Below are positions 1-64,000 of a stretch of DNA of 64,000 nucleotides, piece by piece. The stretch is from IMG/VR virus record IMGVR_UViG_3300035208_004206, positions 1-64,000 of that record, one strand, 5' to 3'. How positions within the stretch are numbered: the stretch's first letter is position 1; each line of letters begins with the position of its first letter. A model generated the notes under the pieces. It saw only the letters and a list, made by a program, of their open reading frames with translations, made no database searches and had not been told where the DNA came from. The translations under genes were made by a program, and so were the position numbers. This DNA is from a virus (taxonomy: Duplodnaviria; Caudoviricetes).

Positions 1-639
1 TTGAACTCTGCTCGATTGGCTGCTCTTGAAGAGCTTAAGCTTTGCAAAGCAAATGTGAAAGAACTTCAGCACAAGCACGCACAGGAAAACAGTCGTGCTG
101 AGCATTATAGAAACGAGAACACTTTTGCGAGAAACAACCTTGCACACATTACCGCTTTGTGGGAGCAACAGAAAGAGTATCTTGCTGCTTGCTACAAGAA
201 GATCGGTGAGTATGAAAAGGAACTGACACGACGTGGTGCTGCAATATCGGGGAAGGCTCAAGATGAAGAAATCAAGATCCCCGAGAAGCTCACGCTCAAG
301 ATCAAACCTTTCAAGGATCGTGAATCACAATCTTTCTACCTTGGGAAAAACAGTATCTTGGGAAACGATCTTGAGGAGTGGGTGAAAGATGTTGTCGTGA
401 AAGTCCATATGCTTGCTGCACAATTGGCAATGGAAAACCGTATAGCATATGGTAACACGCTTGTCATGGATCGTTTCACCCTTCAACTAATCACCAAGAT
501 CTTCCCGCTCATTGATTATGAGATGGTGAACAACAGCAATTTCCGAGGGGTTCTTCTCGGAAAATATCTTGTGTACATATCAGATTTGATGGAGAACGAA
601 ATCCAAATATCTTATCAACAACCGGTTGGGAGAAACTGA
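1..639 (+). CDS. Hypothetical protein with N-terminal coiled coil (probably 5'-truncated by window edge)
   Basis: Open frame from base 1; its TGA overlaps the next ATG. Confidence 0.6.
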   Translation: MNSARLAALEELKLCKANVKELQHKHAQENSRAEHYRNENTFARNNLAHITALWEQQKEYLAACYKKIGEYEKELTRRGAAISGKAQDEEIKIPEKLTLKIKPFKDRESQSFYLGKNSILGNDLEEWVKDVVVKVHMLAAQLAMENRIAYGNTLVMDRFTLQLITKIFPLIDYEMVNNSNFRGVLLGKYLVYISDLMENEIQISYQQPVGRN

Positions 640-803
640 TGGCTCCGCTGTACGTTTATGAATGTGAGAATGAATCTTGTCAACATCGGTTTGAAGTAAC
701 ACACCCGATCGCGGACATGTCGATCCCGAAGGTTTGCCCCGAGTGTGGTGAGCAGACGACGAAGCGTGTTCCGTTTCCGGTCACCATCAAAGGCGCGAAC
801 TGA
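639..803 (+). CDS. FmdB-family zinc-ribbon protein, 54 aa (not in ORF track)
   Basis: MAPLYVYECENESCQHRFEV...CPECG matches the MPxYxYxC..C.H.FE..CPxCG pattern; start overlaps upstream stop (TGATG). Confidence 0.8.
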   Translation: MAPLYVYECENESCQHRFEVTHPIADMSIPKVCPECGEQTTKRVPFPVTIKGAN

Positions 804-827
804 TCTCGCGATTCCAATCCTCCATAA

Positions 828-834
828 GTAAAAT
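828..834 (+). promoter_or_regulatory. GTAnAATA -10-like element without a -35 (putative middle-type promoter); further copies at 10193, 24031, 25890, 30726, 35127, 38338, 40541, 41531, 46644
   Basis: Recurring motif in or at the edge of intergenic gaps upstream of SD sites; several precede replication genes. Confidence 0.5.
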
Positions 835-862
835 ATAATGTTGATCAATCAGGAGGTTTTCT

Positions 863-1429
863 ATGTGGTGGATTCTTTTACAAGTGTTCGTTGTTCTACT
901 CCTCGGGGTTGCAACAGCAGGATTGTCTTTTCGGTATGGTGCAAAATATTCCTCGCGTCTCTGGGCTGACAACATTCACCGCCCAGATTTTGTTGTTCAC
1001 GACGGCAAGCGGTACAAGGTCGTGATCCCAACTGAGGATATGGACCCTAAGCGTACTATGCACAAAATAGGTAACGGTGCTTTCGTCACTCGGGTTCTTC
1101 TTCTGTCTGAAGAAGCTTTGTCTGAGCATGGTGTCGGTGTTGTTCGAGGTGGTCAGAATATCTGTCGCTTTGCTTGGGACGTTTTCCAGTATGATAAGGT
1201 CAACACCCAGGTCGCCGCAGATTGTCCGGTTGCTCTCTTCTATGATCGTGAGGGTAAGACCTATGTGTACAAGAACAAGTACGGCAAAACTGGTCTTGTG
1301 ATGCTAGAGGCAGCAAAGGAAGTCAAGACTGATCCGATGGGCATTGAAGAGAAGGAAAGGATCGCTGAAGAAGATCGTGGCAAGAGACCCGACAAGCGTG
1401 ACAAACGCAAAGCGGCGCGGGTCGGCTGA
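863..1429 (+). CDS. Hypothetical protein with N-terminal membrane anchor
   Basis: AGGAGG SD; hydrophobic residues 1-22. Confidence 0.7.
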   Translation: MWWILLQVFVVLLLGVATAGLSFRYGAKYSSRLWADNIHRPDFVVHDGKRYKVVIPTEDMDPKRTMHKIGNGAFVTRVLLLSEEALSEHGVGVVRGGQNICRFAWDVFQYDKVNTQVAADCPVALFYDREGKTYVYKNKYGKTGLVMLEAAKEVKTDPMGIEEKERIAEEDRGKRPDKRDKRKAARVG

Positions 1430-1959
1430 TGCTCGAGTATGAAAACTTCAAGGTCGTCTGCAAGGACGGTGAAGTTGCTGTCGTCTTTGCTTTCAATGAT
1501 GGAAAGGAAGATGAAGGCAAGTTTGCTGGTGCGATCATGCGAGAGGGTGAAGCTCTCAACATCGTTGTCCCTCCGATCATGGAACGTGTTGAGTTTTCAA
1601 AAGAAGCCAACATGTTCATCATCGAGTTCTTCAGCAACACCAAACAACGGCAATCAAGGTTCGTCACTCTCGATGGCAGGATAGCAAATAACAAGACATA
1701 CAATCATATCTCAGGGTTCAGAGAAGATCTTTGTATTGTCAAGAAGGATGGGTTGGAGAACTTCATCACACCAGATCTTAACGAGGTCGGCAAGTGGAAG
1801 TACATTTATCTGACATATCCTGATGCGAACGGTATAATAACAGGTGTGCGGTTTGATGCTGAGATCAAAGGAAACCGAATGGTTGAGATGAGATGGCACC
1901 TGAAAGCTCGAGTGCTTGAGGAACTGTGTGATGTGTATCGGGAGGGAACTGAAGCATGA
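1429..1959 (+). CDS. Hypothetical protein containing one WG-repeat-like segment
   Basis: Coupled start; ISGFREDLCIVKKDGLENFI resembles the F.EGLA.V..DGK.GFI repeat. Confidence 0.55.
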   Translation: MLEYENFKVVCKDGEVAVVFAFNDGKEDEGKFAGAIMREGEALNIVVPPIMERVEFSKEANMFIIEFFSNTKQRQSRFVTLDGRIANNKTYNHISGFREDLCIVKKDGLENFITPDLNEVGKWKYIYLTYPDANGIITGVRFDAEIKGNRMVEMRWHLKARVLEELCDVYREGTEA

Positions 1960-3635
1960 ATATTCTCCGAGTGACATTCAAGAACCTGTTGAGCTTTGGA
2001 AACACCCCGACCACCTTTAATTTTATCGATGAACATAGAATCATTGGCATTTGCGGGGAAAATGGGACTGGGAAGTCCTCAATCTTTGACGCTGTGTTCT
2101 ACTCTTTATTTGGTTCTCCTTTCCGCAAGATCAACAAACCTGATCTACTGAACCGTGCGAATGAGCGAGATCTTGTTTCTGAAATAGAATTTGAACGTGG
2201 TGGAAGGAACTACGTGATCAAGCGTGGGATGAGACCGAACTTCATCGAAGTGTACAAGGACGGTGAACCTGTCGACATCCCGGCAAACATCATTGCTGCT
2301 CAACGTGTTCTTGAGCGTGACATCATTGGAACAAGTGAAGGCGTCTTCAGGCAAGTGTTCATGCTCGGGATGGGAATGTTCCAGTCCTTCTTCAAGTTGC
2401 CGATCGCTGCAAGACGAACCCTTTTTGAAGAGGTCGTGCGTATCGGTGTGGTGCAGAAGATGCTCGAGGAAACCAAAGCAGAAGAGAAAGCTCTTGCCTC
2501 TCGTTGTCAGGAGATCGAGATAGAGAAGCGAGCGATCACAGAACGGATCGCTGCAATGCAGAGGCAGATAGAAAATGCGACCGGTGCAGGAACCGGTGCA
2601 GACGAACAGACCGAGGTTGTACTTGCCCAGTTGAAAAAACAAGTTGAAGAGTTGACCGTTGTTACAGAAGCTTTAGAATATGAAAAGGTTTCAATTCGTC
2701 TCGGTGAATTGAAAGCACGAGGAAGGGAAATAGAAATCGAAGCGGCAACACTTGAGAACGAACAAAAGAAAACCGAGAAGCTTGTGGAATTTTATTCTAC
2801 TCATGATGTGTGTGATCGGTGTGGGCAGAACGTTGACGCAATGTTCAAGAGCGAAGCGATCGCACAGAATCAACGTCGTCTCAAAGAGATAGACCAAATG
2901 ATCGATCGGTTGGTCGAAGAAGCATCAGAGATTGGGGTTGAGAACTCAAAGCTCCACGGAGAGCTGACCCGCTCCAAGACTGCCGCAGAAGAGAAGGCAA
3001 GGGTCTCAGCTAAGGTTGAGGCAATCGTTCAAGCCTCGAAGGTCAGGGGTGGTGCACAAGACAGTGTGATCGCAGGTCTTCAGGAAGAACTGTTGCTGGC
3101 ACAGAATGCTGCGGCAAAGATTGAAGAAGAGAGTGCCGCAGTGACAGCAGAGCAGAGAACTTCTTCGGTCATCAAGTTCGTGCTTTCAGATGAAGGTTTC
3201 AAGCGATATGTGTACAACAGCTTTGTCCCCGTTCTGAATGGTCACGTGAATGAAGTGCTCAATGACTTCTCTCAAGATGTGATCTTTGAACTTGACACAA
3301 ACCTGCAGGAACGGTTCTGGGTGAAGCATGGTGTGTCGGTGGAATACGATACCTTCAGCAATGGTGAGAAGCAGATCCTTGACGTGTCGTTCCTCTTTGG
3401 GATGCAAGCATTCCTCACGAAGATCTATGGGTTCAATTGTGAGATCACGTTTATTGACGAATTGTGGGATTCATCTTTGGACGCAGAAAAAATTAATTTG
3501 ATCGCACAGTTCTTGCGTAAGAGAGAGACAAAAACAGTTATTATTTCCCATAATATTGGTCTTAGAGAATACTTTGATAAAATGTATATTGTTAGGAAGA
3601 CAGATGGCTTTTCTCAAATAACTGAAGAGCAATAA
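1956..3635 (+). CDS. gp46: SMC/Rad50-like recombination endonuclease ATPase subunit (T4 gp46/SbcC-like)
   Basis: Walker A GENGTGKS, coiled coil with CDRC zinc hook, signature FSNGE, Walker B FIDE, H-loop ISH. Confidence 0.95.
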   Translation: MNILRVTFKNLLSFGNTPTTFNFIDEHRIIGICGENGTGKSSIFDAVFYSLFGSPFRKINKPDLLNRANERDLVSEIEFERGGRNYVIKRGMRPNFIEVYKDGEPVDIPANIIAAQRVLERDIIGTSEGVFRQVFMLGMGMFQSFFKLPIAARRTLFEEVVRIGVVQKMLEETKAEEKALASRCQEIEIEKRAITERIAAMQRQIENATGAGTGADEQTEVVLAQLKKQVEELTVVTEALEYEKVSIRLGELKARGREIEIEAATLENEQKKTEKLVEFYSTHDVCDRCGQNVDAMFKSEAIAQNQRRLKEIDQMIDRLVEEASEIGVENSKLHGELTRSKTAAEEKARVSAKVEAIVQASKVRGGAQDSVIAGLQEELLLAQNAAAKIEEESAAVTAEQRTSSVIKFVLSDEGFKRYVYNSFVPVLNGHVNEVLNDFSQDVIFELDTNLQERFWVKHGVSVEYDTFSNGEKQILDVSFLFGMQAFLTKIYGFNCEITFIDELWDSSLDAEKINLIAQFLRKRETKTVIISHNIGLREYFDKMYIVRKTDGFSQITEEQ

Positions 3636-4368
3636 GGTATAGTTGCATAACTTGTAGAATATTTGGGTTAAACCTTAATCGTTGTCTGATAGCCGCATAA
3701 AATTTTGTTTCTTCTGATCTTGTCTTTCCAGTATTAATTTGACGTCTCTTTTCAATTGTCTCCTGCGATTGTTTATAACCTAAGTAAGATTCCCTTTGTC
3801 TCTCTCGGGTTTTCTCTGAGATAGGTTTTCTTTTCTTTGCGAGAGCGCTCAGAATTTTACAAACTTCCGGTGTACGTTTTTGTCCAGTATTCTTAGCAAT
3901 TCTTTTGGCAATCGTTTCTGGTGATTGTACTTTACCAATATGAGAAGTGATTCTTTTCAATCTAGTTTCTTCAGATCGGTGTTTACTACCCTCTCCCCAT
4001 GATTGTTTTATTTTATCAATTGTTTCTTTTGATTTTGGTAGTGATGCTTTTCTAACATATATAGAAACTCCTTCTCCGCCATTAGTAATATTACAAAGTT
4101 TCACACCATGCTCTCTTGCAAAAGCAATCTGTTGAATCTCAATTGCAAAGGCTTCTTCCTCTGTCAAGTTCTCTGCAATCAGAACAACAGTGGGTGGATT
4201 GTCTTTTGTGAAGATATTATGCCAGTGTTTGTTTCTTTTATAAAAATTAAAAGCACGATTTCTTTTTCCCTTTCCAATATATCTACAACCAGGTTGACCA
4301 TGCTCTGGATTCTCATTAATGTGATGGTAAACATAAAAATGTTTTTCAATGCTGTAAAAATTTCTCAT
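3592..4368 (-). mobile_element. Free-standing GIY-YIG homing endonuclease with NUMOD3-like repeats (Seg-like)
   Basis: FYVY..YIGKG, R..H, E, NITNGGEG catalytic pattern; repeated SPETIAK/SKETIDK/SQETIEK modules; GGAG SD before ATG 4368; AT-rich and antisense to neighbours. Confidence 0.85.
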
Positions 4369-4470
4369 GTGATCCACTCCTCAGATCCGTTAAATATTCC
4401 GACGGGACAACTGAAGAATCCACTCCTTCAGCCGAGGATCAGATGACACTGAACCTCTTACCGTCATCTT

Positions 4471-4476
4471 TATTTA
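4471..4476 (-). promoter_or_regulatory. Late-type promoter core TAAATA driving the homing endonuclease
   Basis: CTAAATA on the minus strand about 100 nt upstream of ATG 4368. Confidence 0.55.
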
Positions 4477-4507
4477 GTATCATCAACGAAGAAGGTTGAT
4501 ATATCTT

Positions 4508-4587
4508 CTAACCCCTTGATTTAATTATCAGATACTTACTCTAAGAAATGTACTTTAGAAGGGTACTGGTGTATAATATCTAGAGTG
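4508..4587 (+). promoter_or_regulatory. Early sigma70-type promoter cassette, copy 1 (-35 TGTACT 4549, 17 bp, TG-extended -10 TATAAT 4572)
   Basis: Same architecture at 12746, 16763 and 31516. Confidence 0.85.
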
Positions 4588-4618
4588 AGCGAAGTGCTCA
4601 ACAATAGAGGAAAGTAAG

Positions 4619-4909
4619 ATGAATCTTTTATCAAGGGTTGGACAAGAACATTTTAACAACACGCCAATTGACCAACTTCTTCAAGAGGATTTTGACTATG
4701 AAGATTGTTGGGAACGCAAAGACCATGCAACCGTTTGTTTGGCATATGTGTTGCCGAACAACCAAAGATATGGGTCATGTCAAGTTATACACAAGTCATT
4801 TCTTGTAGGGAAGGAATATAGAGCACACAGATCGTATCGTTGTAATCACATATGTATTGATGTGATGGTTGAAGCAGATTGGAAACCCGAATGGATGAGG
4901 GAGAAGTAG
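4619..4909 (+). CDS. Hypothetical early protein
   Basis: GAGG SD, first ORF after the early promoter. Confidence 0.65.
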   Translation: MNLLSRVGQEHFNNTPIDQLLQEDFDYEDCWERKDHATVCLAYVLPNNQRYGSCQVIHKSFLVGKEYRAHRSYRCNHICIDVMVEADWKPEWMREK

Positions 4910-4911
4910 TC

Positions 4912-5202
4912 ATGAGCGTGTTTGCAAAGGAAAAGATGGAACGTTCCTTCTTCACGATGAAAGATCTGACGAAGAAGATACACGAGGATTTTATCAGCGC
5001 TTATGAAAACTTCAGTCGGGTTGAGGTACGGTTCTATTTCCCCGATGATGCTGATGGAAACCTTCAGTTCATTGACAAGTGGGGAAACCTCACGCTCACC
5101 GATGGTCCGATCATGAGCATGGTGCTCATAACGAATGAAGAGAAAGACCGTGGGAGCATGTGGATCATCGGGCCGAAAGATCGGGTTATTGGTTCGCGAT
5201 AG
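4912..5202 (+). CDS. Hypothetical early protein
   Basis: GGGAG SD; ATG 3 nt after the upstream stop. Confidence 0.6.
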   Translation: MSVFAKEKMERSFFTMKDLTKKIHEDFISAYENFSRVEVRFYFPDDADGNLQFIDKWGNLTLTDGPIMSMVLITNEEKDRGSMWIIGPKDRVIGSR

Positions 5203-5211
5203 GAGAATGTC

Positions 5212-5454
5212 ATGAGTGAGTATTCAAAAGTCATTCTGAAGATCGCGAAGAGGATCGCAGCCCGAGACCACAAGCAGGTCGGTGGTGGGTGTTCGTGCGA
5301 GGTGATGGCGTTTTGTCGTTGGGCAGATGCCGCGGTCGAGTGTGAGTACCGTGTTCCCGATATTGAAAGGATGTTGCATTGCGACCACTGCCGTGTGCTC
5401 AAGGATGGTACGATGCTGTGTGAAAATCAATCAGCAATAGACAGGATGAGCTAG
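5212..5454 (+). CDS. Small Cys-rich hypothetical protein
   Basis: AGGAG SD; CSC, CxxC. Confidence 0.6.
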   Translation: MSEYSKVILKIAKRIAARDHKQVGGGCSCEVMAFCRWADAAVECEYRVPDIERMLHCDHCRVLKDGTMLCENQSAIDRMS

Positions 5455-5461
5455 GAGGGAA

Positions 5462-5719
5462 GTGATGAGGTTGAGTGAACAGTGGCGCAAGAAAAAACAA
5501 GAGAAGCCTGAAGAAGGTACAACCATTGCTGAACTTGTTGCTATCCCTTGTGAGTTTGCAGACAAGCTGGCTGATGCTGTTGATCAGCGAGACGTTCTGT
5601 TGTCACTGTATCGGCAACTCCCCAATGTTCTAGGAAATGTTTATGAAAACAAAGGGTGTAAACAATACTCAACTCTCATACAGAAGATAGCTTCATTGGA
5701 AAAGATCTTATCTAAATAA
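5462..5719 (+). CDS. Hypothetical protein
   Basis: AGGAGG SD. Confidence 0.6.
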   Translation: MMRLSEQWRKKKQEKPEEGTTIAELVAIPCEFADKLADAVDQRDVLLSLYRQLPNVLGNVYENKGCKQYSTLIQKIASLEKILSK

Positions 5720-5741
5720 GATCGTTGAATATTTGGAGGAG

Positions 5742-5876
5742 ATGATGGGGTACTACATTGGAATGTTCCTGTTCGTCGGTGGCTGTCTTGGGATAGTCGG
5801 TTTCGTCGGGTGGGAATACGGCGCTTGGGATGAGATCAAACGTAAATGGCGGAGTCTTGGATGCTGGAGCCGTTAA
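5742..5876 (+). CDS. 44-aa single-pass membrane protein (not in ORF track)
   Basis: GGAGG SD; MMGYYIGMFLFVGGCLGIVGFVGWEY followed by a basic tail. Confidence 0.6.
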   Translation: MMGYYIGMFLFVGGCLGIVGFVGWEYGAWDEIKRKWRSLGCWSR

Positions 5877-6193
5877 GTCTTGCAATTGGAATAGGGATCG
5901 CTCTTGCCTGCTTTGGTGGGTGGTGGGCGTGGAATCGTCGTCCACTGAAGAACCCAATGTTGGAAGCGGAACGTCTCATTGATCGTCTCGACTCTGGTCG
6001 GGAGAACTTTATCAATGTGGACACGCGGATCGGTGGTGAACGTTGCACCGTGAAAGCAGATTGGCGACTGTTGTCTGCTTCAGCGAAGGACACTATCAGA
6101 ATAATGCTCCGTCAAGCAAGGACCAACTCCGAAATGAAACCGGTTGTTGACACCTACAACGATTCACTTTTCAAACCAAAACAGCCTAAATAG
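5861..6193 (+). CDS. Membrane-anchored hypothetical protein
   Basis: GGAG SD; LSLAIGIGIALACFGGWWAW transmembrane segment. Confidence 0.6.
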   Translation: MLEPLSLAIGIGIALACFGGWWAWNRRPLKNPMLEAERLIDRLDSGRENFINVDTRIGGERCTVKADWRLLSASAKDTIRIMLRQARTNSEMKPVVDTYNDSLFKPKQPK

Positions 6194-6218
6194 ACACGAA
6201 CCCTTTGAGGAAAAAAGC

Positions 6219-6611
6219 TTGTGCACTGTAAGGAAGTTCGTTGACGAGTTCAATCGGCACGGAAGCGTGCTGTTGGACAACACGTTATCTGTTCCTAAGA
6301 TTGACACGTTCGAAGCCAATGCGGTCAAGCGCAATGGATCATGGGTGATTCCAGTGATGGTTGTGCGAGAAGGGGAAGCAATGTTTGTTGGGTCGATGCA
6401 CGATTGGCCCAAAGAAATTTCACTTGATCTGTGGACCAGGGTGATGCAAGCTGTTCATTATACGGTTCTTATGTTCAATCACGAAGACGGAAGAGAGTGT
6501 GCATTGGTGCGGATGCAAGTACCAGAGTCGAGGGCGTATGCTTTCGCTGTGGAGATATTCGATCGTAAGACTGGACCGGATGGTGTGAAGGGAGGGGAAC
6601 ATGCTTTTTGA
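6219..6611 (+). CDS. Hypothetical protein (probable TTG start)
   Basis: GAGG SD 8 nt upstream, after TAAATA at 6187. Confidence 0.55.
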   Translation: MCTVRKFVDEFNRHGSVLLDNTLSVPKIDTFEANAVKRNGSWVIPVMVVREGEAMFVGSMHDWPKEISLDLWTRVMQAVHYTVLMFNHEDGRECALVRMQVPESRAYAFAVEIFDRKTGPDGVKGGEHAF

Positions 6612-9600
6612 GAAGACCGCTTTTTTGGATGAAGCTGCGAACCCTCAGGAGTTCATCGACCGGACAGAAGAGGTCATCAGACTCATCGGCCTGCGCGGTC
6701 TTGTTGATCGCATCTGGAAAGATGAAGGAGATGAAGCTACCGCACTTGAGATGCTGTCCAATCTGAATGGATATGAAACAGAAGCCGACGATCTCACCAA
6801 TGATCTTGAGTGGGATGAATCTCGCCCTGATCTTGCTGCCACTCTTTGCAAAGGACCGAAGTTCAAAGCGTGGATCGGTCGCAGAGCTGGTCGCACTGAT
6901 CTGAATGAGAGTGAAGATATAAAGATTGGAAGATTTATTGCTCGAAAAGAGGTTGTTGACAGAATCGCACAAGAGGTTGGTATCCCAGCAAAAGGTGTTG
7001 TTTCAATTCTGAAAGTGAGGAATAGTGGATATTACTATGACATTAAGTGGATGACCGGATATCACGATGACATCATCGATAAAGTGTGTAATCTTTGGGA
7101 ACAAACCCCCGACTCAGAAAAGAGAGAGCGTAAGCAGGATCTGAATGAGAGTGGGAACGGAAACAAAGTGTTCGATTCATTTCATGATTGGGAAAACGCC
7201 GCAAGGAAAAATGGTCTCGAGGTCTATGCACAGGGTGCTGCTGACGGAAAATACTATGTGAAGGATAAAGATGGTGAAGTATGCGGAAGGTTTGACAAGA
7301 AGGCTGAAGATGGATGGATTCACACATCTGATCTGAACGAGGACGTCGACGAGACGAAGCCCTACTGTGTTGTGCGTACCGGTGGGTATATCAGTATGAA
7401 GAGTGGTATCGTTGCGACCTTTGACACCGCTGAGGAAGCAAAGGAATATGCAAGCCGGATGAACAAGGCGAGATCGCAGGGCGATCGGGAATACTACAAG
7501 ATTCACTACTCCGCGCAGAAGAACAACAAGGGTCTCAAGCTGACGACAGAGGGTCTTGATGAATGTCAGTCCTGTGTTGAGTCTTCTCTCTTCAAGATGG
7601 GTGCAGAAGAGTTGCTTGCCAAGATGACAGAGCTTGACAGCAATGCTGCTGGTAAAGCTGCTCGTGACTTTGGGGCAGGCGGAAGTCGTATCCAGTTGAT
7701 CAACAAGCTTGACGCCCTGTTGAAGTACGGAACACGGATCCTCGCAGAGTGGTTGAAGGATGAATCACCGATCGTGTATGCCGCACTTGGGGGGAAGGAG
7801 AAGCATGGAGAGAAGATCGAGGAAGCTTTTGGTCGGCCAATAAACTTGGATGAAATTGCAAAAGACTTTGGTATTTCATATCGTCAGGTATTTCATATTT
7901 TGAAAAAAAGACAAATAGGAAATACAATATCGAAACTTGCGCAAGAGTATAAGATGAATATTCGTGAAATGGAAGGTATAGTTAAGAAGCTTGAAGAATA
8001 TGGATTTGTTGATTCAACAAAAGATTGGGAGGAGAATATGAAAGAGAAGATGATCAACGAGGTTGGGTATGTAGAACCGGTCATGACTCCGCAGGCAATA
8101 GCCAATCGGGCAAAGCAACCTGTCAGCCCTTGGGTCGGTCGTCGTGCTGCTTGGGATGCATGGAAGAAGGACAGCGCTTGGGAGAAAAGAGATCCCGAAG
8201 CTATTAAAGCCGGTAAAGTACTTGCTCAGATCAGTGGTGACGACGTTGCTCTGACCATTGATTACACAGATGGTCCTGAAGCTCTTTCCAAAGTTGCTCG
8301 TCAGATCCACGCGTCTATGTCTAAGACCCAAGGTGCAGCATTCAATCGGATGATCAAGAAGGGAAACGGTTCTGGTCTGCTTGCTATCCTCAAGCGTGAA
8401 GCCCCAAAGTTCTATGCTGGTCTGCTTGCTGCTGATCATGAGACCAACGCTCGTGACGGCAAGTACGAGGGGTTTGATACTGGTGCTGACAACCCGCGCA
8501 ATCTCACACCCGATGAACAGTCGATGGCGAACAGTGAGACGAGAGTTGATGAGATAGATGAAAATAGAGAAGCGGAAGGTCCTTCTGCTGAGTTTCTTCA
8601 GTGGGAGCTTGACCAAATAGACACCTTCATGCGGAAGTCTGATGGTGACTACGATGATTATGACTGGGATGGAACCGAGCTTGTCGTGTTCAATGGCGGT
8701 GAAGTGATCGAACGGTACAATCGTCAGGACCTTGAGGAAGCTGGTGTCTTCACCAAGAACGAAGCTGTTGTGCCGTGTGGTGATGGTGCTGCGATAGTTG
8801 AATCAATATCAGAGTTCGCACGGAACAATGTCACGATGGCAACAGTGGAAACTCTTGTGGATTTCATCGAAAAAGAGGGCGCGCTTGAAGCTCTCGATGA
8901 CAGCTTCAACGGATATGGCGATAAAGATGCACTCATCAGACAGATGAAATTGATGAAGCGCACCGATCCGAACGGATACGTCGATGCAGTGTTTCGAACC
9001 GACGTTGTTCGTGCGGCTTTCAAGCGCGCAGAGGACAACGAAGCGGCCATCGAAAGCGAGACCGCGTGGGAGGAGAAGTCGGTCGGTGAGGAGATCACCG
9101 AAGCGACCATCCGTGATCGTGGCACACGTGACCGCATATATCTTGCGACCGGCACCAAGAATGACTTCCTCGCGGTCAAGCGGATGTGCGAGATGAAAGT
9201 GTCCAACCCCAAAAAGTATCGGAAGGTGTTGGGTGAAGCGACCGATTCTCCGACGACTCTTAGTCCTGGCCAATACTGGATCGGTGACCTCTGCTACGTG
9301 ATGCACGACGTGTGGAACGAGGTGGTCGATAAAATGTACGAGGGTGACACCGATCATGAAGGAGAGGTCATCACACTCAATGATGGCAGGGAGTTCCTGT
9401 ATTTTGGGACGGCACATGGAGATGGCGAGTACTTCGATAACGAAGGTAATGCATATGGTGTCGATGCAGGGATCATAGGCATCATCGCGTTGGAAGATAT
9501 AAAACAGGATGGAAAGAACGATCTGGCCAATGGTAGGGTCGAGATGTTCAGTTCACCGTTCAGTTGTGCAAAGGACGGCGGGGTGTTGATATTCGGTGGC

Positions 9601-9993
9601 ATTCAAATCGACACGGATCCTCAGGAGGATTCCGATGAAGATTACGAAAACGAATACCCTGATGATGACATTGACGAGGCGAAAGTCGATTCTGAGTTGC
9701 CACAGGCGGCAGGTGAGAGTGAACCTGATGATATTGAGTACACATGGCGCGAGTGGAAGCGGGAACTTAGTGGGATGATGGTATTCTCTCAGTCTGACCT
9801 GGATGACATATTTGGTGAAGATGCAGAATCATACGACACCTCGGAGTGGGTCGAGCGCGGGTACATCGAGCGGGTGGAAGGGTTCGATGACATGACGCCG
9901 TCCGAGCTCAGGCAACTGTGTGTTGACCCAGACTGCCTCGACATCATCGAATCCGACCCGGATGAGAGATACTTCAGGGTCATTCAACACTAA
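6601..9993 (+). CDS. 1130-aa acidic modular protein; putative head-packaged polyprotein
   Basis: GGAGG SD; unrelated modules separated by repeated DLNE/LDE/INE/ITE/IDE linkers; includes an HTH-like segment and an IGDLCYV..GTAHGDG..VDAG module. Confidence 0.85.
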   Translation: MLFEKTAFLDEAANPQEFIDRTEEVIRLIGLRGLVDRIWKDEGDEATALEMLSNLNGYETEADDLTNDLEWDESRPDLAATLCKGPKFKAWIGRRAGRTDLNESEDIKIGRFIARKEVVDRIAQEVGIPAKGVVSILKVRNSGYYYDIKWMTGYHDDIIDKVCNLWEQTPDSEKRERKQDLNESGNGNKVFDSFHDWENAARKNGLEVYAQGAADGKYYVKDKDGEVCGRFDKKAEDGWIHTSDLNEDVDETKPYCVVRTGGYISMKSGIVATFDTAEEAKEYASRMNKARSQGDREYYKIHYSAQKNNKGLKLTTEGLDECQSCVESSLFKMGAEELLAKMTELDSNAAGKAARDFGAGGSRIQLINKLDALLKYGTRILAEWLKDESPIVYAALGGKEKHGEKIEEAFGRPINLDEIAKDFGISYRQVFHILKKRQIGNTISKLAQEYKMNIREMEGIVKKLEEYGFVDSTKDWEENMKEKMINEVGYVEPVMTPQAIANRAKQPVSPWVGRRAAWDAWKKDSAWEKRDPEAIKAGKVLAQISGDDVALTIDYTDGPEALSKVARQIHASMSKTQGAAFNRMIKKGNGSGLLAILKREAPKFYAGLLAADHETNARDGKYEGFDTGADNPRNLTPDEQSMANSETRVDEIDENREAEGPSAEFLQWELDQIDTFMRKSDGDYDDYDWDGTELVVFNGGEVIERYNRQDLEEAGVFTKNEAVVPCGDGAAIVESISEFARNNVTMATVETLVDFIEKEGALEALDDSFNGYGDKDALIRQMKLMKRTDPNGYVDAVFRTDVVRAAFKRAEDNEAAIESETAWEEKSVGEEITEATIRDRGTRDRIYLATGTKNDFLAVKRMCEMKVSNPKKYRKVLGEATDSPTTLSPGQYWIGDLCYVMHDVWNEVVDKMYEGDTDHEGEVITLNDGREFLYFGTAHGDGEYFDNEGNAYGVDAGIIGIIALEDIKQDGKNDLANGRVEMFSSPFSCAKDGGVLIFGGIQIDTDPQEDSDEDYENEYPDDDIDEAKVDSELPQAAGESEPDDIEYTWREWKRELSGMMVFSQSDLDDIFGEDAESYDTSEWVERGYIERVEGFDDMTPSELRQLCVDPDCLDIIESDPDERYFRVIQH

Positions 9994-10012
9994 CCTGGGT
10001 TACTAGGTTCTT
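9992..10012 (+). terminator. Terminator-like hairpin after the 1130-aa gene
   Basis: AACCTGG-GTTA-CTAGGTT stem, weak U tract. Confidence 0.4.
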
Positions 10013-10139
10013 CGATGTGAGACTTTTAAGACAATCCTGATACCTTATGCTTGCAGAACTTCCTTGACAACCAGGAACAGATATAATACAAGATACAGAT
10101 ATTCGCTGCCGCTCAATCGTATTTTATATCAAATATCAG

Positions 10140-10158
10140 AAGTCCGCGAGGATTTTTC
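10140..10158 (+). terminator. Terminator-like hairpin with GNRA loop
   Basis: AAGTCC-GCGA-GGATTT followed by TT. Confidence 0.45.
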
Positions 10159-10225
10159 ACAACTATTTCCTAGCGCCCGAGGAAATCCAACCGTATAATA
10201 TCTTGTGTGTTAACTGGAGGTTGAT

Positions 10226-10570
10226 ATGAAAGTGTTCATCGTAACAGCTGCTTGGGGTGAGTATGAAGACCGGACAGAAGAAGTGATCGGGGTGTACTCA
10301 AACAAAAAGACAGCGAATCTTATTGTTGCAAACATGAAAGAAGAGTTTGCTCGCCGTGGAAAACTGCCTTGCCCCAAGGATTGCACTAAAGACGGTCCTT
10401 CGGTAGATTATCATGACCGGAGATATGACGATCTCTTTAAGAAGTGGCAACATTGGATGAATGCACAATATTGGAAAGACGGTGGGATCTATTACGATGT
10501 CAAAGATTTTGAAGTAGATAAGCTTCGTGGGGTAATTACAAAAGCCTGCAACATGATAATGGATTGGTAA
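10226..10570 (+). CDS. Hypothetical protein
   Basis: GGAGG SD; MKVFIVT..GEYED..VIGVYS.K..A is a common small-phage-protein pattern. Confidence 0.7.
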   Translation: MKVFIVTAAWGEYEDRTEEVIGVYSNKKTANLIVANMKEEFARRGKLPCPKDCTKDGPSVDYHDRRYDDLFKKWQHWMNAQYWKDGGIYYDVKDFEVDKLRGVITKACNMIMDW

Positions 10571-10571
10571 C

Positions 10572-11975
10572 ATGATAAGAAAGTCATCAAACCCCGCAAA
10601 GCATTCTGTTGTTCCGACTGAGACTCACAAGTATGTGAGCAATGCCTACAAACTTTTTAGTCTATATATTTTGGCACATCGTGCGATCCCCAATCTTCTT
10701 GACGGTCTCAAGACCTCTCAGCGAAAAGCTTTGTGGGTGTCGAAGTCTCGTGCTCGAAACTTTGTGAAGACAGAAGCTCTCGCAGGTTATGTGTACGCAG
10801 AGGGCAACTATCATCATGGTCCTGCTTCTCTTTCTCAAGCAATGTCCATGATGGCCAGGGACTTCCAGGGTGCGAATAACATCCCGCTCATGGATGGAGA
10901 TGGGGCTTTCGGTAGTTTCCTTGATCCGACGGGTTATGGTTCTCCGAGGTACACCGGAGTCAGAGTGTCAAAGTGGTTTGATCTTCTGTTCGATGCTCGT
11001 GACTTCGAGATCGCCCCGACAGCAGTTGACCCTGAGGATCCTGAGCCGGAACACTTTCTCCCCATCCTTCCTGTCGCACTTCTGAATGGTGTGAGCGGTG
11101 TTGCTGTTGCATACGCCACCGAGATTTGTGCATATGACCCGATGGATATTCTGAACCGCGTAGAAGATCTTCTTGCTGGAAAGAAACCTCGGAAGCGGTT
11201 GATTCCGTGGTACAAGGGTTACACCGGTGAAGTGACCCTTGGTGAAGAAGGCAAGTTCCAGATGACCGGTAAGATGGAAACCGTCGGTCGTAACAAAGTA
11301 AAAGTGACAGAGGTCCCAATTCAATACTCTCAGGAGAAGTACATTGCTTTGCTTGGAAAGCTCCTGGACAAAGGAAAGATCGACTCGTGGGTCGACATGT
11401 CAAAGGAACACTGGGACATTACTATCAAGCTGAATGATGCTTCGCCCACTGGCGAGGAGCTTGAGAAAGCTCTTGGTCTGCGTGTCTCACTCCCCGAGAA
11501 TATCAACTTCATTGAGAACGGCCAGATCATCGGGTTTGATACCGCAGATGAATACATTGAGAAGTGGTTTGAGAAACGTCTCCCATTCTTTCAAGCACGC
11601 AAGGAAAATGAAATCAGAAAAGTCGATGAACACCGTTTGAACGTGGCATCAAAGTTGGCACTGAATGCGGTGCTCACCGAACATGGCGGGAAACTGTCTG
11701 GTCTGTCTGGTGAAGAGTGTGGTCGTGCGACACTCAAGCTCACTAACATCACCGCACTGACGAAGGTGAAGGTACAGGATATTGCCTTAGCTGTCCCGGT
11801 GACATTCAAGACGGTTCAACTGTCTGCGATCGGTGACGACAAGGTGAAGGACCTTCAGGAGAAGGCTGTGCAATTAAATAAAGTGCGTGAAGAATTAGTT
11901 GCCAGATCTATTACTGAGGATTGGAAAAATGATATACAACGTTTTAGAACAGAATACAAGAAAAGGATGGCTTGA
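10572..11975 (+). CDS. gp52: Type II DNA topoisomerase, breakage-reunion subunit (T4 gp52/GyrA-like)
   Basis: DGLKTSQRK, YHHG, GAFGS, active-site PRY. Confidence 0.95.
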   Translation: MIRKSSNPAKHSVVPTETHKYVSNAYKLFSLYILAHRAIPNLLDGLKTSQRKALWVSKSRARNFVKTEALAGYVYAEGNYHHGPASLSQAMSMMARDFQGANNIPLMDGDGAFGSFLDPTGYGSPRYTGVRVSKWFDLLFDARDFEIAPTAVDPEDPEPEHFLPILPVALLNGVSGVAVAYATEICAYDPMDILNRVEDLLAGKKPRKRLIPWYKGYTGEVTLGEEGKFQMTGKMETVGRNKVKVTEVPIQYSQEKYIALLGKLLDKGKIDSWVDMSKEHWDITIKLNDASPTGEELEKALGLRVSLPENINFIENGQIIGFDTADEYIEKWFEKRLPFFQARKENEIRKVDEHRLNVASKLALNAVLTEHGGKLSGLSGEECGRATLKLTNITALTKVKVQDIALAVPVTFKTVQLSAIGDDKVKDLQEKAVQLNKVREELVARSITEDWKNDIQRFRTEYKKRMA

Positions 11976-12153
11976 TCGTCTCATAGATAAGATGCACAGA
12001 AAGGGTTTTCATTTCTGGTCTTATCGCATGGGTCTGTATGAACTTTTCAGATACTGTGATCGGTGCAAGAGATACGAGAAAGCAGTCGGTGAAGTGTGGT
12101 TGCCATGTTCTTGGCAAGATAAACATGAACTTGATATTTTAAGGGGGATGTGA
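11929..12153 (+). CDS. Small protein with H/W and CxxC motif
   Basis: GAGG SD; start uncertain (alternative 11992). Confidence 0.45.
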   Translation: MIYNVLEQNTRKGWLDRLIDKMHRKGFHFWSYRMGLYELFRYCDRCKRYEKAVGEVWLPCSWQDKHELDILRGM

Positions 12154-12708
12154 ATGATTGGAAAATCGGCGTTTTCCGAGTGCCTTGAGGTTGTGCTTCA
12201 GCATGAGGGGGGTTATGTGAATGACCCCTCTGATAATGGCGGGGAAACGATCTATGGCATATCTCGTCGTGCTCATCCCAACTGGGGTGGTTGGTCGTAT
12301 GTTGACAAGGCGAAACCTTTGAAGTTCAACGCAAAGCTTCCTACCGTTCTTGCTCTTGTGTCAATCCTATATCGGAAAGAGTACTGGGAGCGGTGCAACT
12401 GTGATGAGATCGCGAAGTATAACCAAACACTCGCTCTCCACGTCTTTGACTTTGCAGTGAATGCTGGGGGTGATCGCGGAGCAAAGACTCTGCAAGCATG
12501 TTTGGGTGTTAAGGAAGATGGAAAGATCGGACCGATCACTCTTGCAAAGATGCGAGAGAGTGATCCTGCCGTGATCGTGCTTGGATACAAGACCCGCCGG
12601 GAAGAGTTCTACACCAGTCTTTCGAAGCAACCTAAGCAGAAGAAGTTCTTGAAAGCGTGGTTGGCTCGGGTCAATGGATGCAATGACGCCTTCTGTTCTG
12701 TCGCCTAA
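12154..12708 (+). CDS. Endolysin, glycoside hydrolase family 108 with C-terminal peptidoglycan-binding domain
   Basis: HEGGYVNDPSDNGGETIYGI; DFAVNAG; DGKIGPITL; KFLKAWLAR. Confidence 0.9.
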   Translation: MIGKSAFSECLEVVLQHEGGYVNDPSDNGGETIYGISRRAHPNWGGWSYVDKAKPLKFNAKLPTVLALVSILYRKEYWERCNCDEIAKYNQTLALHVFDFAVNAGGDRGAKTLQACLGVKEDGKIGPITLAKMRESDPAVIVLGYKTRREEFYTSLSKQPKQKKFLKAWLARVNGCNDAFCSVA

Positions 12709-12745
12709 CTGGTTGAAATCCCAAAAGAATATTAACAAAGAAAAA

Positions 12746-12774
12746 TGTACATTGCTTGTGATCTATTGTATAAT
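12746..12774 (+). promoter_or_regulatory. Early promoter, copy 2
   Basis: AAAAA-TGTACA-17 bp-TATAAT with TG extension. Confidence 0.8.
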
Positions 12775-12804
12775 ATATAGAATGTTTGGAATGGAGAAGA
12801 CCGC

Positions 12805-13491
12805 GTGAACTATTTTGTTTTGGAAGAAACCTTCCGAAAAAACGCTAAAAGTTTAGATCTTTTGCGTCTCCCCAAGATGATAGTCGAGACGGCTCAGATA
12901 CTTTCTACTGCTATCCATATTCGTGGTCCTTGGTGTGGGCCATTCCACAATAGATTGTATTGCATGACCCACGAGAATCATCCCACTGTCAAATGGGCGG
13001 TCAGCCATTCTCTGAACTGTCGACACCTTTGCTCATACCTTCAGGCACTCCTCGAAGAGTATACCAGACGGTTCGGCAAAGTTCACAGTGTCACAAAGAT
13101 GATCCCCGCCTTTCATGTTGCATGGGGTGAATGTACGATCGATGAGAAACCAACCTTCAACACTCTTCCTCCTATGACCATGCCCGAACCTTTCAAAGTG
13201 TTCACGCTTGGGGCATACAACAATCTTGGTGTGGCAAACTTTCAACCCGTGCCCGATGTGATTGAATCATACCGACGGTTCTTTGCCAGCAAGCCGAGAG
13301 TCTCGTATGATATAAACGAGATCCCTCGATGGTTCTTGCAGAAGAGATTGACCTCGTTCAAGGTTCGCACCGCTCCGAAAGTATATGCGATTTGGCAACC
13401 TGTCGTGGAAGAGGGTGAAGTTGTTGCAGCAACGATTCGGTGGAAAGACGGAACGGTGATGAACCGCGTTAACTATTGGAAGGACAAATGA
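12805..13491 (+). CDS. Pyrimidine-dimer DNA glycosylase/endonuclease V-like family protein
   Basis: MNYF.L...KMIVETAQILSTA, TH.NHP..KW, Y..RFGKVH pattern; GGAG SD, GTG start. Confidence 0.75.
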   Translation: MNYFVLEETFRKNAKSLDLLRLPKMIVETAQILSTAIHIRGPWCGPFHNRLYCMTHENHPTVKWAVSHSLNCRHLCSYLQALLEEYTRRFGKVHSVTKMIPAFHVAWGECTIDEKPTFNTLPPMTMPEPFKVFTLGAYNNLGVANFQPVPDVIESYRRFFASKPRVSYDINEIPRWFLQKRLTSFKVRTAPKVYAIWQPVVEEGEVVAATIRWKDGTVMNRVNYWKDK

Positions 13492-13739
13492 CCGTCAACT
13501 GTAAGAAAGCGGCGAAGGAACTGGTCGACCATCTTTTCCGTAAGGAAGTGTGGATGACAAAGGATGAACATAAAGAACTTGTTTCTGAAATTGAGAAGAC
13601 GGTGTTCGACACGATGAAGGTTTCTTCAAAGCAGGAACTGGCAATGCTCATTCAGAGAGAACTTGAATTGATAGAAGACAACACCAAAAGAACAATGGCA
13701 CTTAATGCACTACGTACATCGTGGGGAATTTATGACTAA
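13488..13739 (+). CDS. Hypothetical protein
   Basis: ATGA overlap. Confidence 0.6.
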   Translation: MTVNCKKAAKELVDHLFRKEVWMTKDEHKELVSEIEKTVFDTMKVSSKQELAMLIQRELELIEDNTKRTMALNALRTSWGIYD

Positions 13740-15609
13740 AGATCGTGCTGCACAAATTGAAAAGCTGAACCCTCGGGAAGCTTGTCTGCTTCGGCCCAAC
13801 ATGTATATTGGGACAACCCAGACTGAATTGATCAAAGGTTGGGTTATTCGAAAGGACGAGGAGCTTGGACAACACGTACTCGATGCAGTTGAACACCCCA
13901 CGAACATTGGGTTTTTCAAGCTTTTCGATGAAATAATTTCCAACTCAATTGGTGAGTATATCAAGACCGAGGGGAAATTTTTCGACAAAATAGAGGTGTG
14001 GGTTGACGAGCGGAATTCTTTCCGCGTTCGGGATTATGGTCGAGGTGTTCCGGTTGCAGATGATGCAAAGACTGGGAAACCTCAGGTTGAACTCGCTTTC
14101 ACTGAACTGCATGCGGGTTCGAACTTCAAAGAAAATGATGACAGCCCAGGGATGAATGGTGTCGGTGCAGCTCTCACCAATTACTTCTCGACTGAATTCA
14201 TTGTTGAGACGAACGACGGCGACAAGATGGCAACACTCACCTGCACCAACAACTGTTCTGAGGTGAAGCTGAAGAAGCATGCCCCTCGTGGCAGACGTGG
14301 AACAGATATTCGTTGGAAGGTCGACGAGGATCGTTTCGAAGGAATCGATCGCATCTCAAAGGGTGATGTGTGCAAGTTTGTGTACAAGCGTCTTGTTGAA
14401 GCCAAGACCTGTTTCCCGAAGCTTCGTCTCTTCTTCAATGATGAGGAAGTCAAGGGAACGATGTTTGACTTTCTTTCTCACCTTCCCGGTGACACGGCTA
14501 GAACGAAAGATGGTCGTGCTCACGTTGGAGTGTTCCTGAAACGTCGTGGCACCGAAGACGACATCAGCTTTGTCAACGGTCTCAACACATACAAAGGAGG
14601 GTCACACCTTCTGTGGGTGAAGAAGTTCATGGTGGAAGAGATCGGCAAGAAGATCAAACGCAAGTTCGGGTTTGAAGCCAACTCACGGAAGCTAAGAGAC
14701 TCTCTCTTCTTCGTGGTCTCCATAACTGGTCTCAGGGATGCGAAGTTCGATGGTCAGAACAAGACAGAGCTCAAAGTCCCAGAGGGCAAGGTGAAGGAGT
14801 TGATCCCCGAGGAGTTCCTTGACCGGCTTGCTTGGACCTTCGTTGGTGAGAACAAGGGTGCGGTCGAAGAGTGGATTAACACCCTCAACGATGAGGAAGA
14901 ACAGGAACTGCTCAAGGCCGCAAGCAAGAAGGTGAAGAAGGACACCAAGAAGGTCGCGAAGTTTGTTGATGCGGTCGGTGCAGATAGATCTGACACGACA
15001 CTGTTCCTCATGGAAGGTGACAGTGCTCGGTCGCAGTTCTGTGAGGTGAGAGATCAGTTGCGGCACGGTGTGTATCCTCTCCGTGGTCGGATACTCAATG
15101 TCTATGGGTGCAAGCTTGCGAAGGTCTTGGCCAACGACGTGGTGACGAACATCGCCACAGTCCTTGGGCTTGAGTTCGGAAAGGATCCTGGAAAGATGCG
15201 GTTTGAACGAGTGGCACTGTTGACAGATGCAGACCCCGATGGTGATGCGATCACTGCGGGTCTCGTGACATTCTTCTACAGGTTCTGGCCTTCACTGTTC
15301 AACGATGGTCGGGTGGTGAAAGTCCTGGCTCCTCTGGCGATCGCCAAGAAGAGTGGTGATGTGAGACGGTACTACTCGATGGAAGAGTTCAATGCCGCCA
15401 AGAGTGATCTCGATGGTTGGACGGTAAAATACTATAAGGGTTTGGCAGGTCTTCCGAAAGAAGAGTATGCTGACTTGCTGAATGCTGGGGTGTGGCTTCA
15501 GCTCAAGACGGATGAAGCGGAAGAGACCGCGAAGACCTTTGAGCTGTTGTTTGGAAAGAGTGCTGATGCACGGAAAGGATGGCTCGGGGATGGCGGCGAA
15601 GATGAATAG
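13732..15609 (+). CDS. gp39: Type II DNA topoisomerase ATPase/TOPRIM subunit (unsplit gp39+60/GyrB-like)
   Basis: RPNMYIG, DYGRGVP, HAGSNF, GMNGVGA, EGDSA, PLRG, TDADPDG, YYKGL. Confidence 0.95.
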   Translation: MTKDRAAQIEKLNPREACLLRPNMYIGTTQTELIKGWVIRKDEELGQHVLDAVEHPTNIGFFKLFDEIISNSIGEYIKTEGKFFDKIEVWVDERNSFRVRDYGRGVPVADDAKTGKPQVELAFTELHAGSNFKENDDSPGMNGVGAALTNYFSTEFIVETNDGDKMATLTCTNNCSEVKLKKHAPRGRRGTDIRWKVDEDRFEGIDRISKGDVCKFVYKRLVEAKTCFPKLRLFFNDEEVKGTMFDFLSHLPGDTARTKDGRAHVGVFLKRRGTEDDISFVNGLNTYKGGSHLLWVKKFMVEEIGKKIKRKFGFEANSRKLRDSLFFVVSITGLRDAKFDGQNKTELKVPEGKVKELIPEEFLDRLAWTFVGENKGAVEEWINTLNDEEEQELLKAASKKVKKDTKKVAKFVDAVGADRSDTTLFLMEGDSARSQFCEVRDQLRHGVYPLRGRILNVYGCKLAKVLANDVVTNIATVLGLEFGKDPGKMRFERVALLTDADPDGDAITAGLVTFFYRFWPSLFNDGRVVKVLAPLAIAKKSGDVRRYYSMEEFNAAKSDLDGWTVKYYKGLAGLPKEEYADLLNAGVWLQLKTDEAEETAKTFELLFGKSADARKGWLGDGGEDE

Positions 15610-15832
15610 CAAGACGCTCTTCTATAAGTGGATCAAGCTCTCTGGGTTGATCGGTATTGAGTTGTCTTTGACACGAGATGACTTCAACTGTTACAGAGCT
15701 TTCCTTCCTTTGGTCGATATTCATTTTGGGTATCCTTCGAAGTGGCGGAAGTTCAGTGTGATGATCTTTGCGTTTCAGTATACGTTCACTTTCGAAGTGC
15801 TTGATGATCAATACGAGAAACTTGGTGAATGA
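15602..15832 (+). CDS. Small hydrophobic hypothetical protein
   Basis: Overlaps the gp39 stop; aromatic-rich. Confidence 0.5.
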   Translation: MNSKTLFYKWIKLSGLIGIELSLTRDDFNCYRAFLPLVDIHFGYPSKWRKFSVMIFAFQYTFTFEVLDDQYEKLGE

Positions 15833-15990
15833 TCAAGTCAACCAAAAGATCTCGCAACAGGTATAAGAAACCCGAAAGCGTAAGTCATCAGATGTTGATG
15901 CGACGGTTGTTTCCTCTTCGCACAAAGAATATCTTTACTGGTGAACCGATGATAATTCATGTTTGTAATCCGAGGAACAGAAAACACTGA
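15829..15990 (+). CDS. 53-aa basic protein (not in ORF track)
   Basis: ATGA overlap; MIKSTKRSRNRYKK; fills the gap exactly. Confidence 0.5.
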   Translation: MIKSTKRSRNRYKKPESVSHQMLMRRLFPLRTKNIFTGEPMIIHVCNPRNRKH

Positions 15991-16008
15991 AGAGTATGGA
16001 GATCAACT

Positions 16009-16725
16009 ATGATGATTCAATGTGAGAAGTGTGGAAGGATTTACTCCGGCTTTCAGTATGGTAAAGACTTTGGTCTTTGCTTCGAATGCGATCGTGATAA
16101 GATCAATGCTTGGTATTTGTCACAAGCGAATGTACAACCTAGGCTGATGTTCAGAGAACGGTATGAAAACAAAAAACGAATACAAGAACTGTTTGATAAG
16201 ATCAATAAGGTTGCAGCAAAACAATCAACCAAAGATTGGTGGCTGATACACTGTCCGAACTGTGGTCAAGCACTTCGCAGTGATGTGGAGAACATTGCTG
16301 ACTTGAAAGAGTTTGAGTGTGGTAAGTGTCATCATCACTTCAGGGTTGTCACAGAAAAGAAGATACCGACCAACGAAAAAGAACTCGCCGAGTATAATAG
16401 ACGTTTGTACAACGATTTCTTTGGTAACCCTAAGAGTAGAGCAGATGCTTTGAATACTCGGAAGGTAGTGATCTTCTCCACTCCGAAGGGGCGTGATCCT
16501 TTCTTCAAACTGTTTGAGATGGCTCAAGAGAAGGAAGAGGTGAAACGTATTCAGTCAGAGCTTTTTGGTCTCATTGATCAAATATACAAGATTGTTCAGG
16601 ATATGACTATTGCATATGAAAAGAAGTATGGGATAGATGGACAGACCGGTTGTTCAGGTCTTTCGGGTCATGGTGACTCGAGGGGTGCAACAGGCGTCAA
16701 AGGTTCGGTCGGAATTAAATCCTAA
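16009..16725 (+). CDS. Zinc-finger protein (two pairs of CxxC motifs) with Gly-x-y-rich tail
   Basis: CEKC..CFEC, CPNC..CGKC; GGAG SD. Confidence 0.7.
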   Translation: MMIQCEKCGRIYSGFQYGKDFGLCFECDRDKINAWYLSQANVQPRLMFRERYENKKRIQELFDKINKVAAKQSTKDWWLIHCPNCGQALRSDVENIADLKEFECGKCHHHFRVVTEKKIPTNEKELAEYNRRLYNDFFGNPKSRADALNTRKVVIFSTPKGRDPFFKLFEMAQEKEEVKRIQSELFGLIDQIYKIVQDMTIAYEKKYGIDGQTGCSGLSGHGDSRGATGVKGSVGIKS

Positions 16726-16762
16726 CCCCTCGTAATCACTCAAGAATATTTACTCCATAAAA

Positions 16763-16791
16763 TGTACATTCTTGCTGATCGGGTGTATAAT
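16763..16791 (+). promoter_or_regulatory. Early promoter, copy 3, driving rtcB and the RNA ligase
   Basis: AAAA-TGTACA-17 bp-TATAAT with GGTG extension. Confidence 0.85.
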
Positions 16792-16828
16792 ATCAGAGTG
16801 GTGCGAAGTGCACTTTGAGAGGTAGTTG

Positions 16829-17998
16829 ATGAAGTGGGTATCTGAAACGGCAGGTCTTCTGATAAAGTCTTGGTGTGCCGATGTAGAAGCTGGTGCACAC
16901 GAGCAGGCTCTCAATCTTGCAATGCTTCCGTTTGCATACCGTCATATTGCACTGATGCCGGATTGTCATCAGGGTTATGGTATGCCGATCGGTGGAGTGC
17001 TTGCTACCGAAGGTGTCGTGATCCCGAATGCGGTTGGTGTCGACATTGGGTGTGGTATGTGTGCGGTCCGTTTCAACATCAAGGCAGAGGAAATTCAGAA
17101 GGATGATATGAAGAAGATCATGGGGATCATTCGCAAGAACGTTCCTGTTGGGTTTGCAAAGCATCCCGACATGCGGAATAAAATGATGATGCCTCGTGAT
17201 TCAGGAGAATCGTTGATCGTTGATAAAGAGTGGAACAACGCTGTTATGTCGATGGGTTCGCTTGGATCGGGTAATCATTTCATAGAGTTACAGCGGTCTG
17301 AAAAGGATGGTGCTCTCTGGGCGATGATACACTCGGGTTCACGTAACCTTGGGAAGAAAGTCGCTGATCACTACAATGAGATCGCAAAGCGTCTCAATGA
17401 TGTGTGGTATTCTTCTGTTCCTGCGAAACACGATCTTGCTTTCCTTCCTTATATGAGTGAGGAAGGTATTGCATATGTGCATGAAATGCAATACTGTGTG
17501 GAGTTCGCTCTTGCCAACCGGTTGGAGATGATGCATCAGATCATAGAAGCAGCTCATGAAGTTACTGGGTGTGAGGCTGTGGGTAATGTCATCAATATCG
17601 CTCACAACTATGCACGGCTTGAGCATCACTTCGGTCGAGACGTTGTGGTGCATCGTAAAGGTGCAACGTCTGCTCGTGAGGGCGAGATCGGTTTGATCCC
17701 CGGTTCACAGGGTACTGCATCGTATGTAGTTCGTGGTCTTGGGAATATGGAAAGCTTCATGTCCTGTTCGCATGGTGCAGGTCGTCGGATCGGGCGGAAA
17801 GCTGCTCAGCGGGAACTGTCGCTTGAGGGCGAGATCAAACGGCTTGATGACCTCGGCGTGATCCACAACGTTCGGAACGTTGCTGACCTTGATGAAGCTG
17901 CTGGTGCGTACAAGGATATTGATATGGTGATGGAAGCTCAGAGTGATCTCGTTGAGATCGTTGAGAAGCTGATACCGGTTGCTGTTATTAAAGGATAG
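16829..17998 (+). CDS. rtcB: RtcB RNA ligase
   Basis: MPDCHQG, VGVDIGCG, GSLGSGNHF, HSGSRNLG, HNYA, HRKGAT, IPGSQG, HGAGR, DEA..AYKDI. Confidence 0.97.
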   Translation: MKWVSETAGLLIKSWCADVEAGAHEQALNLAMLPFAYRHIALMPDCHQGYGMPIGGVLATEGVVIPNAVGVDIGCGMCAVRFNIKAEEIQKDDMKKIMGIIRKNVPVGFAKHPDMRNKMMMPRDSGESLIVDKEWNNAVMSMGSLGSGNHFIELQRSEKDGALWAMIHSGSRNLGKKVADHYNEIAKRLNDVWYSSVPAKHDLAFLPYMSEEGIAYVHEMQYCVEFALANRLEMMHQIIEAAHEVTGCEAVGNVINIAHNYARLEHHFGRDVVVHRKGATSAREGEIGLIPGSQGTASYVVRGLGNMESFMSCSHGAGRRIGRKAAQRELSLEGEIKRLDDLGVIHNVRNVADLDEAAGAYKDIDMVMEAQSDLVEIVEKLIPVAVIKG

Positions 17999-18008
17999 GA
18001 GAAAAAGG

Positions 18009-19157
18009 ATGAGTAACATCGAAAGAAAGCTGGCGACGATTCAGAGAATTGAAAGTGTTGGTCCAATAGCTGGGGCTGACGCGATCGAGCGGATCACCGT
18101 GAAGGGATGGGAGCTTGTTGCAAAGAAAGGGGAGTTCAAAGAAGGGGATCTCTGTGTGTTTTTCGAGATCGATAGTCTTCTGCCCGATGCACCGATCTTC
18201 GAGTTTATGAGATCGCGTAAGTTCCGCGTGAAGACGATCAAGCTCCGCGGCCAGGTGTCACAGGGTCTTGCGTTGCCGATCAAGGAGATCAATGACGCAT
18301 TCCCGAAGACGAACGGTTTCATGTCTGGTCTTTATACTCCCGGCAGTGATCTCACTGCTGAGATCGGTGTGACTAAATGGGAACCTGGTGGTGGGGTTGA
18401 CAATGATCCGAAGCAGAAAAAGCGGTCGTGGTTCCGTCTGTTCTTCGGTCGATTGCTCTATGGCAGAAACTATGTGTCTGGTGGGTCATACGATTTTCCC
18501 ACGCACCTTGTGAGCAAGACGGATGAGGAGCGTGTTCAGAATGTTCCAGGTATTGCTACAAAGCATATGGGTGAACGGTGCTACGTCACCGAGAAGGTCG
18601 ATGGCCAGAGTGCAACGTACCTTCTTATCGAAAGCCGTTTTCTCTGGATGAAGAAGCTGAAGTATGCTGTGTGCTCTCGTAACCGCATGACGCTCAGCCC
18701 AGAGAAGGTGAGTAAGAATTTTCGTGGGCACATTGCAGCTGGGAAAGAATCCAAGATAGAAGATGTTCTTAGATTTCATTTTCAGTCAACAGGTGAGGTC
18801 GTCGCAATTCAGGGCGAGGTCATCGGACCGGACGTGCAGAAGAACAAGTACGGCCGGGACGGGTACTCCCTGCGCGTCTTCAACGTGCACTCGGTCACGA
18901 AGGGGAAGCCGTACAACTTCGATGAGATGGTGGTGTTCTGTAAGAAGTATGACCTATTAACTGTCCCGATAAATGATTCACCGATGACCCTCACCCTTTC
19001 TCCCGAAATGGATGTGAAGTTCTTTATCGACATGTCGAAGGGCAAGTCGAAGCTTGCGGACATTCAGCGGGAGGGGATAGTCATCCGTTCCACTACTCGG
19101 CCGAACATCAGCTTCAAGGCGATTAACCCCGACTTCTTGATTAAGTGGGATGAGTAA
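18009..19157 (+). CDS. ATP-dependent RNA ligase of the DRB0094 (Rnl5-like) type with N-terminal OB domain
   Basis: RKLATIQRI..PI.GADAIE, GDLCVFFEIDSLLP, KTDEER, TEKVDG, QGEVIG, REGIV, SFKAIN. Confidence 0.9.
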   Translation: MSNIERKLATIQRIESVGPIAGADAIERITVKGWELVAKKGEFKEGDLCVFFEIDSLLPDAPIFEFMRSRKFRVKTIKLRGQVSQGLALPIKEINDAFPKTNGFMSGLYTPGSDLTAEIGVTKWEPGGGVDNDPKQKKRSWFRLFFGRLLYGRNYVSGGSYDFPTHLVSKTDEERVQNVPGIATKHMGERCYVTEKVDGQSATYLLIESRFLWMKKLKYAVCSRNRMTLSPEKVSKNFRGHIAAGKESKIEDVLRFHFQSTGEVVAIQGEVIGPDVQKNKYGRDGYSLRVFNVHSVTKGKPYNFDEMVVFCKKYDLLTVPINDSPMTLTLSPEMDVKFFIDMSKGKSKLADIQREGIVIRSTTRPNISFKAINPDFLIKWDE

Positions 19158-19584
19158 GGAGGATACCATGTTTTGGAATTTGACAGATGAAGAACAGATT
19201 GTACGGAAGATTTTGAAGCTTGAAGATCCAAAGGACTTTTATAGAAAGAAACTCATGAAGAACTTGAAAAATCCTTCTATAGAAAATCAAGATCTTACCA
19301 GACAACTTGGTCAAACTACAACCATGTTAGTGTGTGCAGTTGCCGCAGCTATTCGGGGTGAAACGGTTTGTCTTGTTGGTGCGAATGAACATATGGATGA
19401 AGACCTCATGCATATGTTCAAAATGATGATGAATTCGGTTGGTAATGATTGGCACAAAAAGATTGTACTAAACCGTCTGACCAATCGGCAGATGAGTAGT
19501 ATTAAGAAGTTTGTTGATCACACTGTGATGCCACAGTTTGGTCACCGCAGAATATTACAATATGCAAAAGAGGGGTGGATGTGA
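19150..19584 (+). CDS. Hypothetical protein with degenerate P-loop-like segment
   Basis: TRQLGQTT resembles RQxGKT. Confidence 0.5.
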   Translation: MSKEDTMFWNLTDEEQIVRKILKLEDPKDFYRKKLMKNLKNPSIENQDLTRQLGQTTTMLVCAVAAAIRGETVCLVGANEHMDEDLMHMFKMMMNSVGNDWHKKIVLNRLTNRQMSSIKKFVDHTVMPQFGHRRILQYAKEGWM

Positions 19585-19778
19585 TGGAAAAACATAAATT
19601 AGAACAAGTTTTACTTTGGATTAAAGTTCTTTTACTTACTTTGATTCCATCATTATTTGTTGGGTTCTTTTTTGGAGTAGGTCTTTTTGTAGGAGTAGGC
19701 GCTTTTATGTCATTTGTGTCTGCTTGCTTATACATGGATAAAATTGATCCGCCGAATGAAGATTTCAATAGTCTTTAA
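19584..19778 (+). CDS. Small two-TM membrane protein
   Basis: Coupled start; long hydrophobic stretch. Confidence 0.6.
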   Translation: MEKHKLEQVLLWIKVLLLTLIPSLFVGFFFGVGLFVGVGAFMSFVSACLYMDKIDPPNEDFNSL

Positions 19779-19810
19779 TTATAAAAGTTTGAAAACCCTT
19801 AAGGAGATGA

Positions 19811-20221
19811 GTGATGGAAAAGATTGAACGTCTTACAGATCTTCAGTGGGATACCTGCTGGATGGCGATACGATATGCAATGGGTCGGAGATCGATCGCA
19901 TCGGCTTCTCTCCCCAACCAGATCGTGCAGGAATATTACAACAAGATCGGTGAGGGTCGAAAGTCTCTGATCGCTCGTGACCTTCAGCAGTTCCTTGATG
20001 ATGGTGGTCAGTTCGGTGATCCGGGTATTGATGATGTGATATGGTTCAAGTTTCTTGCTGCGATGAAGTTCCGAGATCATAAGGAGATCACCACCATCGA
20101 TGGAAGCAAGGTTGTGGTGTTCAAAGCCAATGGTCGGGTGTACCCCCTCGAGCAGTATGTTAAAAACCCCTGGATCGAATGTTTCATACCCAAAGAGAAC
20201 ATCGCTTCTTGGGCTCAGTAA
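19811..20221 (+). CDS. Hypothetical protein
   Basis: AAGGAG SD. Confidence 0.7.
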   Translation: MMEKIERLTDLQWDTCWMAIRYAMGRRSIASASLPNQIVQEYYNKIGEGRKSLIARDLQQFLDDGGQFGDPGIDDVIWFKFLAAMKFRDHKEITTIDGSKVVVFKANGRVYPLEQYVKNPWIECFIPKENIASWAQ

Positions 20222-20251
20222 ATACAAGCGAATCCTAAAAGGAGAAGATGA

Positions 20252-20749
20252 ATGGGTAGTCCCAACACAGAAACACCGGTCCAGCAGAAAACAATCGAGT
20301 CTTATGTGAAACATGCAAAGCGGGCAAACACTTATGAGCGGGCGACAAGAATGCTTTGCAACGATGAGATCGTTGTGTGGGAATGCCCCAAGTGTGATGC
20401 AAAGTTCTCCTTCACCGAGGGCGTTGAAGTTCCAAAAGGAACAAAGTGCCCCTTCTGTAAGGTTGACATCATCAAGTCAAAGAAGGGGATCGATCGTCGG
20501 AAAGATCTGGAGAAGGTTGTCAAAGAAGATAAAGACCTTGCAGAACCCGATCATGCTGTGATCCTTGTGGTCAAGGGTGGTCACATGCCCTCAGAACTCG
20601 CCCAGAAAATGCTTGCGACGTCTGATCTTGTTGGTCAGACAGATGTGATCTGGGCAGACAAGGATGACCCTCTTCCGGTCCCCCGTCTTGAATTCACCGA
20701 TGGAACGGTCCTCAGCGGCAACGCTCTCATGAAAAGACTCCGGTCGTAA
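20252..20749 (+). CDS. Zinc-ribbon protein (CPKC..CPFC)
   Basis: AGGAG SD; TAAATA at 20219. Confidence 0.7.
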   Translation: MGSPNTETPVQQKTIESYVKHAKRANTYERATRMLCNDEIVVWECPKCDAKFSFTEGVEVPKGTKCPFCKVDIIKSKKGIDRRKDLEKVVKEDKDLAEPDHAVILVVKGGHMPSELAQKMLATSDLVGQTDVIWADKDDPLPVPRLEFTDGTVLSGNALMKRLRS

Positions 20750-20754
20750 TCCCC

Positions 20755-20760
20755 TAAATA
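20755..20760 (+). promoter_or_regulatory. Late-type promoter core TAAATA; further copies at 25821, 30079, 37103 (TATAAATA), 45951, 46920, 48102, 52159, 56979, 57473
   Basis: T4-type late consensus (TATAAATA) recurring just upstream of SD sites of virion, lysis and paralogue genes. Confidence 0.7.
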
Positions 20761-20791
20761 TCTTCGGACGTTTTCACACCGGAGGTTCAGA

Positions 20792-21661
20792 ATGGTCAGA
20801 AAGAACGGTCTCAAGAAAGGCGAGATATTCGAAGCACTCAACAGTGGTGTCACTGGCGTCTTGACCAGACCCATGGTCGAGGACTTTGAGCCGACGGCAG
20901 ATTACTGGTCTCCTGAGATCGCAGAGCTTGATGATGCGACCCGACAAAGTGTTGGTATTGATGCTCCACATGCAGCTTTCATTCCCGCTGTTGACAAGGA
21001 TGATATTGAAGCAATCATTGGAAAGTCCAGTCGTGCTGGTGCGGGAAACGTCAGATTCCTCCGTGTTGATGCGAACGTGTTTGCGGTGTGTGATAATCAT
21101 GATGAGCTTGGTCTTGCACTTGAAGCAGCTCGTGCTGTTCTGCAAGGACCCGCTCTCCCTGTTGCTGAACCTGTGAAACCGTTGAAGGTCGAGGGAAGGA
21201 TGGCAGATCTTGTGACAAAGCAAATCGAAAGAGAACATGGGTGGGATGTTGCATACCTCTCAGACGATCAGAAGGAACATATAGTCAGCATTCTTCTTGA
21301 TACAGATTTCAGAACGACCGCACGTGATATTGCAAAAGAACTGGAATTTCATGATGGGAAGATTCCAGCCGTACAAGCAGTTATTGATGCAGCATGGGTA
21401 GTTATCAAAGGTTCATTGCGGATGGATAAACCTCAAGAGTCAATGCCTGCAGTGGAAGAGAAGAAAGAAGAAGTTCTCAAAGAGCAGATCAGCGTGTCGA
21501 CAGAGTCTGATCTTCGCAAGCTGAAGTATTATGCTGGTATCCTTGGCAAGTTCTTCAAACAGCTTGAAGCCAGCAACACCGATGAAGACAAGCGGGCATT
21601 GAAGCGGTACAGTGGTTATGTGAACGATGCACTTGGAAACCTCAAACGCATCAAGCTGTAA
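20792..21661 (+). CDS. Hypothetical late protein
   Basis: GGAGG SD after TAAATA. Confidence 0.75.
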   Translation: MVRKNGLKKGEIFEALNSGVTGVLTRPMVEDFEPTADYWSPEIAELDDATRQSVGIDAPHAAFIPAVDKDDIEAIIGKSSRAGAGNVRFLRVDANVFAVCDNHDELGLALEAARAVLQGPALPVAEPVKPLKVEGRMADLVTKQIEREHGWDVAYLSDDQKEHIVSILLDTDFRTTARDIAKELEFHDGKIPAVQAVIDAAWVVIKGSLRMDKPQESMPAVEEKKEEVLKEQISVSTESDLRKLKYYAGILGKFFKQLEASNTDEDKRALKRYSGYVNDALGNLKRIKL

Positions 21662-21669
21662 GAGGGTTC

Positions 21670-22269
21670 ATGAAGTTTGATCGGACCATCTTTGAAAAAT
21701 CTGAACGTGTGATATATGTCCCGTCTTCTGATATGCTCGCAGACCCTGACTTCGGTGATGTGCCAGTCAGTGTCAACCCAACACTTGGTGATATAATGAA
21801 GATGTCTGCCAATCATCATGATGTCAGAGCAGTGTATATAACAGATGGAACCCTTTATGCTTGGACCGGACCGATTGAACATCACGATCTACCAATACAA
21901 GCTGAAGCACATGTGGGTCTTGTAAGGAGATTTAATCTTTACTTTGCACAGTCTCCGACATTCAATGATTTGTTTGATGTTGATGACGCAGGAAGAGAAA
22001 TTAAGAAAGCAACTCTTAGCGGTTTGGTGGTTGCAGAATCTTCATCGAATCATCACATAACAAATATATCTGATATGAAAACATTATACCAGAAGACAAA
22101 GACTCATCCTGTTTTCAAAGACGTGTCATGGTTCAAAGCATACTCAGATAACACCGGAAATAATCAAGGGTATGTTATCAGAACAGAAGACGGTGCAATC
22201 GCAAACACCCCAAACAGATGGCATGAGGAAGAGACAGACGAATTCTTGAAATTCACGGGGAACAGATAA
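21670..22269 (+). CDS. Dispersed member of the MxFxRxLxE paralogue family
   Basis: MKFDRTIFE leader; VSVNPT..DGTLYAW..EHHD..FNLY core as in the 52.6-57 kb array. Confidence 0.7.
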   Translation: MKFDRTIFEKSERVIYVPSSDMLADPDFGDVPVSVNPTLGDIMKMSANHHDVRAVYITDGTLYAWTGPIEHHDLPIQAEAHVGLVRRFNLYFAQSPTFNDLFDVDDAGREIKKATLSGLVVAESSSNHHITNISDMKTLYQKTKTHPVFKDVSWFKAYSDNTGNNQGYVIRTEDGAIANTPNRWHEEETDEFLKFTGNR

Positions 22270-23633
22270 TGGTTTTCAATTTCTATAGAAGTACACGAAC
22301 ACAAGCTTTGTATCGGAAGATCCATCGCAAAGCGACGAAAACCTTTGGTGTTCCCTGCAAGTATCTTCCACTGACAGTCTCAGGTCTTGTTGACCATCTC
22401 CTCGGTGAAGATCCAGCTGGAGCATTCAACGACGCGATCGATGTAAAGCTCATGCTCGAGAATGTTGAATTCTACGAGGGGCAAAACCAACAGTTCGATC
22501 GGTACGGTCTCAACCTTCAGGATGAAATGCACTTCTCTTGTGAGATTGATTACTTCACCGAACAGACCAGCCTTGTGAGACCACAAGAGGGTGACGTGAT
22601 CGCTTTCATGTTGGGTGATGCAAACATCAAGTGGAACCCAAACTTCAAAGGGTATGAACTGTATAAGGTCACCGGGGTTCAACCAAAACAGAAGTTCTTC
22701 CAGTTCGGCACCCTCTATGTGTATGATCTCTTCTGTGAGAAGTTCACATACTCTGGTGAAGATTTTGCAACCGGCGATGACATCATTGACAGTGCTGCTG
22801 GTGCGATGGCCGAAGCAGCAGAGAACGCTGGAGACAATGCTGCGATCGAAGCTGCAGACATCAATGGTCCTGAATACTTTGACAACGTTGATGGTGAGTT
22901 CAAGTATAATCCTGGTGTGACAAAGTACGATCCTCAAGATCCTTTGAACCCCGGCACAAATGACATCACCTCTATGTGGTCACTTGATGAGATGCTTCAC
23001 CACTTCAGGTTTGAAGGGACCACATATTCCAGTGGTGACGGTGTTGTTGATTCTGCTGATTCAGAAGATGGCGTCGCTGTTGGGTCCTTCACCGCTGAAG
23101 CAAGTGGTTGGGGAAACGTCGGTCGTTGTGCGGTCTTGACTGGAACACAATATGTTGAGACGGGAATATATCCATCGGTCAGTACGCCGACAATGGCATT
23201 CTGGGTGAAGTTCACAACGCTCGCAACAGATGCGGTCATTGGCGTTGATGGTTCGGATGCTGGCTTCTATCTTGGTCTTGATGAGGATGGAAACATTGCA
23301 GCAGGCTTTGGGGATGGTTCGTGTGGAAACGGTGAACACAATGTTTTTGCCGGCTGTATTCCCGGAGCATGGTATCGTTTTGTGTTGACATATTCAGTAG
23401 AGGAAGAGATCGCTCGTGTATACATCAATGGGCGATTCATGACACAGTTCACCGCGACCTTTGCATCAGCTTCGTCCATTGCACTTTCGATTGGTGCGTA
23501 TGATGATGGGACTGGACCAGACAACCCGATCGCAGCAAGGATCGCAAGCTTCTCTATTGGGGAACGGCACTGGACAGCCGATGATGTCGCGTTTGATTGG
23601 AATGCTTCACGTGGTAGAGCAGTAGGGGTATAA
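22269..23633 (+). CDS. gp14: Neck/head-completion protein (T4 gp14-like) fused to a C-terminal LamG/ConA-like domain
   Basis: FG..C.YLP, F..A, Y.G....F..YGL...DE, EGD.I, FFQ.G..YVY.L.CE.F.YS.E.F.TG; C-terminal AFWVKF, WYRFVLTY, VYING. Confidence 0.8.
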   Translation: MVFNFYRSTRTQALYRKIHRKATKTFGVPCKYLPLTVSGLVDHLLGEDPAGAFNDAIDVKLMLENVEFYEGQNQQFDRYGLNLQDEMHFSCEIDYFTEQTSLVRPQEGDVIAFMLGDANIKWNPNFKGYELYKVTGVQPKQKFFQFGTLYVYDLFCEKFTYSGEDFATGDDIIDSAAGAMAEAAENAGDNAAIEAADINGPEYFDNVDGEFKYNPGVTKYDPQDPLNPGTNDITSMWSLDEMLHHFRFEGTTYSSGDGVVDSADSEDGVAVGSFTAEASGWGNVGRCAVLTGTQYVETGIYPSVSTPTMAFWVKFTTLATDAVIGVDGSDAGFYLGLDEDGNIAAGFGDGSCGNGEHNVFAGCIPGAWYRFVLTYSVEEEIARVYINGRFMTQFTATFASASSIALSIGAYDDGTGPDNPIAARIASFSIGERHWTADDVAFDWNASRGRAVGV

Positions 23634-23634
23634 T

Positions 23635-24021
23635 ATGCCGTTTGTTGAAAGAACATCAGATCTCTTTTGGGATATTGACATGCAGCTTCGAGTGGTCGCG
23701 GGTGATGTTCAGATCATCACTGGGGCTTCTGCGGTTGCTCAGTCGCTGAAGAACATGCTCGTGCTGAAGAAGTTGTGGGTCCCTAATCAACCAGGAGTGT
23801 ATGATATTCTGTTTGAAGAGATGAATAACCCCCTACAGAACTTCATCAACCTTGAAGAGCTGGGGGAATTCCTGTTGCGTGGTGAACCTCGCTGTGCAAC
23901 GGTCAGAGTGACAGTTGACAGAGATCGTTCAAACAGCAAGCTCACGCTCAATGTGTATTTCTCTTTGAAGACCTTTCCGGGGAATGAGTATGCCTTTCCG
24001 GTTTTCCTGCGCAGACGTTGA
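23635..24021 (+). CDS. gp25: Baseplate wedge protein (T4 gp25-like)
   Basis: GD...TG..AV.QSLKN.L, ILFE, EPR. Confidence 0.75.
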   Translation: MPFVERTSDLFWDIDMQLRVVAGDVQIITGASAVAQSLKNMLVLKKLWVPNQPGVYDILFEEMNNPLQNFINLEELGEFLLRGEPRCATVRVTVDRDRSNSKLTLNVYFSLKTFPGNEYAFPVFLRRR

Positions 24022-24076
24022 TCTTCTCCCGTACAATATTTCGTATATCTACAAACTGTCCTAAGGAGGGACAAGA

Positions 24077-24559
24077 ATGAACAAGGTGAATCTTGGCAAA
24101 CTTTTCCTCGGGCATTCGCTTGTTGGTCAGCCGATCATTGGCGAGCTCGATGAGAAGAAAGAATTCCTGCACAATGCTCTCGTCGTGATGCCGTCCCGTC
24201 CCCGCACGAAAGAAGAGGCTCTGGCTCATCAGCAACTCGCTGCTCAGGGTAAGACTCCTCTCGAACTCGCTCCGGTCTTTGCCAGTATGACCCTTGAAAA
24301 GTCTGCTGCTCTTTCCGGTGTGCCTGAAGCGCTTCGGTACGTTGAGGTGAAGTATCCGGTCGATAAACTGGTCACGCTCATTCCGATCGATGACATCGCG
24401 CTCGGCCGTGAGCTGAAGAACATGTATTTCGAAGCTTTCAACACTCTTCCCGAACCGCCGATCGATGTGACCGACATTGAAGCTGCCGATCGTGCGATGA
24501 CGGAAAAGCGCAACGTTGAGAAGGCTGTCAAGGAAGGTTCGAAGCTGGTGGGGATATAA
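24077..24559 (+). CDS. Hypothetical protein (possibly Sm-like N-terminus)
   Basis: AAGGAGG SD; GQPIIGEL..L.NA.V. Confidence 0.65.
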   Translation: MNKVNLGKLFLGHSLVGQPIIGELDEKKEFLHNALVVMPSRPRTKEEALAHQQLAAQGKTPLELAPVFASMTLEKSAALSGVPEALRYVEVKYPVDKLVTLIPIDDIALGRELKNMYFEAFNTLPEPPIDVTDIEAADRAMTEKRNVEKAVKEGSKLVGI

Positions 24560-24561
24560 CG

Positions 24562-25722
24562 ATGGCGAAATCCAATGCAAAAGCGATGAAGGCAAAGCCG
24601 TCTTTCATCTCTAAGGCGGTGGAAGCACTCAAGAACCCGTATGCTTCTGTTGCTTCAAACGGCGTCATCTATGACCCCAAGAAGTGGTTCGATCTTGGGT
24701 GTTACGTTCTCAATGCTCAGATTAGCGGGTCGATCTACAGAGGTATCCCTGACAACATGTCGATCATGCTTGCGGGTGAGACCGGTGTTGGTAAGACATT
24801 CCTGACCCTTGGTGCTCTTGCCTCTATTCAGAAACAAGAAAAGGATGCTGAGGCAATCATCTTTGAGAGTGAAGGTGCGATCAAAACCGCGACCCTCATT
24901 TCTCATGGTTGTGATCTTCCTCGTACTGCAATGGTACCGGTGCTGACCATCGAGGACTTCACCAATCAGGTCGTCACAACTATGCAGACGTACGAAGCGA
25001 CACCTGAAAAGGATCGTCCTCAGCTTGTGTTCGCTCTCGACTCGCTTGGTCTTCTTCCCCCTGCGAAAGAAGCCAAGGATGTCAACGAGGGCAAGAACGC
25101 ATCTGACATGGGTCTTGCGGCCAAAGCGATCAAACGTGCATTCAGAAACATTCGTCTCCGTGTTGGTGGTCTCGGGCGTATTCCGTTCATCATCACTCTC
25201 CACATCTATGCGAAGCAAGGGACATACGTTCCCATGAACGACATTGCAGGTGGACAGGGTCCGAAGTACGCTGGTGATACCATCCTGCTCATCACAAAGT
25301 CCCAGGTCAAAGAGGGTGAAGACGGATACGACAAAGGTGGCACACGTGTCAAGTGTGTTGCGTGGAAGAGTCGCGACACCCGTCAACGTACCGCGATCGA
25401 GTTCGTCATCGACTTCGCAAAAGGCGTGACGAAGTACAGCGGTCTCTTTGAATTCTGTGAGAAACACAAGCTCATCGAAAAGGTCGGGAACCGTTATCGC
25501 TTTGGTGAAGGTGAGCCGAAGTTCCGCAAAGAGATCTATTCGAATCCCGAAGGTTTCTTCACGAAGGAAGTCCTTGATCAGATCGATGTTTTCTGCGGGA
25601 AATACTTCAACTACGGAGAATCGCTCATCGATATTCCGCTTGAAGATCTTGGCATTGATGAGAACACCGCGGCAGCTCTTGCTGAAGCTGAAGCCGCACT
25701 CAGTGCTGATGGTGACGAGTAA
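24562..25722 (+). CDS. uvsX: UvsX/RecA-like recombinase
   Basis: DLGCYVLNAQISG, GETGVGKT, FESEGA, DSLGLL, GGQG..YA. Confidence 0.92.
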   Translation: MAKSNAKAMKAKPSFISKAVEALKNPYASVASNGVIYDPKKWFDLGCYVLNAQISGSIYRGIPDNMSIMLAGETGVGKTFLTLGALASIQKQEKDAEAIIFESEGAIKTATLISHGCDLPRTAMVPVLTIEDFTNQVVTTMQTYEATPEKDRPQLVFALDSLGLLPPAKEAKDVNEGKNASDMGLAAKAIKRAFRNIRLRVGGLGRIPFIITLHIYAKQGTYVPMNDIAGGQGPKYAGDTILLITKSQVKEGEDGYDKGGTRVKCVAWKSRDTRQRTAIEFVIDFAKGVTKYSGLFEFCEKHKLIEKVGNRYRFGEGEPKFRKEIYSNPEGFFTKEVLDQIDVFCGKYFNYGESLIDIPLEDLGIDENTAAALAEAEAALSADGDE

Positions 25723-25780
25723 TCTTCACTTGCGTTTTTCCTCTGTAAAAATAGAGTAGACCTACCCACAACTTATCAAA

Positions 25781-25818
25781 AAGGGTTGTCTGAAGTGTAC
25801 TTTGGATGACCCTTCTTC
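25781..25818 (+). terminator. 15-bp hairpin downstream of uvsX
   Basis: AAGGGTTGTCTGAAG-TGTA-CTTTGGATGACCCTT with several G-U pairs, then CTTC. Confidence 0.5.
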
Positions 25819-25938
25819 TGTAAATATTTGGCATGAGGTGTTTGATGAAGATGACCAATAACAATTCTCGCTTGTCACCCCCGTAGTTCGTAGAATACTT
25901 GGTGAAGAACCGGTTTACGAAACCCAGACGGAGGAGTC

Positions 25939-27357
25939 ATGCCGAGGAAATTTGAACATTTTGATTTTGAAGAGCTTGTGCTTTTCTTCTTATTAAATTC
26001 TCCGGAGTTCAGAACAGTTGCTACACCAAAGTTGGATCCTCGTATGTTCTCACTTGAGGGTCTTGATGTTCTCTTTGCTAAGGTAGCAGAACGTCACTCA
26101 GCAGGAGATGCAGACATCTCGATGAGTTCTGTTTGGATGGATGCAAAGCCTGTCCTCGCCAAAGATAAAGATGTCGCCAAAGCCATTGCTTTGACATTCG
26201 ATCGCATGGTCGAAGCTGCAGACGATCTGACCAAAGAACTGTCCCAGGATTACATGGTCAAGGAAACAGAGAAGTGGGCGAGACGTCGTGCTCTCGAGGG
26301 TGCGGTGTTCGAAGCTTCGAAGATCATTGAGTCGGATGGTGACAAGAGTTTGCTTCCAGATCTTTTCAATCGTGCTCTTTCCATAACAATGAATGACAAG
26401 CTCGGTCTTGGATACGCTACAAGTGGCGACGATCGGTTTGAAGCATACAAACATCGCGAGGATAAAATCCCCTCGGCCATTGAGAAGATCAACTTCCTCA
26501 CAGACGGTGGTTTCAGTCGCAAGTCTCTGAACGTGTGGATGGCCGGGACCGGTATTGGTAAGACGGCGATCATGTGTTCTCGTGCGGCAGACTATCTTCG
26601 CTCGGGTTACAACGTTCTCTACATCACACTCGAGATCAGTGAAATCCAGATCGCACAGAGAATTGATGCGAACATCCTTGATGTCCCGATTCGTGAATTG
26701 CGGTCAACCCCTACTGATAGCCTTGTCTCTCGTTGGAAATCCTTCCTGAACAATCCTAAGCGTCCAGGGGAGCTGAAGATCAAGGAGTTCGCTTCGGGGT
26801 ACACAACAACCGCCCACATCAAAGCTTTGATGAAGGAATATAAACAGAAACACGGGTTCATTCCTGATGTGGTCTTTATAGATTACCTCAACCTCCTGAT
26901 GCCTACAAGACGTTCGGGAAAGGATGCGGCGGGTTGGCAGACAGTTCAGTATGCTGCCGAAGAGGTTCGGGGTATTGGTACAGAATGGAATATCGTTATC
27001 GAGACAGCAACACAGACAACACGTGAAGGACAGGACAGTACAGACCTTGCTCTTCGGGACACATCGGAATCAATGGGTCTTCCGAAGACTTCTGATTTCT
27101 ATTGTGCGGCTTATCAGACACCAGAGCAGAGAGAAGAAGGTCTGCTTATATTCAAGGTACTGAAGAACAGATACTCTGAGTTTGTGAATTACAAGTTTGC
27201 GCTTGCAATGGATTATCCGAAGATGAGACTGTCTCAGCTTTCCAATGAAGATGAGAACAACACAAGATCGCTGGTGCAGAGACCTCAACCCGGAGAACAA
27301 AGTTCCCCCGAGTCACCGATCAGAGAACGGAAACCATACAGACGACCAATGAGATAA
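25939..27357 (+). CDS. gp41: Replicative DNA helicase (T4 gp41/DnaB-like)
   Basis: AGTGIGKT, YITLE, RIDAN, IKEF, FIDYLNL, EE.RG, TATQT.R, SESMGLPKT.D, KNRY. Confidence 0.95.
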   Translation: MPRKFEHFDFEELVLFFLLNSPEFRTVATPKLDPRMFSLEGLDVLFAKVAERHSAGDADISMSSVWMDAKPVLAKDKDVAKAIALTFDRMVEAADDLTKELSQDYMVKETEKWARRRALEGAVFEASKIIESDGDKSLLPDLFNRALSITMNDKLGLGYATSGDDRFEAYKHREDKIPSAIEKINFLTDGGFSRKSLNVWMAGTGIGKTAIMCSRAADYLRSGYNVLYITLEISEIQIAQRIDANILDVPIRELRSTPTDSLVSRWKSFLNNPKRPGELKIKEFASGYTTTAHIKALMKEYKQKHGFIPDVVFIDYLNLLMPTRRSGKDAAGWQTVQYAAEEVRGIGTEWNIVIETATQTTREGQDSTDLALRDTSESMGLPKTSDFYCAAYQTPEQREEGLLIFKVLKNRYSEFVNYKFALAMDYPKMRLSQLSNEDENNTRSLVQRPQPGEQSSPESPIRERKPYRRPMR

Positions 27358-27378
27358 ACCCAAAACAGGAGGTTCCGC

Positions 27379-27912
27379 ATGAACACTGGCGTTGCTGCTA
27401 TCACTACAGAATTGAATGACATCAACCATGTCGCGGTCAACCTCTGGTATCGTGGGTGTACTGTTGGGTGTGCTGGTTGTTGTAACCCTGAGCTTCAGGA
27501 GTTTGGGGAAGGGTTGAGCAACGAAGAGTTGGTGTCGGAACTTGAAACACGGAAACGGTGTGCAGATTGGTTGGTTCACATTGGTGGCAATCCGGTAGAA
27601 CAACCTTGGGAACTCTTGCGTATTGCAAAGATCGCACATGAAATGGGATACAAGCAGTATGTGTTCACGGGGTTTGATGAGGAACGTCTGACAGAGATCT
27701 TTGCAGACAAGATGGAAGAAGCTGCAAAGTACCTGAGTTTTGTGAAGGTCGGCAAGTATGATGAACGGAGACCTCGGTCGATCTGCCCGTCCTTTCACTT
27801 TGCTTCTGTCAATCAGCGTGTTGTGAAACCAACGCTCGAAGGGTTTCTCCCCGTTTATTTCTTTGATGAAACCACAGTTACCCCGGTCGGTTCTATTTGC
27901 CCCGAACTCTAA
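27379..27912 (+). CDS. nrdG: Anaerobic RNR activating enzyme (radical SAM)
   Basis: GCTVGCAGCCNP (CxxxCxxC), GG.P, FTGF, VKVGKY, S.NQR. Confidence 0.88.
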   Translation: MNTGVAAITTELNDINHVAVNLWYRGCTVGCAGCCNPELQEFGEGLSNEELVSELETRKRCADWLVHIGGNPVEQPWELLRIAKIAHEMGYKQYVFTGFDEERLTEIFADKMEEAAKYLSFVKVGKYDERRPRSICPSFHFASVNQRVVKPTLEGFLPVYFFDETTVTPVGSICPEL

Positions 27913-27931
27913 CTCTCAGGAGGATTCGCTT

Positions 27932-30085
27932 ATGGCCAAGAAGGTTATCAAACGCAATGGTAAAACAGTTGGATTCGATATAGAGAAGCTTTACTCAGCA
28001 GCACAGAGAGCTTGGGAAGAAGTTCATCCAAAAGAACCTGATCTCCCTGCTGTTGTTCGTGAAAGAATCGCAACCTCGGAAAAATGGTTTCAAGAACTTG
28101 ATCATGACCCGACCGTTGAAGAGATGCAGGATCAAGTCGTCGACACTTTTCATCGTTGTGGCTTTCATGATGCTGGAACAGCATTCACTCGGTATCGGGA
28201 ACGTAGAGCGATAGCAAGAGACAACGAAGTTGATGCAAATGATCTGATCAATTCCTATCTCATTCGCAAGGATGATCTTGCTGTCAAAGAGAATGCCAAC
28301 ATGCAGTTCTCTCTTCAGGGGTTGAACAACTTCATATCAGAATCAATCATCCAGAAACGTTGGCTCTCGTATTATTCTGATGAGGTGAGGAAGGCACACA
28401 ACACCGGCAGGATCCACATTCATGATCTCGGTTCTTTTGGACCGTACTGTATGGGATGGTCTTTGCACGATCTTCTTATTGAAGGTTTCAAAGGTGTGCC
28501 CGAGAAGATACAGTCTGCCCCGGCCAAACACTTCGGTGTTGCTCTCGGTCAAGCGGTCAACTTCCTTTATACAATGCAAGGGGAATCGGCTGGAGCTCAA
28601 GCTTTCTCAAACTTCAATACTCTCCTTGCCCCGTTCGTTGCCAACGATAAGCTGACATACAAGCAGGTGAAACAGAAGGTCCAAGAGTTTGTGTACAACA
28701 TGAACGTTGCAACACGCTCTGGTTTCCAAAGTTGTTTTTCAAATTTAACCTTTGATCTTGATGTTTCAAAAACTCGGTTTGCAGACCAGTTCGCGATCAT
28801 TGGTGGTGTCCCAACAGACAAGACTTACAAGGAATTCCAGAAAGAAGCTGAAATCATCATTGATGCTTTCTTGGAAGTATATGATGAAGGAGACGCTTCC
28901 GGGGCAATGTTCTCCTTCCCCATCCCCACCTTCAATGTTGGGAAAGACTTCCCTTGGAAATCAGCTTTTGGTAAACGACTTCTTGCTCTCACTGCCAAGT
29001 ATGGAACTCCGTACTTTGCCAATTATATCAATACAGAACAAACTGCTGACTCCATTACGTCGATGTGTTGCCGGCTTCGTCTTGATCACAAAGTCATCGA
29101 GAAAGTTGCAGCAGGAATGGGTGGTCTGTCTGCTGAAGACTATGCGACCAAACATAATCGTGGTGGAGGGTTCTTTGGTGCTGGCCCGTTGACCGGGTCG
29201 ACTGGTGTTGTGACAATCAACATGGCAGCTCAAGCAGTTGATGCTCGGACAAACAGACCCTTCTGCGATATTGATGGGTACATATCTCACGTTCTGAAAA
29301 CAATGGATATGTGCACGAAGACGCTTCTCAAGAAACGTCGTGTGCTTGAAGAGATGTGTGATGATGGTTTGTATCCATACATGCGGTTCTATCTCCGAGA
29401 CGTCAAGGCTCGCACAGGAAGATGGTTTGCCCAACACTTCAATACTATCTGTCCTAATGCAATTCATGAGGCACTGATCGTCCTAGGGATCCAGGGAGGC
29501 ATCACATCACCCGAAGGATTGGAAGCGGCAGACAGAATCCTTGGTGCAATGGCAAAGAAGATCGTTGAGCTGCAGGAAAAGCATAAAACTCTGTTCAACC
29601 TCGAGCAAGCCCCAGCTGAATCTGCCGGTGTGAAAATGTGTCAGAAGAGCGGGATAGATCCTCTGGGTAATGCGTATTACACGAATTCGTCATGGATTCC
29701 GGCAGACTTTGCTTGTGACTTTGAATTTCAACTTCGTCATCAGGCAAGATTGAATCGTCACTACAGCGGTGGATCTGTTGTACATTTTTACACAGACGCA
29801 AATCTTGGTCCCATTGCAGACGATCTTTCGAAGCTGATTGAATATGCTTTCAAGGAAACAACTCTCCCCTATATGACGATCAGCCCAGTCTTTTCAACGT
29901 GCAAGAAGTGCGGGTATCTTCCGGGAAAAATTGACACGTGTCCAAAGTGTGGGGGAACTGACGTTATCTCTTACCTAAGAATTATTGGATATTTGCAAGC
30001 TCTTAAAAATTTCAATGCTGGTCGGAAGAAAGAAGCTAACAAACGCAAGTATGTTCAGATGTCTAGCGAAGGAGCGTCTAAATAA
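27932..30085 (+). CDS. nrdD: Class III anaerobic ribonucleoside-triphosphate reductase with ATP cone
   Basis: VIKRNG..FD..K, KENAN, IHIHDL, YC.GW, FSFPIPT, SMCCRL, GSTGVVTIN, EQAPAES, YYTNS, CxxC..CxxC, RIIGY glycyl loop. Confidence 0.95.
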   Translation: MAKKVIKRNGKTVGFDIEKLYSAAQRAWEEVHPKEPDLPAVVRERIATSEKWFQELDHDPTVEEMQDQVVDTFHRCGFHDAGTAFTRYRERRAIARDNEVDANDLINSYLIRKDDLAVKENANMQFSLQGLNNFISESIIQKRWLSYYSDEVRKAHNTGRIHIHDLGSFGPYCMGWSLHDLLIEGFKGVPEKIQSAPAKHFGVALGQAVNFLYTMQGESAGAQAFSNFNTLLAPFVANDKLTYKQVKQKVQEFVYNMNVATRSGFQSCFSNLTFDLDVSKTRFADQFAIIGGVPTDKTYKEFQKEAEIIIDAFLEVYDEGDASGAMFSFPIPTFNVGKDFPWKSAFGKRLLALTAKYGTPYFANYINTEQTADSITSMCCRLRLDHKVIEKVAAGMGGLSAEDYATKHNRGGGFFGAGPLTGSTGVVTINMAAQAVDARTNRPFCDIDGYISHVLKTMDMCTKTLLKKRRVLEEMCDDGLYPYMRFYLRDVKARTGRWFAQHFNTICPNAIHEALIVLGIQGGITSPEGLEAADRILGAMAKKIVELQEKHKTLFNLEQAPAESAGVKMCQKSGIDPLGNAYYTNSSWIPADFACDFEFQLRHQARLNRHYSGGSVVHFYTDANLGPIADDLSKLIEYAFKETTLPYMTISPVFSTCKKCGYLPGKIDTCPKCGGTDVISYLRIIGYLQALKNFNAGRKKEANKRKYVQMSSEGASK

Positions 30086-30177
30086 GTTGGGTGAGTTATG
30101 CTTTGACCGGAAAAAGATCCTCAAAGATGTAACTCAGAAAGAAGAGTTCGAAGACCCTACCTTCGAGGAGGAGATCG

Positions 30178-30609
30178 ATGCCCGAGAACTTGAAGAATGT
30201 AGATGTTCAGGAAGAACAAGAATCCCTATCCGAGTGGGTCGAAGATCGAGAAGGAAAGGAATGGATTTATCTTTTCAAGTGGTTTGGTGAAACAAAACTC
30301 GAAGATTTGGATAATGCATGGCTTTGTTTTGGGGCCTGTACAGATGCAATTGAAGAAGACAAGAAGCCAGTCCTTGACTTCACGGGGATAGAAGAGATTT
30401 CATACTACTGGATGTTGATCGCTGTTGCACAGTGGGCAGCAAAGTACGGTGAACGTACCAATGAGATCATCGGGGTGTTCGGTCTCAACGCGGAAAGCAT
30501 CAAGAAGCTTTCAGAGCTGACCCGTGAGGTTATCGAAGACCCAGACAAGGTCCTCGCCAACATCAGATCTTCTCAGGTTTCTACCGAGCTACCTACCCCT
30601 GACGCTTAA
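30178..30609 (+). CDS. STAS-like (DUF4325-type) protein
   Basis: VLDFTGIEEISYYW...YG...I.V.GLN pattern; GAGGAG SD. Confidence 0.5.
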   Translation: MPENLKNVDVQEEQESLSEWVEDREGKEWIYLFKWFGETKLEDLDNAWLCFGACTDAIEEDKKPVLDFTGIEEISYYWMLIAVAQWAAKYGERTNEIIGVFGLNAESIKKLSELTREVIEDPDKVLANIRSSQVSTELPTPDA

Positions 30610-30755
30610 AGGTAGCAGAAAATCTAACACCTTTAACCTACTTTTGTCATTTTAACTGATGAAGTTAAAGTAGGAAATTTATTGTAAAGCTCGGTTCTTT
30701 ATTGTGCGAAAACCTCCTTACCATTGTAAAATATTAAAGATGATTGGAGGTTAAG

Positions 30756-31034
30756 ATGACTTCGATTAAAGTCCGTTATGAAATGTTTCTCACGGAAGAG
30801 GGTGCGGTCAATTCCAAGTATTCACCCGATTATTCTGATATGGTGTTGGTTCTTCCGAACCAGTCATATGAGAATGTTGCTGTCATGATAATGGAAGAAA
30901 AGTTTTCTGATGTGCGAAGAAACTGGGGCGGTGAAGTGATGCGGTTCGTTGTTCTCTATGATGAACTCAAGCATCGGATCGGTGTGTATAAAGTTGTGTT
31001 CAACTGTGAAAGCGGGAAGGCAAGAAATGAATAG
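30756..31034 (+). CDS. Hypothetical protein
   Basis: GGAGG SD. Confidence 0.65.
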   Translation: MTSIKVRYEMFLTEEGAVNSKYSPDYSDMVLVLPNQSYENVAVMIMEEKFSDVRRNWGGEVMRFVVLYDELKHRIGVYKVVFNCESGKARNE

Positions 31035-31479
31035 ACCAACTCATGATCAGATCATGATGCAGGTGTGTGAAGCCGTTGCAGAACGATCAACTTGCCGCAA
31101 CCGAAGTGTTGGTGCTGTGATCTGTGTTGATGACCGGATTGTGTCGACCGGATACAATGGAGCACCTAAAGGTTTTGAACACTGTATTGATATTGGTATC
31201 TGTCTTCGTAAAGATTGTGGGCATGGTGAAGGTCTTGATCTTTGTCCTGCTTCACACGCCGAACAGAATGCTATTGCAAGTGCAGCAAGGAATGGGATTG
31301 CAGTTAAAGGGGGAACTCTTTACTGTACAACAAGACCGTGTTCTTGGTGTGCAAAGCTCATCGTATGTGCTGGCATCTCAAAAGTAATTTACCGTGATTG
31401 GTATGAATGCCCGCTCACCACCACGATTTTCACAAGCGCGGGAGTGCTTTGTTCATCCCTTGACGATCTTATTTCCTAA
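31027..31479 (+). CDS. dCMP deaminase
   Basis: RSTC..R.VGAVI, STGYNG, HAEQNAI, PCSWC. Confidence 0.92.
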   Translation: MNRPTHDQIMMQVCEAVAERSTCRNRSVGAVICVDDRIVSTGYNGAPKGFEHCIDIGICLRKDCGHGEGLDLCPASHAEQNAIASAARNGIAVKGGTLYCTTRPCSWCAKLIVCAGISKVIYRDWYECPLTTTIFTSAGVLCSSLDDLIS

Positions 31480-31554
31480 CCCCCTGATTTCATTATCATA
31501 TACTTACCCCAAAAATGTACTTCTATTGGGATATGGTGTATAATATCTAGAGTG
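31476..31554 (+). promoter_or_regulatory. Early promoter cassette, copy 4 (-35 TGTACT 31516, -10 TATAAT 31539)
   Basis: Close copy of 4508-4587, with 21 identical nt at the 3' end. Confidence 0.85.
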
Positions 31555-31567
31555 TGTGAAGGAGGAT

Positions 31568-31816
31568 ATGATGAAGGATACGATTACAAAGATGTGTATT
31601 TCGGTCCACGCCGAACAGTCTGACGTTTGTTCAGTGTACTGTGAATGTCCAACCTGTGGCAAGAGGATCGCACTTGATAAGTGTTCTGGAATTATTCAGA
31701 GTATAGAAAAGTGGAAACCTCAGGCGGGGATATTCAGAAACTTTTTATCGCTCAAGGAGTTCGCTATCAGTGGAATGTGTCAAGAGTGTCAGGACAGTGT
31801 TTTTGGGAGAGACTAA
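31568..31816 (+). CDS. Small zinc-binding protein
   Basis: GGAGG SD; CPTC, SGMCQECQD.VF. Confidence 0.65.
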   Translation: MMKDTITKMCISVHAEQSDVCSVYCECPTCGKRIALDKCSGIIQSIEKWKPQAGIFRNFLSLKEFAISGMCQECQDSVFGRD

Positions 31817-32025
31817 TGGCCGCTTTGAAGAAAAATAAACGTTGGCCGCAGAGAGCGTGGATAAATCAGCCCTCCACTCTTCAACCTTTACACGCAAGAC
31901 ACGGTGAAAAGGTTTTGGTGGTTTGGGAGTATGATGACACTTTCAATGCTTTCTTGTTACAAGGTCCAACAATATCTGAACAAATGCTTGGAATATGGCT
32001 TACAGCAGGATGGAGAGACAAATGA
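31816..32025 (+). CDS. Hypothetical protein
   Basis: TAATG overlap; WINQPSTLQP. Confidence 0.6.
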   Translation: MAALKKNKRWPQRAWINQPSTLQPLHARHGEKVLVVWEYDDTFNAFLLQGPTISEQMLGIWLTAGWRDK

Positions 32026-32339
32026 AGAACATGATACTTGACAGACCGAAACCTCAGGTTGAAAAGAGAATGCGACCAGCTGTCGCCAATGTTGTCTTTC
32101 GGTTTGCCTCGTTGACCCGAGCGGTTGAGGAAGCTATTCACAGTGGTGATGTAGGTTCTATCACCGCTCAGCTCGACTCGGCGAAGCGTGGGAGTGCGTG
32201 GGAGCGTCTTCAGAATGATGCTGACAAGATCGAAGGTCAGGGGGAAAGAGGACCGTCTGTTGTTGTCAAAGAAAAACGTGAGAAGGTGATTGCTCAGCTT
32301 GAGCAGGTGTTGGAAAATATAAAGAATGGAGTGAAGTGA
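32022..32339 (+). CDS. Hypothetical protein
   Basis: ATGA overlap, GGAG SD. Confidence 0.6.
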   Translation: MKNMILDRPKPQVEKRMRPAVANVVFRFASLTRAVEEAIHSGDVGSITAQLDSAKRGSAWERLQNDADKIEGQGERGPSVVVKEKREKVIAQLEQVLENIKNGVK

Positions 32340-32725
32340 TGAAAGCAGGTTGGTACATTGTCAAGAGTGTTGATGAGATCCTTGCGATGCCTCGGCATGA
32401 TGAAACAAAAGGGTTGTCGAAGAAAACCCTGCTCAAGATGATGACACAAGATAATGTGTATGATTCTGTGGTGGGAGCAAAGAATGGAGACTTTGTTGTT
32501 GGTATGCTTGCCACTTGTGGAAAACTGGTAGAGCTTGTTAAAGAAGGGTTTGATCGAAAATCGAAAGATTGTTGGTGGTATGATGAAGCTTGGGTTATCC
32601 CGACCACCAAAAAAGCTGCGACGGAAATGCTGTTGCTTCGTGAGTTGTCGGATCTTATGATTAGACGGAATGAGATCGAAGAAGAACTTCGGAAGCTCAA
32701 TACTAAGAAGGGAGGAAAGAAATGA
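32336..32725 (+). CDS. Hypothetical protein
   Basis: GTGA overlap. Confidence 0.6.
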   Translation: MMKAGWYIVKSVDEILAMPRHDETKGLSKKTLLKMMTQDNVYDSVVGAKNGDFVVGMLATCGKLVELVKEGFDRKSKDCWWYDEAWVIPTTKKAATEMLLLRELSDLMIRRNEIEEELRKLNTKKGGKK

Positions 32726-34035
32726 ACCTGTATGAACTTATTTCCTTTTGTCGCAATGAAAGCGGGAAGCTTGAGAAACGTCGAGTGCTGACTGAATACC
32801 TCAAAGGTCGCAACGGTACTGAGATCGGTCTTCTCAAACAGATACTTGATCCTCAGTGTGTTTCTGGTGTTGGTGCACAGACCTTCAAAGAAGCTCTCAA
32901 ACAGTCCATCACAAACAAATTCCTCGGGTTTCAGGCCGAGAGCGTTGATGCTTGTATTCACGATCTTAAGGGAAGAACTGGTGGCGATCTCGCACGGAAA
33001 CTGACCGAGTGGCTGAATGCTTTCAGTGAGGAAAATCGTGAGGTGTGTGCGATCGTGCTTCTCCAGGAACCGATAGGGTTCAGTGCTGACACGCTTGACG
33101 AATGTGCTGAAGCAGCGGGTCTCAAGAAGATCATCGACAAACAGTTTCAGGTTCAGCTTGCCAATTCCTGGTCATCCAAGAAAGAGTATAAGGGGGTCGA
33201 TCACTGGATTGGTTCTCGCAAGCTTGATGGTGTTCGGTGTTACTGGCGCAATGGAAAGCTCCTCAGCCGTCAGAACAAGCCGTTCGTCGGGTTTGATGAT
33301 GTGTGTGAACGGTTGACTGACATTGCTGAACAGTTCTGTCTGGACGTGATTGATGGTGAGCTTTACAAAACTGGCATGAAGTTCGGTGAAGTCTCCTCGA
33401 TTGTCAGCGACAAGAACCCGAATGACCCGCGCAAGAAAACCCTCAACTTCAACATCTTTGCTATTCTTGGTGGCGGGTTCAAAGACACCAATGGAATGGA
33501 CGGGACAATGAGCGCAATATCTGGTGATCTTGTTGTCGGCGGTGCACGCAGAGTTGAGATCGTCGAGACCTTCAACATACCGAACGATGCGAAGAGCATT
33601 CGCGAGTTCAGTGCGAAGTGTGTTGAGGAAGGATACGAAGGAGCAATGCTTCGTCACCCTGTCACCCACTACGCTTACAAGCGGACCAATGATCTCCTGA
33701 AGGTCAAGCTCTTCATCGAAGACGACTTCGTCATCACGGGATCATACGAGGGGAAGAATAAGAACACCGGCAAGCTTGGTGGTGTCTCTGTCAAGAATGC
33801 TAAGACAACCATTCAGACCACGACAGAAGAAACCGGGGAGTTTGCTCTCGGTGAGATCACTTGCGATGTCGGTGGTGGTTTCAGTGACAAGCTTCGCGAA
33901 GAGCTGTGGAAAGATCGGAACGCTCTGGTCGGTAAGACGATCAGTGTGAAATACTTCGAGGTGTCGCAGGACAAGAAGAAATCCGGTTTCAGTCTGCGCT
34001 TCCCCGAGTTCCTTGGCTTTAAGAATGATCGGTAA
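32722..34035 (+). CDS. ATP-dependent DNA ligase
   Basis: KLDGVRC, IDGELY, FNIF, GYEGAMLR, KRT..LLKVK, VGGGFSD, LRFP.F...D. Confidence 0.95.
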   Translation: MNLYELISFCRNESGKLEKRRVLTEYLKGRNGTEIGLLKQILDPQCVSGVGAQTFKEALKQSITNKFLGFQAESVDACIHDLKGRTGGDLARKLTEWLNAFSEENREVCAIVLLQEPIGFSADTLDECAEAAGLKKIIDKQFQVQLANSWSSKKEYKGVDHWIGSRKLDGVRCYWRNGKLLSRQNKPFVGFDDVCERLTDIAEQFCLDVIDGELYKTGMKFGEVSSIVSDKNPNDPRKKTLNFNIFAILGGGFKDTNGMDGTMSAISGDLVVGGARRVEIVETFNIPNDAKSIREFSAKCVEEGYEGAMLRHPVTHYAYKRTNDLLKVKLFIEDDFVITGSYEGKNKNTGKLGGVSVKNAKTTIQTTTEETGEFALGEITCDVGGGFSDKLREELWKDRNALVGKTISVKYFEVSQDKKKSGFSLRFPEFLGFKNDR

Positions 34036-34046
34036 GGAGGAGTGTC

Positions 34047-34265
34047 ATGAAAGATAGAGAACAGTTGATCAAAAAAAAGATGTTGTATTTCAGAATTCAT
34101 CCTGAGGTAAACAGGTTCGGTCATTTTCTTGGAGAGAAAGTCGGACAGCTACTCATCAAGAAAATTATACAACAAGTAATGTCGTGTAGCTTGTTTACCT
34201 CCACACCAAGACTGAAAGTGACGGTGCGTTTCGTGGATAACGATACTTCAATAACAGTTGAATAA
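34047..34265 (+). CDS. Hypothetical protein
   Basis: AAGGAGG SD. Confidence 0.6.
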   Translation: MKDREQLIKKKMLYFRIHPEVNRFGHFLGEKVGQLLIKKIIQQVMSCSLFTSTPRLKVTVRFVDNDTSITVE

Positions 34266-34276
34266 GGAGGAGTGTC

Positions 34277-35110
34277 ATGAAAATTCATATACTTGGTGCT
34301 GGTAACTTTTCGAGTGTGAAACATCACAACACGTCGTTTATCATCCAGCCGGATTTCGGTGGGAAGGAAAACAGTTTGATGTTTGATGTCGGGCGAGATG
34401 TTAAATTCTCACTGGCTCAGAGTCAGTTCGGATGGAAACCTTCCGACATATTCAATGCCTTCATTTCCCATCAGCACGGAGATCACCTTGCGGGTATTGA
34501 TTACCTGCTGACGATGAACTACTTCAATCCTACTGCTCCTCGGGTCAAGCTGTACTTCCACAAGTCCATGCTTGCTGCGATCACAAAGGTCATCGAGGTT
34601 TTCATGGAGACCTTCGAAGATGCTCGTCTACCAAAGGATGCGAGCGGCAGACCTCGTCGTGTTCTCTTGACTGACGTGTGTGAACCTGTGATCCTTGAGG
34701 ACAATGAGGTCTTCTGGATTGGTGAGCTTGAATATTCCTTGGTGCAGTCGATGCACGTCGTGACTGGCGGAATGTTCATGCCTTGCTTTGGTCTCAAGGT
34801 TCGCCAGCCGAAGAAAGATGACAAGGAAGAAAAGATCGTCTTCTTCACGGGAGACACTCAGTTCTGTCCGTCACAGCTCCTCGGTGCCGTCATGTCGAGC
34901 ACGATGACCGTGACCGATTGTGAAACCTGTCCTGCTGCTTATAAGTCTGGTGTCCATGCTCACGTCGATGACTGGGAATCTTGGGCTGAAGCAGCGAGAC
35001 AAAAGCTCATCATGACTCACTACGGTGACAATGTTGATGATGCTTTCATCAAAAAGTATGAAGGGATCTTCAAAGGGTTTGCCAAGAAAGGCGACGTCAT
35101 TGAGGTGTGA
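34277..35110 (+). CDS. Metallo-beta-lactamase-fold hydrolase; Apyc1-like cyclic-nucleotide phosphodiesterase candidate
   Basis: LGAGN..NTS, FDVG, HQHGDH, MHV, FTGDT, DC..GVHA, HYGDN. Confidence 0.8.
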   Translation: MKIHILGAGNFSSVKHHNTSFIIQPDFGGKENSLMFDVGRDVKFSLAQSQFGWKPSDIFNAFISHQHGDHLAGIDYLLTMNYFNPTAPRVKLYFHKSMLAAITKVIEVFMETFEDARLPKDASGRPRRVLLTDVCEPVILEDNEVFWIGELEYSLVQSMHVVTGGMFMPCFGLKVRQPKKDDKEEKIVFFTGDTQFCPSQLLGAVMSSTMTVTDCETCPAAYKSGVHAHVDDWESWAEAARQKLIMTHYGDNVDDAFIKKYEGIFKGFAKKGDVIEV

Positions 35111-35161
35111 ACAATATCTCTCAACAGTAGAATATACAGAACTTAATGTTGGAGGGTTCCA

Positions 35162-36025
35162 ATGACCATTTGTCACAAGCCGAATGATTTGTTTAAGTCC
35201 AAGCCCACAAAGAAGAAATTCCCATGTGATCACAAGAGTTGTGGCACCAATAAGTGTGATAAGAACTGTCAGCTTCTTCCCGAAAAAGATGAAAAGTATG
35301 TTATAAGAAATCTTGTGCGCCGTCAGAAATTTACTTTTGATGTATACCCCATGAAACCCGGGGAAACCCCGAATGGTTATATCTGGTCTCAGTCAGAACA
35401 CAAGAAATTGATGCACGCTCTTCGAGAGCGAGTAGAAAAGGGGTTGTTCATTAAACCCGGAGTAGAATTTACAGACGGGGATTGTTCATCTTATGATGAT
35501 ACCGGAAACGATGCAATAGGTGTATGTGATTTTATCGAACCTACAATAGGTGGCGGTGTAAGAATTACTGCTACATTGTTCTTTGAATACCTAGATCGCT
35601 TTGGTGTCAAAGAAGATGACATTCTTAATGATCGTTATGTTCTTGGTACTGTTGTTCACGGGGAACTAAAAGAAAACTTTGTTAAACTTGACAAAGTGCA
35701 ATGTCTTACATTCGGTCTTCGGTGTGGGTATGATTGCTCTATATTCAATTGTGATTACCGTGATGCTTTGGTCGGTATTGGAAAAGCCCTTGGACAGTTA
35801 CAACCCACAGTCAACGAACTTCAAGACGAGTTGTCTGACTGCCAAAAGATTTGGACAGAGCTTGACCAGAAAGAACTTCAAACAGATATTGATAAAGAAA
35901 TTCAAGATGGTGAAGATCGGCTGAAAAAGATAGATACCGTTATAAAAGCCGGTAAAAAATTCTACAAGACAATCGACCGAAGTTGTTCACCGAAGGGGGT
36001 TGGGAGTAAGCAATGTCAAAGCTGA
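35162..36025 (+). CDS. Hypothetical protein with Cys-rich N-terminus and coiled-coil C-terminus
   Basis: GGAGG SD. Confidence 0.7.
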   Translation: MTICHKPNDLFKSKPTKKKFPCDHKSCGTNKCDKNCQLLPEKDEKYVIRNLVRRQKFTFDVYPMKPGETPNGYIWSQSEHKKLMHALRERVEKGLFIKPGVEFTDGDCSSYDDTGNDAIGVCDFIEPTIGGGVRITATLFFEYLDRFGVKEDDILNDRYVLGTVVHGELKENFVKLDKVQCLTFGLRCGYDCSIFNCDYRDALVGIGKALGQLQPTVNELQDELSDCQKIWTELDQKELQTDIDKEIQDGEDRLKKIDTVIKAGKKFYKTIDRSCSPKGVGSKQCQS

Positions 36026-36807
36026 CCGTCTTCTATCCCTGGATTGAAAAGGCAGCAAAGTGGCAAGAGCTTCGGTACTCTCTGCGATCGATCGAAAAGA
36101 ACTTCAAGCAAGAGGTTGAGGTTGTCATATGTTCTCCTGAGCCTGCAACGTTTCTCAAACCTGAAACATATCGACACCTTCCTCAGCAGAGAGTTCAACC
36201 GAACACGCCAGCTTCTCCTTCGATGTTTGACGTCGGCAGGAAGTTGCTCAGGGCGTCAATAGATCCTTTGATTTCCGATCCGTTCCTCATGGTTCATGAT
36301 GACTTCTTCTTTCTCAAGAAGACAAAGATGCGGGACCTTGAGTCATACCTCACATTGGTCATGGACAGCGTGAATGCTCCGGCGGTGAACAGGGACAACC
36401 CTTTCATCGAATCTTTGTGGAGAGCGTCTCAGATCTTGTCAAACTCAAAGATGCCAACATGGAATCCTTGCCTTCACCTTCCTCGTCTAATGAACAAGAA
36501 AGCTTCTGAGATGGCAGCAAAGGTGTGTTGTGAGACTGGTGCCAACTGGGAGATGTTGTATTTCAACTATACACTTGGAAAAGGGAAGAGGGTTTCATTT
36601 TATTCAAAGACCTCAAACCTTAAGGCTGGTTTCTACGGTGCAGATAATTTATTTGGGTATCATGTAGAAGAGGGGGATACCCTCGCGTCTGTTTCACGGA
36701 TAATTGAACCTCGACAGTTCCTCAGTTTTAATGATAAGGGCTTTGATCCAATTATCGCAGAGTATCTCGAAAACAAATTTCCTGAGAAATCTCGGTGGGA
36801 ATCTTGA
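36013..36807 (+). CDS. Stealth-family-like sugar-1-phosphate transferase
   Basis: ELRYSLRSIEKN and FLMVHDDFFF resemble the Stealth CR2 region; H.P motif; F.S.ND near the C-terminus. Confidence 0.65.
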   Translation: MSKLTVFYPWIEKAAKWQELRYSLRSIEKNFKQEVEVVICSPEPATFLKPETYRHLPQQRVQPNTPASPSMFDVGRKLLRASIDPLISDPFLMVHDDFFFLKKTKMRDLESYLTLVMDSVNAPAVNRDNPFIESLWRASQILSNSKMPTWNPCLHLPRLMNKKASEMAAKVCCETGANWEMLYFNYTLGKGKRVSFYSKTSNLKAGFYGADNLFGYHVEEGDTLASVSRIIEPRQFLSFNDKGFDPIIAEYLENKFPEKSRWES

Positions 36808-36831
36808 GAAAGGAGCGGAGGTTCTTCGACT

Positions 36832-37038
36832 TTACTTGGCAAGACATTCTGCATAGTTCACCCACTCTTTATGAATTGAATAATTTTTCCGAGCGACCTG
36901 TTCAAGGCGAGAAGCGTCGCCGAGATCTTCGAGAGCAAGCTTGTGGAAAGAAGCAGAAGGACGAATACACTCTGACTTCTGTATGGATGCACATGAAGTC
37001 AAAAGGATCAAAAGGAAAAACACCAAAAACTTCTTCAT
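36832..37038 (-). CDS. Small lipoprotein (o-spanin-like or exclusion lipoprotein)
   Basis: MKKFLVFFLLILLTS-C lipobox; GGAGG SD; own TATAAATA at 37066-37073 on the minus strand. Confidence 0.8.
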   Translation of the reverse strand: MKKFLVFFLLILLTSCASIQKSECIRPSASFHKLALEDLGDASRLEQVARKNYSIHKEWVNYAECLAK

Positions 37039-37065
37039 CAATTCAACCTCCAAAACGTTCTCATG

Positions 37066-37110
37066 TATTTATAAAATCACATACTCATATGGAACACTCC
37101 GCTATAAATA
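37066..37110. promoter_or_regulatory. Divergent pair of perfect T4-type late promoters
   Basis: TATAAATA on minus (37066-37073) and on plus (37103-37110). Confidence 0.75.
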
Positions 37111-37132
37111 TTGTTTTAATGGAGGATCTCGA

Positions 37133-38068
37133 ATGTCCGATATCAAAAATCTAAAACAGGCAATACAGGAAACACTGAAAGAAGAAAGTTCAAAGCCTTC
37201 AAATAATGGTTTTGTTGATTTCAAAACTGTTGTTGAGAAGACGGCAGCAAAGATTTCAAACAAGGGTGCAAACCTTTCTAAGTTGATGCAGGTCTCTAAG
37301 AAGTATGTTCTACCAAAGACAAGCAGTAAACTTGTTGTTGAAGCAAAAGATCGTGAGATGTTTGAAGCTCTCTACCCTGAGACTGGTGGTGATGCTGGGG
37401 TTGGCAAAGGAGAGATCGCTCTCTGGTGGTTGTTTGGTGGAATGGTTGGGTGGGCAAAGAAGGGTGCTGCTGGGGCAGTCGACCTGGAGATCCGTGGTGT
37501 TCCTGTTGAAGTGAAGTCGATCCCCGGACACAACCAGCTAATCCCGATCGGTAAGATCACCGAGGATAAAGAGAACGAACGTCTTCTGTCAATACTCTTT
37601 GGTGTTGATAACCTTGCTTGGGCGTTCCGTGCAGACAGAAAAAAGATGTCGATGAAAACAGACAAGGGTTTCTCTGCTGAAGATATTCGTGACGCTGCTG
37701 AGGTCATGTATGATTTCAATGTAGTCCTTGCATCAGAGGGTGCAAAGCTTGCCAAGAAGTATCAGATCTTTGCTGATATAGCAAACAGCGTTAAACAGTT
37801 CTTCACCATACTTGGAACCACGTCAGACAAGATCGAAGACATCACGGTGAGCATTCTGAAGTCTATCATCACAAAGAAGCTTGAAAAGAAACCTGGAGAC
37901 GGTGGATATATTATCAACCTCAAGGCTGGTCAACCTCTTGACATTGCGGTGTTTAAGATCGACTTTGATCGCATCCCCGACAACTTTACGGCATTCAACA
38001 AACGAATCAACGTTCACTCGATGACTTTATACATTCACCTTGGCGCCCTCTTTGGCGGGGAGAAATAG
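37133..38068 (+). CDS. Late protein with a PD-(D/E)xK nuclease-like core
   Basis: GVGKGEIAL..VDL.I.G..VEVKS; GGAGG SD; N-terminal IQE/LKE. Confidence 0.6.
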   Translation: MSDIKNLKQAIQETLKEESSKPSNNGFVDFKTVVEKTAAKISNKGANLSKLMQVSKKYVLPKTSSKLVVEAKDREMFEALYPETGGDAGVGKGEIALWWLFGGMVGWAKKGAAGAVDLEIRGVPVEVKSIPGHNQLIPIGKITEDKENERLLSILFGVDNLAWAFRADRKKMSMKTDKGFSAEDIRDAAEVMYDFNVVLASEGAKLAKKYQIFADIANSVKQFFTILGTTSDKIEDITVSILKSIITKKLEKKPGDGGYIINLKAGQPLDIAVFKIDFDRIPDNFTAFNKRINVHSMTLYIHLGALFGGEK

Positions 38069-38069
38069 G

Positions 38070-38318
38070 ATGGATCAATACAGAGAAGTTATCGATCAGA
38101 TGTTCGGAGGCATTCATGGCGCAGTTGAGCGTCTTGAAATCATCGATACAGAGCTCAACAGATTCTTTGAATGGCGGAAGATCGTGAGTCTTTACTTCCA
38201 CGACTTCAGAGCTGGAAATTTCAAAGAGCTGATTGAAAACAATCCAGAAACTTTCTTCCTTCTTGCAAGACAGGCAGAACGTATTAAATCAACTCCGACA
38301 AAGTTCAAAAGATCCTAG
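38070..38318 (+). CDS. Hypothetical protein
   Basis: Starts 1 nt after the upstream stop. Confidence 0.6.
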   Translation: MDQYREVIDQMFGGIHGAVERLEIIDTELNRFFEWRKIVSLYFHDFRAGNFKELIENNPETFFLLARQAERIKSTPTKFKRS

Positions 38319-38382
38319 CGAACCCTCTCTCAAGTCAGTAGAATATTCTGTGTATGTAATTCACCACAAGTGGAGACGCCTC

Positions 38383-38889
38383 ATGAACCTTGGTCTAAAC
38401 GATTTCGCAACAACCCCCGAAGACATGCTTGCAGAGATGGGGAAAGATCCCACGGGGAAACCCAAAGACATGGATGAAGAACTTGGTGTTGATTTTTCTT
38501 TAGTTAAACCATTATATGACTATGTTCTTATTACATATGAGAAACCCGCTGAAGAGAAAGCCGATGCTGCGATCGCCGAGAAGAGAACGGCTGGTGGTAT
38601 CATCATCCCCGATCGCGATCTTCAGGGCAAGCAGGTTCGCAAAGCGGTTGAGAAAAAGTATCTCATTGCTGAGGTCGTTGCGACCGGTGTTGGCAACTAT
38701 GATATGAATGGAAAGGAACAGCCTTGGCCGTTCAAGATCGGTGACCGGGTCATGGTGCCTCGTCACGGTGGTCTCAACATGCTTTCACGGAAAGACCTCA
38801 AGCTGTATCGTGTGATCCGCGCCAAAGAGATCATCATGGTCCTTGGCGAACAGGATAAGACGTCTGGTGAAATAACAACGGAAGAGTAA
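38383..38889 (+). CDS. groES: GroES/Cpn10 co-chaperonin with N-terminal extension
   Basis: KPLYDYVLI, RTAGGIIIP, AEVVATG.G, KIGDRVM, R.KEII.V. Confidence 0.88.
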   Translation: MNLGLNDFATTPEDMLAEMGKDPTGKPKDMDEELGVDFSLVKPLYDYVLITYEKPAEEKADAAIAEKRTAGGIIIPDRDLQGKQVRKAVEKKYLIAEVVATGVGNYDMNGKEQPWPFKIGDRVMVPRHGGLNMLSRKDLKLYRVIRAKEIIMVLGEQDKTSGEITTEE

Positions 38890-39305
38890 TGGAGGAAGAG
38901 ATGAGTGAAAGCATGAAGTTGAAGTTTGAACAGGATGATTCTTTCAAAGCAGAACAAAAAATCGATGGGTCCGTGAAGCGTTGGCTAGATTTCAAAAATG
39001 GCACGTTGACCTTCTCGGTCGAGGGCTTTGTCACCACGATCAAGAATATTATCGAGCTTGATGCAACGGTTGCTCAGCTTGATGAGTTTGTCAGTCGTGT
39101 GTCGGTCAAGGCCAAGAGCGTCAGTCACGGTAAGATGGCTGCTCCGATAAAGATCCACGGTATCCTTGACGAGTCTCTGTTCCTCACGTATGACGAAGAG
39201 AAGCAGCAGGAGAAGATCGCTTCCAAGAAAGAAGCTTTCAAACTGAAGCGTGCTGATTCGTCTCGCAAGTGTCGTGGTGCTGGCAAGGCGCTCGGGGAGG
39301 AGTAA
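38889..39305 (+). CDS. Hypothetical protein
   Basis: TAATG overlap. Confidence 0.65.
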   Translation: MEEEMSESMKLKFEQDDSFKAEQKIDGSVKRWLDFKNGTLTFSVEGFVTTIKNIIELDATVAQLDEFVSRVSVKAKSVSHGKMAAPIKIHGILDESLFLTYDEEKQQEKIASKKEAFKLKRADSSRKCRGAGKALGEE

Positions 39306-39749
39306 TTGAAAAAGGACATTAAGACCATTGGCGACTTTGTCGTCGAACAGCGTGATCTGGATTTTGTGGTCTCCTCTGCGAGACATAAGATCAAACGGAT
39401 GGTGATACCAAGGGATGCTCGTATAAGTGCGGCATATGACGCCGAGGACATCAAGGTGATGACCAAAGCGATCTCCGATGCTGCACGGATACAACAGGGC
39501 GGGAAACCGAACCGTGCAGAACGTCGGAAGAATCTGAAGGGTCTTCGATCGCAGGTGAAGAAGATGACTGGACACTCTGCTCCGCTCTCAGTGATCGGGA
39601 AGGGGATCAGAGAAACAGCGAAGACAATACTTGGCAAAAACAAGAAAGATCCGGCGGCACCGCAAGAAGGTGTTGCGACCACAAGTGTGAAAGAAGCAAC
39701 AGAGCAACCTGAAAAGAAGGAGGAGTCAGTTGGAAAAGATTCTCAGTAA
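39306..39749 (+). CDS. Basic hypothetical protein (TTG start)
   Basis: GGAGG SD. Confidence 0.6.
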   Translation: MKKDIKTIGDFVVEQRDLDFVVSSARHKIKRMVIPRDARISAAYDAEDIKVMTKAISDAARIQQGGKPNRAERRKNLKGLRSQVKKMTGHSAPLSVIGKGIRETAKTILGKNKKDPAAPQEGVATTSVKEATEQPEKKEESVGKDSQ

Positions 39750-40497
39750 AGAAGGAAAGGCGATACTCACGGCCGAGGGGATTCAGAACCTTCGTCATGT
39801 TGCAGGTCTTGCGAAGGAATGTATCCTTGAGCGGAATTTCCGGTATCAGACCGAGAGCCGGTCGATCATCGCAGGGTTCGAGTTCAAAGATCTCCCTGAT
39901 GATTTCTTCTTGCCTGTCTATGACACCGCTCTGATGGTCAAGCTCATCAAGGGTCTGACAACGAAGGATGCTCCGATCGAGGTGAGCTATACCGTGAAAG
40001 AGAAACAGTTCGGTCTGTCCGTCCGTCAGCTCTACACTGTCGTGCTCAAGAACCCGAAGACGGGAAAGGAATACATCATCAGCGCGTCTGGTATCAACTG
40101 GGAAGATGCGAAGTGTTCCATCGCCAAGACATACATTGAGAACAAGGGTGCATCGTTCAAACCCAAGGGTGACTTCTTTTCTTTCCAGATCACGGCCGAA
40201 CAGCTTGGTGAACTGATGGGGAATGCTGGGAACATCGGCGCCACCCTGATCAAGGTCATCAACAAGGGCGGGAAGATCATCGCTGAAGCGGTGAACGACA
40301 AGCTCCTTGACGGACCTCGATATGTGGAAGATGTTTGCAAGTCGGAAGGTGGTGAGCTTGAATCCTTCGCCGCCGACTTCGAGAACCTTGAGAAGCTCCC
40401 GCACGATGTTGATTATACGGTTTGTATGAGCGAGGGGGGAGCATGTTTCAGTTCTGCCGATAAAAAGAAATTCGTCATCTTCGGCATCAGAAAGTAA
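39730..40497 (+). CDS. gp45: Probable sliding clamp (T4 gp45-like)
   Basis: Size about 250 aa; ..F.LPVYD...M.KLI.. pattern and C-terminal FVI resemble gp45; the polymerase ends in a clamp-binding-like VSVDECFG. Confidence 0.55.
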   Translation: MEKILSKEGKAILTAEGIQNLRHVAGLAKECILERNFRYQTESRSIIAGFEFKDLPDDFFLPVYDTALMVKLIKGLTTKDAPIEVSYTVKEKQFGLSVRQLYTVVLKNPKTGKEYIISASGINWEDAKCSIAKTYIENKGASFKPKGDFFSFQITAEQLGELMGNAGNIGATLIKVINKGGKIIAEAVNDKLLDGPRYVEDVCKSEGGELESFAADFENLEKLPHDVDYTVCMSEGGACFSSADKKKFVIFGIRK

Positions 40498-40547
40498 GCA
40501 ATCACAAACAGTTGAACTTCGCGGGTTTGGCAACCGACTCGTAAAAT

Positions 40548-40637
40548 AATATGTTGTGGGCTCATATGTGAGAGGTTGCGAACGGCCCGGAGGGGTATCT
40601 GCTGTGTGACGACATGAACACAGCCCCACAACATATT
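40548..40637 (+). ncRNA. Candidate structured RNA, perfect four-way junction
   Basis: P1 40548-60/40625-37 (13 bp), P2 40561-64/40569-72, P3 40573-76/40597-600, P4 40601-07/40618-24; no linker nucleotides. Confidence 0.5.
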
Positions 40638-40659
40638 GTGTATTTTATGGAGGGTGTAG

Positions 40660-41373
40660 ATGGTTAGATTTATTACGATTGATGGGTGTGACAATTCTCT
40701 CAAGACTTCTGTCATCAACAGAATAATCGGTTGGGCGAAGTCTCTTGATCGTCACAATATCAAAGTTCTCAAGTTCCCGTCTGCTGAGATCTTCAAGACA
40801 GATATTGCAAAGCGATTGTTTGGTGACGGCGATGAGACGGCTCGTGGTGAGTTCATCGATCTCATCATCGGTGAAACAGAGCGTGAACTTGGTGCGGTTA
40901 TCAAACAGCGTCAAGAAGATCCTAATTCTATTGATGAGCACGTTCTAATAGATCGTCTGTTCATATCAACCCTTGTTTATCATGGAAGCGGTTACAGTGG
41001 CAACTATGAACTTGAACAGGTCATCACGCAAAAGTATGATGCGATGTTTGAACGTCTTGGTATCCACCCGGGCGATGTTTGGCACTATGTGTCTGTGTAT
41101 CCTCTGAAAACTTGTGACAAGGGCGAGACCGAACCGCTCAAGTTGAAGCTTGATGCGAAGGCTGACTTGTATGTCAAGAAGACCGAGGAAGTTTTGTATG
41201 GTATTATTTCTGGAAAGATCAGAAGTCCATATCTTACAAATATTCAGGAGTTTGTTGAAGGTCGTGAGGAGTACACAAGAAAAACACAGTTGACAGATGA
41301 AGAGCTTGATGTAATTGGAACCGCTCGAGCAAACGAAATCATATACGTTCACTTCTTCGGTCCTGACCTATGA
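40660..41373 (+). CDS. Thymidylate/dNMP kinase-like protein
   Basis: FITIDGCDNSLKTS (atypical P-loop), KFPS, IDR..ISTLVY. Confidence 0.7.
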   Translation: MVRFITIDGCDNSLKTSVINRIIGWAKSLDRHNIKVLKFPSAEIFKTDIAKRLFGDGDETARGEFIDLIIGETERELGAVIKQRQEDPNSIDEHVLIDRLFISTLVYHGSGYSGNYELEQVITQKYDAMFERLGIHPGDVWHYVSVYPLKTCDKGETEPLKLKLDAKADLYVKKTEEVLYGIISGKIRSPYLTNIQEFVEGREEYTRKTQLTDEELDVIGTARANEIIYVHFFGPDL

Positions 41374-41534
41374 TGAAATGGATATATCAACTTTGTTGTG
41401 GGTGGTGGTCAGGACATCATTGGATCCGTGTCTCTGAAGATTTCTTCAAACAGGAAACGGTTCTTCAGTGTACACTGTGTGACAAGATAGAAAAAGTCCC
41501 AGGTATAATTGCGGGCGATCCAAACGCCGAGTAG
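41370..41534 (+). CDS. 54-aa Cys/His protein (not in ORF track)
   Basis: ATGA overlap; LCC..SGHHW..CTLC. Confidence 0.55.
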   Translation: MMKWIYQLCCGWWSGHHWIRVSEDFFKQETVLQCTLCDKIEKVPGIIAGDPNAE

Positions 41535-41561
41535 AATAAATGTTACAAGCTTGAGGTGTTC

Positions 41562-44381
41562 ATGTACGAGGTAAGCTCCCTCCCGAAAGATTTTTCCTAT
41601 ACAAACGCGTTTGTTTCTCGTGGTACTCTCCATGTCGTTGGATATATTTCTTCTGGTGAAAAGATTTTCTGGAAGACCAAATCTTTTCCCGAGCTGAAGG
41701 TTTTCATCCCGACCAAAGGTGAGAACAGGGTTGCGACAAGCTACAAGAAAGGAATACCGCTCCAAGAGAAAAGTTTTTCCTCGATCGGTGAGTATCAGGG
41801 TTTTATGAAGGATAACCGGGACATATCGGGATTGCGAGTCTTTGGTGATGCTCCGGCTGAATATCTTTGGCTTTCTGCCAACGTTCCCAATGATGCTAAG
41901 CCACCGTTCCAGTTCCTCAACATCGGGTTCATTGATATTGAGACCTCGATCGGTAAGTCGTCACCCGAACCTGAGAAGGCTGAGCAACCAGTTAACGCGA
42001 TAACAACTTATTACACAAGGTCCAAGAAGTATTACATCCAGTCGTTGCGCGATCTTTCTGAAACAGAACGGATGAGTCTCCTCAAGAAAGTCCGGGCAAA
42101 GCTTGAACCTGGTGAAACGGTTGAAGTGTTTGAATATGCCGGCAGCGAAGCTGCAATGTTCGAAGACCTCTTCAGAATATGTCATGAGGTCGAGGGTGCT
42201 GATATTCTTTCGGGTTGGTACTCGGATGGGTTTGACTTTCCGTATCTCTACTTCCGCATTCTTCGGGTGATGGGAGAAGAGTGGGTCGGAATGTTCAGCC
42301 CGTTCGGTTCTGGTCATGCTCGTGATTACATGAAAGAAGATCGCAACGGAAAGCTTCGCCCGAAGATCTCGGTCAACGGTATCGAGCTGATCGACTATAT
42401 GGATGCGTTCAAGAAGTATGCGAATGAGGTACTTGAGTCTTATGCTCTTGATGCCGTCGCGATGCACATCATCAAGGAAGGCAAAGAGAAATCGGGTAAA
42501 ACGCTCCGCGAGCTTGAAGAAGGTTCATGGGATGATTACCTCTACTACAACTTCACCGATGTTCGGATCATGAAGAAGATAGATGAGAGCAGGAAGGGTC
42601 ATCTTATCAATCTTATGGTGATGATCGCCTACAGTGCTCGCATGAACTTCTCTGATCCCTTCAGTCCCACAAAGCAGTGGGAGTGTTTGCTCCGCAATGA
42701 ACTGAGCCCAAAGAACGTTGTCCTGGATCCCAGGGTTCGTTCCCAGCGAGCGAAGTTCCCCGGTGCATACGTTCACACACCAGAACCAGGGGTGCACGGC
42801 TGGACGATGACATTCGACTACAACTCCGAGTATCCCAAAGTCATCATGGGTTGGTGCATTGACCCGAGCAACCTGCTCGAAGATGATGAAGTGCTCGCGG
42901 CTTTCAAAGATGACGAAATCGCGTTGTCGTGTGTTGAGAACATTATCCGCCGTCGTGACGAGATGCCGACAGAATGGCCGGATGAAGATGCTGAAGCTTT
43001 CGGCAGAGCATGGGATGAAGGTCTGCTCGATGTGTTTGCAGAACCCAACGGGTTCTTCGATCTGAAGTTCTTGAAGGGTACCAACATTTGTGTGACACCT
43101 TCTGGTGACTTCTTCATCAAAGATCCTGAAGCACCGATACCCAAACTGATGCGGGTCAACTATGATGGTCGTCGTCTTGATAAGAAAGAGAGTCTCAAGT
43201 TTTCCGCGGCAGCTGAAAAAGAAAAAGATGCCGCGAAACGTGAGGAGCTCAAGTTCAAAGCCAAGGTCATGGACCTTCAACAAAATGCCAAGAAGGTCGT
43301 CCTCAATGCAGGATACGGTGCCTTTGGTTCTCCCAACTTCCGGTTCTTTGATGTTCGTATTGCACGGTCAGTCACGATGTGTGGTCGGTTCGCGATCAGA
43401 ACGGTCGGCAAGCATCTTGACATTCGGCTCAACGATTGGCTTGAGCAGAAAGCGAAAGAGCTTGAGGTGGGGTTTAAGTATCGTAAACGGATGATCTATT
43501 CAGACACAGACTCCACCATGCTTGATGTTGATTCGGTCGCAATGATCCTTGCTGCCGAAGCAGGTATTGACTTCAGAGCACCGGAGAATGCCGATGCTGT
43601 GTGTGACTTGCTCGACAAGTTTGCAGCCGAGGTCGTTCAGCCTTGGGTCGATGAGCATGCTGCTTGGGTTGCAGATCTTTTCAACGCCTTCAAGTGTCTT
43701 GAGATGAAGCGTGAGAAGATCGCCGACTCTGCTCTGTGGACCTTGGCAAAGAAACATTATGCCATGCACGTCATCGATTCTGAAGGTGTGAGATACACCA
43801 AAGAGTCTGAGCGTCGGAAGCTAAAAGGCGGGAACTTTGTCGGCACGAAGTCTCCGCTGTTCTGTAGAGAGGAGATCAAGGAGTTCACCTTCGCCATGCT
43901 TCAGTTGTGGAGAGAAGCCGGTGGACGGTTCAACCCTGGTGTGGTCGATCAGCTCAGGGCCAAGGTTGAAGAAGTTTATCAACGCTTCATATTGAAAGAA
44001 CCCCATGAGGTCGCGTCAGTCACATCGGTCAACACGATCGGAAAGACGACAGCAGATCAGAAGGGGGCAACGTGGTCGGCCAAAGCCGCGATCGCACACA
44101 ACAATTACATCGAAGAAGCAGGGTTGATACAAGAAGGTTGGGCGCCGATACACGATGGAGACAAGGTGAAGATCGTTCCTCTTCGTGGTGGTAACGGTCT
44201 GAAGGTGTCGCAGTTCGCTTTCATCAGTCAGCTTCCGGCAGGTATTCCGAGAGAGTGGATCGACTATGATCTATTGTTCCAAAAGAACTGGCTCACGGCG
44301 ATGGATGAGATGGTCAAACAAGTTGCTGGTGTTTCAATCGATAGGAATGGAACAGTCAGCGTTGATGAGTGTTTTGGATAG
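41562..44381 (+). CDS. gp43: Family B DNA polymerase (T4 gp43-like)
   Basis: Exo DIETS, FDFPY, YN..DV; pol motifs DYNSEYP, K..LNAGYGA.G, YSDTDS, KKHYA. Confidence 0.95.
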   Translation: MYEVSSLPKDFSYTNAFVSRGTLHVVGYISSGEKIFWKTKSFPELKVFIPTKGENRVATSYKKGIPLQEKSFSSIGEYQGFMKDNRDISGLRVFGDAPAEYLWLSANVPNDAKPPFQFLNIGFIDIETSIGKSSPEPEKAEQPVNAITTYYTRSKKYYIQSLRDLSETERMSLLKKVRAKLEPGETVEVFEYAGSEAAMFEDLFRICHEVEGADILSGWYSDGFDFPYLYFRILRVMGEEWVGMFSPFGSGHARDYMKEDRNGKLRPKISVNGIELIDYMDAFKKYANEVLESYALDAVAMHIIKEGKEKSGKTLRELEEGSWDDYLYYNFTDVRIMKKIDESRKGHLINLMVMIAYSARMNFSDPFSPTKQWECLLRNELSPKNVVLDPRVRSQRAKFPGAYVHTPEPGVHGWTMTFDYNSEYPKVIMGWCIDPSNLLEDDEVLAAFKDDEIALSCVENIIRRRDEMPTEWPDEDAEAFGRAWDEGLLDVFAEPNGFFDLKFLKGTNICVTPSGDFFIKDPEAPIPKLMRVNYDGRRLDKKESLKFSAAAEKEKDAAKREELKFKAKVMDLQQNAKKVVLNAGYGAFGSPNFRFFDVRIARSVTMCGRFAIRTVGKHLDIRLNDWLEQKAKELEVGFKYRKRMIYSDTDSTMLDVDSVAMILAAEAGIDFRAPENADAVCDLLDKFAAEVVQPWVDEHAAWVADLFNAFKCLEMKREKIADSALWTLAKKHYAMHVIDSEGVRYTKESERRKLKGGNFVGTKSPLFCREEIKEFTFAMLQLWREAGGRFNPGVVDQLRAKVEEVYQRFILKEPHEVASVTSVNTIGKTTADQKGATWSAKAAIAHNNYIEEAGLIQEGWAPIHDGDKVKIVPLRGGNGLKVSQFAFISQLPAGIPREWIDYDLLFQKNWLTAMDEMVKQVAGVSIDRNGTVSVDECFG

Positions 44382-44390
44382 GAGGATGAG

Positions 44391-44702
44391 ATGAAGGTCA
44401 AACGTTTGCTTGAAAAGATGGATGACAACAAGCTGCAGAAAGGGGTTGTCAAACAAGAGGGAATCAGTCAAGAGGTTGAGTATCTGCACACGTCGCTCAA
44501 CACACTCAACAATCTAATCAGTCAGTTGAGAACAAGACTTACTCCCATCCTCGATAACCGACAGGGAGATGGAAACCCCGATGTAGATAAAGCAAGAGAT
44601 GAGCGAGTAAGTCCTCTTGGTGAAGATATTGCAAAAGCAAATGATATGGCAAACAAAGCAATTGACCAGCTTGAAGAAATTTTCAGTGTAATAAAACTTT
44701 AA
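44391..44702 (+). CDS. Hypothetical coiled-coil protein
   Basis: AGGAGG SD. Confidence 0.65.
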   Translation: MKVKRLLEKMDDNKLQKGVVKQEGISQEVEYLHTSLNTLNNLISQLRTRLTPILDNRQGDGNPDVDKARDERVSPLGEDIAKANDMANKAIDQLEEIFSVIKL

Positions 44703-44718
44703 GAGGTCGGAGGAAAGT

Positions 44719-45174
44719 ATGAGAATCACTTTTAAGTATGTTCCTGTTCACGCTGGTCCAAGTAGAGTAGAAGGATTCACCTGGACAGAAGAGGGAATTG
44801 TTTCACTACACGATCAAATCATAAAGATGATACACCAGGGAAATCTTATTGTCACCCCAGACAATGATGATAGAGATCCAATAAAATATACAGAACTTGG
44901 AAGGGTTATGAAAATAAACCTTCTTGATAAAACATTAACAATTGAACCTAACAAAGATTTTCCAACCGACGCAACACCAGAGACATATATTCTTGGTGCT
45001 AGGGTATACCTTGATGAACCGCGTGACAGCGGGCCGATTGGAGCAGATGTTCACCTGCTCAATTTTATTATAAGACCTATAGAATCACAAGATCATTTTT
45101 ATTTGGGATTGGGTATGCAAAAAATGTTACCACCCGAAGGAACAATATTTAATTTGAAAGGGGAGAAGCAATGA
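44719..45174 (+). CDS. Hypothetical protein
   Basis: GGAGG SD. Confidence 0.65.
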   Translation: MRITFKYVPVHAGPSRVEGFTWTEEGIVSLHDQIIKMIHQGNLIVTPDNDDRDPIKYTELGRVMKINLLDKTLTIEPNKDFPTDATPETYILGARVYLDEPRDSGPIGADVHLLNFIIRPIESQDHFYLGLGMQKMLPPEGTIFNLKGEKQ

Positions 45175-45752
45175 AAAAGATTTTGATTGCATTGATGTTC
45201 CTGCTCTTCGTCTTTTCACCGATCAGTCTTCCTGCTGAAGGGTGTTCGAAGCACTGTTGCAAGTATGAAGAGCTTGCAAAGGAACGGATCTATGGGATCC
45301 AATATGGTGAGGCTGCAAGCTTGATGACTCGAGCAAAAGATGCTGGTGATGAGGCGGCGAAGGATGGATCTCGGTGTGCGTATGCTCTCTATCTCATTGC
45401 TGGAAATGCTATTGCTGCCGTCGCAGAAGGAAGTTCAATCATGCTCGAGATGGCATCGCAACGGTATGGTGATGCATATTGGGAAGTACTGCGACACAAG
45501 AATCATGTATCACAAGCGAAGATCGATAAAATCGGTGAGCTCAAGTGGAATTATGCGAAGAAGTTTGCAGACCAGCTTTATACAGATGGGGATGATCTCA
45601 AGCGAGCGGGTGAGGTTTATTGCTGGCTCAGATGTCAACAAGGTTTTGTTTCGGCCGAGTGGTATGAGAAGGTGTCTGCTCAGATAGATCAGAGGATCAA
45701 AGAGACCGAATCTTTTAGTGGGAAGTGTACCCTTCCTGGTGGTCGGATATGA
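45171..45752 (+). CDS. Exported protein with Sec-type signal peptide
   Basis: MKKILIALMFLLFVFSPISLPA. Confidence 0.7.
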   Translation: MKKILIALMFLLFVFSPISLPAEGCSKHCCKYEELAKERIYGIQYGEAASLMTRAKDAGDEAAKDGSRCAYALYLIAGNAIAAVAEGSSIMLEMASQRYGDAYWEVLRHKNHVSQAKIDKIGELKWNYAKKFADQLYTDGDDLKRAGEVYCWLRCQQGFVSAEWYEKVSAQIDQRIKETESFSGKCTLPGGRI

Positions 45753-45946
45753 TCAATAAAGAAGTTAAGGATATGTCTACCGCAGAACTTCTTGTTTATC
45801 GAACACATGGGAAACAAGAAGCTTTTGTAATTGATGTTCATCAAGATCGGTTTCCTCCCGAACAAGAAGCATGGTTGACACACGGTAAGAAGTGGATCAA
45901 AGAAATCGAAGCTGAGCTTGATAAACGAGGAGTCTCTTACAAGTAG
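45749..45946 (+). CDS. Hypothetical protein
   Basis: ATGA overlap. Confidence 0.55.
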   Translation: MINKEVKDMSTAELLVYRTHGKQEAFVIDVHQDRFPPEQEAWLTHGKKWIKEIEAELDKRGVSYK

Positions 45947-45990
45947 ATCTTAAATACTTCTTTCTTTGACAATCTACGAGGTGATTAGCC

Positions 45991-46647
45991 ATGAGAGCAT
46001 CAACCCTCATGACCCTTCTCTTCGCGGTGACAACCATTGTTGTTTTTGCGAAAATTGATTTGAAGAGCGACACTGAACCTCCGGGTATTCGAGTAGGACA
46101 AGAAGTGTGTGAAGCGTTCCCCTGGGATCCTAGGTTCCTCCCTGTCAGTCAAAATGTTGTAAGGGTACACCAACCACCTATCAAACTGCACGAGGACGTC
46201 CAGGTTCCCCGAGCAGATGTTCCCAGCGGTAGAGGAATGCCGTTCTATGGTGAAGCAAGAGACACAGCCGATACCATCAGAACATATTTCCTTCAAACCG
46301 AGTATGCCCCGGTCGCGGACTACATTGTTGCAATATCAATACAGGAAACTGGGTGGTGGAGATCAAAGTTCCATCAAGAGAGGCAGAACTACTTCAGCAC
46401 GAAGATGAAACCCGACGGGGTGAACTGTATAAATGGAGAACGAAACTGTTTGACGACACATGCAAATGTTTTTGAATCGTGCGCATATGTTCTTAAGGGC
46501 GTGTTCAGAAAACGCCACTATGCAAAAGACCCCGAAGGATTTCTCAATGACCTTGGAAGAAAAGGATATGCAAGAGATGTGACCCACGCTGATAATGTTC
46601 GAGACATTGCAAAGCGAGTTACCGCGACCTTCAGAAAAAGACCGTAA
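45991..46647 (+). CDS. N-anchored glucosaminidase/muramidase (GH73-like)
   Basis: AISIQETGW..S..NYF..K; YA.DP; GYARD; TM N-terminus; TAAATA at 45951. Confidence 0.7.
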   Translation: MRASTLMTLLFAVTTIVVFAKIDLKSDTEPPGIRVGQEVCEAFPWDPRFLPVSQNVVRVHQPPIKLHEDVQVPRADVPSGRGMPFYGEARDTADTIRTYFLQTEYAPVADYIVAISIQETGWWRSKFHQERQNYFSTKMKPDGVNCINGERNCLTTHANVFESCAYVLKGVFRKRHYAKDPEGFLNDLGRKGYARDVTHADNVRDIAKRVTATFRKRP

Positions 46648-46655
46648 AATATTTT

Positions 46656-46892
46656 GAGTGTTTGGTGGGGTGTCGTTTAACGACGCCGTGATCATACACT
46701 TTTGCAGCAAGCGGTCAGCCTGATCAGCTGACGCACGTTTGTTGCATGTTTGGGTGGTGGCGGGAGCATGCACACCGCAGTCGATGGTGCAGACTGAGGA
46801 TGGCGTTAAAGCCTGTGAGGACCCTCAGACATCCTGCGCGAACATCGATGCTGTTTACCGACGGCAGTCAGACATTGAGCTGACCACCACCC
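46656..46892 (+). ncRNA. Candidate structured RNA of about 240 nt with three domains
   Basis: Nested helices 46656-701, 46703-746 and 46752-892; lies between a -10-like GTAAAAT (46644) and the next promoter (46920). Confidence 0.6.
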
Positions 46893-46951
46893 ATTCATTT
46901 TATCCACAAAATCTAACAGTAAATACTCACAACGAGTTGTGAGGTGTTCTC

Positions 46952-47541
46952 ATGCGGTTTGACCGGATGTTTTTCGAAGCAAGGATCGACCCAGAAGAAA
47001 AGAAAAGATTGCTGGATGAGATTGTGTTCCTTGATAAAACACAGACCCTTCTGTTTTCGAAAATATCTGCAACAAAGCAAAACGTGAATTCAAAGGTTTG
47101 ATCTATCCAGACGGCAAGGTTGCAGTGTGGAATAAATCTGGGTGGTCAGGCGAGTTACATTGGGAGCATGTTGCTGTTTCTGAACGTATTCATGCTGCAG
47201 GGGTCGAGAAAGTAAAACCGCTTGCTGCGATCTATATCAATGTATCAGATTATGAAGATCCTTTTGTGACATTTTCATCTTCAAACAATTCTTATTTTTA
47301 TCCGAAGTATCTTAGACACCATGGCGATAACAATGTATCAAGAAAACAAAGTGATATTATGTTCAACGCTCTCCCAACTGTTGATAGGATCATATATGAC
47401 AATAGAGAAGTTTCACGTAATGAGTGGGAAGATGAAAATGTAAGTAGCAATCAATTAGATATACCATTTGAAAATAACAAGACAAAGATATACAGTCGAA
47501 CACCGTCTGGACCACAAACAGCAAATATGGAGCAAGGGTGA
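46952..47541 (+). pseudogene. Frameshifted member of the MxFxRxLxE paralogue family
   Basis: MRFDRMFFE leader in one frame (stop at 47099-47101); family core KGLIYPDGKVAVW..EH in the -1 frame, open from 47038. Confidence 0.7.
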
Positions 47542-48053
47542 AGTTCTCTCGACAACTAACAGAAGCAGTCTTAGTCGGGAAAGCTGGCTGGGGTAGAAAC
47601 AAAGATATTCCGATCTATCAGATGGATCTTGCAGAAGTAAAAGAACGGTCGGAACGTATTCCAACTGGTGATTATATCAAGGGTATTGCTTTACACAACG
47701 GAGAATTTCTTGTGTTTGGTGAGATGAACCTTGAGCATGAAACAGTGGCTGGCACAATAGAATATGATGGGAAGTTTGCTTTCTATCTGTTTAGAAGGAT
47801 TGCGTGCGGAGCAGAATGGATCATATCAGTTGACACCCCATCAAATAGATTAGCAGAATGGAATGTTGTTGACCCCTTGCCAGATGACCACTGGTCTTTT
47901 GGTTTTGAGCGAATGATAATAAAGACTTTCCCTTTTGCAGAGTGGATTGAATTCAATAGTATGCTTGTAAGGGTGAATCCGAAACGCCGTCTTGAACATG
48001 GTGATTTTACAGCATCAACAAAGGATTATGAAAAACTCATGGGGCAAGGATGA
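47538..48053 (+). CDS. MxFxRxLxE paralogue family member
   Basis: MKFSRQLTE; KGIALHNG..EH..FYLF..FPFAEWI. Confidence 0.8.
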   Translation: MKFSRQLTEAVLVGKAGWGRNKDIPIYQMDLAEVKERSERIPTGDYIKGIALHNGEFLVFGEMNLEHETVAGTIEYDGKFAFYLFRRIACGAEWIISVDTPSNRLAEWNVVDPLPDDHWSFGFERMIIKTFPFAEWIEFNSMLVRVNPKRRLEHGDFTASTKDYEKLMGQG

Positions 48054-48082
48054 TATTCGAAAGTTCAGAACAGATCAAATAA
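48050..48082 (+). pseudogene. 10-codon relic of a family member (MIFESSEQIK)
   Basis: ATGA-coupled; first 14 nt identical to the start of gene 56386. Confidence 0.5.
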
Positions 48083-48134
48083 TCTAACCTTCTGTTTCCT
48101 CTAAATATCTGCAGTAGTATTCTAGGAGAATATC

Positions 48135-50258
48135 GTGGCAGACCCAACCCAATCGAAACAACTTGCTGAGTTCATAAAACAACACTATGCGAAATCCTAT
48201 AATCGCAAGGCATTAGAAAAGGTTCTCGACAAGTCACTCGAGAAGAAGCAGACACAGTTTGAGAAAGCTTTTGCTGCTGAGCTTGAGAAAGCATCGAAGC
48301 GATCCGACTCCTTCAATTCCTTTGCTCAGGCAATGGAACAGTCTAATCGAAAGGTCATTGAGCAGATCAGACTGACCAGAGGGTCTCTTGCAGCAAGAGC
48401 AGAGAAAGAGCGTCAACGTGGTCTCATCATGTTCAAGAAAGATCTGGTCGACCTGCAGTCAAAGACCAAAGGGATGGATCCTACAAAGGCAGCAAAGGAA
48501 GTACGGGATTACATTGCCAAGCAGACTGCAGCAACAGAAGCATTCGAAGAGCATCTTGCTGAGAAGCGGCGGGATATAGAGAAAGTCGGTGAGTATCTGG
48601 CAAAACCTGCGACCGCGCTGAAGGATGCTGCCGCAGCAATGATCCGTCGTGGAGAAGAGAAAGGTTCCGTGATCATGCGGAGACTGGGTGGAGCACTCAG
48701 CTTTGCAATGGACCCAACAAAGTTCGCCAAGGAGTGGGCAGGAAAGAAAGGGAAGCAGTTCGCCTTTGCCGCTCTCATGAAGACCTCGAGCAAGTTCAGA
48801 GCAAGGATCGCAAAGAAAGAACTTGAACGGAAACTGCGTGACCCTGCCTTCATGCTCAAGGTGACGTCACAAGTTATACGCGAGGTTCGTGACAACAAGG
48901 AAAAGCAAACAGACGCGATGGCATCGTTGACCAAAGCAACCCTTGCTGCATTTGATGGGTTGAAGAATGCACAGAAAGCATCGTCTGATATGCAAGAAGT
49001 TGATGCTACAATGAGAGAGGAACACTCTGAGACCTTGAAAGCTCTGCTTGAGATGTTGTCTGAAGAAAACAAAGACGAGAAAAAGAAAGACGCTGAACTT
49101 GAAAAGGAAGAGAGTGGTTTTGTCGCGTCGATGGAAAACACGATCAATGACAAGATGAGCTTCTTCACCAACCACCTCCTTGCCAGTCTTGCAGAAAAGC
49201 TTGGGATCAACGCACTTAAAGGAATAGTTCGCGGATTGCCAAAGCTCATTTCAGGGGCAGTGACGACAGCATTGATGAACCCTGCTGTTCTTGTTGCTCT
49301 TGCTGCTGCAACACTTGTCTATCTTAGAAACGCAGGGGAAGAAGAAAGGAAGAAGAAAATAGAAGAAGATCGTGTTGCTGCCGAAGATAGGGCTAAAGCA
49401 CAAGCAGATGAAATAGTTGGAAAGGGTTCTGCAGATGAGGCAGTACAAATTCTAAAAGATGAAGCAGATAAGAAAACGGCTGAAACAAAAAGTTCAACAG
49501 ATGCTACAAGAAAAGAATTTGAAAACACTGTTAAAGATGATGGTGTAGCAAAATCTTTTATGACCGGTCTTGGAAAATTTGTTGTCGGTATAATTGAAGA
49601 ATCTCAATTAAATGCTGCCGGTGAAGATATGAGAACGCTGGTTGAAAATACTGCCGCGTTGAAAGCCGCATTGCTTGATACTGTTAATTACCTCAATAAA
49701 AATAAAGAAGAACAAAATAATATTAAAAAATTTGGAATGCAGGGGTTTGGTGCAAAATCTTATCGTGCGCCAAGAGATGAAGATATTAAAAAATTCCATG
49801 GCGATCTTTCACACGAAGATATTAAAAATATAAAAGATGAATATATAGACATAGTAAAAATTCTTTCTCATAATGCTGAGATTCTTAATCTATTGGAAAC
49901 TGCAACAAAAGATAAAAAAAATATTGACATAAACAAAGTAATGAAAGAAATAGCAGAAGCAAACATCAAACACATAAAAGAAACAACAAAACCTTTTACA
50001 ACAGGTGAAATATCTAATATTTTGGTTGATCAGATTAAAGAACAACTTTTACCACAGGTTGAACCAACGAAAGAATATACTGTCCCAACGGTTTCCGCCC
50101 CCGCCTTATCATACGTTTCCCCCGGTGTTAAAGAGATACTTATTAAAAAAGAAACTGAAGCTCTTAATGTAGATAAACTTAGCAACAAACTAAACATACT
50201 AAACAAAACCATGAAAGCTCTTCCGAAAAAAACTCAGCAAATCGGAGTACAAAAATAA
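48135..50258 (+). CDS. Tape-measure/baseplate-hub-like coiled-coil protein 1
   Basis: Ala/Lys/Glu-rich helical sequence with a central hydrophobic segment; late promoter at 48102. Confidence 0.6.
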   Translation: MADPTQSKQLAEFIKQHYAKSYNRKALEKVLDKSLEKKQTQFEKAFAAELEKASKRSDSFNSFAQAMEQSNRKVIEQIRLTRGSLAARAEKERQRGLIMFKKDLVDLQSKTKGMDPTKAAKEVRDYIAKQTAATEAFEEHLAEKRRDIEKVGEYLAKPATALKDAAAAMIRRGEEKGSVIMRRLGGALSFAMDPTKFAKEWAGKKGKQFAFAALMKTSSKFRARIAKKELERKLRDPAFMLKVTSQVIREVRDNKEKQTDAMASLTKATLAAFDGLKNAQKASSDMQEVDATMREEHSETLKALLEMLSEENKDEKKKDAELEKEESGFVASMENTINDKMSFFTNHLLASLAEKLGINALKGIVRGLPKLISGAVTTALMNPAVLVALAAATLVYLRNAGEEERKKKIEEDRVAAEDRAKAQADEIVGKGSADEAVQILKDEADKKTAETKSSTDATRKEFENTVKDDGVAKSFMTGLGKFVVGIIEESQLNAAGEDMRTLVENTAALKAALLDTVNYLNKNKEEQNNIKKFGMQGFGAKSYRAPRDEDIKKFHGDLSHEDIKNIKDEYIDIVKILSHNAEILNLLETATKDKKNIDINKVMKEIAEANIKHIKETTKPFTTGEISNILVDQIKEQLLPQVEPTKEYTVPTVSAPALSYVSPGVKEILIKKETEALNVDKLSNKLNILNKTMKALPKKTQQIGVQK

Positions 50259-52262
50259 ATGACTCCTCAAATAGATTACGATAAGCTGAAGAGGGAACTG
50301 CTTCAAGCGGTCTCTGATTCAGTTGCTGCTTTTGCCCAGGCAGTATCGAAGACCGGTGGGAAGGATGATGCTTTTGAAAAGCTTGCGTTGTTCCTTGGAG
50401 AGAAAGCACAAGCTGGTCTGCTAGAAGCCTTTGCAGGTAAGAACAGTATTGACGAGTTAGTCAAAGCTCAGCGATCGATCGGTGCAAGGATTCTCACAAC
50501 AGTCAAAGAAAACTCTGGTGAGATCGAGAAGGTCTTTGGCCCAGAGATGGCGAAGACTGCAACGAAGGTTGCTGAACAGTGGGCGATAGAACGGAAGGCA
50601 ACATCTAAAGCATCTGTTGCCGGTTTGGGGAAAGTCACCTCAGCTGTTGCCAAACAGGTTGAAGCTGGCAGACGTATGGTTGACGGTGCAAACGCCAGAG
50701 CAACCGAACGAAGTGAAGAGGTCGCTGAGAGTATGATGGCTCTCATGGGATCTGGTCGAGACCGTGCTGCCAAGGAAAATTCCTCTGCTGTCAAAGCCCT
50801 GACAGATATTTCAGAACGGTTCGACAAAGAACGAGCAGATCAAACAGTGAAGTCTGTTGAGCTGGTGAAGAAATCGATCGAAGCGGTTGGAGAGGGTGGG
50901 AAGGTCGGGGAAGAGATGGCAGCAACAGCAAGAAGTGAATCGCTTGCTGCTGCAGAAGATCTCATGCCAGAGACCGTTGATCCTTCATTGTTGCCAAAAG
51001 AAATAGAACATCTTGTTAATGATAAACCATCCAAAGCAACTAAGGTCACCATCACTTCAATAACGGCCAATGATCCCGCTGAACAATATGCCGCCGATCA
51101 ATGGTTGGCAGAACAGAATCAAGAGAGTCAAGAACAGCATGGTCTGTCAGAAGATATTATTGATGAGTTAGATGAACGAGGTAGTGTCAGGAAGAAAAAG
51201 AGAACTGCTGCAACCCGAAAGAGTAAGGGTTGGTTATCGAAGGTCCTCATTGGTCTTGGTACTGGAATTGCGGGTGGTGGGCTGTTTGCTCTCAGTAAAT
51301 TCATGGAAGAAGAACCAGAAGGATTCACAGAAGACCAGGTTGCTCGACTGATAGAAGCTGGTTATACAAAAGAACAACTTACTCAAGTCAGTAAAACTGG
51401 TCTTGCACAGATGCCAGTCAATGCTCCGAGAGGTGATAAAGGTCTTTCCTCCGAAGAAATGAATAAACGCAGGCTGATGGATCTTCGAGAAGCTGCCAAG
51501 AAGTACGGGGTTATCATTAAAACGAAAATAGAAAATATGCCAGTTTATATAAACCGTGAACTGGCAGAATCACCAGAGGGTGAAAAGTATATCAGATCTC
51601 TTGAGGGAGAAATAATAACTGAAACTATTTTTAGACATAATGAGGATTCTATACACTGGCACGGTCTTAAAGCCGATATACGAATATGGAAAAAGTCTGC
51701 GGAAGAGATCGTTGAGAAAATGAGAAAATTAAAAGAGGCTGATATTGGAGCAATATATGAATACAATAAAAACAATTTTAATGCAGGTAAAGCTATTTCA
51801 GATAGAGGGTTTGTTACTGGGTTGAGTGATCAAGAGTCAAAAGATCTTACTGTTTATAACCACGTGACCGCCCTTAGAAAAGCTGGTTTTACTGAAGGAG
51901 GGAAAGGGAATATTCAAGCGACCGGCGAGGTAGCACACATCGATATAGACGCAACCAAAACTTTTACATTTAAGGTAAAAGAGTGGGGGCGAAAACTCAT
52001 AGCTAAACTGCGGAATAAAACCAAGGACGTTTCAGCTTCACCAACCGTAGAGTCTTCTCCAATGCGGAAAAAATCAGAAGGAATGGATGCTCAACTACCA
52101 CAAGGAAAGGAACAGAAAACACAACCATCTGTTCCAGGAAAACAAGCCAACGCGACAATAAATACAAGCACGAGCAGTGTTGTTAGCCCGCACCAAAAGG
52201 TGTTTGATGATGCAGCAGATACACTGGATGAAGTAAACAAATATTTGCAGAGGTTAACATGA
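50259..52262 (+). CDS. Tape-measure/baseplate-hub-like protein 2 with an M15-peptidase-like domain
   Basis: Helical N-terminus, TM-like LIGLGTGIAGGGLFALS, R..SIHWHGLKAD (H-x6-D) and distal HID. Confidence 0.6.
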   Translation: MTPQIDYDKLKRELLQAVSDSVAAFAQAVSKTGGKDDAFEKLALFLGEKAQAGLLEAFAGKNSIDELVKAQRSIGARILTTVKENSGEIEKVFGPEMAKTATKVAEQWAIERKATSKASVAGLGKVTSAVAKQVEAGRRMVDGANARATERSEEVAESMMALMGSGRDRAAKENSSAVKALTDISERFDKERADQTVKSVELVKKSIEAVGEGGKVGEEMAATARSESLAAAEDLMPETVDPSLLPKEIEHLVNDKPSKATKVTITSITANDPAEQYAADQWLAEQNQESQEQHGLSEDIIDELDERGSVRKKKRTAATRKSKGWLSKVLIGLGTGIAGGGLFALSKFMEEEPEGFTEDQVARLIEAGYTKEQLTQVSKTGLAQMPVNAPRGDKGLSSEEMNKRRLMDLREAAKKYGVIIKTKIENMPVYINRELAESPEGEKYIRSLEGEIITETIFRHNEDSIHWHGLKADIRIWKKSAEEIVEKMRKLKEADIGAIYEYNKNNFNAGKAISDRGFVTGLSDQESKDLTVYNHVTALRKAGFTEGGKGNIQATGEVAHIDIDATKTFTFKVKEWGRKLIAKLRNKTKDVSASPTVESSPMRKKSEGMDAQLPQGKEQKTQPSVPGKQANATINTSTSSVVSPHQKVFDDAADTLDEVNKYLQRLT

Positions 52263-52603
52263 TCTCACAAATGATCGAACAACACCTGACGTTTCAAGCG
52301 ATCTTGATGGCGATCATCGTTAATCTTGCCGTTGAGTTCATCAAAGACTGCGTTGACCACTACGCCAAGGGAAAGAAGATACCTCTGAGGAAGCAGGGTC
52401 TCTTTGCCTCAACGTTTGTGATGGGGGCAGGGTTAGCATGGGTCGGGTGTTATGTGAAGCTCCTGGATTGTTCTAGTGACCCGATCTTTGTGGTCGGTGC
52501 ATGGTATGGTGTTCTTGCTGTTCTGATGTATGCGATCGGTCTGAAAGAGATCTTGACCGCGGTGAAGGGGATCATCAAGAAATGGCTTGGAGGAGAGAAA
52601 TGA
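52259..52603 (+). CDS. Three-TM membrane protein, holin candidate
   Basis: Three hydrophobic segments, basic C-terminus. Confidence 0.55.
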   Translation: MISQMIEQHLTFQAILMAIIVNLAVEFIKDCVDHYAKGKKIPLRKQGLFASTFVMGAGLAWVGCYVKLLDCSSDPIFVVGAWYGVLAVLMYAIGLKEILTAVKGIIKKWLGGEK

Positions 52604-53127
52604 AATTCACTAGGAATCTTTCAGAAAAGATAGGGGGAATCGTGTTGAACGATTTTGAAAAAGAGTTTGACATTTATCTTAACCCAACAGAAAAAGAGTT
52701 TGTAAAATTGTTTAATATAGTATCACAAGTAAAAGGAACCCTTACAACGAAAGGAGATCTTATTGTATGGATACATAAAGAATATCCTAAGGGGCTTGAA
52801 CATGGTAATGTTAGACGTGACCCATTGTTTGCAAAGTATATGAAAGATGCTCTTTACAATTTCTATCTGTTTCGCGACGGGGCAAGACCATATAAAGGTG
52901 GGTATGGTAGAATTGTAGAGTGGAGCCTGTCTGATGAACAGTGGAAAGGGTTGTCTAAGTTTTACAAACCCGAAGTGTTGAAAGGCTTGAAAGCTCGTAT
53001 CCCTGATCTTAAGTGGGCAGTGTTTGGTGACTATATTGTTAATGTAGAAACAGATAAAAAGTACGCGAACTATAACATATACAATGCAGCAAGAATGATT
53101 TCACATCTGGCACGGAAAAAGAAATGA
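52600..53127 (+). CDS. MxFxRxLxE paralogue, array member 1
   Basis: MKFTRNLSE; IYLNPT, KG..GDLIVW, EH, NFY, IPDLKW. Confidence 0.85.
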   Translation: MKFTRNLSEKIGGIVLNDFEKEFDIYLNPTEKEFVKLFNIVSQVKGTLTTKGDLIVWIHKEYPKGLEHGNVRRDPLFAKYMKDALYNFYLFRDGARPYKGGYGRIVEWSLSDEQWKGLSKFYKPEVLKGLKARIPDLKWAVFGDYIVNVETDKKYANYNIYNAARMISHLARKKK

Positions 53128-53618
53128 CAACTTTTCTCCGAGAAAACATATCCCCAATCATAGAAGTCACCAATAAACTTGAAGCTGCAAACATCTTTGC
53201 TCAAGATAAGGTTGGAGCAAAAGGTCTTGTCTATCCAGATGGTAAAGTATTCTTGTGGCCAATGTACCCAGTGGGTGGAACAATAGAACATGAGGATGCT
53301 GCATATCAAATACAATATTCGAAAATGCACAAGAACAAACCCATCTTTTCTTTCTACTGGTGGAAGAGATACGCAGGGATAACAGAAAATGTTATCACAG
53401 AATCGGTTTCAAACACGACAGGATTTTACCCAAAGTTCTTGGCAAAGCATGATGATGGAAAGTACACAACAAGGAAAGCGACACCACTGTTAGAGTGGAT
53501 CCCATGTGATTGGATTTGTTTTGTTGATGCTTTCATAGATTGCAAAACAAAAAAGGTTACAATGACCAACACCCCGATGGGTGATCTTCGTTGGATAACT
53601 AAAAAAATACAGGGGTAG
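53124..53618 (+). CDS. Paralogue, array member 2
   Basis: MTTFLRE; KGLVYPDGKVFLW, EHED, SFY, IPCDW. Confidence 0.85.
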   Translation: MTTFLRENISPIIEVTNKLEAANIFAQDKVGAKGLVYPDGKVFLWPMYPVGGTIEHEDAAYQIQYSKMHKNKPIFSFYWWKRYAGITENVITESVSNTTGFYPKFLAKHDDGKYTTRKATPLLEWIPCDWICFVDAFIDCKTKKVTMTNTPMGDLRWITKKIQG

Positions 53619-53622
53619 AAAC

Positions 53623-54171
53623 ATGACAACGTTCAATCGGTTGATTCAAGAGAAGTTGCTCACAGACTACAAAGGAGAGGAGTTCTATATTGGGTCCTCT
53701 GGTGGTGGTCTTGAGAAACTAATGAATGCTTCACCTTCTGGTGTGCTCAAGGGTTCGGTCCTTGTGACAGGCGATCTGATCGTCTGGATTGAGATGGGGC
53801 ACTCTGAAGCGTACAAGCTTGTGCCAGAGATGAAACCTTTTGCAACCAAAGCACTCTACAACTTCTACTTGAATAAAGACTTTGACCCGATGAGCACAGG
53901 TAAAACGATCGCTACCAATGTTGTGGAGTCGAGTGCTTCTAACGACAAGAGCTTCTCATCCGAACAGAAGAAACTGTTTCCGAAAGCCAGTGGCAAGTAC
54001 AGCGCAAGCGTGGTCGATACCATTCAGCTCAAGATCCCATTTGCAGAATGGATCCTGTTCGATGACGCGATCGTTGATGCGCAGTCTGGCGAGATCGTCA
54101 AGAAGTTCAGCAATGTGAAGGGTGGGATGTGGTTGAAGGCGGTGTCAAACTTCTTCAGAGAAAAGAAATGA
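53623..54171 (+). CDS. Paralogue, array member 3
   Basis: MTTFNRLIQE; KG..GDLIVW, HSE, NFY, IPFAEW. Confidence 0.85.
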   Translation: MTTFNRLIQEKLLTDYKGEEFYIGSSGGGLEKLMNASPSGVLKGSVLVTGDLIVWIEMGHSEAYKLVPEMKPFATKALYNFYLNKDFDPMSTGKTIATNVVESSASNDKSFSSEQKKLFPKASGKYSASVVDTIQLKIPFAEWILFDDAIVDAQSGEIVKKFSNVKGGMWLKAVSNFFREKK

Positions 54172-54719
54172 TCTTCACCCGCAATATCCACGAATCAAAA
54201 ATTTTATATGGCAATACTGATTTCCCAGTTTATAAAAACCCAACCAAAGAAGAGATGCAAGCAGTTTTCAATGCTACAGCCGGTGAAGCAAAAGGACTCA
54301 TGCTTCGTAATGGTGGTGATGTCTATGTGTGGCCAAGCTTATATAACACTTCAGAACATTCTGAAGTGTTTAACGAGTTGAATATTAAAGAACAAGACGT
54401 CTGGATAACATTCTATATGTGGATGAATCCTTCTGCTTTCTTTAGACTGTATCGTGGCGATAGTATTGATGTGTCCGCTGACTTTGATGTTTTTATTAAA
54501 ACCAGCGTGTCATCAAATGTAAGATTTGGTTTGTTCTCTCGCGTTGTTGACAAGTGGTCTACACAGCTTGGTGCAAAGCTGAGGAATATTCCAGGGGCAC
54601 ATTGGATTACTCTTCCCGCTAGGTTGTATGATCTTGATACGCTTCAGCAAGTGAAAGTCGGTAACACATACGAGGCAATGAAGACGGTACTGTTGGGAGA
54701 GTACAAAGATGATATTTGA
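54168..54719 (+). CDS. Paralogue, array member 4
   Basis: MIFTRNIHE; VYKNPT, KGL..GDVYVW, EHSE, TFY, IPGAHW. Confidence 0.85.
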   Translation: MIFTRNIHESKILYGNTDFPVYKNPTKEEMQAVFNATAGEAKGLMLRNGGDVYVWPSLYNTSEHSEVFNELNIKEQDVWITFYMWMNPSAFFRLYRGDSIDVSADFDVFIKTSVSSNVRFGLFSRVVDKWSTQLGAKLRNIPGAHWITLPARLYDLDTLQQVKVGNTYEAMKTVLLGEYKDDI

Positions 54720-55275
54720 GAGAACCCTCAGCGAGTCCACTGTTGTTGGGAAGATGCCGAACGGCGGGGATATATGGAAAGTTAATACTGACGAAGCTAA
54801 AGCACTACTTGTTACAGAAACCAGAATCAAGGGGATGGTACTCAGACCCGGTGAAGGGTGGGGAATGTCTGGTCTGCCTAGGATATATGTATGGGGTGTT
54901 GGGGAACATACCGCCGGTATGGCTGAACTTATTAAAAAGAAAGCCGCAGGATTTAATATCGAAGATGTTTCCTTCACCTTTTATGCGTATGATAAAAAGG
55001 CTGGAGGTAAAAACATTATAGATCTTGCCACCCCATCAAACAATCTCAACTGGTGGTTGGGTAAAGACTTTGAAGGAATGCACGATCTGGCGACTGAATG
55101 GTATCGTGCAGAGGTTGTAGAAGAAGTGAAGAACGTTTTCCCTTGGGCAGAGTGGTTGTTCTTCAGCAATGCGATCGTCGATCTTACAAACGGGAACGTT
55201 GCGAAAGAACAGAATGCTTCGTCTGAGTGGATCGCAAAAGGTTTAATCAAAGAACTGAAAGGGTTGAGAAAATGA
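54709..55275 (+). CDS. Paralogue, array member 5
   Basis: MIFERTLSE; KGM, IYVW, EH, TFY, FPWAEW. Confidence 0.85.
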   Translation: MIFERTLSESTVVGKMPNGGDIWKVNTDEAKALLVTETRIKGMVLRPGEGWGMSGLPRIYVWGVGEHTAGMAELIKKKAAGFNIEDVSFTFYAYDKKAGGKNIIDLATPSNNLNWWLGKDFEGMHDLATEWYRAEVVEEVKNVFPWAEWLFFSNAIVDLTNGNVAKEQNASSEWIAKGLIKELKGLRK

Positions 55276-55826
55276 TATTCAACAGAGTTCTTAAAGAATC
55301 AATCGATGTTGCATATGATAATGCGAAAGGTTTGGCTGTTAAAAAGATGACAGCAAGAGAAATACAAAAGCGGGTGAAGACTCTTAATCCTATGAAAGGT
55401 CTTGCTCTGACAAACGGAAATCTTTTCGTTTGGGTTAATGGAAGAGGAGAACATCTAGAACATCGTGATGCCTTTCATCTTTTGCAAAATGCAAAAATTC
55501 CAGGGGTCAAACCAGAGAATCTTGCTTTTACCTTCTACGCAGACAAAGAAGATAGTTATGGAGAAACGTATATTGATCTTGCCACCCCATCGAATGAAGC
55601 ATGGTGGTGGAAAGGACACGGTGAAGGTTTTTCAAACTTGCTAAACAATGTTAAGTATACACCAGAAACAGCAGAGATGTTGAAGAAAAGATTCCCGCTG
55701 GTAAAGTGGTTTGTCTTTGATAATGCCATTGTTGATGCAACAAACGGAAGATACCTTAATGATAATTGGGCAAGTTCGCTTGTTACCATGAAGCGGTTGA
55801 TGGGTGAGCTGAGGGGGCTGAGATGA
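55272..55826 (+). CDS. Paralogue, array member 6
   Basis: MIFNRVLKE; KGL..GNLFVW, EHRD, TFY, FPLVKW. Confidence 0.85.
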   Translation: MIFNRVLKESIDVAYDNAKGLAVKKMTAREIQKRVKTLNPMKGLALTNGNLFVWVNGRGEHLEHRDAFHLLQNAKIPGVKPENLAFTFYADKEDSYGETYIDLATPSNEAWWWKGHGEGFSNLLNNVKYTPETAEMLKKRFPLVKWFVFDNAIVDATNGRYLNDNWASSLVTMKRLMGELRGLR

Positions 55827-56389
55827 TATTTGAACGTCGTCTACCTGAAATACACTCTGATCCAGATGAAGATAATAGGGTAGAAGAAATAATAACATTT
55901 ATCAATCCGTCTGTCAATGAAGTAAAAGAAACTCTTGATGAAGGTGAAGGCGAAGGTAAAGGCATGATGATGAAAAATGGGGATGTAATTATTTGGCCAA
56001 ACGCAATAGGAATTAATGCCGAACACCTTGGGGCCGTGAGTGAATTGGGGTATGACGACGACGATGTTCAGTTCACTTTTTACTTCTTTGATAACGGTGA
56101 AACATACAAACATACAAACTGGGAACACTTTGATCCTTCGCTGAATCGTCATCTCCCAAATACCGGGATGATCATCAAGTCTAGTATATCCTCTGCTCCA
56201 GGGTGGGGAACTTTTATGAAAGCGTCTGATAAGTGGAACCCGGTCAGAATGAAAAAACTTATCGATCTCTTGCCAATGACACAATGGATTATATTACCAA
56301 AATGGGTGATCAATGCAAACACCATGGAAAAAGTGATGAGAACAGAAACATTAGGACCGTTGGGTATTATCTTAGGAGCAACGGAATGA
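55823..56389 (+). CDS. Paralogue, array member 7
   Basis: MIFERRLPE; FINPS, KGM..GDVIIW, EH, TFY, LPMTQW. Confidence 0.85.
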   Translation: MIFERRLPEIHSDPDEDNRVEEIITFINPSVNEVKETLDEGEGEGKGMMMKNGDVIIWPNAIGINAEHLGAVSELGYDDDDVQFTFYFFDNGETYKHTNWEHFDPSLNRHLPNTGMIIKSSISSAPGWGTFMKASDKWNPVRMKKLIDLLPMTQWIILPKWVINANTMEKVMRTETLGPLGIILGATE

Positions 56390-56967
56390 TATTCGAAAGA
56401 AGGCTTTCAGAAGAACTGTTTTTTACTACACCGGAAACAGATAACGATATGGAAAAGAACGTCTATAAAAATCCAACAGCTTCTGAATTTGAACAACTGT
56501 TTCGAGAGGCAGAAGGTTTTAATGACCAAACAACCAGAATCAAGTTGGCGCTTTCAACAGACGGAAATCTCTATGCTTGGTCAGAAGGTGAACACACAGA
56601 TATGATAAACGATGCTGATATTTTATATAGCAAAATCAAAATGACTATGTACCTGTATCAAAACGTTTCTGATCCAATTCACAAATGGGATGATGACGGA
56701 GAGTATAGAGATCTTCCGGTTATCGAAGGACTGGTTCTCAACACTAGTGTTTCTTCAACCCCATCATGGGGTGCTTTTCCCAACGCAACAAATAGAATAA
56801 CACCAACCCTTGCAAAGATATTAAAGAAGCGTATTCCAGCTCTGAAGTGGATCCTTGGGAATGAAGTTCTTTTTGACACAGAGGGTAATAGACTACCACC
56901 AAAGAAATCAGATTGGTCGGCTATTCTGAAGATCATGGCACACGAAGGTCTTCAGAAAAAGCAATAA
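56386..56967 (+). CDS. Paralogue, array member 8
   Basis: MIFERRLSE; VYKNPT, DGNLYAW, EHTD, IPALKW. Confidence 0.85.
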   Translation: MIFERRLSEELFFTTPETDNDMEKNVYKNPTASEFEQLFREAEGFNDQTTRIKLALSTDGNLYAWSEGEHTDMINDADILYSKIKMTMYLYQNVSDPIHKWDDDGEYRDLPVIEGLVLNTSVSSTPSWGAFPNATNRITPTLAKILKKRIPALKWILGNEVLFDTEGNRLPPKKSDWSAILKIMAHEGLQKKQ

Positions 56968-57016
56968 TTCTCCTCCTGTAAATAACAATAGAACAACGTT
57001 TATTAGAGGTTGAACA

Positions 57017-57475
57017 ATGTCAGATCCAGTGCTTCCTAAAATCGAATTGCCAGTTATTCCTTCAATACCCGTAAAGACACTCGAAGACCAAGTGAAGGTG
57101 CTTGCAGAGACTCTTGCCCTTCAAGCTGAAGAAGCGAGAAAGAAAGGCAGACCACGTCTCATCAGAGCGTGGGAATGGTTCATGGATAACAATGCTTGGA
57201 TCGCGTGGGTCCTTGCGCTTCTCATCACCCTGGTCGCATGTGGTGCTGTTTATAAGTGGCGAGATGCAGAAGCAAGGGTGACTGCAGCAACGACAGCAGG
57301 GACGAACTCTGCTCTCGAGAGAGCGATCGGTGCGAATGCTGAGAAGGCGAAGGTCGTTGCGAAAGAAGGAAAGACCACCGCGAAGGGAAACCTTGTGTAT
57401 TCAAACTTTGAAGATGCTGATGCGGCATTCAAAGAAGCAATGTCTGCCGCGAAAGACCAAAAGAAGAGCCAGTAA
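57017..57475 (+). CDS. Single-pass membrane protein (i-spanin-like candidate)
   Basis: TM WIAWVLALLITLVACGAVY followed by an Ala-rich helical region; TAAATA at 56979. Confidence 0.55.
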   Translation: MSDPVLPKIELPVIPSIPVKTLEDQVKVLAETLALQAEEARKKGRPRLIRAWEWFMDNNAWIAWVLALLITLVACGAVYKWRDAEARVTAATTAGTNSALERAIGANAEKAKVVAKEGKTTAKGNLVYSNFEDADAAFKEAMSAAKDQKKSQ

Positions 57476-57514
57476 ATAGTTAAGAATACTTGGATTGTGT
57501 AAGGAGAGAATTCG

Positions 57515-58216
57515 ATGAAAGCCTTGCTTGTTGGGTATGGTGAAATCGGTAAATCTGTGCAAACAGTGTTCGGTTCCTTTCATGATCTTCGAAATGTTAT
57601 TGATCCCAAGTATAACACCCAAGTAGAAAACGTTGAGTACGATATTCTTCTGGTTGCTTTTGGATATAGTGAAAACTTCGAAGAGGTTGTTCGACAATAC
57701 CAGATAACCTTTAATATCAAACACACTATTATTTTCAGTACAGTTCCAATCGGAACATGTCGCAGACTTAATGCTTGTCACTGCCCAGTTGAGGGTAAAC
57801 ACCCAGACTTGGCAGAGAGTATTAAAATCACTTCGAAGTGGTTGGGCGGTTCAGATGAAAAGTGTTTTGAATTTGTTTCTTCTGCTGGGTTTGATGTTAA
57901 AATAACCGAACCAGAACACACAGAGTTCTTGAAGTTGCGCAGTACAACTGTGTATGGTGTGAACATTGAATTCGCGCGGTACTCGAAGGAGTGTTGCGAC
58001 AAGCTCGGGATGGACTATGATCTGGTAAAAGAATGGGATACGTGGGTCAACAAACTCTATAGTGATATGAATATGGGATGGGCAACTCGTTATATTCTGG
58101 ATGCTCCCATGGGACCGAAGGGTGGACATTGTGTCACACCAAATGCCAAAATACTTGACAAGATTTTTCCAAATGATCTTGTTAAAATTGTTGCAGAGGA
58201 AAAGAAACTTACATGA
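57515..58216 (+). CDS. Short UDP-glucose/GDP-mannose dehydrogenase-family protein
   Basis: VGYGEIG Rossmann motif, STVP.GT, E..KL...T...NI.F, GGHC. Confidence 0.8.
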   Translation: MKALLVGYGEIGKSVQTVFGSFHDLRNVIDPKYNTQVENVEYDILLVAFGYSENFEEVVRQYQITFNIKHTIIFSTVPIGTCRRLNACHCPVEGKHPDLAESIKITSKWLGGSDEKCFEFVSSAGFDVKITEPEHTEFLKLRSTTVYGVNIEFARYSKECCDKLGMDYDLVKEWDTWVNKLYSDMNMGWATRYILDAPMGPKGGHCVTPNAKILDKIFPNDLVKIVAEEKKLT

Positions 58217-58818
58217 AAAAAAGAGAAAAAGTAGTTCGTCAAATTGTAAGGGTGAACGGGCGATCTCTCATTCGTAGAATAGTGACACAGGTTGGTCGAT
58301 CACAGGTTGAACGTCTATTAAAAGACAAGAAGGGGGAAAAAAAACAAAAAGATATTATACCTGATCCTATTCATCACGATACTTTTGTCTACATAGAAAT
58401 ACTAAATGGTGAACTCTCAAAAATTGTTTCTCCTGAAGAGTATTCAACACTTCCTGAACTGTTTGAACATTATTCTCAGAGGGAAGAGGGGGAAGGAATA
58501 CTAATCTTCCGTAATTGGAATGAAAAAGCATATTCTGAAAAGATCCAGAAGTTCATTGACTATCTTCTAAGATTCAAGGAATTCTGTCAAGAGTATTCTG
58601 TTGATTATTGTAAAGGGGTAATTCTTTCGGGCGAAACTCAAACCATCATAGGGTATCAGGAATTCAATGTACTTCAGCAATTGAAAAGATTTGATGTTTT
58701 ATATATTGATAAAGAAAACTGTTCATTCTATCTTTCTAATAACATCAAAGACTTCGGTGATTTCACAAGGATGATATCAGAACACGGTAATTTGTTTGTG
58801 GTTAATAATGAACAATAA
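58213..58818 (+). CDS. Hypothetical protein in glycan cluster
   Basis: ATGA overlap; basic N-terminus. Confidence 0.65.
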   Translation: MKKREKVVRQIVRVNGRSLIRRIVTQVGRSQVERLLKDKKGEKKQKDIIPDPIHHDTFVYIEILNGELSKIVSPEEYSTLPELFEHYSQREEGEGILIFRNWNEKAYSEKIQKFIDYLLRFKEFCQEYSVDYCKGVILSGETQTIIGYQEFNVLQQLKRFDVLYIDKENCSFYLSNNIKDFGDFTRMISEHGNLFVVNNEQ

Positions 58819-59515
58819 CCCTTTTAGATTCTTTGATGCGATCTATGTAATCAACATGGATTTCTGTTTAGACAGATGGATGAAATTTCTTCAGCTTGCA
58901 AAAAAATACGACATACCAAATCCAATAAGGTTCCCCGCTTTTCGCCACGAGGTTGGGAGCTTTGGTTGTGCACACTCACATCGTCTAATCTTGAAAGAGG
59001 CTAGGCGAAGAAAGCTTTCGAACGTCTTGATATTTGAAGATGACGTAGATTTCATATACTCTCCAGATTTTACTTTGACATGTTTATCTGGTGCGATCAA
59101 ACGGTTGGGACGGGCCGAGTGGGATCTGTTCTACTTGGGGATTAACCCGAAGAACTCCAGACAGAAATTTTTTCCCGACCTGTTCGAAAAAACGCCTGGA
59201 ACCCTCTTTGTACCAAGGGATGAGTTCTACGGAAGGTTTGCTTACGCGGTCAATAGTCAGTCGTTTAACGTATACGATAACATCACTAACGAAATAGAAA
59301 GGTTTTCACCCGCCGATCGTGGTGATATAGTTTTGATGAACTCTAAAAAGATGAAGCACATGATATGGCCGTGTTTGACAGTTGTAAGTGATGCGGCAAG
59401 CTTTACCGGGTTTCAAAATGAAAAGTTAAAAAGTGGACTCAATAAAAAAAGCAGGGAAAAGATTTTGTTAAAGTATAGGAGTAATGGCTTGCAATATACA
59501 GAAAGACTAAAATGA
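58808..59515 (+). CDS. Glycosyltransferase family 25-like
   Basis: IYVIN...DRW, GC..SH..I, VLIFEDD, WDL.YLG, AY.V. Confidence 0.85.
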   Translation: MNNNPFRFFDAIYVINMDFCLDRWMKFLQLAKKYDIPNPIRFPAFRHEVGSFGCAHSHRLILKEARRRKLSNVLIFEDDVDFIYSPDFTLTCLSGAIKRLGRAEWDLFYLGINPKNSRQKFFPDLFEKTPGTLFVPRDEFYGRFAYAVNSQSFNVYDNITNEIERFSPADRGDIVLMNSKKMKHMIWPCLTVVSDAASFTGFQNEKLKSGLNKKSREKILLKYRSNGLQYTERLK

Positions 59516-61122
59516 AAATCAATGCAATTATTACAATCTATCGGCGACCAGAAACAGCAAAGTTACAAATCGAACATCTTCTCAATCAGTCAGAAGGAAA
59601 GTTACAATATAAAGATATATACGTATGGCACAACAAAAGTGATGTTGTGTTTGATTTGAATAGTATAAGATCTCTAGGTGTAAACATTATTGAAAGTAGT
59701 TGGAATACTAAATTTTGGGGAAGGTTTACTATCCCACTATTATTAGATTCTGATTATGTAATGATTTTGGATGATGATATTTTACCTCAAAAAAAATGGA
59801 TAGAGAATTGTTTACATACAATTGAAAGTAAAAACACCAACGGTATCCTGGGTGGGTCTGGTATTTTGTTGCCGGAAACCGGTTATAAAAACCACAAAAA
59901 AATAGGGTGGAATGGTGTTCACTTATCTTCCCCCACTGAAGTAGATCTGGTTGGTCACAGTTGGTTTTTTAGGAAAGAGTGGGCAAAGTATATTTGGAGT
60001 GAAAATCCGTACACGTGGAATAATGGTGAAGATATAATGTTTTCTTACCTAGCACAAAAATATGGAAAGATCAAAACCTTTGTGCCACCACACTCAGAGA
60101 AGTCAAAAGATCTTTGGTGTACGAATCAAGAGTATAGTATGAAAGTTGGAAATGATTCTCGTGCATCATATAAGAAAAAGACGCACATGGGTGAACGCGA
60201 CCAGTGCGTAGAACACTGCAAAGGCAAAGGTTGGCAAATATTGCGCGAAAAGAAGGATGTGCCTTTACCCGAACATAATAAATTTTTCTCTTTTGGTGTC
60301 AACGATATAGACTTGAAACGATATGTTGAAATAGAAAAGATTAAGAAAGAACAAGGAGAATATACTGTCACGGCGAATATGGCGACGTTCAAAAAACGAA
60401 AGGAGTTTTTACCGTACGTTGTGCGGGAGGTTTTGCCGTGTGTGGACAGATTACGAATATATCTGAATGACTATGACGAGATACCTGACTTTCTTGTTCA
60501 CCCCAAGATCGATGTTGTTTTTGGTAAAGGAGACATACGAGCAAAAGGAAAGTATTATTTTCTTCCTACTTCCTTCGAAAAACAATACTACTTTTCAATC
60601 GACGACGACTTTATATATCATCCGAGTTATTTTTTGAAATCTATTCAATACCTAAAGAAAAATCAAACCCACGTTATTTCAAACCATGGGGTTTTAATCT
60701 ATTACAATAACAACGATCAAACATATAAGCAAACATATAAAAAATACAATAGTGGTGCTCTAGATTGCTTGAATGATCACGAGACAAACATTTTGGGTAC
60801 AGGTATGTTGTGTTTCGACGCGGCGTTTACTAAGATACCATATACGAAACAGGTATTTCCTTTCAATGGAATGATCGATTTGTGTATGAGCAAGTATCTT
60901 CTTTCTCATAAGAAAAAGATGGTTGTTCGCGCACACAGAGCCGACGAAATATTTTCTCTACACGAGGAGAGCAGATTCAAAACTGCAGACTTGAATTATA
61001 AACTAAGTAATGATAAGCAGTTTGAAAACCTTCGTATTAAATTTCTTATAGAAAATCAACAGCTTTTCAACGGTAAATATAAAGAACTAACCGAGGGAAC
61101 AAATGAAAATTCCGAAGTTTAA
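59512..61122 (+). CDS. Two-domain GT-A (GT2-like) glycosyltransferase
   Basis: ITIYRRP..LDDDILP..GEDI in the first half; ATF..R..IDDDF.Y..GTG in the second half. Confidence 0.8.
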   Translation: MKINAIITIYRRPETAKLQIEHLLNQSEGKLQYKDIYVWHNKSDVVFDLNSIRSLGVNIIESSWNTKFWGRFTIPLLLDSDYVMILDDDILPQKKWIENCLHTIESKNTNGILGGSGILLPETGYKNHKKIGWNGVHLSSPTEVDLVGHSWFFRKEWAKYIWSENPYTWNNGEDIMFSYLAQKYGKIKTFVPPHSEKSKDLWCTNQEYSMKVGNDSRASYKKKTHMGERDQCVEHCKGKGWQILREKKDVPLPEHNKFFSFGVNDIDLKRYVEIEKIKKEQGEYTVTANMATFKKRKEFLPYVVREVLPCVDRLRIYLNDYDEIPDFLVHPKIDVVFGKGDIRAKGKYYFLPTSFEKQYYFSIDDDFIYHPSYFLKSIQYLKKNQTHVISNHGVLIYYNNNDQTYKQTYKKYNSGALDCLNDHETNILGTGMLCFDAAFTKIPYTKQVFPFNGMIDLCMSKYLLSHKKKMVVRAHRADEIFSLHEESRFKTADLNYKLSNDKQFENLRIKFLIENQQLFNGKYKELTEGTNENSEV

Positions 61123-61645
61123 TTATTCAGTTCGCGAGAAAACAGTCGCAGACATCATGATGTCACTTCCACCATTCAAAACATTCTTGAATGTTGGTTT
61201 TCACAACTGGGAAGACCCCCGTCGGCATTGGTGGATAAAGATATGTGAAGAGAATCAGATTAACTGGAAGATTGTTGAGATTTTTATCAAGAATGTCGAG
61301 GACGCAATTTCGGCGGGGTGCCCTGTTGAAAAAATACAAATAGGAAACATCGAAGACGTTGAAAACCTTCCGCAAGCTGATTGTCTTCTATACTGGCATG
61401 GGCCAGAACACAACAAGAAGGAAGAATTTTTGAAAATTTTGCCTCATCTTGAAAAAAAATATCAGACGTTGATTTTTGGTATGCCACTCGGTCACGAACC
61501 GCAGGGTATTGCATACGGTAATATTTTCGAAGTTCATGTTTCTCATTGGCAACCAGAAGAATGGTTGAATCTCGGGTACGCTGTTAGTGAAATTCATGAT
61601 CATCAAAAATATCCGCACATTACCGTTCACAAGATACAAAAATGA
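61103..61645 (+). CDS. Class I SAM methyltransferase-like protein
   Basis: FLNVG, D.L..WHGPEH, P.G..H.S.W. Confidence 0.6.
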   Translation: MKIPKFNYSVREKTVADIMMSLPPFKTFLNVGFHNWEDPRRHWWIKICEENQINWKIVEIFIKNVEDAISAGCPVEKIQIGNIEDVENLPQADCLLYWHGPEHNKKEEFLKILPHLEKKYQTLIFGMPLGHEPQGIAYGNIFEVHVSHWQPEEWLNLGYAVSEIHDHQKYPHITVHKIQK

Positions 61646-62367
61646 AAAATTTCAAATCTGACTTTACATTTTTCCTCAACAAGATCGAAAGACAAGAAAA
61701 CTTTTCCCTTAGTAGGTGGGGAGATGGCGAAATGTGTATCCTACAAAATACAAGCATCGATCTCCTGTCAAAAGGTAATGGTGAATTTGATAACAAACCG
61801 GACGATGATGCATACGATAAATCGAGACAATTAATGAATGAAGCCTTCACTTTTCAAGATTCTACATACTACATCGGAATCGGTTGTCGGTGTTGTATTG
61901 GAGAGCAGAAATTTGAAAAGATGAAAACACTTTCTCAACAGTCAATCGAAAATCTGACGTGGGCTAACATTTTTGTAAATTCAAATTACAGACTGTTTTG
62001 TGAACAGTTTATACCCGCCCTTCAGAAACGTAACAATGTTCTCATCTCTCACCGTGATGCGGTGATCGATCAGAATTTCCCTCTTCGGGTGAAATCACAT
62101 TTCAAAGTTTCACCCAATGCGTGGGTTAATTCTATAGATACAATCGATCAGATAAAAAGATATATTGCAGATAACAATCTGAAGAACGTCGTATTTCTTT
62201 TCGCCGCCGGTCCTTTTGCGAACTTGGCGGTGTACGAATTACATAAGTTCAATAGAGACAATACATATCTTGATGTGGGTTCTGTTTTTGATAAAATGTT
62301 AAATCTCAAAGTCACTCGTCGATACTTGCTCAATGGACCAACACTAAACAAAACTTGTATATGGTAG
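61642..62367 (+). CDS. GT-D-fold (DUF1792-like) glycosyltransferase
   Basis: FSLSRWGDGE; LFAAGP; LDVGS. Confidence 0.7.
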   Translation: MKNFKSDFTFFLNKIERQENFSLSRWGDGEMCILQNTSIDLLSKGNGEFDNKPDDDAYDKSRQLMNEAFTFQDSTYYIGIGCRCCIGEQKFEKMKTLSQQSIENLTWANIFVNSNYRLFCEQFIPALQKRNNVLISHRDAVIDQNFPLRVKSHFKVSPNAWVNSIDTIDQIKRYIADNNLKNVVFLFAAGPFANLAVYELHKFNRDNTYLDVGSVFDKMLNLKVTRRYLLNGPTLNKTCIW

Positions 62368-62374
62368 GTGCAAC

Positions 62375-62971
62375 ATGAAAAGTTTTAACGCGAATGAATA
62401 CTGGGAAAAGAGGTACGTTGCGGGTGGAAATTCTGGGAAAGGTTCGTACAATGAACCTCATCTCTTTAAGACGGCAGTCGTTAATGAATTTATCGAAGAC
62501 AACGATATAAAAACCATTTTAGATATGGGGTGTGGGGATGGGCATTTCGCATCTTCCATAAAAGTTAAAAGATATATCGCTTATGATGTATCTCCATCAA
62601 TAATCGACATTAACAAAATCAAATATAAAGACAAAAAAAATATATCTTTCACAAACGATCTTTTACAGGTAAACGAAATAATCGACTGTACGATTTCAAT
62701 AGATGTCATATACCATGTTACCAACACCGCGGAATACAAAAAATATCTTGCGAACCTATTCAACATGTCAAACAAATACTGTATAATCTACAGTTCGAAT
62801 GTTAATCAAGACGAAGAATTTATACAAAAATACCATCCAACCTCGCACGTCTTTCATCGTCAATTTACAAAAGACATCGATTTTTCAAAGTGGAAATATT
62901 TTGATTACTTGAAAGAGAAGAATAAAACAACCGATCTTTTGGGTTCCTTTTTCTTCTTTAAGCGGATTTGA
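62375..62971 (+). CDS. Class I SAM methyltransferase
   Basis: YWE.RY..GGNSG.GS; ILDMGCGDG; DVIYH. Confidence 0.85.
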   Translation: MKSFNANEYWEKRYVAGGNSGKGSYNEPHLFKTAVVNEFIEDNDIKTILDMGCGDGHFASSIKVKRYIAYDVSPSIIDINKIKYKDKKNISFTNDLLQVNEIIDCTISIDVIYHVTNTAEYKKYLANLFNMSNKYCIIYSSNVNQDEEFIQKYHPTSHVFHRQFTKDIDFSKWKYFDYLKEKNKTTDLLGSFFFFKRI

Positions 62972-62974
62972 AGA

Positions 62975-63655
62975 ATGCCGACACAAAAAATAAAACTTGC
63001 TTCTTTTAACAAAGAGATATACATTGATATTCGTTATCCAGAAAATGATGTTCTGTCTCGCGGTCTCCTGAAGAATAATTGTTTTTACGAAGAAGTGATG
63101 TTAAATTATATTTTGAAAAATATACAAACCTCTGATAAAAAATATATAGTAGATGTTGGTGCAAATATCGGTAACCATACTTTATTTTTTAGTCTTTTGT
63201 GTAACAATATCGGTATAATTGCCATCGAACCATATGAAAAAGTTTTTACTATATTGAAAGAAAATATAAGATTGAATAACCTAAAAAACGTTATGACGTA
63301 TCCGGTTGCATGTGGAGCCGATCATTCGTACTGCGATTTGGTCATACCTGAAAATGAAAATCTGAGTGGTTCGACTAGTATCATACCCGGTTCCAGTATA
63401 CCCGTTGTACCCCTGGATGATCTCGTTAGAGATCAACCGGTATCGTTAATTAAAATTGACGTTGAAGGATCCGAAATAAATGTATTAAAAGGTTCGACGA
63501 AAATCTTGTCTCGTATCCAAGATCCACCAGAACTTATTGTTGAAGCGAGATTTTCAGATGATAAAATACAAATAGACAAATATCTCGAAAAGTTTCATTA
63601 TAAAAATATACAGAGAATCATGACATCAACACCAACTTACCATTACAAAAAATGA
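62975..63655 (+). CDS. FkbM-family methyltransferase
   Basis: VDVGANIGNHT, EP, IKIDVEGSE. Confidence 0.9.
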   Translation: MPTQKIKLASFNKEIYIDIRYPENDVLSRGLLKNNCFYEEVMLNYILKNIQTSDKKYIVDVGANIGNHTLFFSLLCNNIGIIAIEPYEKVFTILKENIRLNNLKNVMTYPVACGADHSYCDLVIPENENLSGSTSIIPGSSIPVVPLDDLVRDQPVSLIKIDVEGSEINVLKGSTKILSRIQDPPELIVEARFSDDKIQIDKYLEKFHYKNIQRIMTSTPTYHYKK

Positions 63656-64000
63656 GAGGGTGTGTTGAGATAAAAGGTGGGATGGGTAATCAACTCTTTC
63701 AATATGCTTTTGGTCGATCACTTGAAGAAAACAACCCAGGTTTTTCTGTGAGTTTTGATTTGTCATGGTTTGAAAAACAATCAAAAAGAAAATTTGAACT
63801 TGGTGCTTTTAATATTCACATGAAAAAACATATTGGTAATTGTGTGTTTCAACAGAAAAAAGAAAACGGTTATCACTATCAACCCAATCTTTTATCACCA
63901 ACAGTGGATCAAAAGTTCATAGGTTATTTTCAAAGTGAAAAATACTTTTTATCAATTGCAAATAAAATCCGAAATGAAATATCGTTAGTCGGTGAACAAC
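63652..64000 (+). CDS. GT11 alpha-1,2-fucosyltransferase-like protein (3'-truncated by window; not in ORF track)
   Basis: GGMGNQLFQYAF; GYFQSEKYF; ATGA overlap. Confidence 0.85.
   Translation, partial: MRGCVEIKGGMGNQLFQYAFGRSLEENNPGFSVSFDLSWFEKQSKRKFELGAFNIHMKKHIGNCVFQQKKENGYHYQPNLLSPTVDQKFIGYFQSEKYFLSIANKIRNEISLVGEQ

Follow-up and report, generated by a model that had tools for sequence, protein, structure and literature searches.

A highly structured intergenic element with a predicted promoter of its own, probably a new non-coding RNA, in a phage genome fragment

In the phage record described here, the gap that runs from the stop codon of a glucosaminidase-domain gene to the start codon at 46952 holds a real and exceptional structured element of the plus strand, which is furnished with a predicted promoter of its own (Table 1). 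The element is probably a new phage non-coding RNA, and possibly an oversized regulatory cassette, and what is new about it is the predicted family of promoter motifs, called class 1, of which one member stands at its 5' edge. Phage non-coding RNAs are few and mostly unexplained, and rnaC and rnaD of T4 have been known for decades without a role. The element is an unusually clean candidate for such an RNA, with a sharply bounded and stable fold, a predicted promoter on one side and a late promoter on the other. If it is a free RNA, it would add a new fold to the small set of phage structured RNAs and offer a well-delimited molecule on which probing, tests of dimerisation and pull-downs could be carried out; a cassette would show that, in T4-type phages, the pairing of promoter and stem-loop can expand into a structured insulator of large size.

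The window, that is, the whole stretch of DNA that was analysed, covers positions 1 to 64,000 of an IMG/VR virus record of 72.7 kb that was judged 32% complete, and the long ORFs are all on the plus strand. The nearest relative of the family-B DNA polymerase (polB) among 5.8 billion proteins is just 38% identical, identity to cultured phages is ~27%, and a polB alignment search of IMG/VR returned 80 loci that are all 25-30% identical. With a nearest relative at 38% identity, the phage is therefore assigned, on its polymerase sequence, to an orphan, deeply branching and sparsely sampled T4-like lineage. Groundwater runs, possibly the source sample itself, and two landfill runs contain near-identical DNA, and no RNA run is listed among them; of the short contigs from four runs, one of 151 nt, identical to the window, spans 46772-46922, and none that is variable covers the element. 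The gene upstream of the element has a TAAATA late-type promoter of its own at 45951, and the hydrophobic N-terminal segment of its product is a putative signal or signal-anchor. Two relatives of this glucosaminidase-domain protein, P0001 and P0003, are 86-90% identical in alignment and share the same C-terminus, and they were found in Logan assemblies only. The gene adjoins internal-protein-like genes, much as the lysozyme gene e of T4 precedes ipIII and ipII.

Table 1. Features in and around the structured element, in window coordinates
Feature	Position	Strand	Remarks
Family-B DNA polymerase (polB)	41556-44381	+	matches T4-type polymerase PHROG
Upstream gene, 218 aa, N-terminal hydrophobic segment plus glucosaminidase domain	45991-46647	+	PF01832, E 8e-10
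Class-1 promoter (predicted): GCGA, 16 nt, GTAAAATA	46624-46651	+	predicted start G46656
Domain 1 (D1), 19-bp imperfect hairpin, UUA triloop, then UU	46656-46701	+	-22.4 kcal/mol, z -5.0, 0/200 shuffles
Domain 2 (D2), 17-bp hairpin, GCA bulge	46703-46746	+	-21.1 kcal/mol, z -4.25, 0/200 shuffles
67-aa ORF, TTG start	46739-46942	+	no SD
45-aa ORF, ATG start	46746-46883	+	no SD
Domain 3 (D3), five-way junction	46751-46893	+	-62.1 kcal/mol, z -4.1, 0/200 shuffles; pair probabilities 0.92-0.99
U-rich tail UUCAUUUUAU, directly after P1	46894-46903	+	candidate 3' end or terminator tail
TAAATA, core of a T4-late-type promoter serving the next gene	46920-46925	+	motif match
8-bp inverted repeat CUCACAAC/GUUGUGAG	46926-46943	+	-7.6 kcal/mol
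Downstream gene, member of an internal-protein-like paralogue family	46952-47541	+	ORFs 46952-47101 and 47098-47541

Bases 46656-46895 of the plus strand (240 nt) fold at -108.3 kcal/mol into three domains. The initial annotation, made by eye from the letters, had described the region as a highly structured and GC-rich stretch of about 240 nt, and both descriptions are borne out: the fold has a z-score of -5.6, equalled by none of 200 dinucleotide shuffles, and the G+C content is 55% against 44.5% for the record, which places the element at the 99.6th percentile of the window. The pairs of the minimum-free-energy (MFE) structure have a mean probability of 0.97, and the fold stays the same within a 320-nt context. 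Among 1,595 overlapping 240-nt windows, none reaches -100 kcal/mol, and relative to the GC-corrected MFE expected from these same-size windows the phased element is lower by 4.7 SD. Furthermore, the remaining 18 intergenic gaps of the record have z-scores between +1.2 and -2.2; the element is the most structured of the 19 gaps and of about 1,600 windows.

Every helix that had been claimed at the outset for the three domains is found in the MFE fold at the positions given. D1, whose first base is the predicted +1, is built from the helices GAGUGU/ACACUU, UGGU/AUCA and GGUGUCGU-UUA-ACGACGCC and contains four G-U pairs. D2 consists of an 11-bp helix plus GUCAGC/GCUGAC, with pair probabilities of 0.98-0.99, and its 7-nt loop, CUGAUCA, holds the palindrome UGAUCA. 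D3 is closed by P1, a 9-bp helix with a G-rich and a C-rich strand, UGGGUGGUG/CACCACCCA, and further contains GUCGAUG/CAUCGAU, GUGCAG/CUGCGC, CUGAGG/CCUCAG and GGC/GCC. Three helices beyond those first listed, GCGG/CCGC, GCUGUU/GACGGC and GUCAG/CUGAC, turn this domain into a five-way junction, with arms P2 (4 bp), P3 (7+6+6+3 bp), P4 (6 bp) and P5 (5 bp), only A46779 and A46866 as junction linkers, and an 11-nt P2 loop that includes the palindrome GCAUGC.

The 5' strands of D1 (46654-46669) and P1 (46742-46757) are direct repeats of one another, TTGAGTGTTTGG / TTGCATGTTTGG, 12 nt long, 83% identical and 88 nt apart, so that a single C-rich 3' strand can pair with either. An alternative fold in which the 5' end pairs with the 3' tail (46655-46668 with 46884-46897) lies only 6 kcal/mol above the MFE, and this alternative pairing may be a switch or a mere trace of duplication. 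The repeat was also considered as an iteron-like sequence, a possibility that was rejected because the motif is not enriched, with 3 matches against 1.0 expected.

The pairing itself carries a signal of strand. Among the 82 pairs are 10 of the G-U kind; A-C mismatches are absent from the helices, and U-U and G-G account for the two 1x1 mismatches. In a neutrally drifting DNA palindrome, the two kinds of transition mismatch are expected to be about equal, and the 10:0 split in this one sequence therefore favours selection on the plus-strand RNA; the earlier argument from frequent G-U pairs to RNA-level selection is thus a valid one, within the limits of a single sequence. The minus strand folds 17 kcal/mol more weakly, at -91.6 kcal/mol (z -3.6).

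No credible ORF is present. The region had been said to lack an SD-led ORF, and indeed its three possible starts, those of the 67-aa and 45-aa ORFs and an internal ATG, are all without an SD. Translation of the 67-aa ORF had been named as one of the observations that would speak against a non-coding RNA, and for this ORF no SD, homologue or gene call was found: it has no word in common with any of the 5.8 billion predicted proteins, a set that includes the gene calls of the source contig, from which the neighbour protein P0002 was supplied. The 45-aa ORF was not called as a gene either. When all proteins of the record were compared with the region in any frame by tblastn, only noise was returned, and a decayed paralogue or gene remnant was rejected on finding no resemblance to record proteins in any frame.

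The octamer of the predicted promoter at the 5' edge, GTAAAATA, is present five times on the plus strand, and wherever it is intergenic (four copies) GCGR stands exactly 16 nt before it. The resulting bipartite motif, GCGR-N16-GTAAAATA (GCGR-N16-GTARAATA), has 8 matches at one mismatch or fewer against 0.39 expected, 7 of them on the plus strand, and six sites are each positioned just upstream of a gene start (808-835, 30706-30733, 38318-38345, 40521-40548, 41511-41538 and 46624-46651). Because site 41511 precedes polB and site 38318 precedes a Cpn10/GroES-like gene, GCGR-N16-GTARAATA is read as a predicted promoter class of this phage, and probably the pre-replicative one. At four of the six sites a TG follows 4-5 nt past the octamer. 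The conserved box of the class falls at -33 to -30, in addition to a -10 element, and is unlike the MotA box of T4; no MotA domain was found in this 32%-complete fragment.

At the element, the promoter site ends 5 nt before helix 1, a position that predicts transcription to start at G46656, the first base of the D1 helix, and the stop codon of the glucosaminidase gene, TAA (46645-46647), lies inside the -10 element. This -10 element, TAAAAT, is a good one; the -35 position is occupied by CCGCGA, with 2 of 6 matches to TTGACA, and the site was not called by a scan for the sigma-70 consensus. We infer promoter activity at 46624-46651 from the motif. The other five class-1 promoters lie upstream of protein genes and would give leaders of roughly 10-110 nt. 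After the one at 40521 there likewise comes a structured element, a 92-nt three-hairpin junction (40549-40640, -35.1 kcal/mol, z -2.7) whose closing helix of 12 bp, G-rich on one strand and C-rich on the other, begins at about +1. This smaller element stops some 10 nt short of the SD that serves the gene at 40660 and is probably a structured 5' leader.

On the 3' side, the U-rich tail that follows P1 is the place at which transcription would be expected to end and the 3' end of the RNA to be formed. This phage shows no excess of simple intrinsic terminators, and the terminator scan cannot score a multibranch stem. Beyond the tail stands a TAAATA motif, a hexamer that occurs 22 times on the plus strand against 6 on the minus strand, in most cases 25-45 nt ahead of an SD with its start codon, and that is interpreted as a shortened form of the T4 late promoter TATAAATA, marking late genes. 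Sites of this kind include 20219, 20755, 45951, 46920, 48102, 56979 and 57473 and, in the record, 65803, 70011 and 72132.

The inverted repeat that follows the TAAATA motif covers, with its 3' arm, the first three bases of the SD of the next gene, GAGG (46941-46944), and the hairpin taken alone is not significant (z -0.7). A late transcript beginning at about 46931 would be without the 5' arm, and would be free of the hairpin. The same order, a late promoter right upstream of an SD-covering hairpin, is found at the T4 genes e, soc, 49 and I-TevI (PMC3014915), an arrangement that sequesters the ribosome-binding site so that long early transcripts are silent and late ones translatable (PMC3014915). 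The likeness covers 46920-46955 and not the 240-nt element, and the hairpin is weak here. As for the gene so preceded, it is split in this assembly by a 1-base frameshift, with the break near 47035; in a landfill contig (run X3), one more A follows 47035 and brings the two frames together, so that the break reflects either a difference between strains or a mistake of assembly and not a fixed pseudogene.

The fold, the strand signal, the absence of coding capacity and a predicted promoter that would set the start on the first helix jointly point to a dedicated structured-RNA transcription unit. The preferred reading, held tentatively and with somewhat less than even confidence, is a separately transcribed, pre-replicative and stable non-coding RNA of about 245 nt. 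Transcription would be driven by the class-1 promoter at 46624-46651, of the same bipartite type as those before the polB and GroES-like genes, and would start at G46656, the first base of helix 1. The RNA would fold as it is transcribed into three independent domains, namely two long hairpins and a 145-nt five-way junction, and most transcripts would end at the U-rich tail, at about 46895-46905, to give the RNA of about 245 nt. With both of its ends locked in helices, such an RNA should be long-lived. Read-through transcripts would be poor templates for expression of the next gene, as they would carry the hairpin over its SD, which would be missing solely from late transcripts that start from TAAATA (46920). 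An RNA that is early and stable would presumably act by binding, and its likeliest target would be a protein or RNA met in the pre-replicative phase. The 5' end of the RNA, its stability and its function are thus what we infer from these features.

Several observations temper this reading. The element is a single sequence with no homologue in the collections searched, the other five class-1 promoters drive protein genes, and the structured leader after promoter 40521 makes a long leader the simpler analogy. The tail is not a textbook terminator in a phage where simple terminators are not enriched, and the hairpin over the SD is insignificant on its own. On the other side, a late promoter of its own serves gene 46952, which therefore needs no such leader, and this supports a separate RNA.

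The only hint of a target for such an RNA comes from its loops. The P2 loop and the P3 internal loop are complementary to the start region of gene 46952, which ranks first of 93 start regions, with 8 of 1000 shuffles as good; the match was found post hoc, after many features had been examined, which also counts against giving it weight in favour of a separate RNA. A complementarity that extends across the paralogue family was considered and vanishes on inspection, with gene 46952 alone standing out. In addition, the palindromic loops UGAUCA (D2) and GCAUGC (P2) cannot pair within the monomer, and by our own estimate about 0.25 such loops would be expected. Two palindromic apical loops could support RNA dimers, which is suggestive only.

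A bolder form of the separate-RNA reading, and a doubtful one, would make the element the founding member of a new class of early phage RNAs that are nuclease-resistant, ~245 nt long, self-pairing through their palindromic loops and trans-acting. The role in trans might, for example, be to draw off a host defence or RNA-processing protein as a decoy or sponge, or to silence packaged internal-protein genes until late infection.

The alternative that survives best, possible if on balance unlikely, is that the element acts in cis, either as an enlarged analogue of the promoter-early stem-loop (PeSL) cassettes of T4-type phages or as a stabilising or regulatory 5' leader for gene 46952. In the PeSL-like version, the hairpins with their G-tracts and C-tracts would stop or attenuate early transcription, arriving from upstream as well as from the element's own promoter, before it reached the late internal-protein-like genes. 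PeSLs join an early promoter to a stem-loop, often of the polyG...polyC type, and they are terminators that have been proposed to block late-virion-gene spill-over (Arbiol et al. 2010, PMC2839356); PeSL-like elements also flank the internal-protein loci of T-even phages (PMC2839356). The element resembles them in logic and in neighbourhood: an early-type promoter in an intergenic gap stands next to a G-tract/C-tract stem-loop, the upstream stop codon lies within the cassette, an SD and start codon follow it, and there is an association with internal-protein genes and the proposed insulation before late genes (PMC2839356). P1 in the present element reads GGGUGGUGG/CCACCACCC, and the gene that comes next is internal-protein-like. 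The leader version draws on the other five class-1 promoters, which drive mRNAs, on the 92-nt leader after promoter 40521, which is likewise structured from +1, and on the complementarity of two loops to the next gene's start region.

There are also differences from a PeSL. A PeSL is a single simple hairpin within ~100 bp, in most cases placed over the promoter boxes or between them, and is present in about 50 copies per genome dispersed so as to flank ORFans, whereas the element has three domains and 82 bp over 240 nt, all of it downstream of the predicted start, and its structured part is single-copy, with only the promoter recurring (six sites). PeSL promoters conform to the sigma-70 consensus and have an AT-rich upstream region; the predicted promoter here agrees with that consensus at its -10 but departs from it at its -35 (GCGR). 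Furthermore, a promoter that fires straight into its own insulator needs a further reason to exist, and the next gene is already served by its own late promoter.

A structured 3' UTR, in which D1-D3 would terminate and protect the glucosaminidase gene's late mRNA while the promoter motif would have no bearing or be weak, is improbable. The structure does start 9 nt past the stop codon, U residues follow D1 and a U-rich tail follows D3, and the late promoter of the upstream gene implies that late transcripts enter the region. However, the promoter match is exact, with its -10 overlapping the stop codon and its start on helix 1, three domains over 240 nt far exceed what protection of a 3' end requires, and nothing comparable is present at any other gene end of the record.

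It is very unlikely that the region is instead a replication origin of the T4 type, with a pre-replicative promoter among late genes whose non-coding transcript would form an R-loop that primes DNA synthesis, the hybrid being favoured by G-rich runs. The T4 origins oriF and oriG pair a middle-mode promoter with a downstream element, and the transcript primes replication (PMC3016281); the element's promoter is an orphan of the replication-gene class among late genes, its transcript has G-rich runs, and there is the direct repeat of D1 and P1, TTGAGTGTTTGG / TTGCATGTTTGG. Nevertheless, the downstream unwinding element of T4 is A+T-rich (PMC3016281), whereas here 240 nt at 55% G+C fall in the top 0.4% of the window. 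Strong self-folding of the RNA would compete with an R-loop, the G-U asymmetry points to RNA-level selection, and the repeat motif is not enriched, at 3 matches against 1.0 expected.

Finally, that the region encodes a small protein (the 67-aa or 45-aa ORF) or is a decayed gene with an incidentally stable fold can be given hardly any credence, for although the ORFs exist, their TTG and ATG starts have no SD, neither was called as a gene, the 67-aa ORF has no homologue in the 5.8 billion proteins and tblastn gave noise only, and three separate domains each beat all shuffles.

Searches for known families and for relatives were extensive. The initial annotation had recognised no tmRNA, RNase P, SRP, 6S or ribozyme core, in agreement with Rfam 15, which gives 0 matches at gathering score over the whole window. 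When the threshold was relaxed to E<=10 over 46400-47200, RydC at 15 bits (gathering 48) and sR7 at 11.5 bits (gathering 37) appeared, both on the minus strand, and these matches are noise. A tRNA, tmRNA or tRNA-like identity was rejected, with 0 genes found by ARAGORN in the window and no T-arm consensus in the fold. The element is single-copy in its own 72.7-kb record, and blastn against phages and plasmids found no homologue.

Neighbouring genes were also used as routes to a relative. The glucosaminidase protein and its alignment led to no neighbouring homologue of the element in viral_contigs or metagenome_contigs, and polB alone gave no route to one in viral_contigs. Covariance models of D3 (R1) and of D1+D2 (R2), run over 80 polB loci, retrieved the element itself only, and R1 had no match in 30 whole viral records. 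Structure-anchored DNA patterns gave 51 viral and 4 metagenome matches, all due to chance or low complexity, while a structure-anchored pattern in genome_contigs and a D1+D2 pattern had no matches. With its filters off, R1 found nothing in the rIII-30.9 gap of five T4-like phages or in T4, a weak test for a model built from one sequence. The element is known from one sequence, and a relative is absent from all collections searched.

Among known phage RNAs, the nearest in kind are rnaC and rnaD of T4, small RNAs that are likewise absent from Rfam, having no family there. They are stable non-coding RNAs of 139 and 119 nt, also called species 1 and 2, with roles unknown (PMC3014915), and come from the tRNA region of T4, whose tRNAs are middle-class genes. 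They share with the element a broad genome neighbourhood that includes lysozyme and internal-protein genes. The locus of rnaC and rnaD (L133 6909-7172) had no match to R1 with filters off or to R2 with default filters, both being models from one sequence, and the best R1 match there was to a tRNA-Ser, at E 0.12. Unlike rnaC, which has a tRNA-type T arm and lies beside tRNA genes, the element has no T arm, and there is no tRNA gene in the 64-kb window. The element further differs from the pair in having its own promoter motif and in being much more GC-rich and stable.

A second likeness is to GOLLD, ROOL, raiA and HEARO, with which the element has in common a complex multi-helix junction, no known protein partner and a phage context. 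These are ornate orphan RNAs, often phage-linked, that self-assemble by loop contacts (PMC12286853). The element is much smaller and has no Rfam match to any of them. By prediction, its palindromic loops UGAUCA and GCAUGC could form kissing dimers, comparable to the loop contacts of the GOLLD type.

Under any reading of the element, the two motifs GCGR-N16-GTARAATA and TAAATA make the fragment annotatable by expression class. They also bear on individual gene models. The ORF at 38233-38889 (TTG start at 38233) is probably over-extended, as a class-1 promoter lies within it at 38318 and an SD-led ATG at 38383; from this ATG it would encode a 168-aa Cpn10/GroES-like protein (PF00166, E 5e-12), the counterpart of T4 gp31.

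Follow-up and report, generated by a model that had tools for sequence, protein, structure and literature searches.

Eleven genes in the 64,000-nucleotide stretch of phage DNA analysed here (the window) encode a new family of small alpha/beta domains. Eight of them form a tandem array of same-strand ORFs, 164–193 aa long, spanning positions 52600–56967; the other three are dispersed, at 21670, 46952 and 47538. The phage represents a deep T4-superfamily lineage and is not phiKZ-like. By analogy with T4, the products are best read as capsid-targeted internal proteins, which would be processed by a protease and delivered along with the DNA; a probability of about 0.5 is assigned to this reading.

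Genes and conservation of the family

The tandem array and the presence of eleven members in the window, both claimed in a preliminary description of the sequence, are confirmed by the ORFs and by HMM search. An HMM built from the eight array members finds exactly three more in the window (E = 3e-12, 2e-08 and 6e-05). E-values for the eleven members range from 1e-47 to 6e-05, the next ORF in the window scoring 0.25; a search of the whole contig also returns 11 matches. The genes thus constitute one family, strongly diverged: array members are only about 22–27% identical to one another. The array was rightly reported as mostly ATGA-coupled, the overlap being present at 5 of the 7 internal junctions; it also joins array member 1 to its upstream gene. 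The members are the following:

21670..22269, plus strand: dispersed member, 199 aa, leader MKFDRTIFE
46952..47541, plus strand: dispersed member, leader MRFDRMFFE in one frame and body in another, TAAATA at 46920
47538..48053, plus strand: dispersed member, 171 aa, GTG start, leader MKFSRQLTE
52600..53127, plus strand: array member 1, 175 aa, leader MKFTRNLSE, pI 9.6
53124..53618, plus strand: array member 2, 164 aa, leader shortened to MTTFLRE, NPT motif lost
53623..54171, plus strand: array member 3, 182 aa, related-phage orthologue 97% identical over the part covered
54168..54719, plus strand: array member 4, 183 aa, the member modelled by AlphaFold, orthologue 69% identical
54709..55275, plus strand: array member 5, 188 aa, 17-mer at 55021–55037
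55272..55826, plus strand: array member 6, 184 aa, 17-mer at 55575–55591
55823..56389, plus strand: array member 7, 188 aa, pI 4.8, an extra member lying directly upstream of its related-phage orthologue
56386..56967, plus strand: array member 8, 193 aa, last gene of the operon, next TAAATA at 56979

In the alignment of the eight array members, the invariant positions are M1, F3, E9, K45, G52, W57, Y89, S111, P135 and W139. Among the shared motifs listed previously, KG...G....W, FY and P...W are recovered, while NP(T/S)xxE is clear in only about half of the members. The pI of the proteins spans 4.8–9.6, from acidic through basic. Neither Pfam nor PHROGs contains a match to the family, and no named protein was matched; no carrier of the family was found among GenBank and cultured phages. 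The fold had been considered unassignable, and remains so in spite of a confident AlphaFold model of array member 4 (pLDDT 84, pTM 0.82): in PDB searches with this model, no neighbour scores above Z 3.9.

N-terminal leader and operon context

Ten of the 11 members carry a leader of the form MxFxRx(L/I/F)xE. Identity among the eight array members is 55% in the leader and 22% in the body; three of the ten invariant alignment columns fall within residues 1–9. The leader is predicted to be disordered, AlphaFold pLDDT being below 50 for residues 1–14 and 1–21. Of the strict pattern, the 72.7-kb contig has 8 instances, each at the start of a family gene, and the control has 0. Leader codons differ synonymously among members while the peptide is kept, indicating that selection acts on the peptide.

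The (L/I/F)xE at leader positions 7–9 matches the cleavage logic of T4 gp21-type proteases. The capsid-targeting sequence (CTS) of T4 and its processing have been described (PMC9026906, PMC3012670); the record NC_000866 confirms MKTYQEFIAE as the leader of ipII and ipIII, and the N-terminus of T4 Alt is MELITE. The leaders at the start of distant homologues resemble those of T4, for example MKTFQQFIRE and MKSFKQYLSE. Searches for gp21 and gp23 on this contig, a 32%-complete fragment, found neither; with no gp21 on the contig, the specificity of the prohead protease in this phage is presumed from T4.

Leaders are also found apart from the family. In the IMG/VR contig G001 (100.5 kb, 24% complete, from a phage of about 400 kb), a clade leader, MKRLIKK(S/A)E, heads family genes, and two ORFs with unrelated bodies, scoring 2.5–4 bits with the family HMM, carry MKRL(I/V)KKAE. 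At the level of sequence, this shows a lineage-specific leader to be portable to unrelated proteins in a distant phage. In the window's own phage, only a looser match is found on an unrelated protein:

6601..9993, plus strand: unrelated acidic protein, 1130 aa, leader-like start MLFEKTAFLDE, repeated DLNE linkers

This protein is not a family member (family HMM E = 6.1) and matches only a PHROG of unknown function; it is a candidate for a second cargo with the same signal.

The array closes an 11-gene operon, located behind a TAAATA motif. The elements that precede the array are:

48102..48107, plus strand: TAAATA, late-promoter-like, 33 nt 5' of the first gene of the operon
48135..50258, plus strand: operon gene 1, 707 aa, Lys/Glu-rich, with a central hydrophobic segment and QLAE in the N-terminus
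50259..52262, plus strand: operon gene 2, 667 aa, one hydrophobic segment
52259..52603, plus strand: operon gene 3, 114 aa, three hydrophobic segments, ATGA-coupled to array member 1

Operon gene 1 is not matched in PHROG, Pfam or NCBIfam, and gene 3 has no family match. Nine of the 16 plus-strand TAAATA sites sit 29–42 nt 5' of a start codon; the starts so preceded include that of the operon, that of the glucosaminidase gene and that of a gene block with the neck-protein gene, while none of the replication genes features the motif at this spacing. From its position, TAAATA may be a late promoter. The canonical TATAAATA occurs only twice, which counts against this interpretation; still, the promoter context of the array looks late. 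The dispersed member at 21670 adjoins the neck/head-closure gene (22269–23633), on the 5' side of the latter, and a TAAATA is found upstream, at 20755.

Variation and distribution among large phages

An orthologous array is carried by a second, related phage (contig L012). Between the two phages, orthologue identity within the array ranges from 46% to 97%, and the related phage has one extra whole gene, directly upstream of the member 7 orthologue. Expansion and diversification, as anticipated, are evident, a whole gene having been gained or lost between relatives. The arms race proposed along with them finds no counterpart in gene-wide positive selection: dN/dS, at 0.03–0.55, is below 1 for every orthologue pair, and the members are under purifying selection.

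Two further details of the preliminary description may be revised. The exact 17-mer shared by members 5 and 6, at 55021 and 55575, is real (0 expected by chance), but had been taken as a sign of recent duplication. The two members are only 37% identical, and their duplication is not recent, because both already have 90%-identical orthologues in the second phage; gene conversion fits better. The member at 46952..47541, in turn, had been reported as frameshifted, on account of a 1-nt difference in the A-run at 47036–47039. Other assemblies (runs X2, X3) carry one more A after 47035 and encode an intact protein (P0013): the "frameshift" is an A-run polymorphism or an assembly difference.

The core domain, defined by NP[T/S]xxE, [K/R]G, G..W and an invariant His, occurs widely among large phages that are uncultured, and takes three forms there: solo genes, repeat proteins with 2–11 copies, and modules of polyvalent proteins. 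In the latter, its partners are ART-PolyVal, ADPrib_exo_Tox, GNAT, Zeta-toxin and 2H domains. P0011 consists of a leader ending in LYE, five domain copies and a C-terminal Alt-type ART; P0018 combines ART-PolyVal and GNAT with 4 copies; P0073, in which ART-PolyVal is also present, has two ARTs, 2H and 3 copies; P0046 contains Zeta and 2 copies, and in P0005 the domain is found together with GNAT. P0009, P0015 and P0019 are multi-copy repeat proteins, built from this domain only. In repeat proteins, a hydrophobic-x-Glu motif stands ahead of 103 of the 136 internal units, versus 52.7 +/- 5.3 expected; rather than marking a cleavage site, it could belong to the structure of the domain itself. As for genomic localization, the homologue P0109 sits between tail-tube and baseplate genes in a 190-kb T4-like contig, and at least 12 family genes flank the terminase gene in contig L005. 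Packaging and early delivery of polyvalent proteins have been predicted by Iyer et al. 2017 (PMC5512222).

Comparison with known systems and proposed role

The analogy with T4 internal proteins, already proposed, finds indirect backing in the disordered, conserved leader ending in (L/I/F)xE, the late-looking promoter, the fusions to Alt-like and polyvalent ARTs, and the portable leader of the ~400-kb phage. It does not extend to sequence homology: hhalign against T4 IPIII and IPII gives probabilities of 0.1–0.6%, and the family HMM has no match in the T4 genome (E up to 10). In both systems small, non-conserved proteins bear an N-terminal leader of about ten residues, ending in hydrophobic-x-Glu and better conserved than the body, and paralogue-like genes lie side by side. 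A muramidase-type lysis gene is adjacent in both: the T4 order is e-ipIII-ipII, while here a glucosaminidase gene (45991–46647) is followed by the members at 46952 and 47538. The internal proteins of T-even phages vary as a set, the CTS alone being retained (PMC3012670, PMC9026906). T4 internal proteins, however, are mutually unrelated, while the members of this family share one fold; moreover, they are basic and encoded by three genes, as compared to eleven genes and mixed charge here; the difference in charge counts against the cargo reading.

T4 Alt, an ADP-ribosyltransferase that is packaged and injected, shares its layout with P0011: a short leader, with hydrophobic-x-Glu at its end, is followed by a long N-terminal region, and an ART of the Alt/exoenzyme type lies at the C-terminus; yet the N-terminal region of Alt has no trace of this domain, and the members in the window have no enzymatic domain. 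The LPD (large polyvalent-protein-associated) domains of polyvalent proteins likewise recur in giant phage proteins along with disparate effector domains, and several occur solo near structural genes (PMC5512222), as does this domain. Of the described families LPD1–LPD40, those included in the Pfam copy used do not cover the domain, in either solo proteins or giants, and neither does any other Pfam model. A distinguishing trait is that one protein often contains the domain many times in tandem; in the window it is found solely in solo form, each gene with its own leader. Expanded paralogues in variable number are also known in large phages for phiKZ gp93–95/162/163 (PF12699) and SPN3US families A and B. 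These head-internal proteins are cleaved after Glu by a gp21-related protease and share identical leaders (PMC5694885). With 20 members in SPN3US family B and 2–7 in PF12699 (PMC5694885), the size of the present array, emphasized before, is not unprecedented. No homology is found here either: PF12699 does not match the eight array members (E up to 1), nor does the family HMM match the SPN3US genome.

According to the preferred reading of capsid-targeted cargo, the array would be transcribed late, as the tail of the 11-gene, translationally coupled operon. The disordered leader of about 9 residues would act like the T4 capsid-targeting sequence, docking the protein to the prohead core, and a gp21-type prohead protease would then remove it after Glu. 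The mature domains, of about 155–185 aa, would remain in the head and be ejected at infection. Their diversified surfaces (pI 4.8–9.6, ~22% identity) may allow different paralogues to bind different host targets; as such, they would be binding-type host-takeover or counter-defence factors, not enzymes. Other large phages would deliver the domain as multi-copy repeat proteins, with hydrophobic-x-Glu before each unit, or as a polyvalent module with ADP-ribosyltransferase, GNAT, Zeta and 2H. Throughout, the late expression, the packaging, the cleavage, the ejection and the host targets are putative, and an anti-defence role is hypothetical.

Leader, late context and repeat proteins are equally in favor of packaged proteins with a structural role and without a specific host target: abundant head-filling or prohead-core proteins, like T4 IPIII or the phiKZ/SPN3US inner-body paralogues, aiding assembly, DNA condensation or ejection. 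Head proteins of giant phages are known to form large families of paralogues (PMC5694885), loss of IPIII slows T4 head assembly (PMC9026906), and the domain-only proteins P0009, P0015 and P0019 suggest bulk material. Such a role is nevertheless judged unlikely: a generic DNA counter-ion or scaffold would not be expected to show the wide pI range and highly diverged surfaces, close relatives gain or lose whole genes, and polyvalent effector proteins contain the domain. Rather doubtful, too, is that the proteins stay unpackaged in the cytoplasm, as late or accessory factors (assembly chaperones, superinfection or lysis-timing factors, post-synthesis counter-defence), the N-terminus serving translation initiation or acting as a degron or interaction peptide. 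Since no cultured phage carries the family, virion presence cannot be borrowed from a relative, and is argued by analogy; tight translational coupling could put the 5' coding region under expression-related constraint, and the operon also encodes membrane-type proteins. However, the leader peptide is kept while its codons vary, it ends exactly in a protease-type motif, and in another phage unrelated proteins share a lineage-specific leader. Internal repeat units keep the motif without having a start codon, and the fusion partners of the domain include Alt-like and polyvalent ARTs, the prototypes of which are packaged (PMC5512222).

A catalytic or ligand-binding role had been suggested for the conserved His, invariant in a 48-sequence family alignment where Trp is nearly so. 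The domain might then be an enzyme modifying host or phage molecules, for instance a diverged GNAT/HlyC-type acyltransferase or a phosphohistidine-phosphatase-like hydrolase. Its G..W.....H spacing presumably recalls the HlyC N-terminus; language-model features of residues 15–100 are nearest to HlyC and GNAT clusters (score 0.87), and the best structural match is human phosphohistidine phosphatase (Z 3.6–3.9). Both similarities, however, are in the chance range: the language-model comparison stays under 0.9, with just 119 features in common, and the Z-scores, under 4, fall short of the 7–8 that unmatched models typically reach. No Pfam HlyC or GNAT match is present (E up to 1), and three fold searches return no GNAT chain. 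Catalysis is doubtful, because the His is the sole invariant polar residue and NPTxxE resembles a helix N-cap; up to 11 copies per polypeptide would also be unusual for an enzyme. An enzymatic domain is, overall, very improbable.

In its broadest and more tentative form, the reading of the family as delivered cargo would imply that large uncultured phages possibly share a previously unseen two-part cargo system: a new, highly evolvable alpha/beta binding fold, occurring in solo genes, in polyproteins that a protease cuts into up to about eleven units and in polyvalent toxin-like proteins, and lineage-specific, portable leaders, which would load it, along with other cargo, into the capsid. On entry, each paralogue would neutralise a host defence or takeover target of its own. 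If this is true, such arrays would correspond, in large phages, to anti-CRISPR or Ocr-type loci, with their products delivered pre-made.

Genomic context and turnover of the family

The window covers 64 kb at the start of an IMG/VR contig of 72.7 kb. The contig is judged 32% complete, which would put the phage genome slightly above 200 kb. The replication and repair genes it carries are of T4 type; listed among them are a gp43-like polymerase, gp41-like helicase, UvsX, gp46-like nuclease subunit, topoisomerase II subunits, RtcB, RNA ligase, NrdD and a neck protein. No deposited phage has a polymerase more than 28% identical to the one encoded here, every match being a T4-like phage. Nearly identical DNA is found in groundwater and landfill metagenomes of separate studies; the phage is present in sequencing runs X1–X3 at a word depth of 8–17x, and the public runs listed with this DNA include no RNA data set. 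Models of gp21 and gp23 had no match in the contig, but also none in the controls, and are uninformative.

Features discussed in the text:
6601–9993: gene for an 1130-aa protein
21670–22269: dispersed family member
46657–46893: GC-rich stretch
46952..47541: dispersed family member, split gene
47538–48053: dispersed family member
48135–52603: three genes before the array, for proteins of 707 aa and 667 aa with internal hydrophobic segments and of 114 aa with three hydrophobic helices
52600–56967, plus strand: array of eight paralogues, with products of 164–193 aa
57473–64000: AT-richer block

The array genes lie on one strand, with ATGA overlaps at five of the seven internal junctions and at the junction with the upstream gene. 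Their products align over the full length with about 22–27% identity, ten columns being invariant in the eight-sequence alignment. An HMM built from the eight proteins retrieved the three dispersed members, and no others in the contig. ORFs, alignment and HMM bear out the 11 members of the preliminary description; the 17-mer repeated at 55021 (member 5) and 55575 (member 6) is also exact. The member at 46952, formerly regarded as frameshifted, displays a one-base length difference in an A-run: in two other assemblies, of which one belongs to an independent study of a landfill, the frame is restored by an extra A, and the intact protein is on record as P0013. A programmed frameshift at 47036 was accordingly rejected, in favor of an A4/A5 length polymorphism or an assembly difference. 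At position 54621, within member 4, the window has an A, and Logan contigs of the two likely source runs both have a G.

A syntenic array is present in a related phage, represented by several short contigs from one sequencing project, with one extra member, placed after the orthologue of member 6 and before that of member 7. Orthologue identities are uneven (97%, 69%, 90%, 90%, 76% and 46%). For orthologue pairs dN/dS ranges from 0.03 to 0.55, with dS from 0.29 to above 1; the array genes are thus functional and constrained, and dN/dS gives no gene-wide signal of positive selection, such as the arms race anticipated earlier might leave. Turnover proceeds by gain and loss of whole genes, and probably also by exchange of segments differing in age. 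The 17-mer had been taken as a sign of recent duplication, but members 5 and 6 are 37% identical and each has a 90% orthologue in the related phage: their duplication is old. As a synonymous C-to-A change within the 17-mer is common to both paralogues of the related phage, a short gene-conversion tract is suggested, the chance of coincidence being roughly 5–10% by estimate.

Fold, relatives and domain architectures

AlphaFold, run on a 48-sequence alignment, predicts a single alpha/beta domain, with residues 1–14 disordered (pLDDT 84.1, pTM 0.82; five models, all 83–84), in agreement with an earlier model of another member. Folds were searched by Foldseek (both models against PDB, the first one against BFVD) and VIA-align. 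Foldseek found nothing below E 0.03 in PDB or BFVD, and exhaustive alignment to 48,161 PDB representatives peaked at Z 3.6–4.0, where unmatched models usually reach 7–8; the domain has, therefore, no recognisable solved relative in these databases. Cofilin/ADF-H, phosphohistidine phosphatase and DHHA1, all tied at the best values (E 0.03, Z 4.0), were rejected as kin, their scores being treated as the effect of a common alpha/beta arrangement rather than of kinship.

Searches of Pfam and PHROGs with the eight array members, and of PHROGs with ten homologues, returned nothing meaningful; NCBIfam had no match for eight further proteins of the window, namely those of operon neighbours, of the 1130-aa gene and of genes near 21670. 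No match was obtained in 50,697 GenBank phages, either by blastn of the array or by tblastn of three family proteins and the homologue P0011, nor by scanning 185,579 species genomes with a degenerate pattern or by two IMG/VR scans with single members. The family profile did not match the T4 and SPN3US genomes, T4 Alt, IPII and IPIII show no similarity to the family, and PDB sequences gave chance matches only, to RCC1-like hairpins of BLIP-II. When 1.84 billion representative proteins were searched with the profile, 137 matched, and 38 of these reached E 1e-10 or lower. The family includes at least 137 sequence clusters (50% identity), none of them annotated, from groundwater, landfill and other metagenomes, and extends to phages of roughly 200–400 kb; no named, NCBI or UniRef protein is found among the homologues. 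Its description as an unrecognised family and fold stands, no named relative having emerged from Pfam, PHROGs, the profile search, or AlphaFold and Foldseek. Five bacterial giants were left out as doubtful or unrelated: P0024 and P0038, with Secretin_N repeats, and P0051, P0104 and P0119, with signal-peptide-like N-termini. In all five the match is limited to profile positions ~35–121.

Many homologues are not small, and contain 2–11 copies of the N-terminal ~70–120 residues of the domain. The conserved core is h-h-K-N-P-(T/S)-x-x-E ... (K/R)-G-h-h ... G-(D/N)-h-Y-h-W ... H; an invariant His and a nearly invariant Trp are seen across 48 solo sequences. Several giants with the domain are textbook polyvalent proteins, and formerly unexplained repeat regions in some polyvalent proteins are shown to be one definable domain.

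Table. Other domains in homologues carrying the family domain
P0018: ART-PolyVal and GNAT
P0073: exoenzyme-type ART, ART-PolyVal and 2H
P0046: Zeta toxin
P0005: GNAT
P0011 (846 aa): short leader, five domain copies, Alt-type ART

In other contigs, the family has expanded further than in the window. In an ENA contig of 87,936 bases (L005), positions 1–16200 include at least 12 family genes, with about twenty domain copies, around the terminase gene; genes for subtilisin-like and M16 peptidases, and a sigma-factor-like gene, come after them. G001, an IMG/VR contig of 100,563 bases (loci L019 and L024–L026), features 13 domain matches within 14 kb of its start, with a further one at 60.5 kb; as it is judged 24% complete, the phage would measure about 400 kb. 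A solo member is located between tail-tube and baseplate genes in a 190-kb T4-like contig.

In the model, NP(T/S)xxE is found at the start of the first helix, where it reads as a helix-capping box, and G(D/N) in a hairpin turn; because of these positions, most of the conserved residues look structural. Taken together with the many-copy architectures, this favours a binding module over an enzyme. An enzymatic function is hinted at by the ESM Atlas, where the N-terminal part leads, weakly, to HlyC/GNAT (score 0.87), and the whole protein to unnamed clusters only (0.82). The HlyC/GNAT lead, however, finds no support in Pfam or fold searches, and an enzyme is considered very improbable.

The N-terminal leader

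Ten of the 11 members begin with M-x-F-x-R-x-(L/I/F)-x-E. Among array members, identity is 55% within this leader versus 22% for the remainder; leader codons vary synonymously and, as judged from these comparisons, selection acts on the leader peptide. The leader is disordered in both AlphaFold models. Over the whole contig, its pattern occurs 8 times, always at family starts, versus 0 in the control. The last three residues match the rule of T4 gp21, the prohead protease, which cuts after Glu. A check of the T4 record for the capsid-targeting sequence of ipII/ipIII confirmed MKTYQEFIAE, and the Alt propeptide is MELITE; the biology of capsid targeting and gp21 processing has been reviewed (PMC9026906, PMC3012670). 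Some distant homologues have T4-like leaders (MKTFQQFIRE, MKSFKQYLSE, MTFKEYIKE), another clade has MKRLIKKSE, and the leader of the G001 clade is MKRLIKK(S/A)E.

In G001, MKRL(I/V)KKAE also heads two ORFs with unrelated bodies, at 32659 and 66471, and in the window a similar start (MLFEKTAFLDE) is present in the 1130-aa protein, which is acidic (pI 4.6) and unrelated to the family. These two observations favour a portable signal over a part of the fold, the match in the window being the looser one. The 1130-aa protein contains DLNE motifs at residues 100–104, 180–184 and 244–248; its sole match is a PHROG of unknown function, at residues 886–1019. The protein may represent another cargo, tagged by a leader and cut by a protease. 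Of the 136 internal units in multi-copy proteins, 103 follow a hydrophobic-x-Glu motif (52.7 +/- 5.3 expected), which lies at a varying distance from the core. This would look like a polyprotein cut into units; alternatively, the motif may be a structural element.

Expression and proposed role

The T4 late promoter, TATAAATA, has TAAATA as its core; there are 16 coding-strand sites of this core in the window. Nine of them (20219, 20755, 37105, 45951, 46920, 48102, 56979, 57473 and 61074, plus strand) lie 29–42 nt upstream of a start codon, a spacing far commoner than expected by position alone. The sites precede the glucosaminidase gene, the member at 46952, the block with the member at 21670 and the neck gene, the glycosylation island and the gene at 48135. 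In this lineage, TAAATA probably serves as the core of late promoters; there are only two copies of the full T4 promoter, at 37066 (minus) and 37103 (plus), with no enrichment. Between 45800 and 57600, sigma-70 promoters and terminators are at background, and none stand out within the operon; no Rfam families or tRNAs are found in the window. The GC-rich stretch at 46657–46893, with many inverted repeats (290-nt gap), is located between the glucosaminidase gene and the next TAAATA, and contains neither a tRNA nor an Rfam match that reaches the gathering score. Genes for two methyltransferases and for glycosyltransferases of GT25 and GT2 are found in the AT-richer block at 57473–64000 (GC 0.34–0.37 versus about 0.45 elsewhere), which begins at a TAAATA.

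Eleven genes, with no intergenic gap above 4 nt, occupy 48135–56967: two large proteins with hydrophobic segments and a small three-helix membrane protein are followed by the eight paralogues. Judging by TAAATA sites and operon layout, expression would be late. The 114-aa protein is holin-like in shape; the three upstream genes, for which no annotation could be assigned, may encode further virion or envelope-crossing components. In contigs of the sequencing runs X1 and X2, 49103 is joined to 49825 by 25 other letters; these contigs carry a variant of the 707-aa gene, in which the 25 letters take the place of 721 nt in the Lys/Glu-rich central part. The gene order glucosaminidase-member-member echoes, as weak positional evidence, that of T4 e-ipIII-ipII.

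In the preferred reading, with a probability of about 0.5, the family proteins are packaged capsid cargo with an effector role. They would be made late and directed to the prohead core by the leader, which would be trimmed after Glu9; the mature protein would remain inside the head until its release into the next host. Relatives would be delivered either as polyproteins or within polyvalent effectors, as modules. That the proteins are not packaged is judged unlikely, and a packaged but purely structural role slightly more so. Different partners for different paralogues are suggested by the range of pI (4.8–9.6), by low mutual identity and by gene turnover. For packaged cargo, a function as host-takeover or counter-defence binders would fit, by analogy with T4 IPI*, and is the least supported step.

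Diverse internal proteins with a common capsid-targeting leader, head-protein paralogue families in giant phages and polyvalent-protein domains are already known; new are this family and its fold, its breadth across large uncultured phages, the three modes of deployment and the lineage-specific leaders. A confident model without a solved neighbour in PDB is a candidate new fold. The leaders form a set of candidate capsid-targeting sequences from beyond the T-even phages, and could help to load foreign proteins into capsids; the naturally diversified paralogues are candidate inhibitors of defence systems. Restriction, CRISPR and abortive-infection systems decide the outcome at the injection stage, before gene expression. 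If the capsid-cargo reading holds, the family would be a large new class of phage proteins, injected ahead of gene expression.
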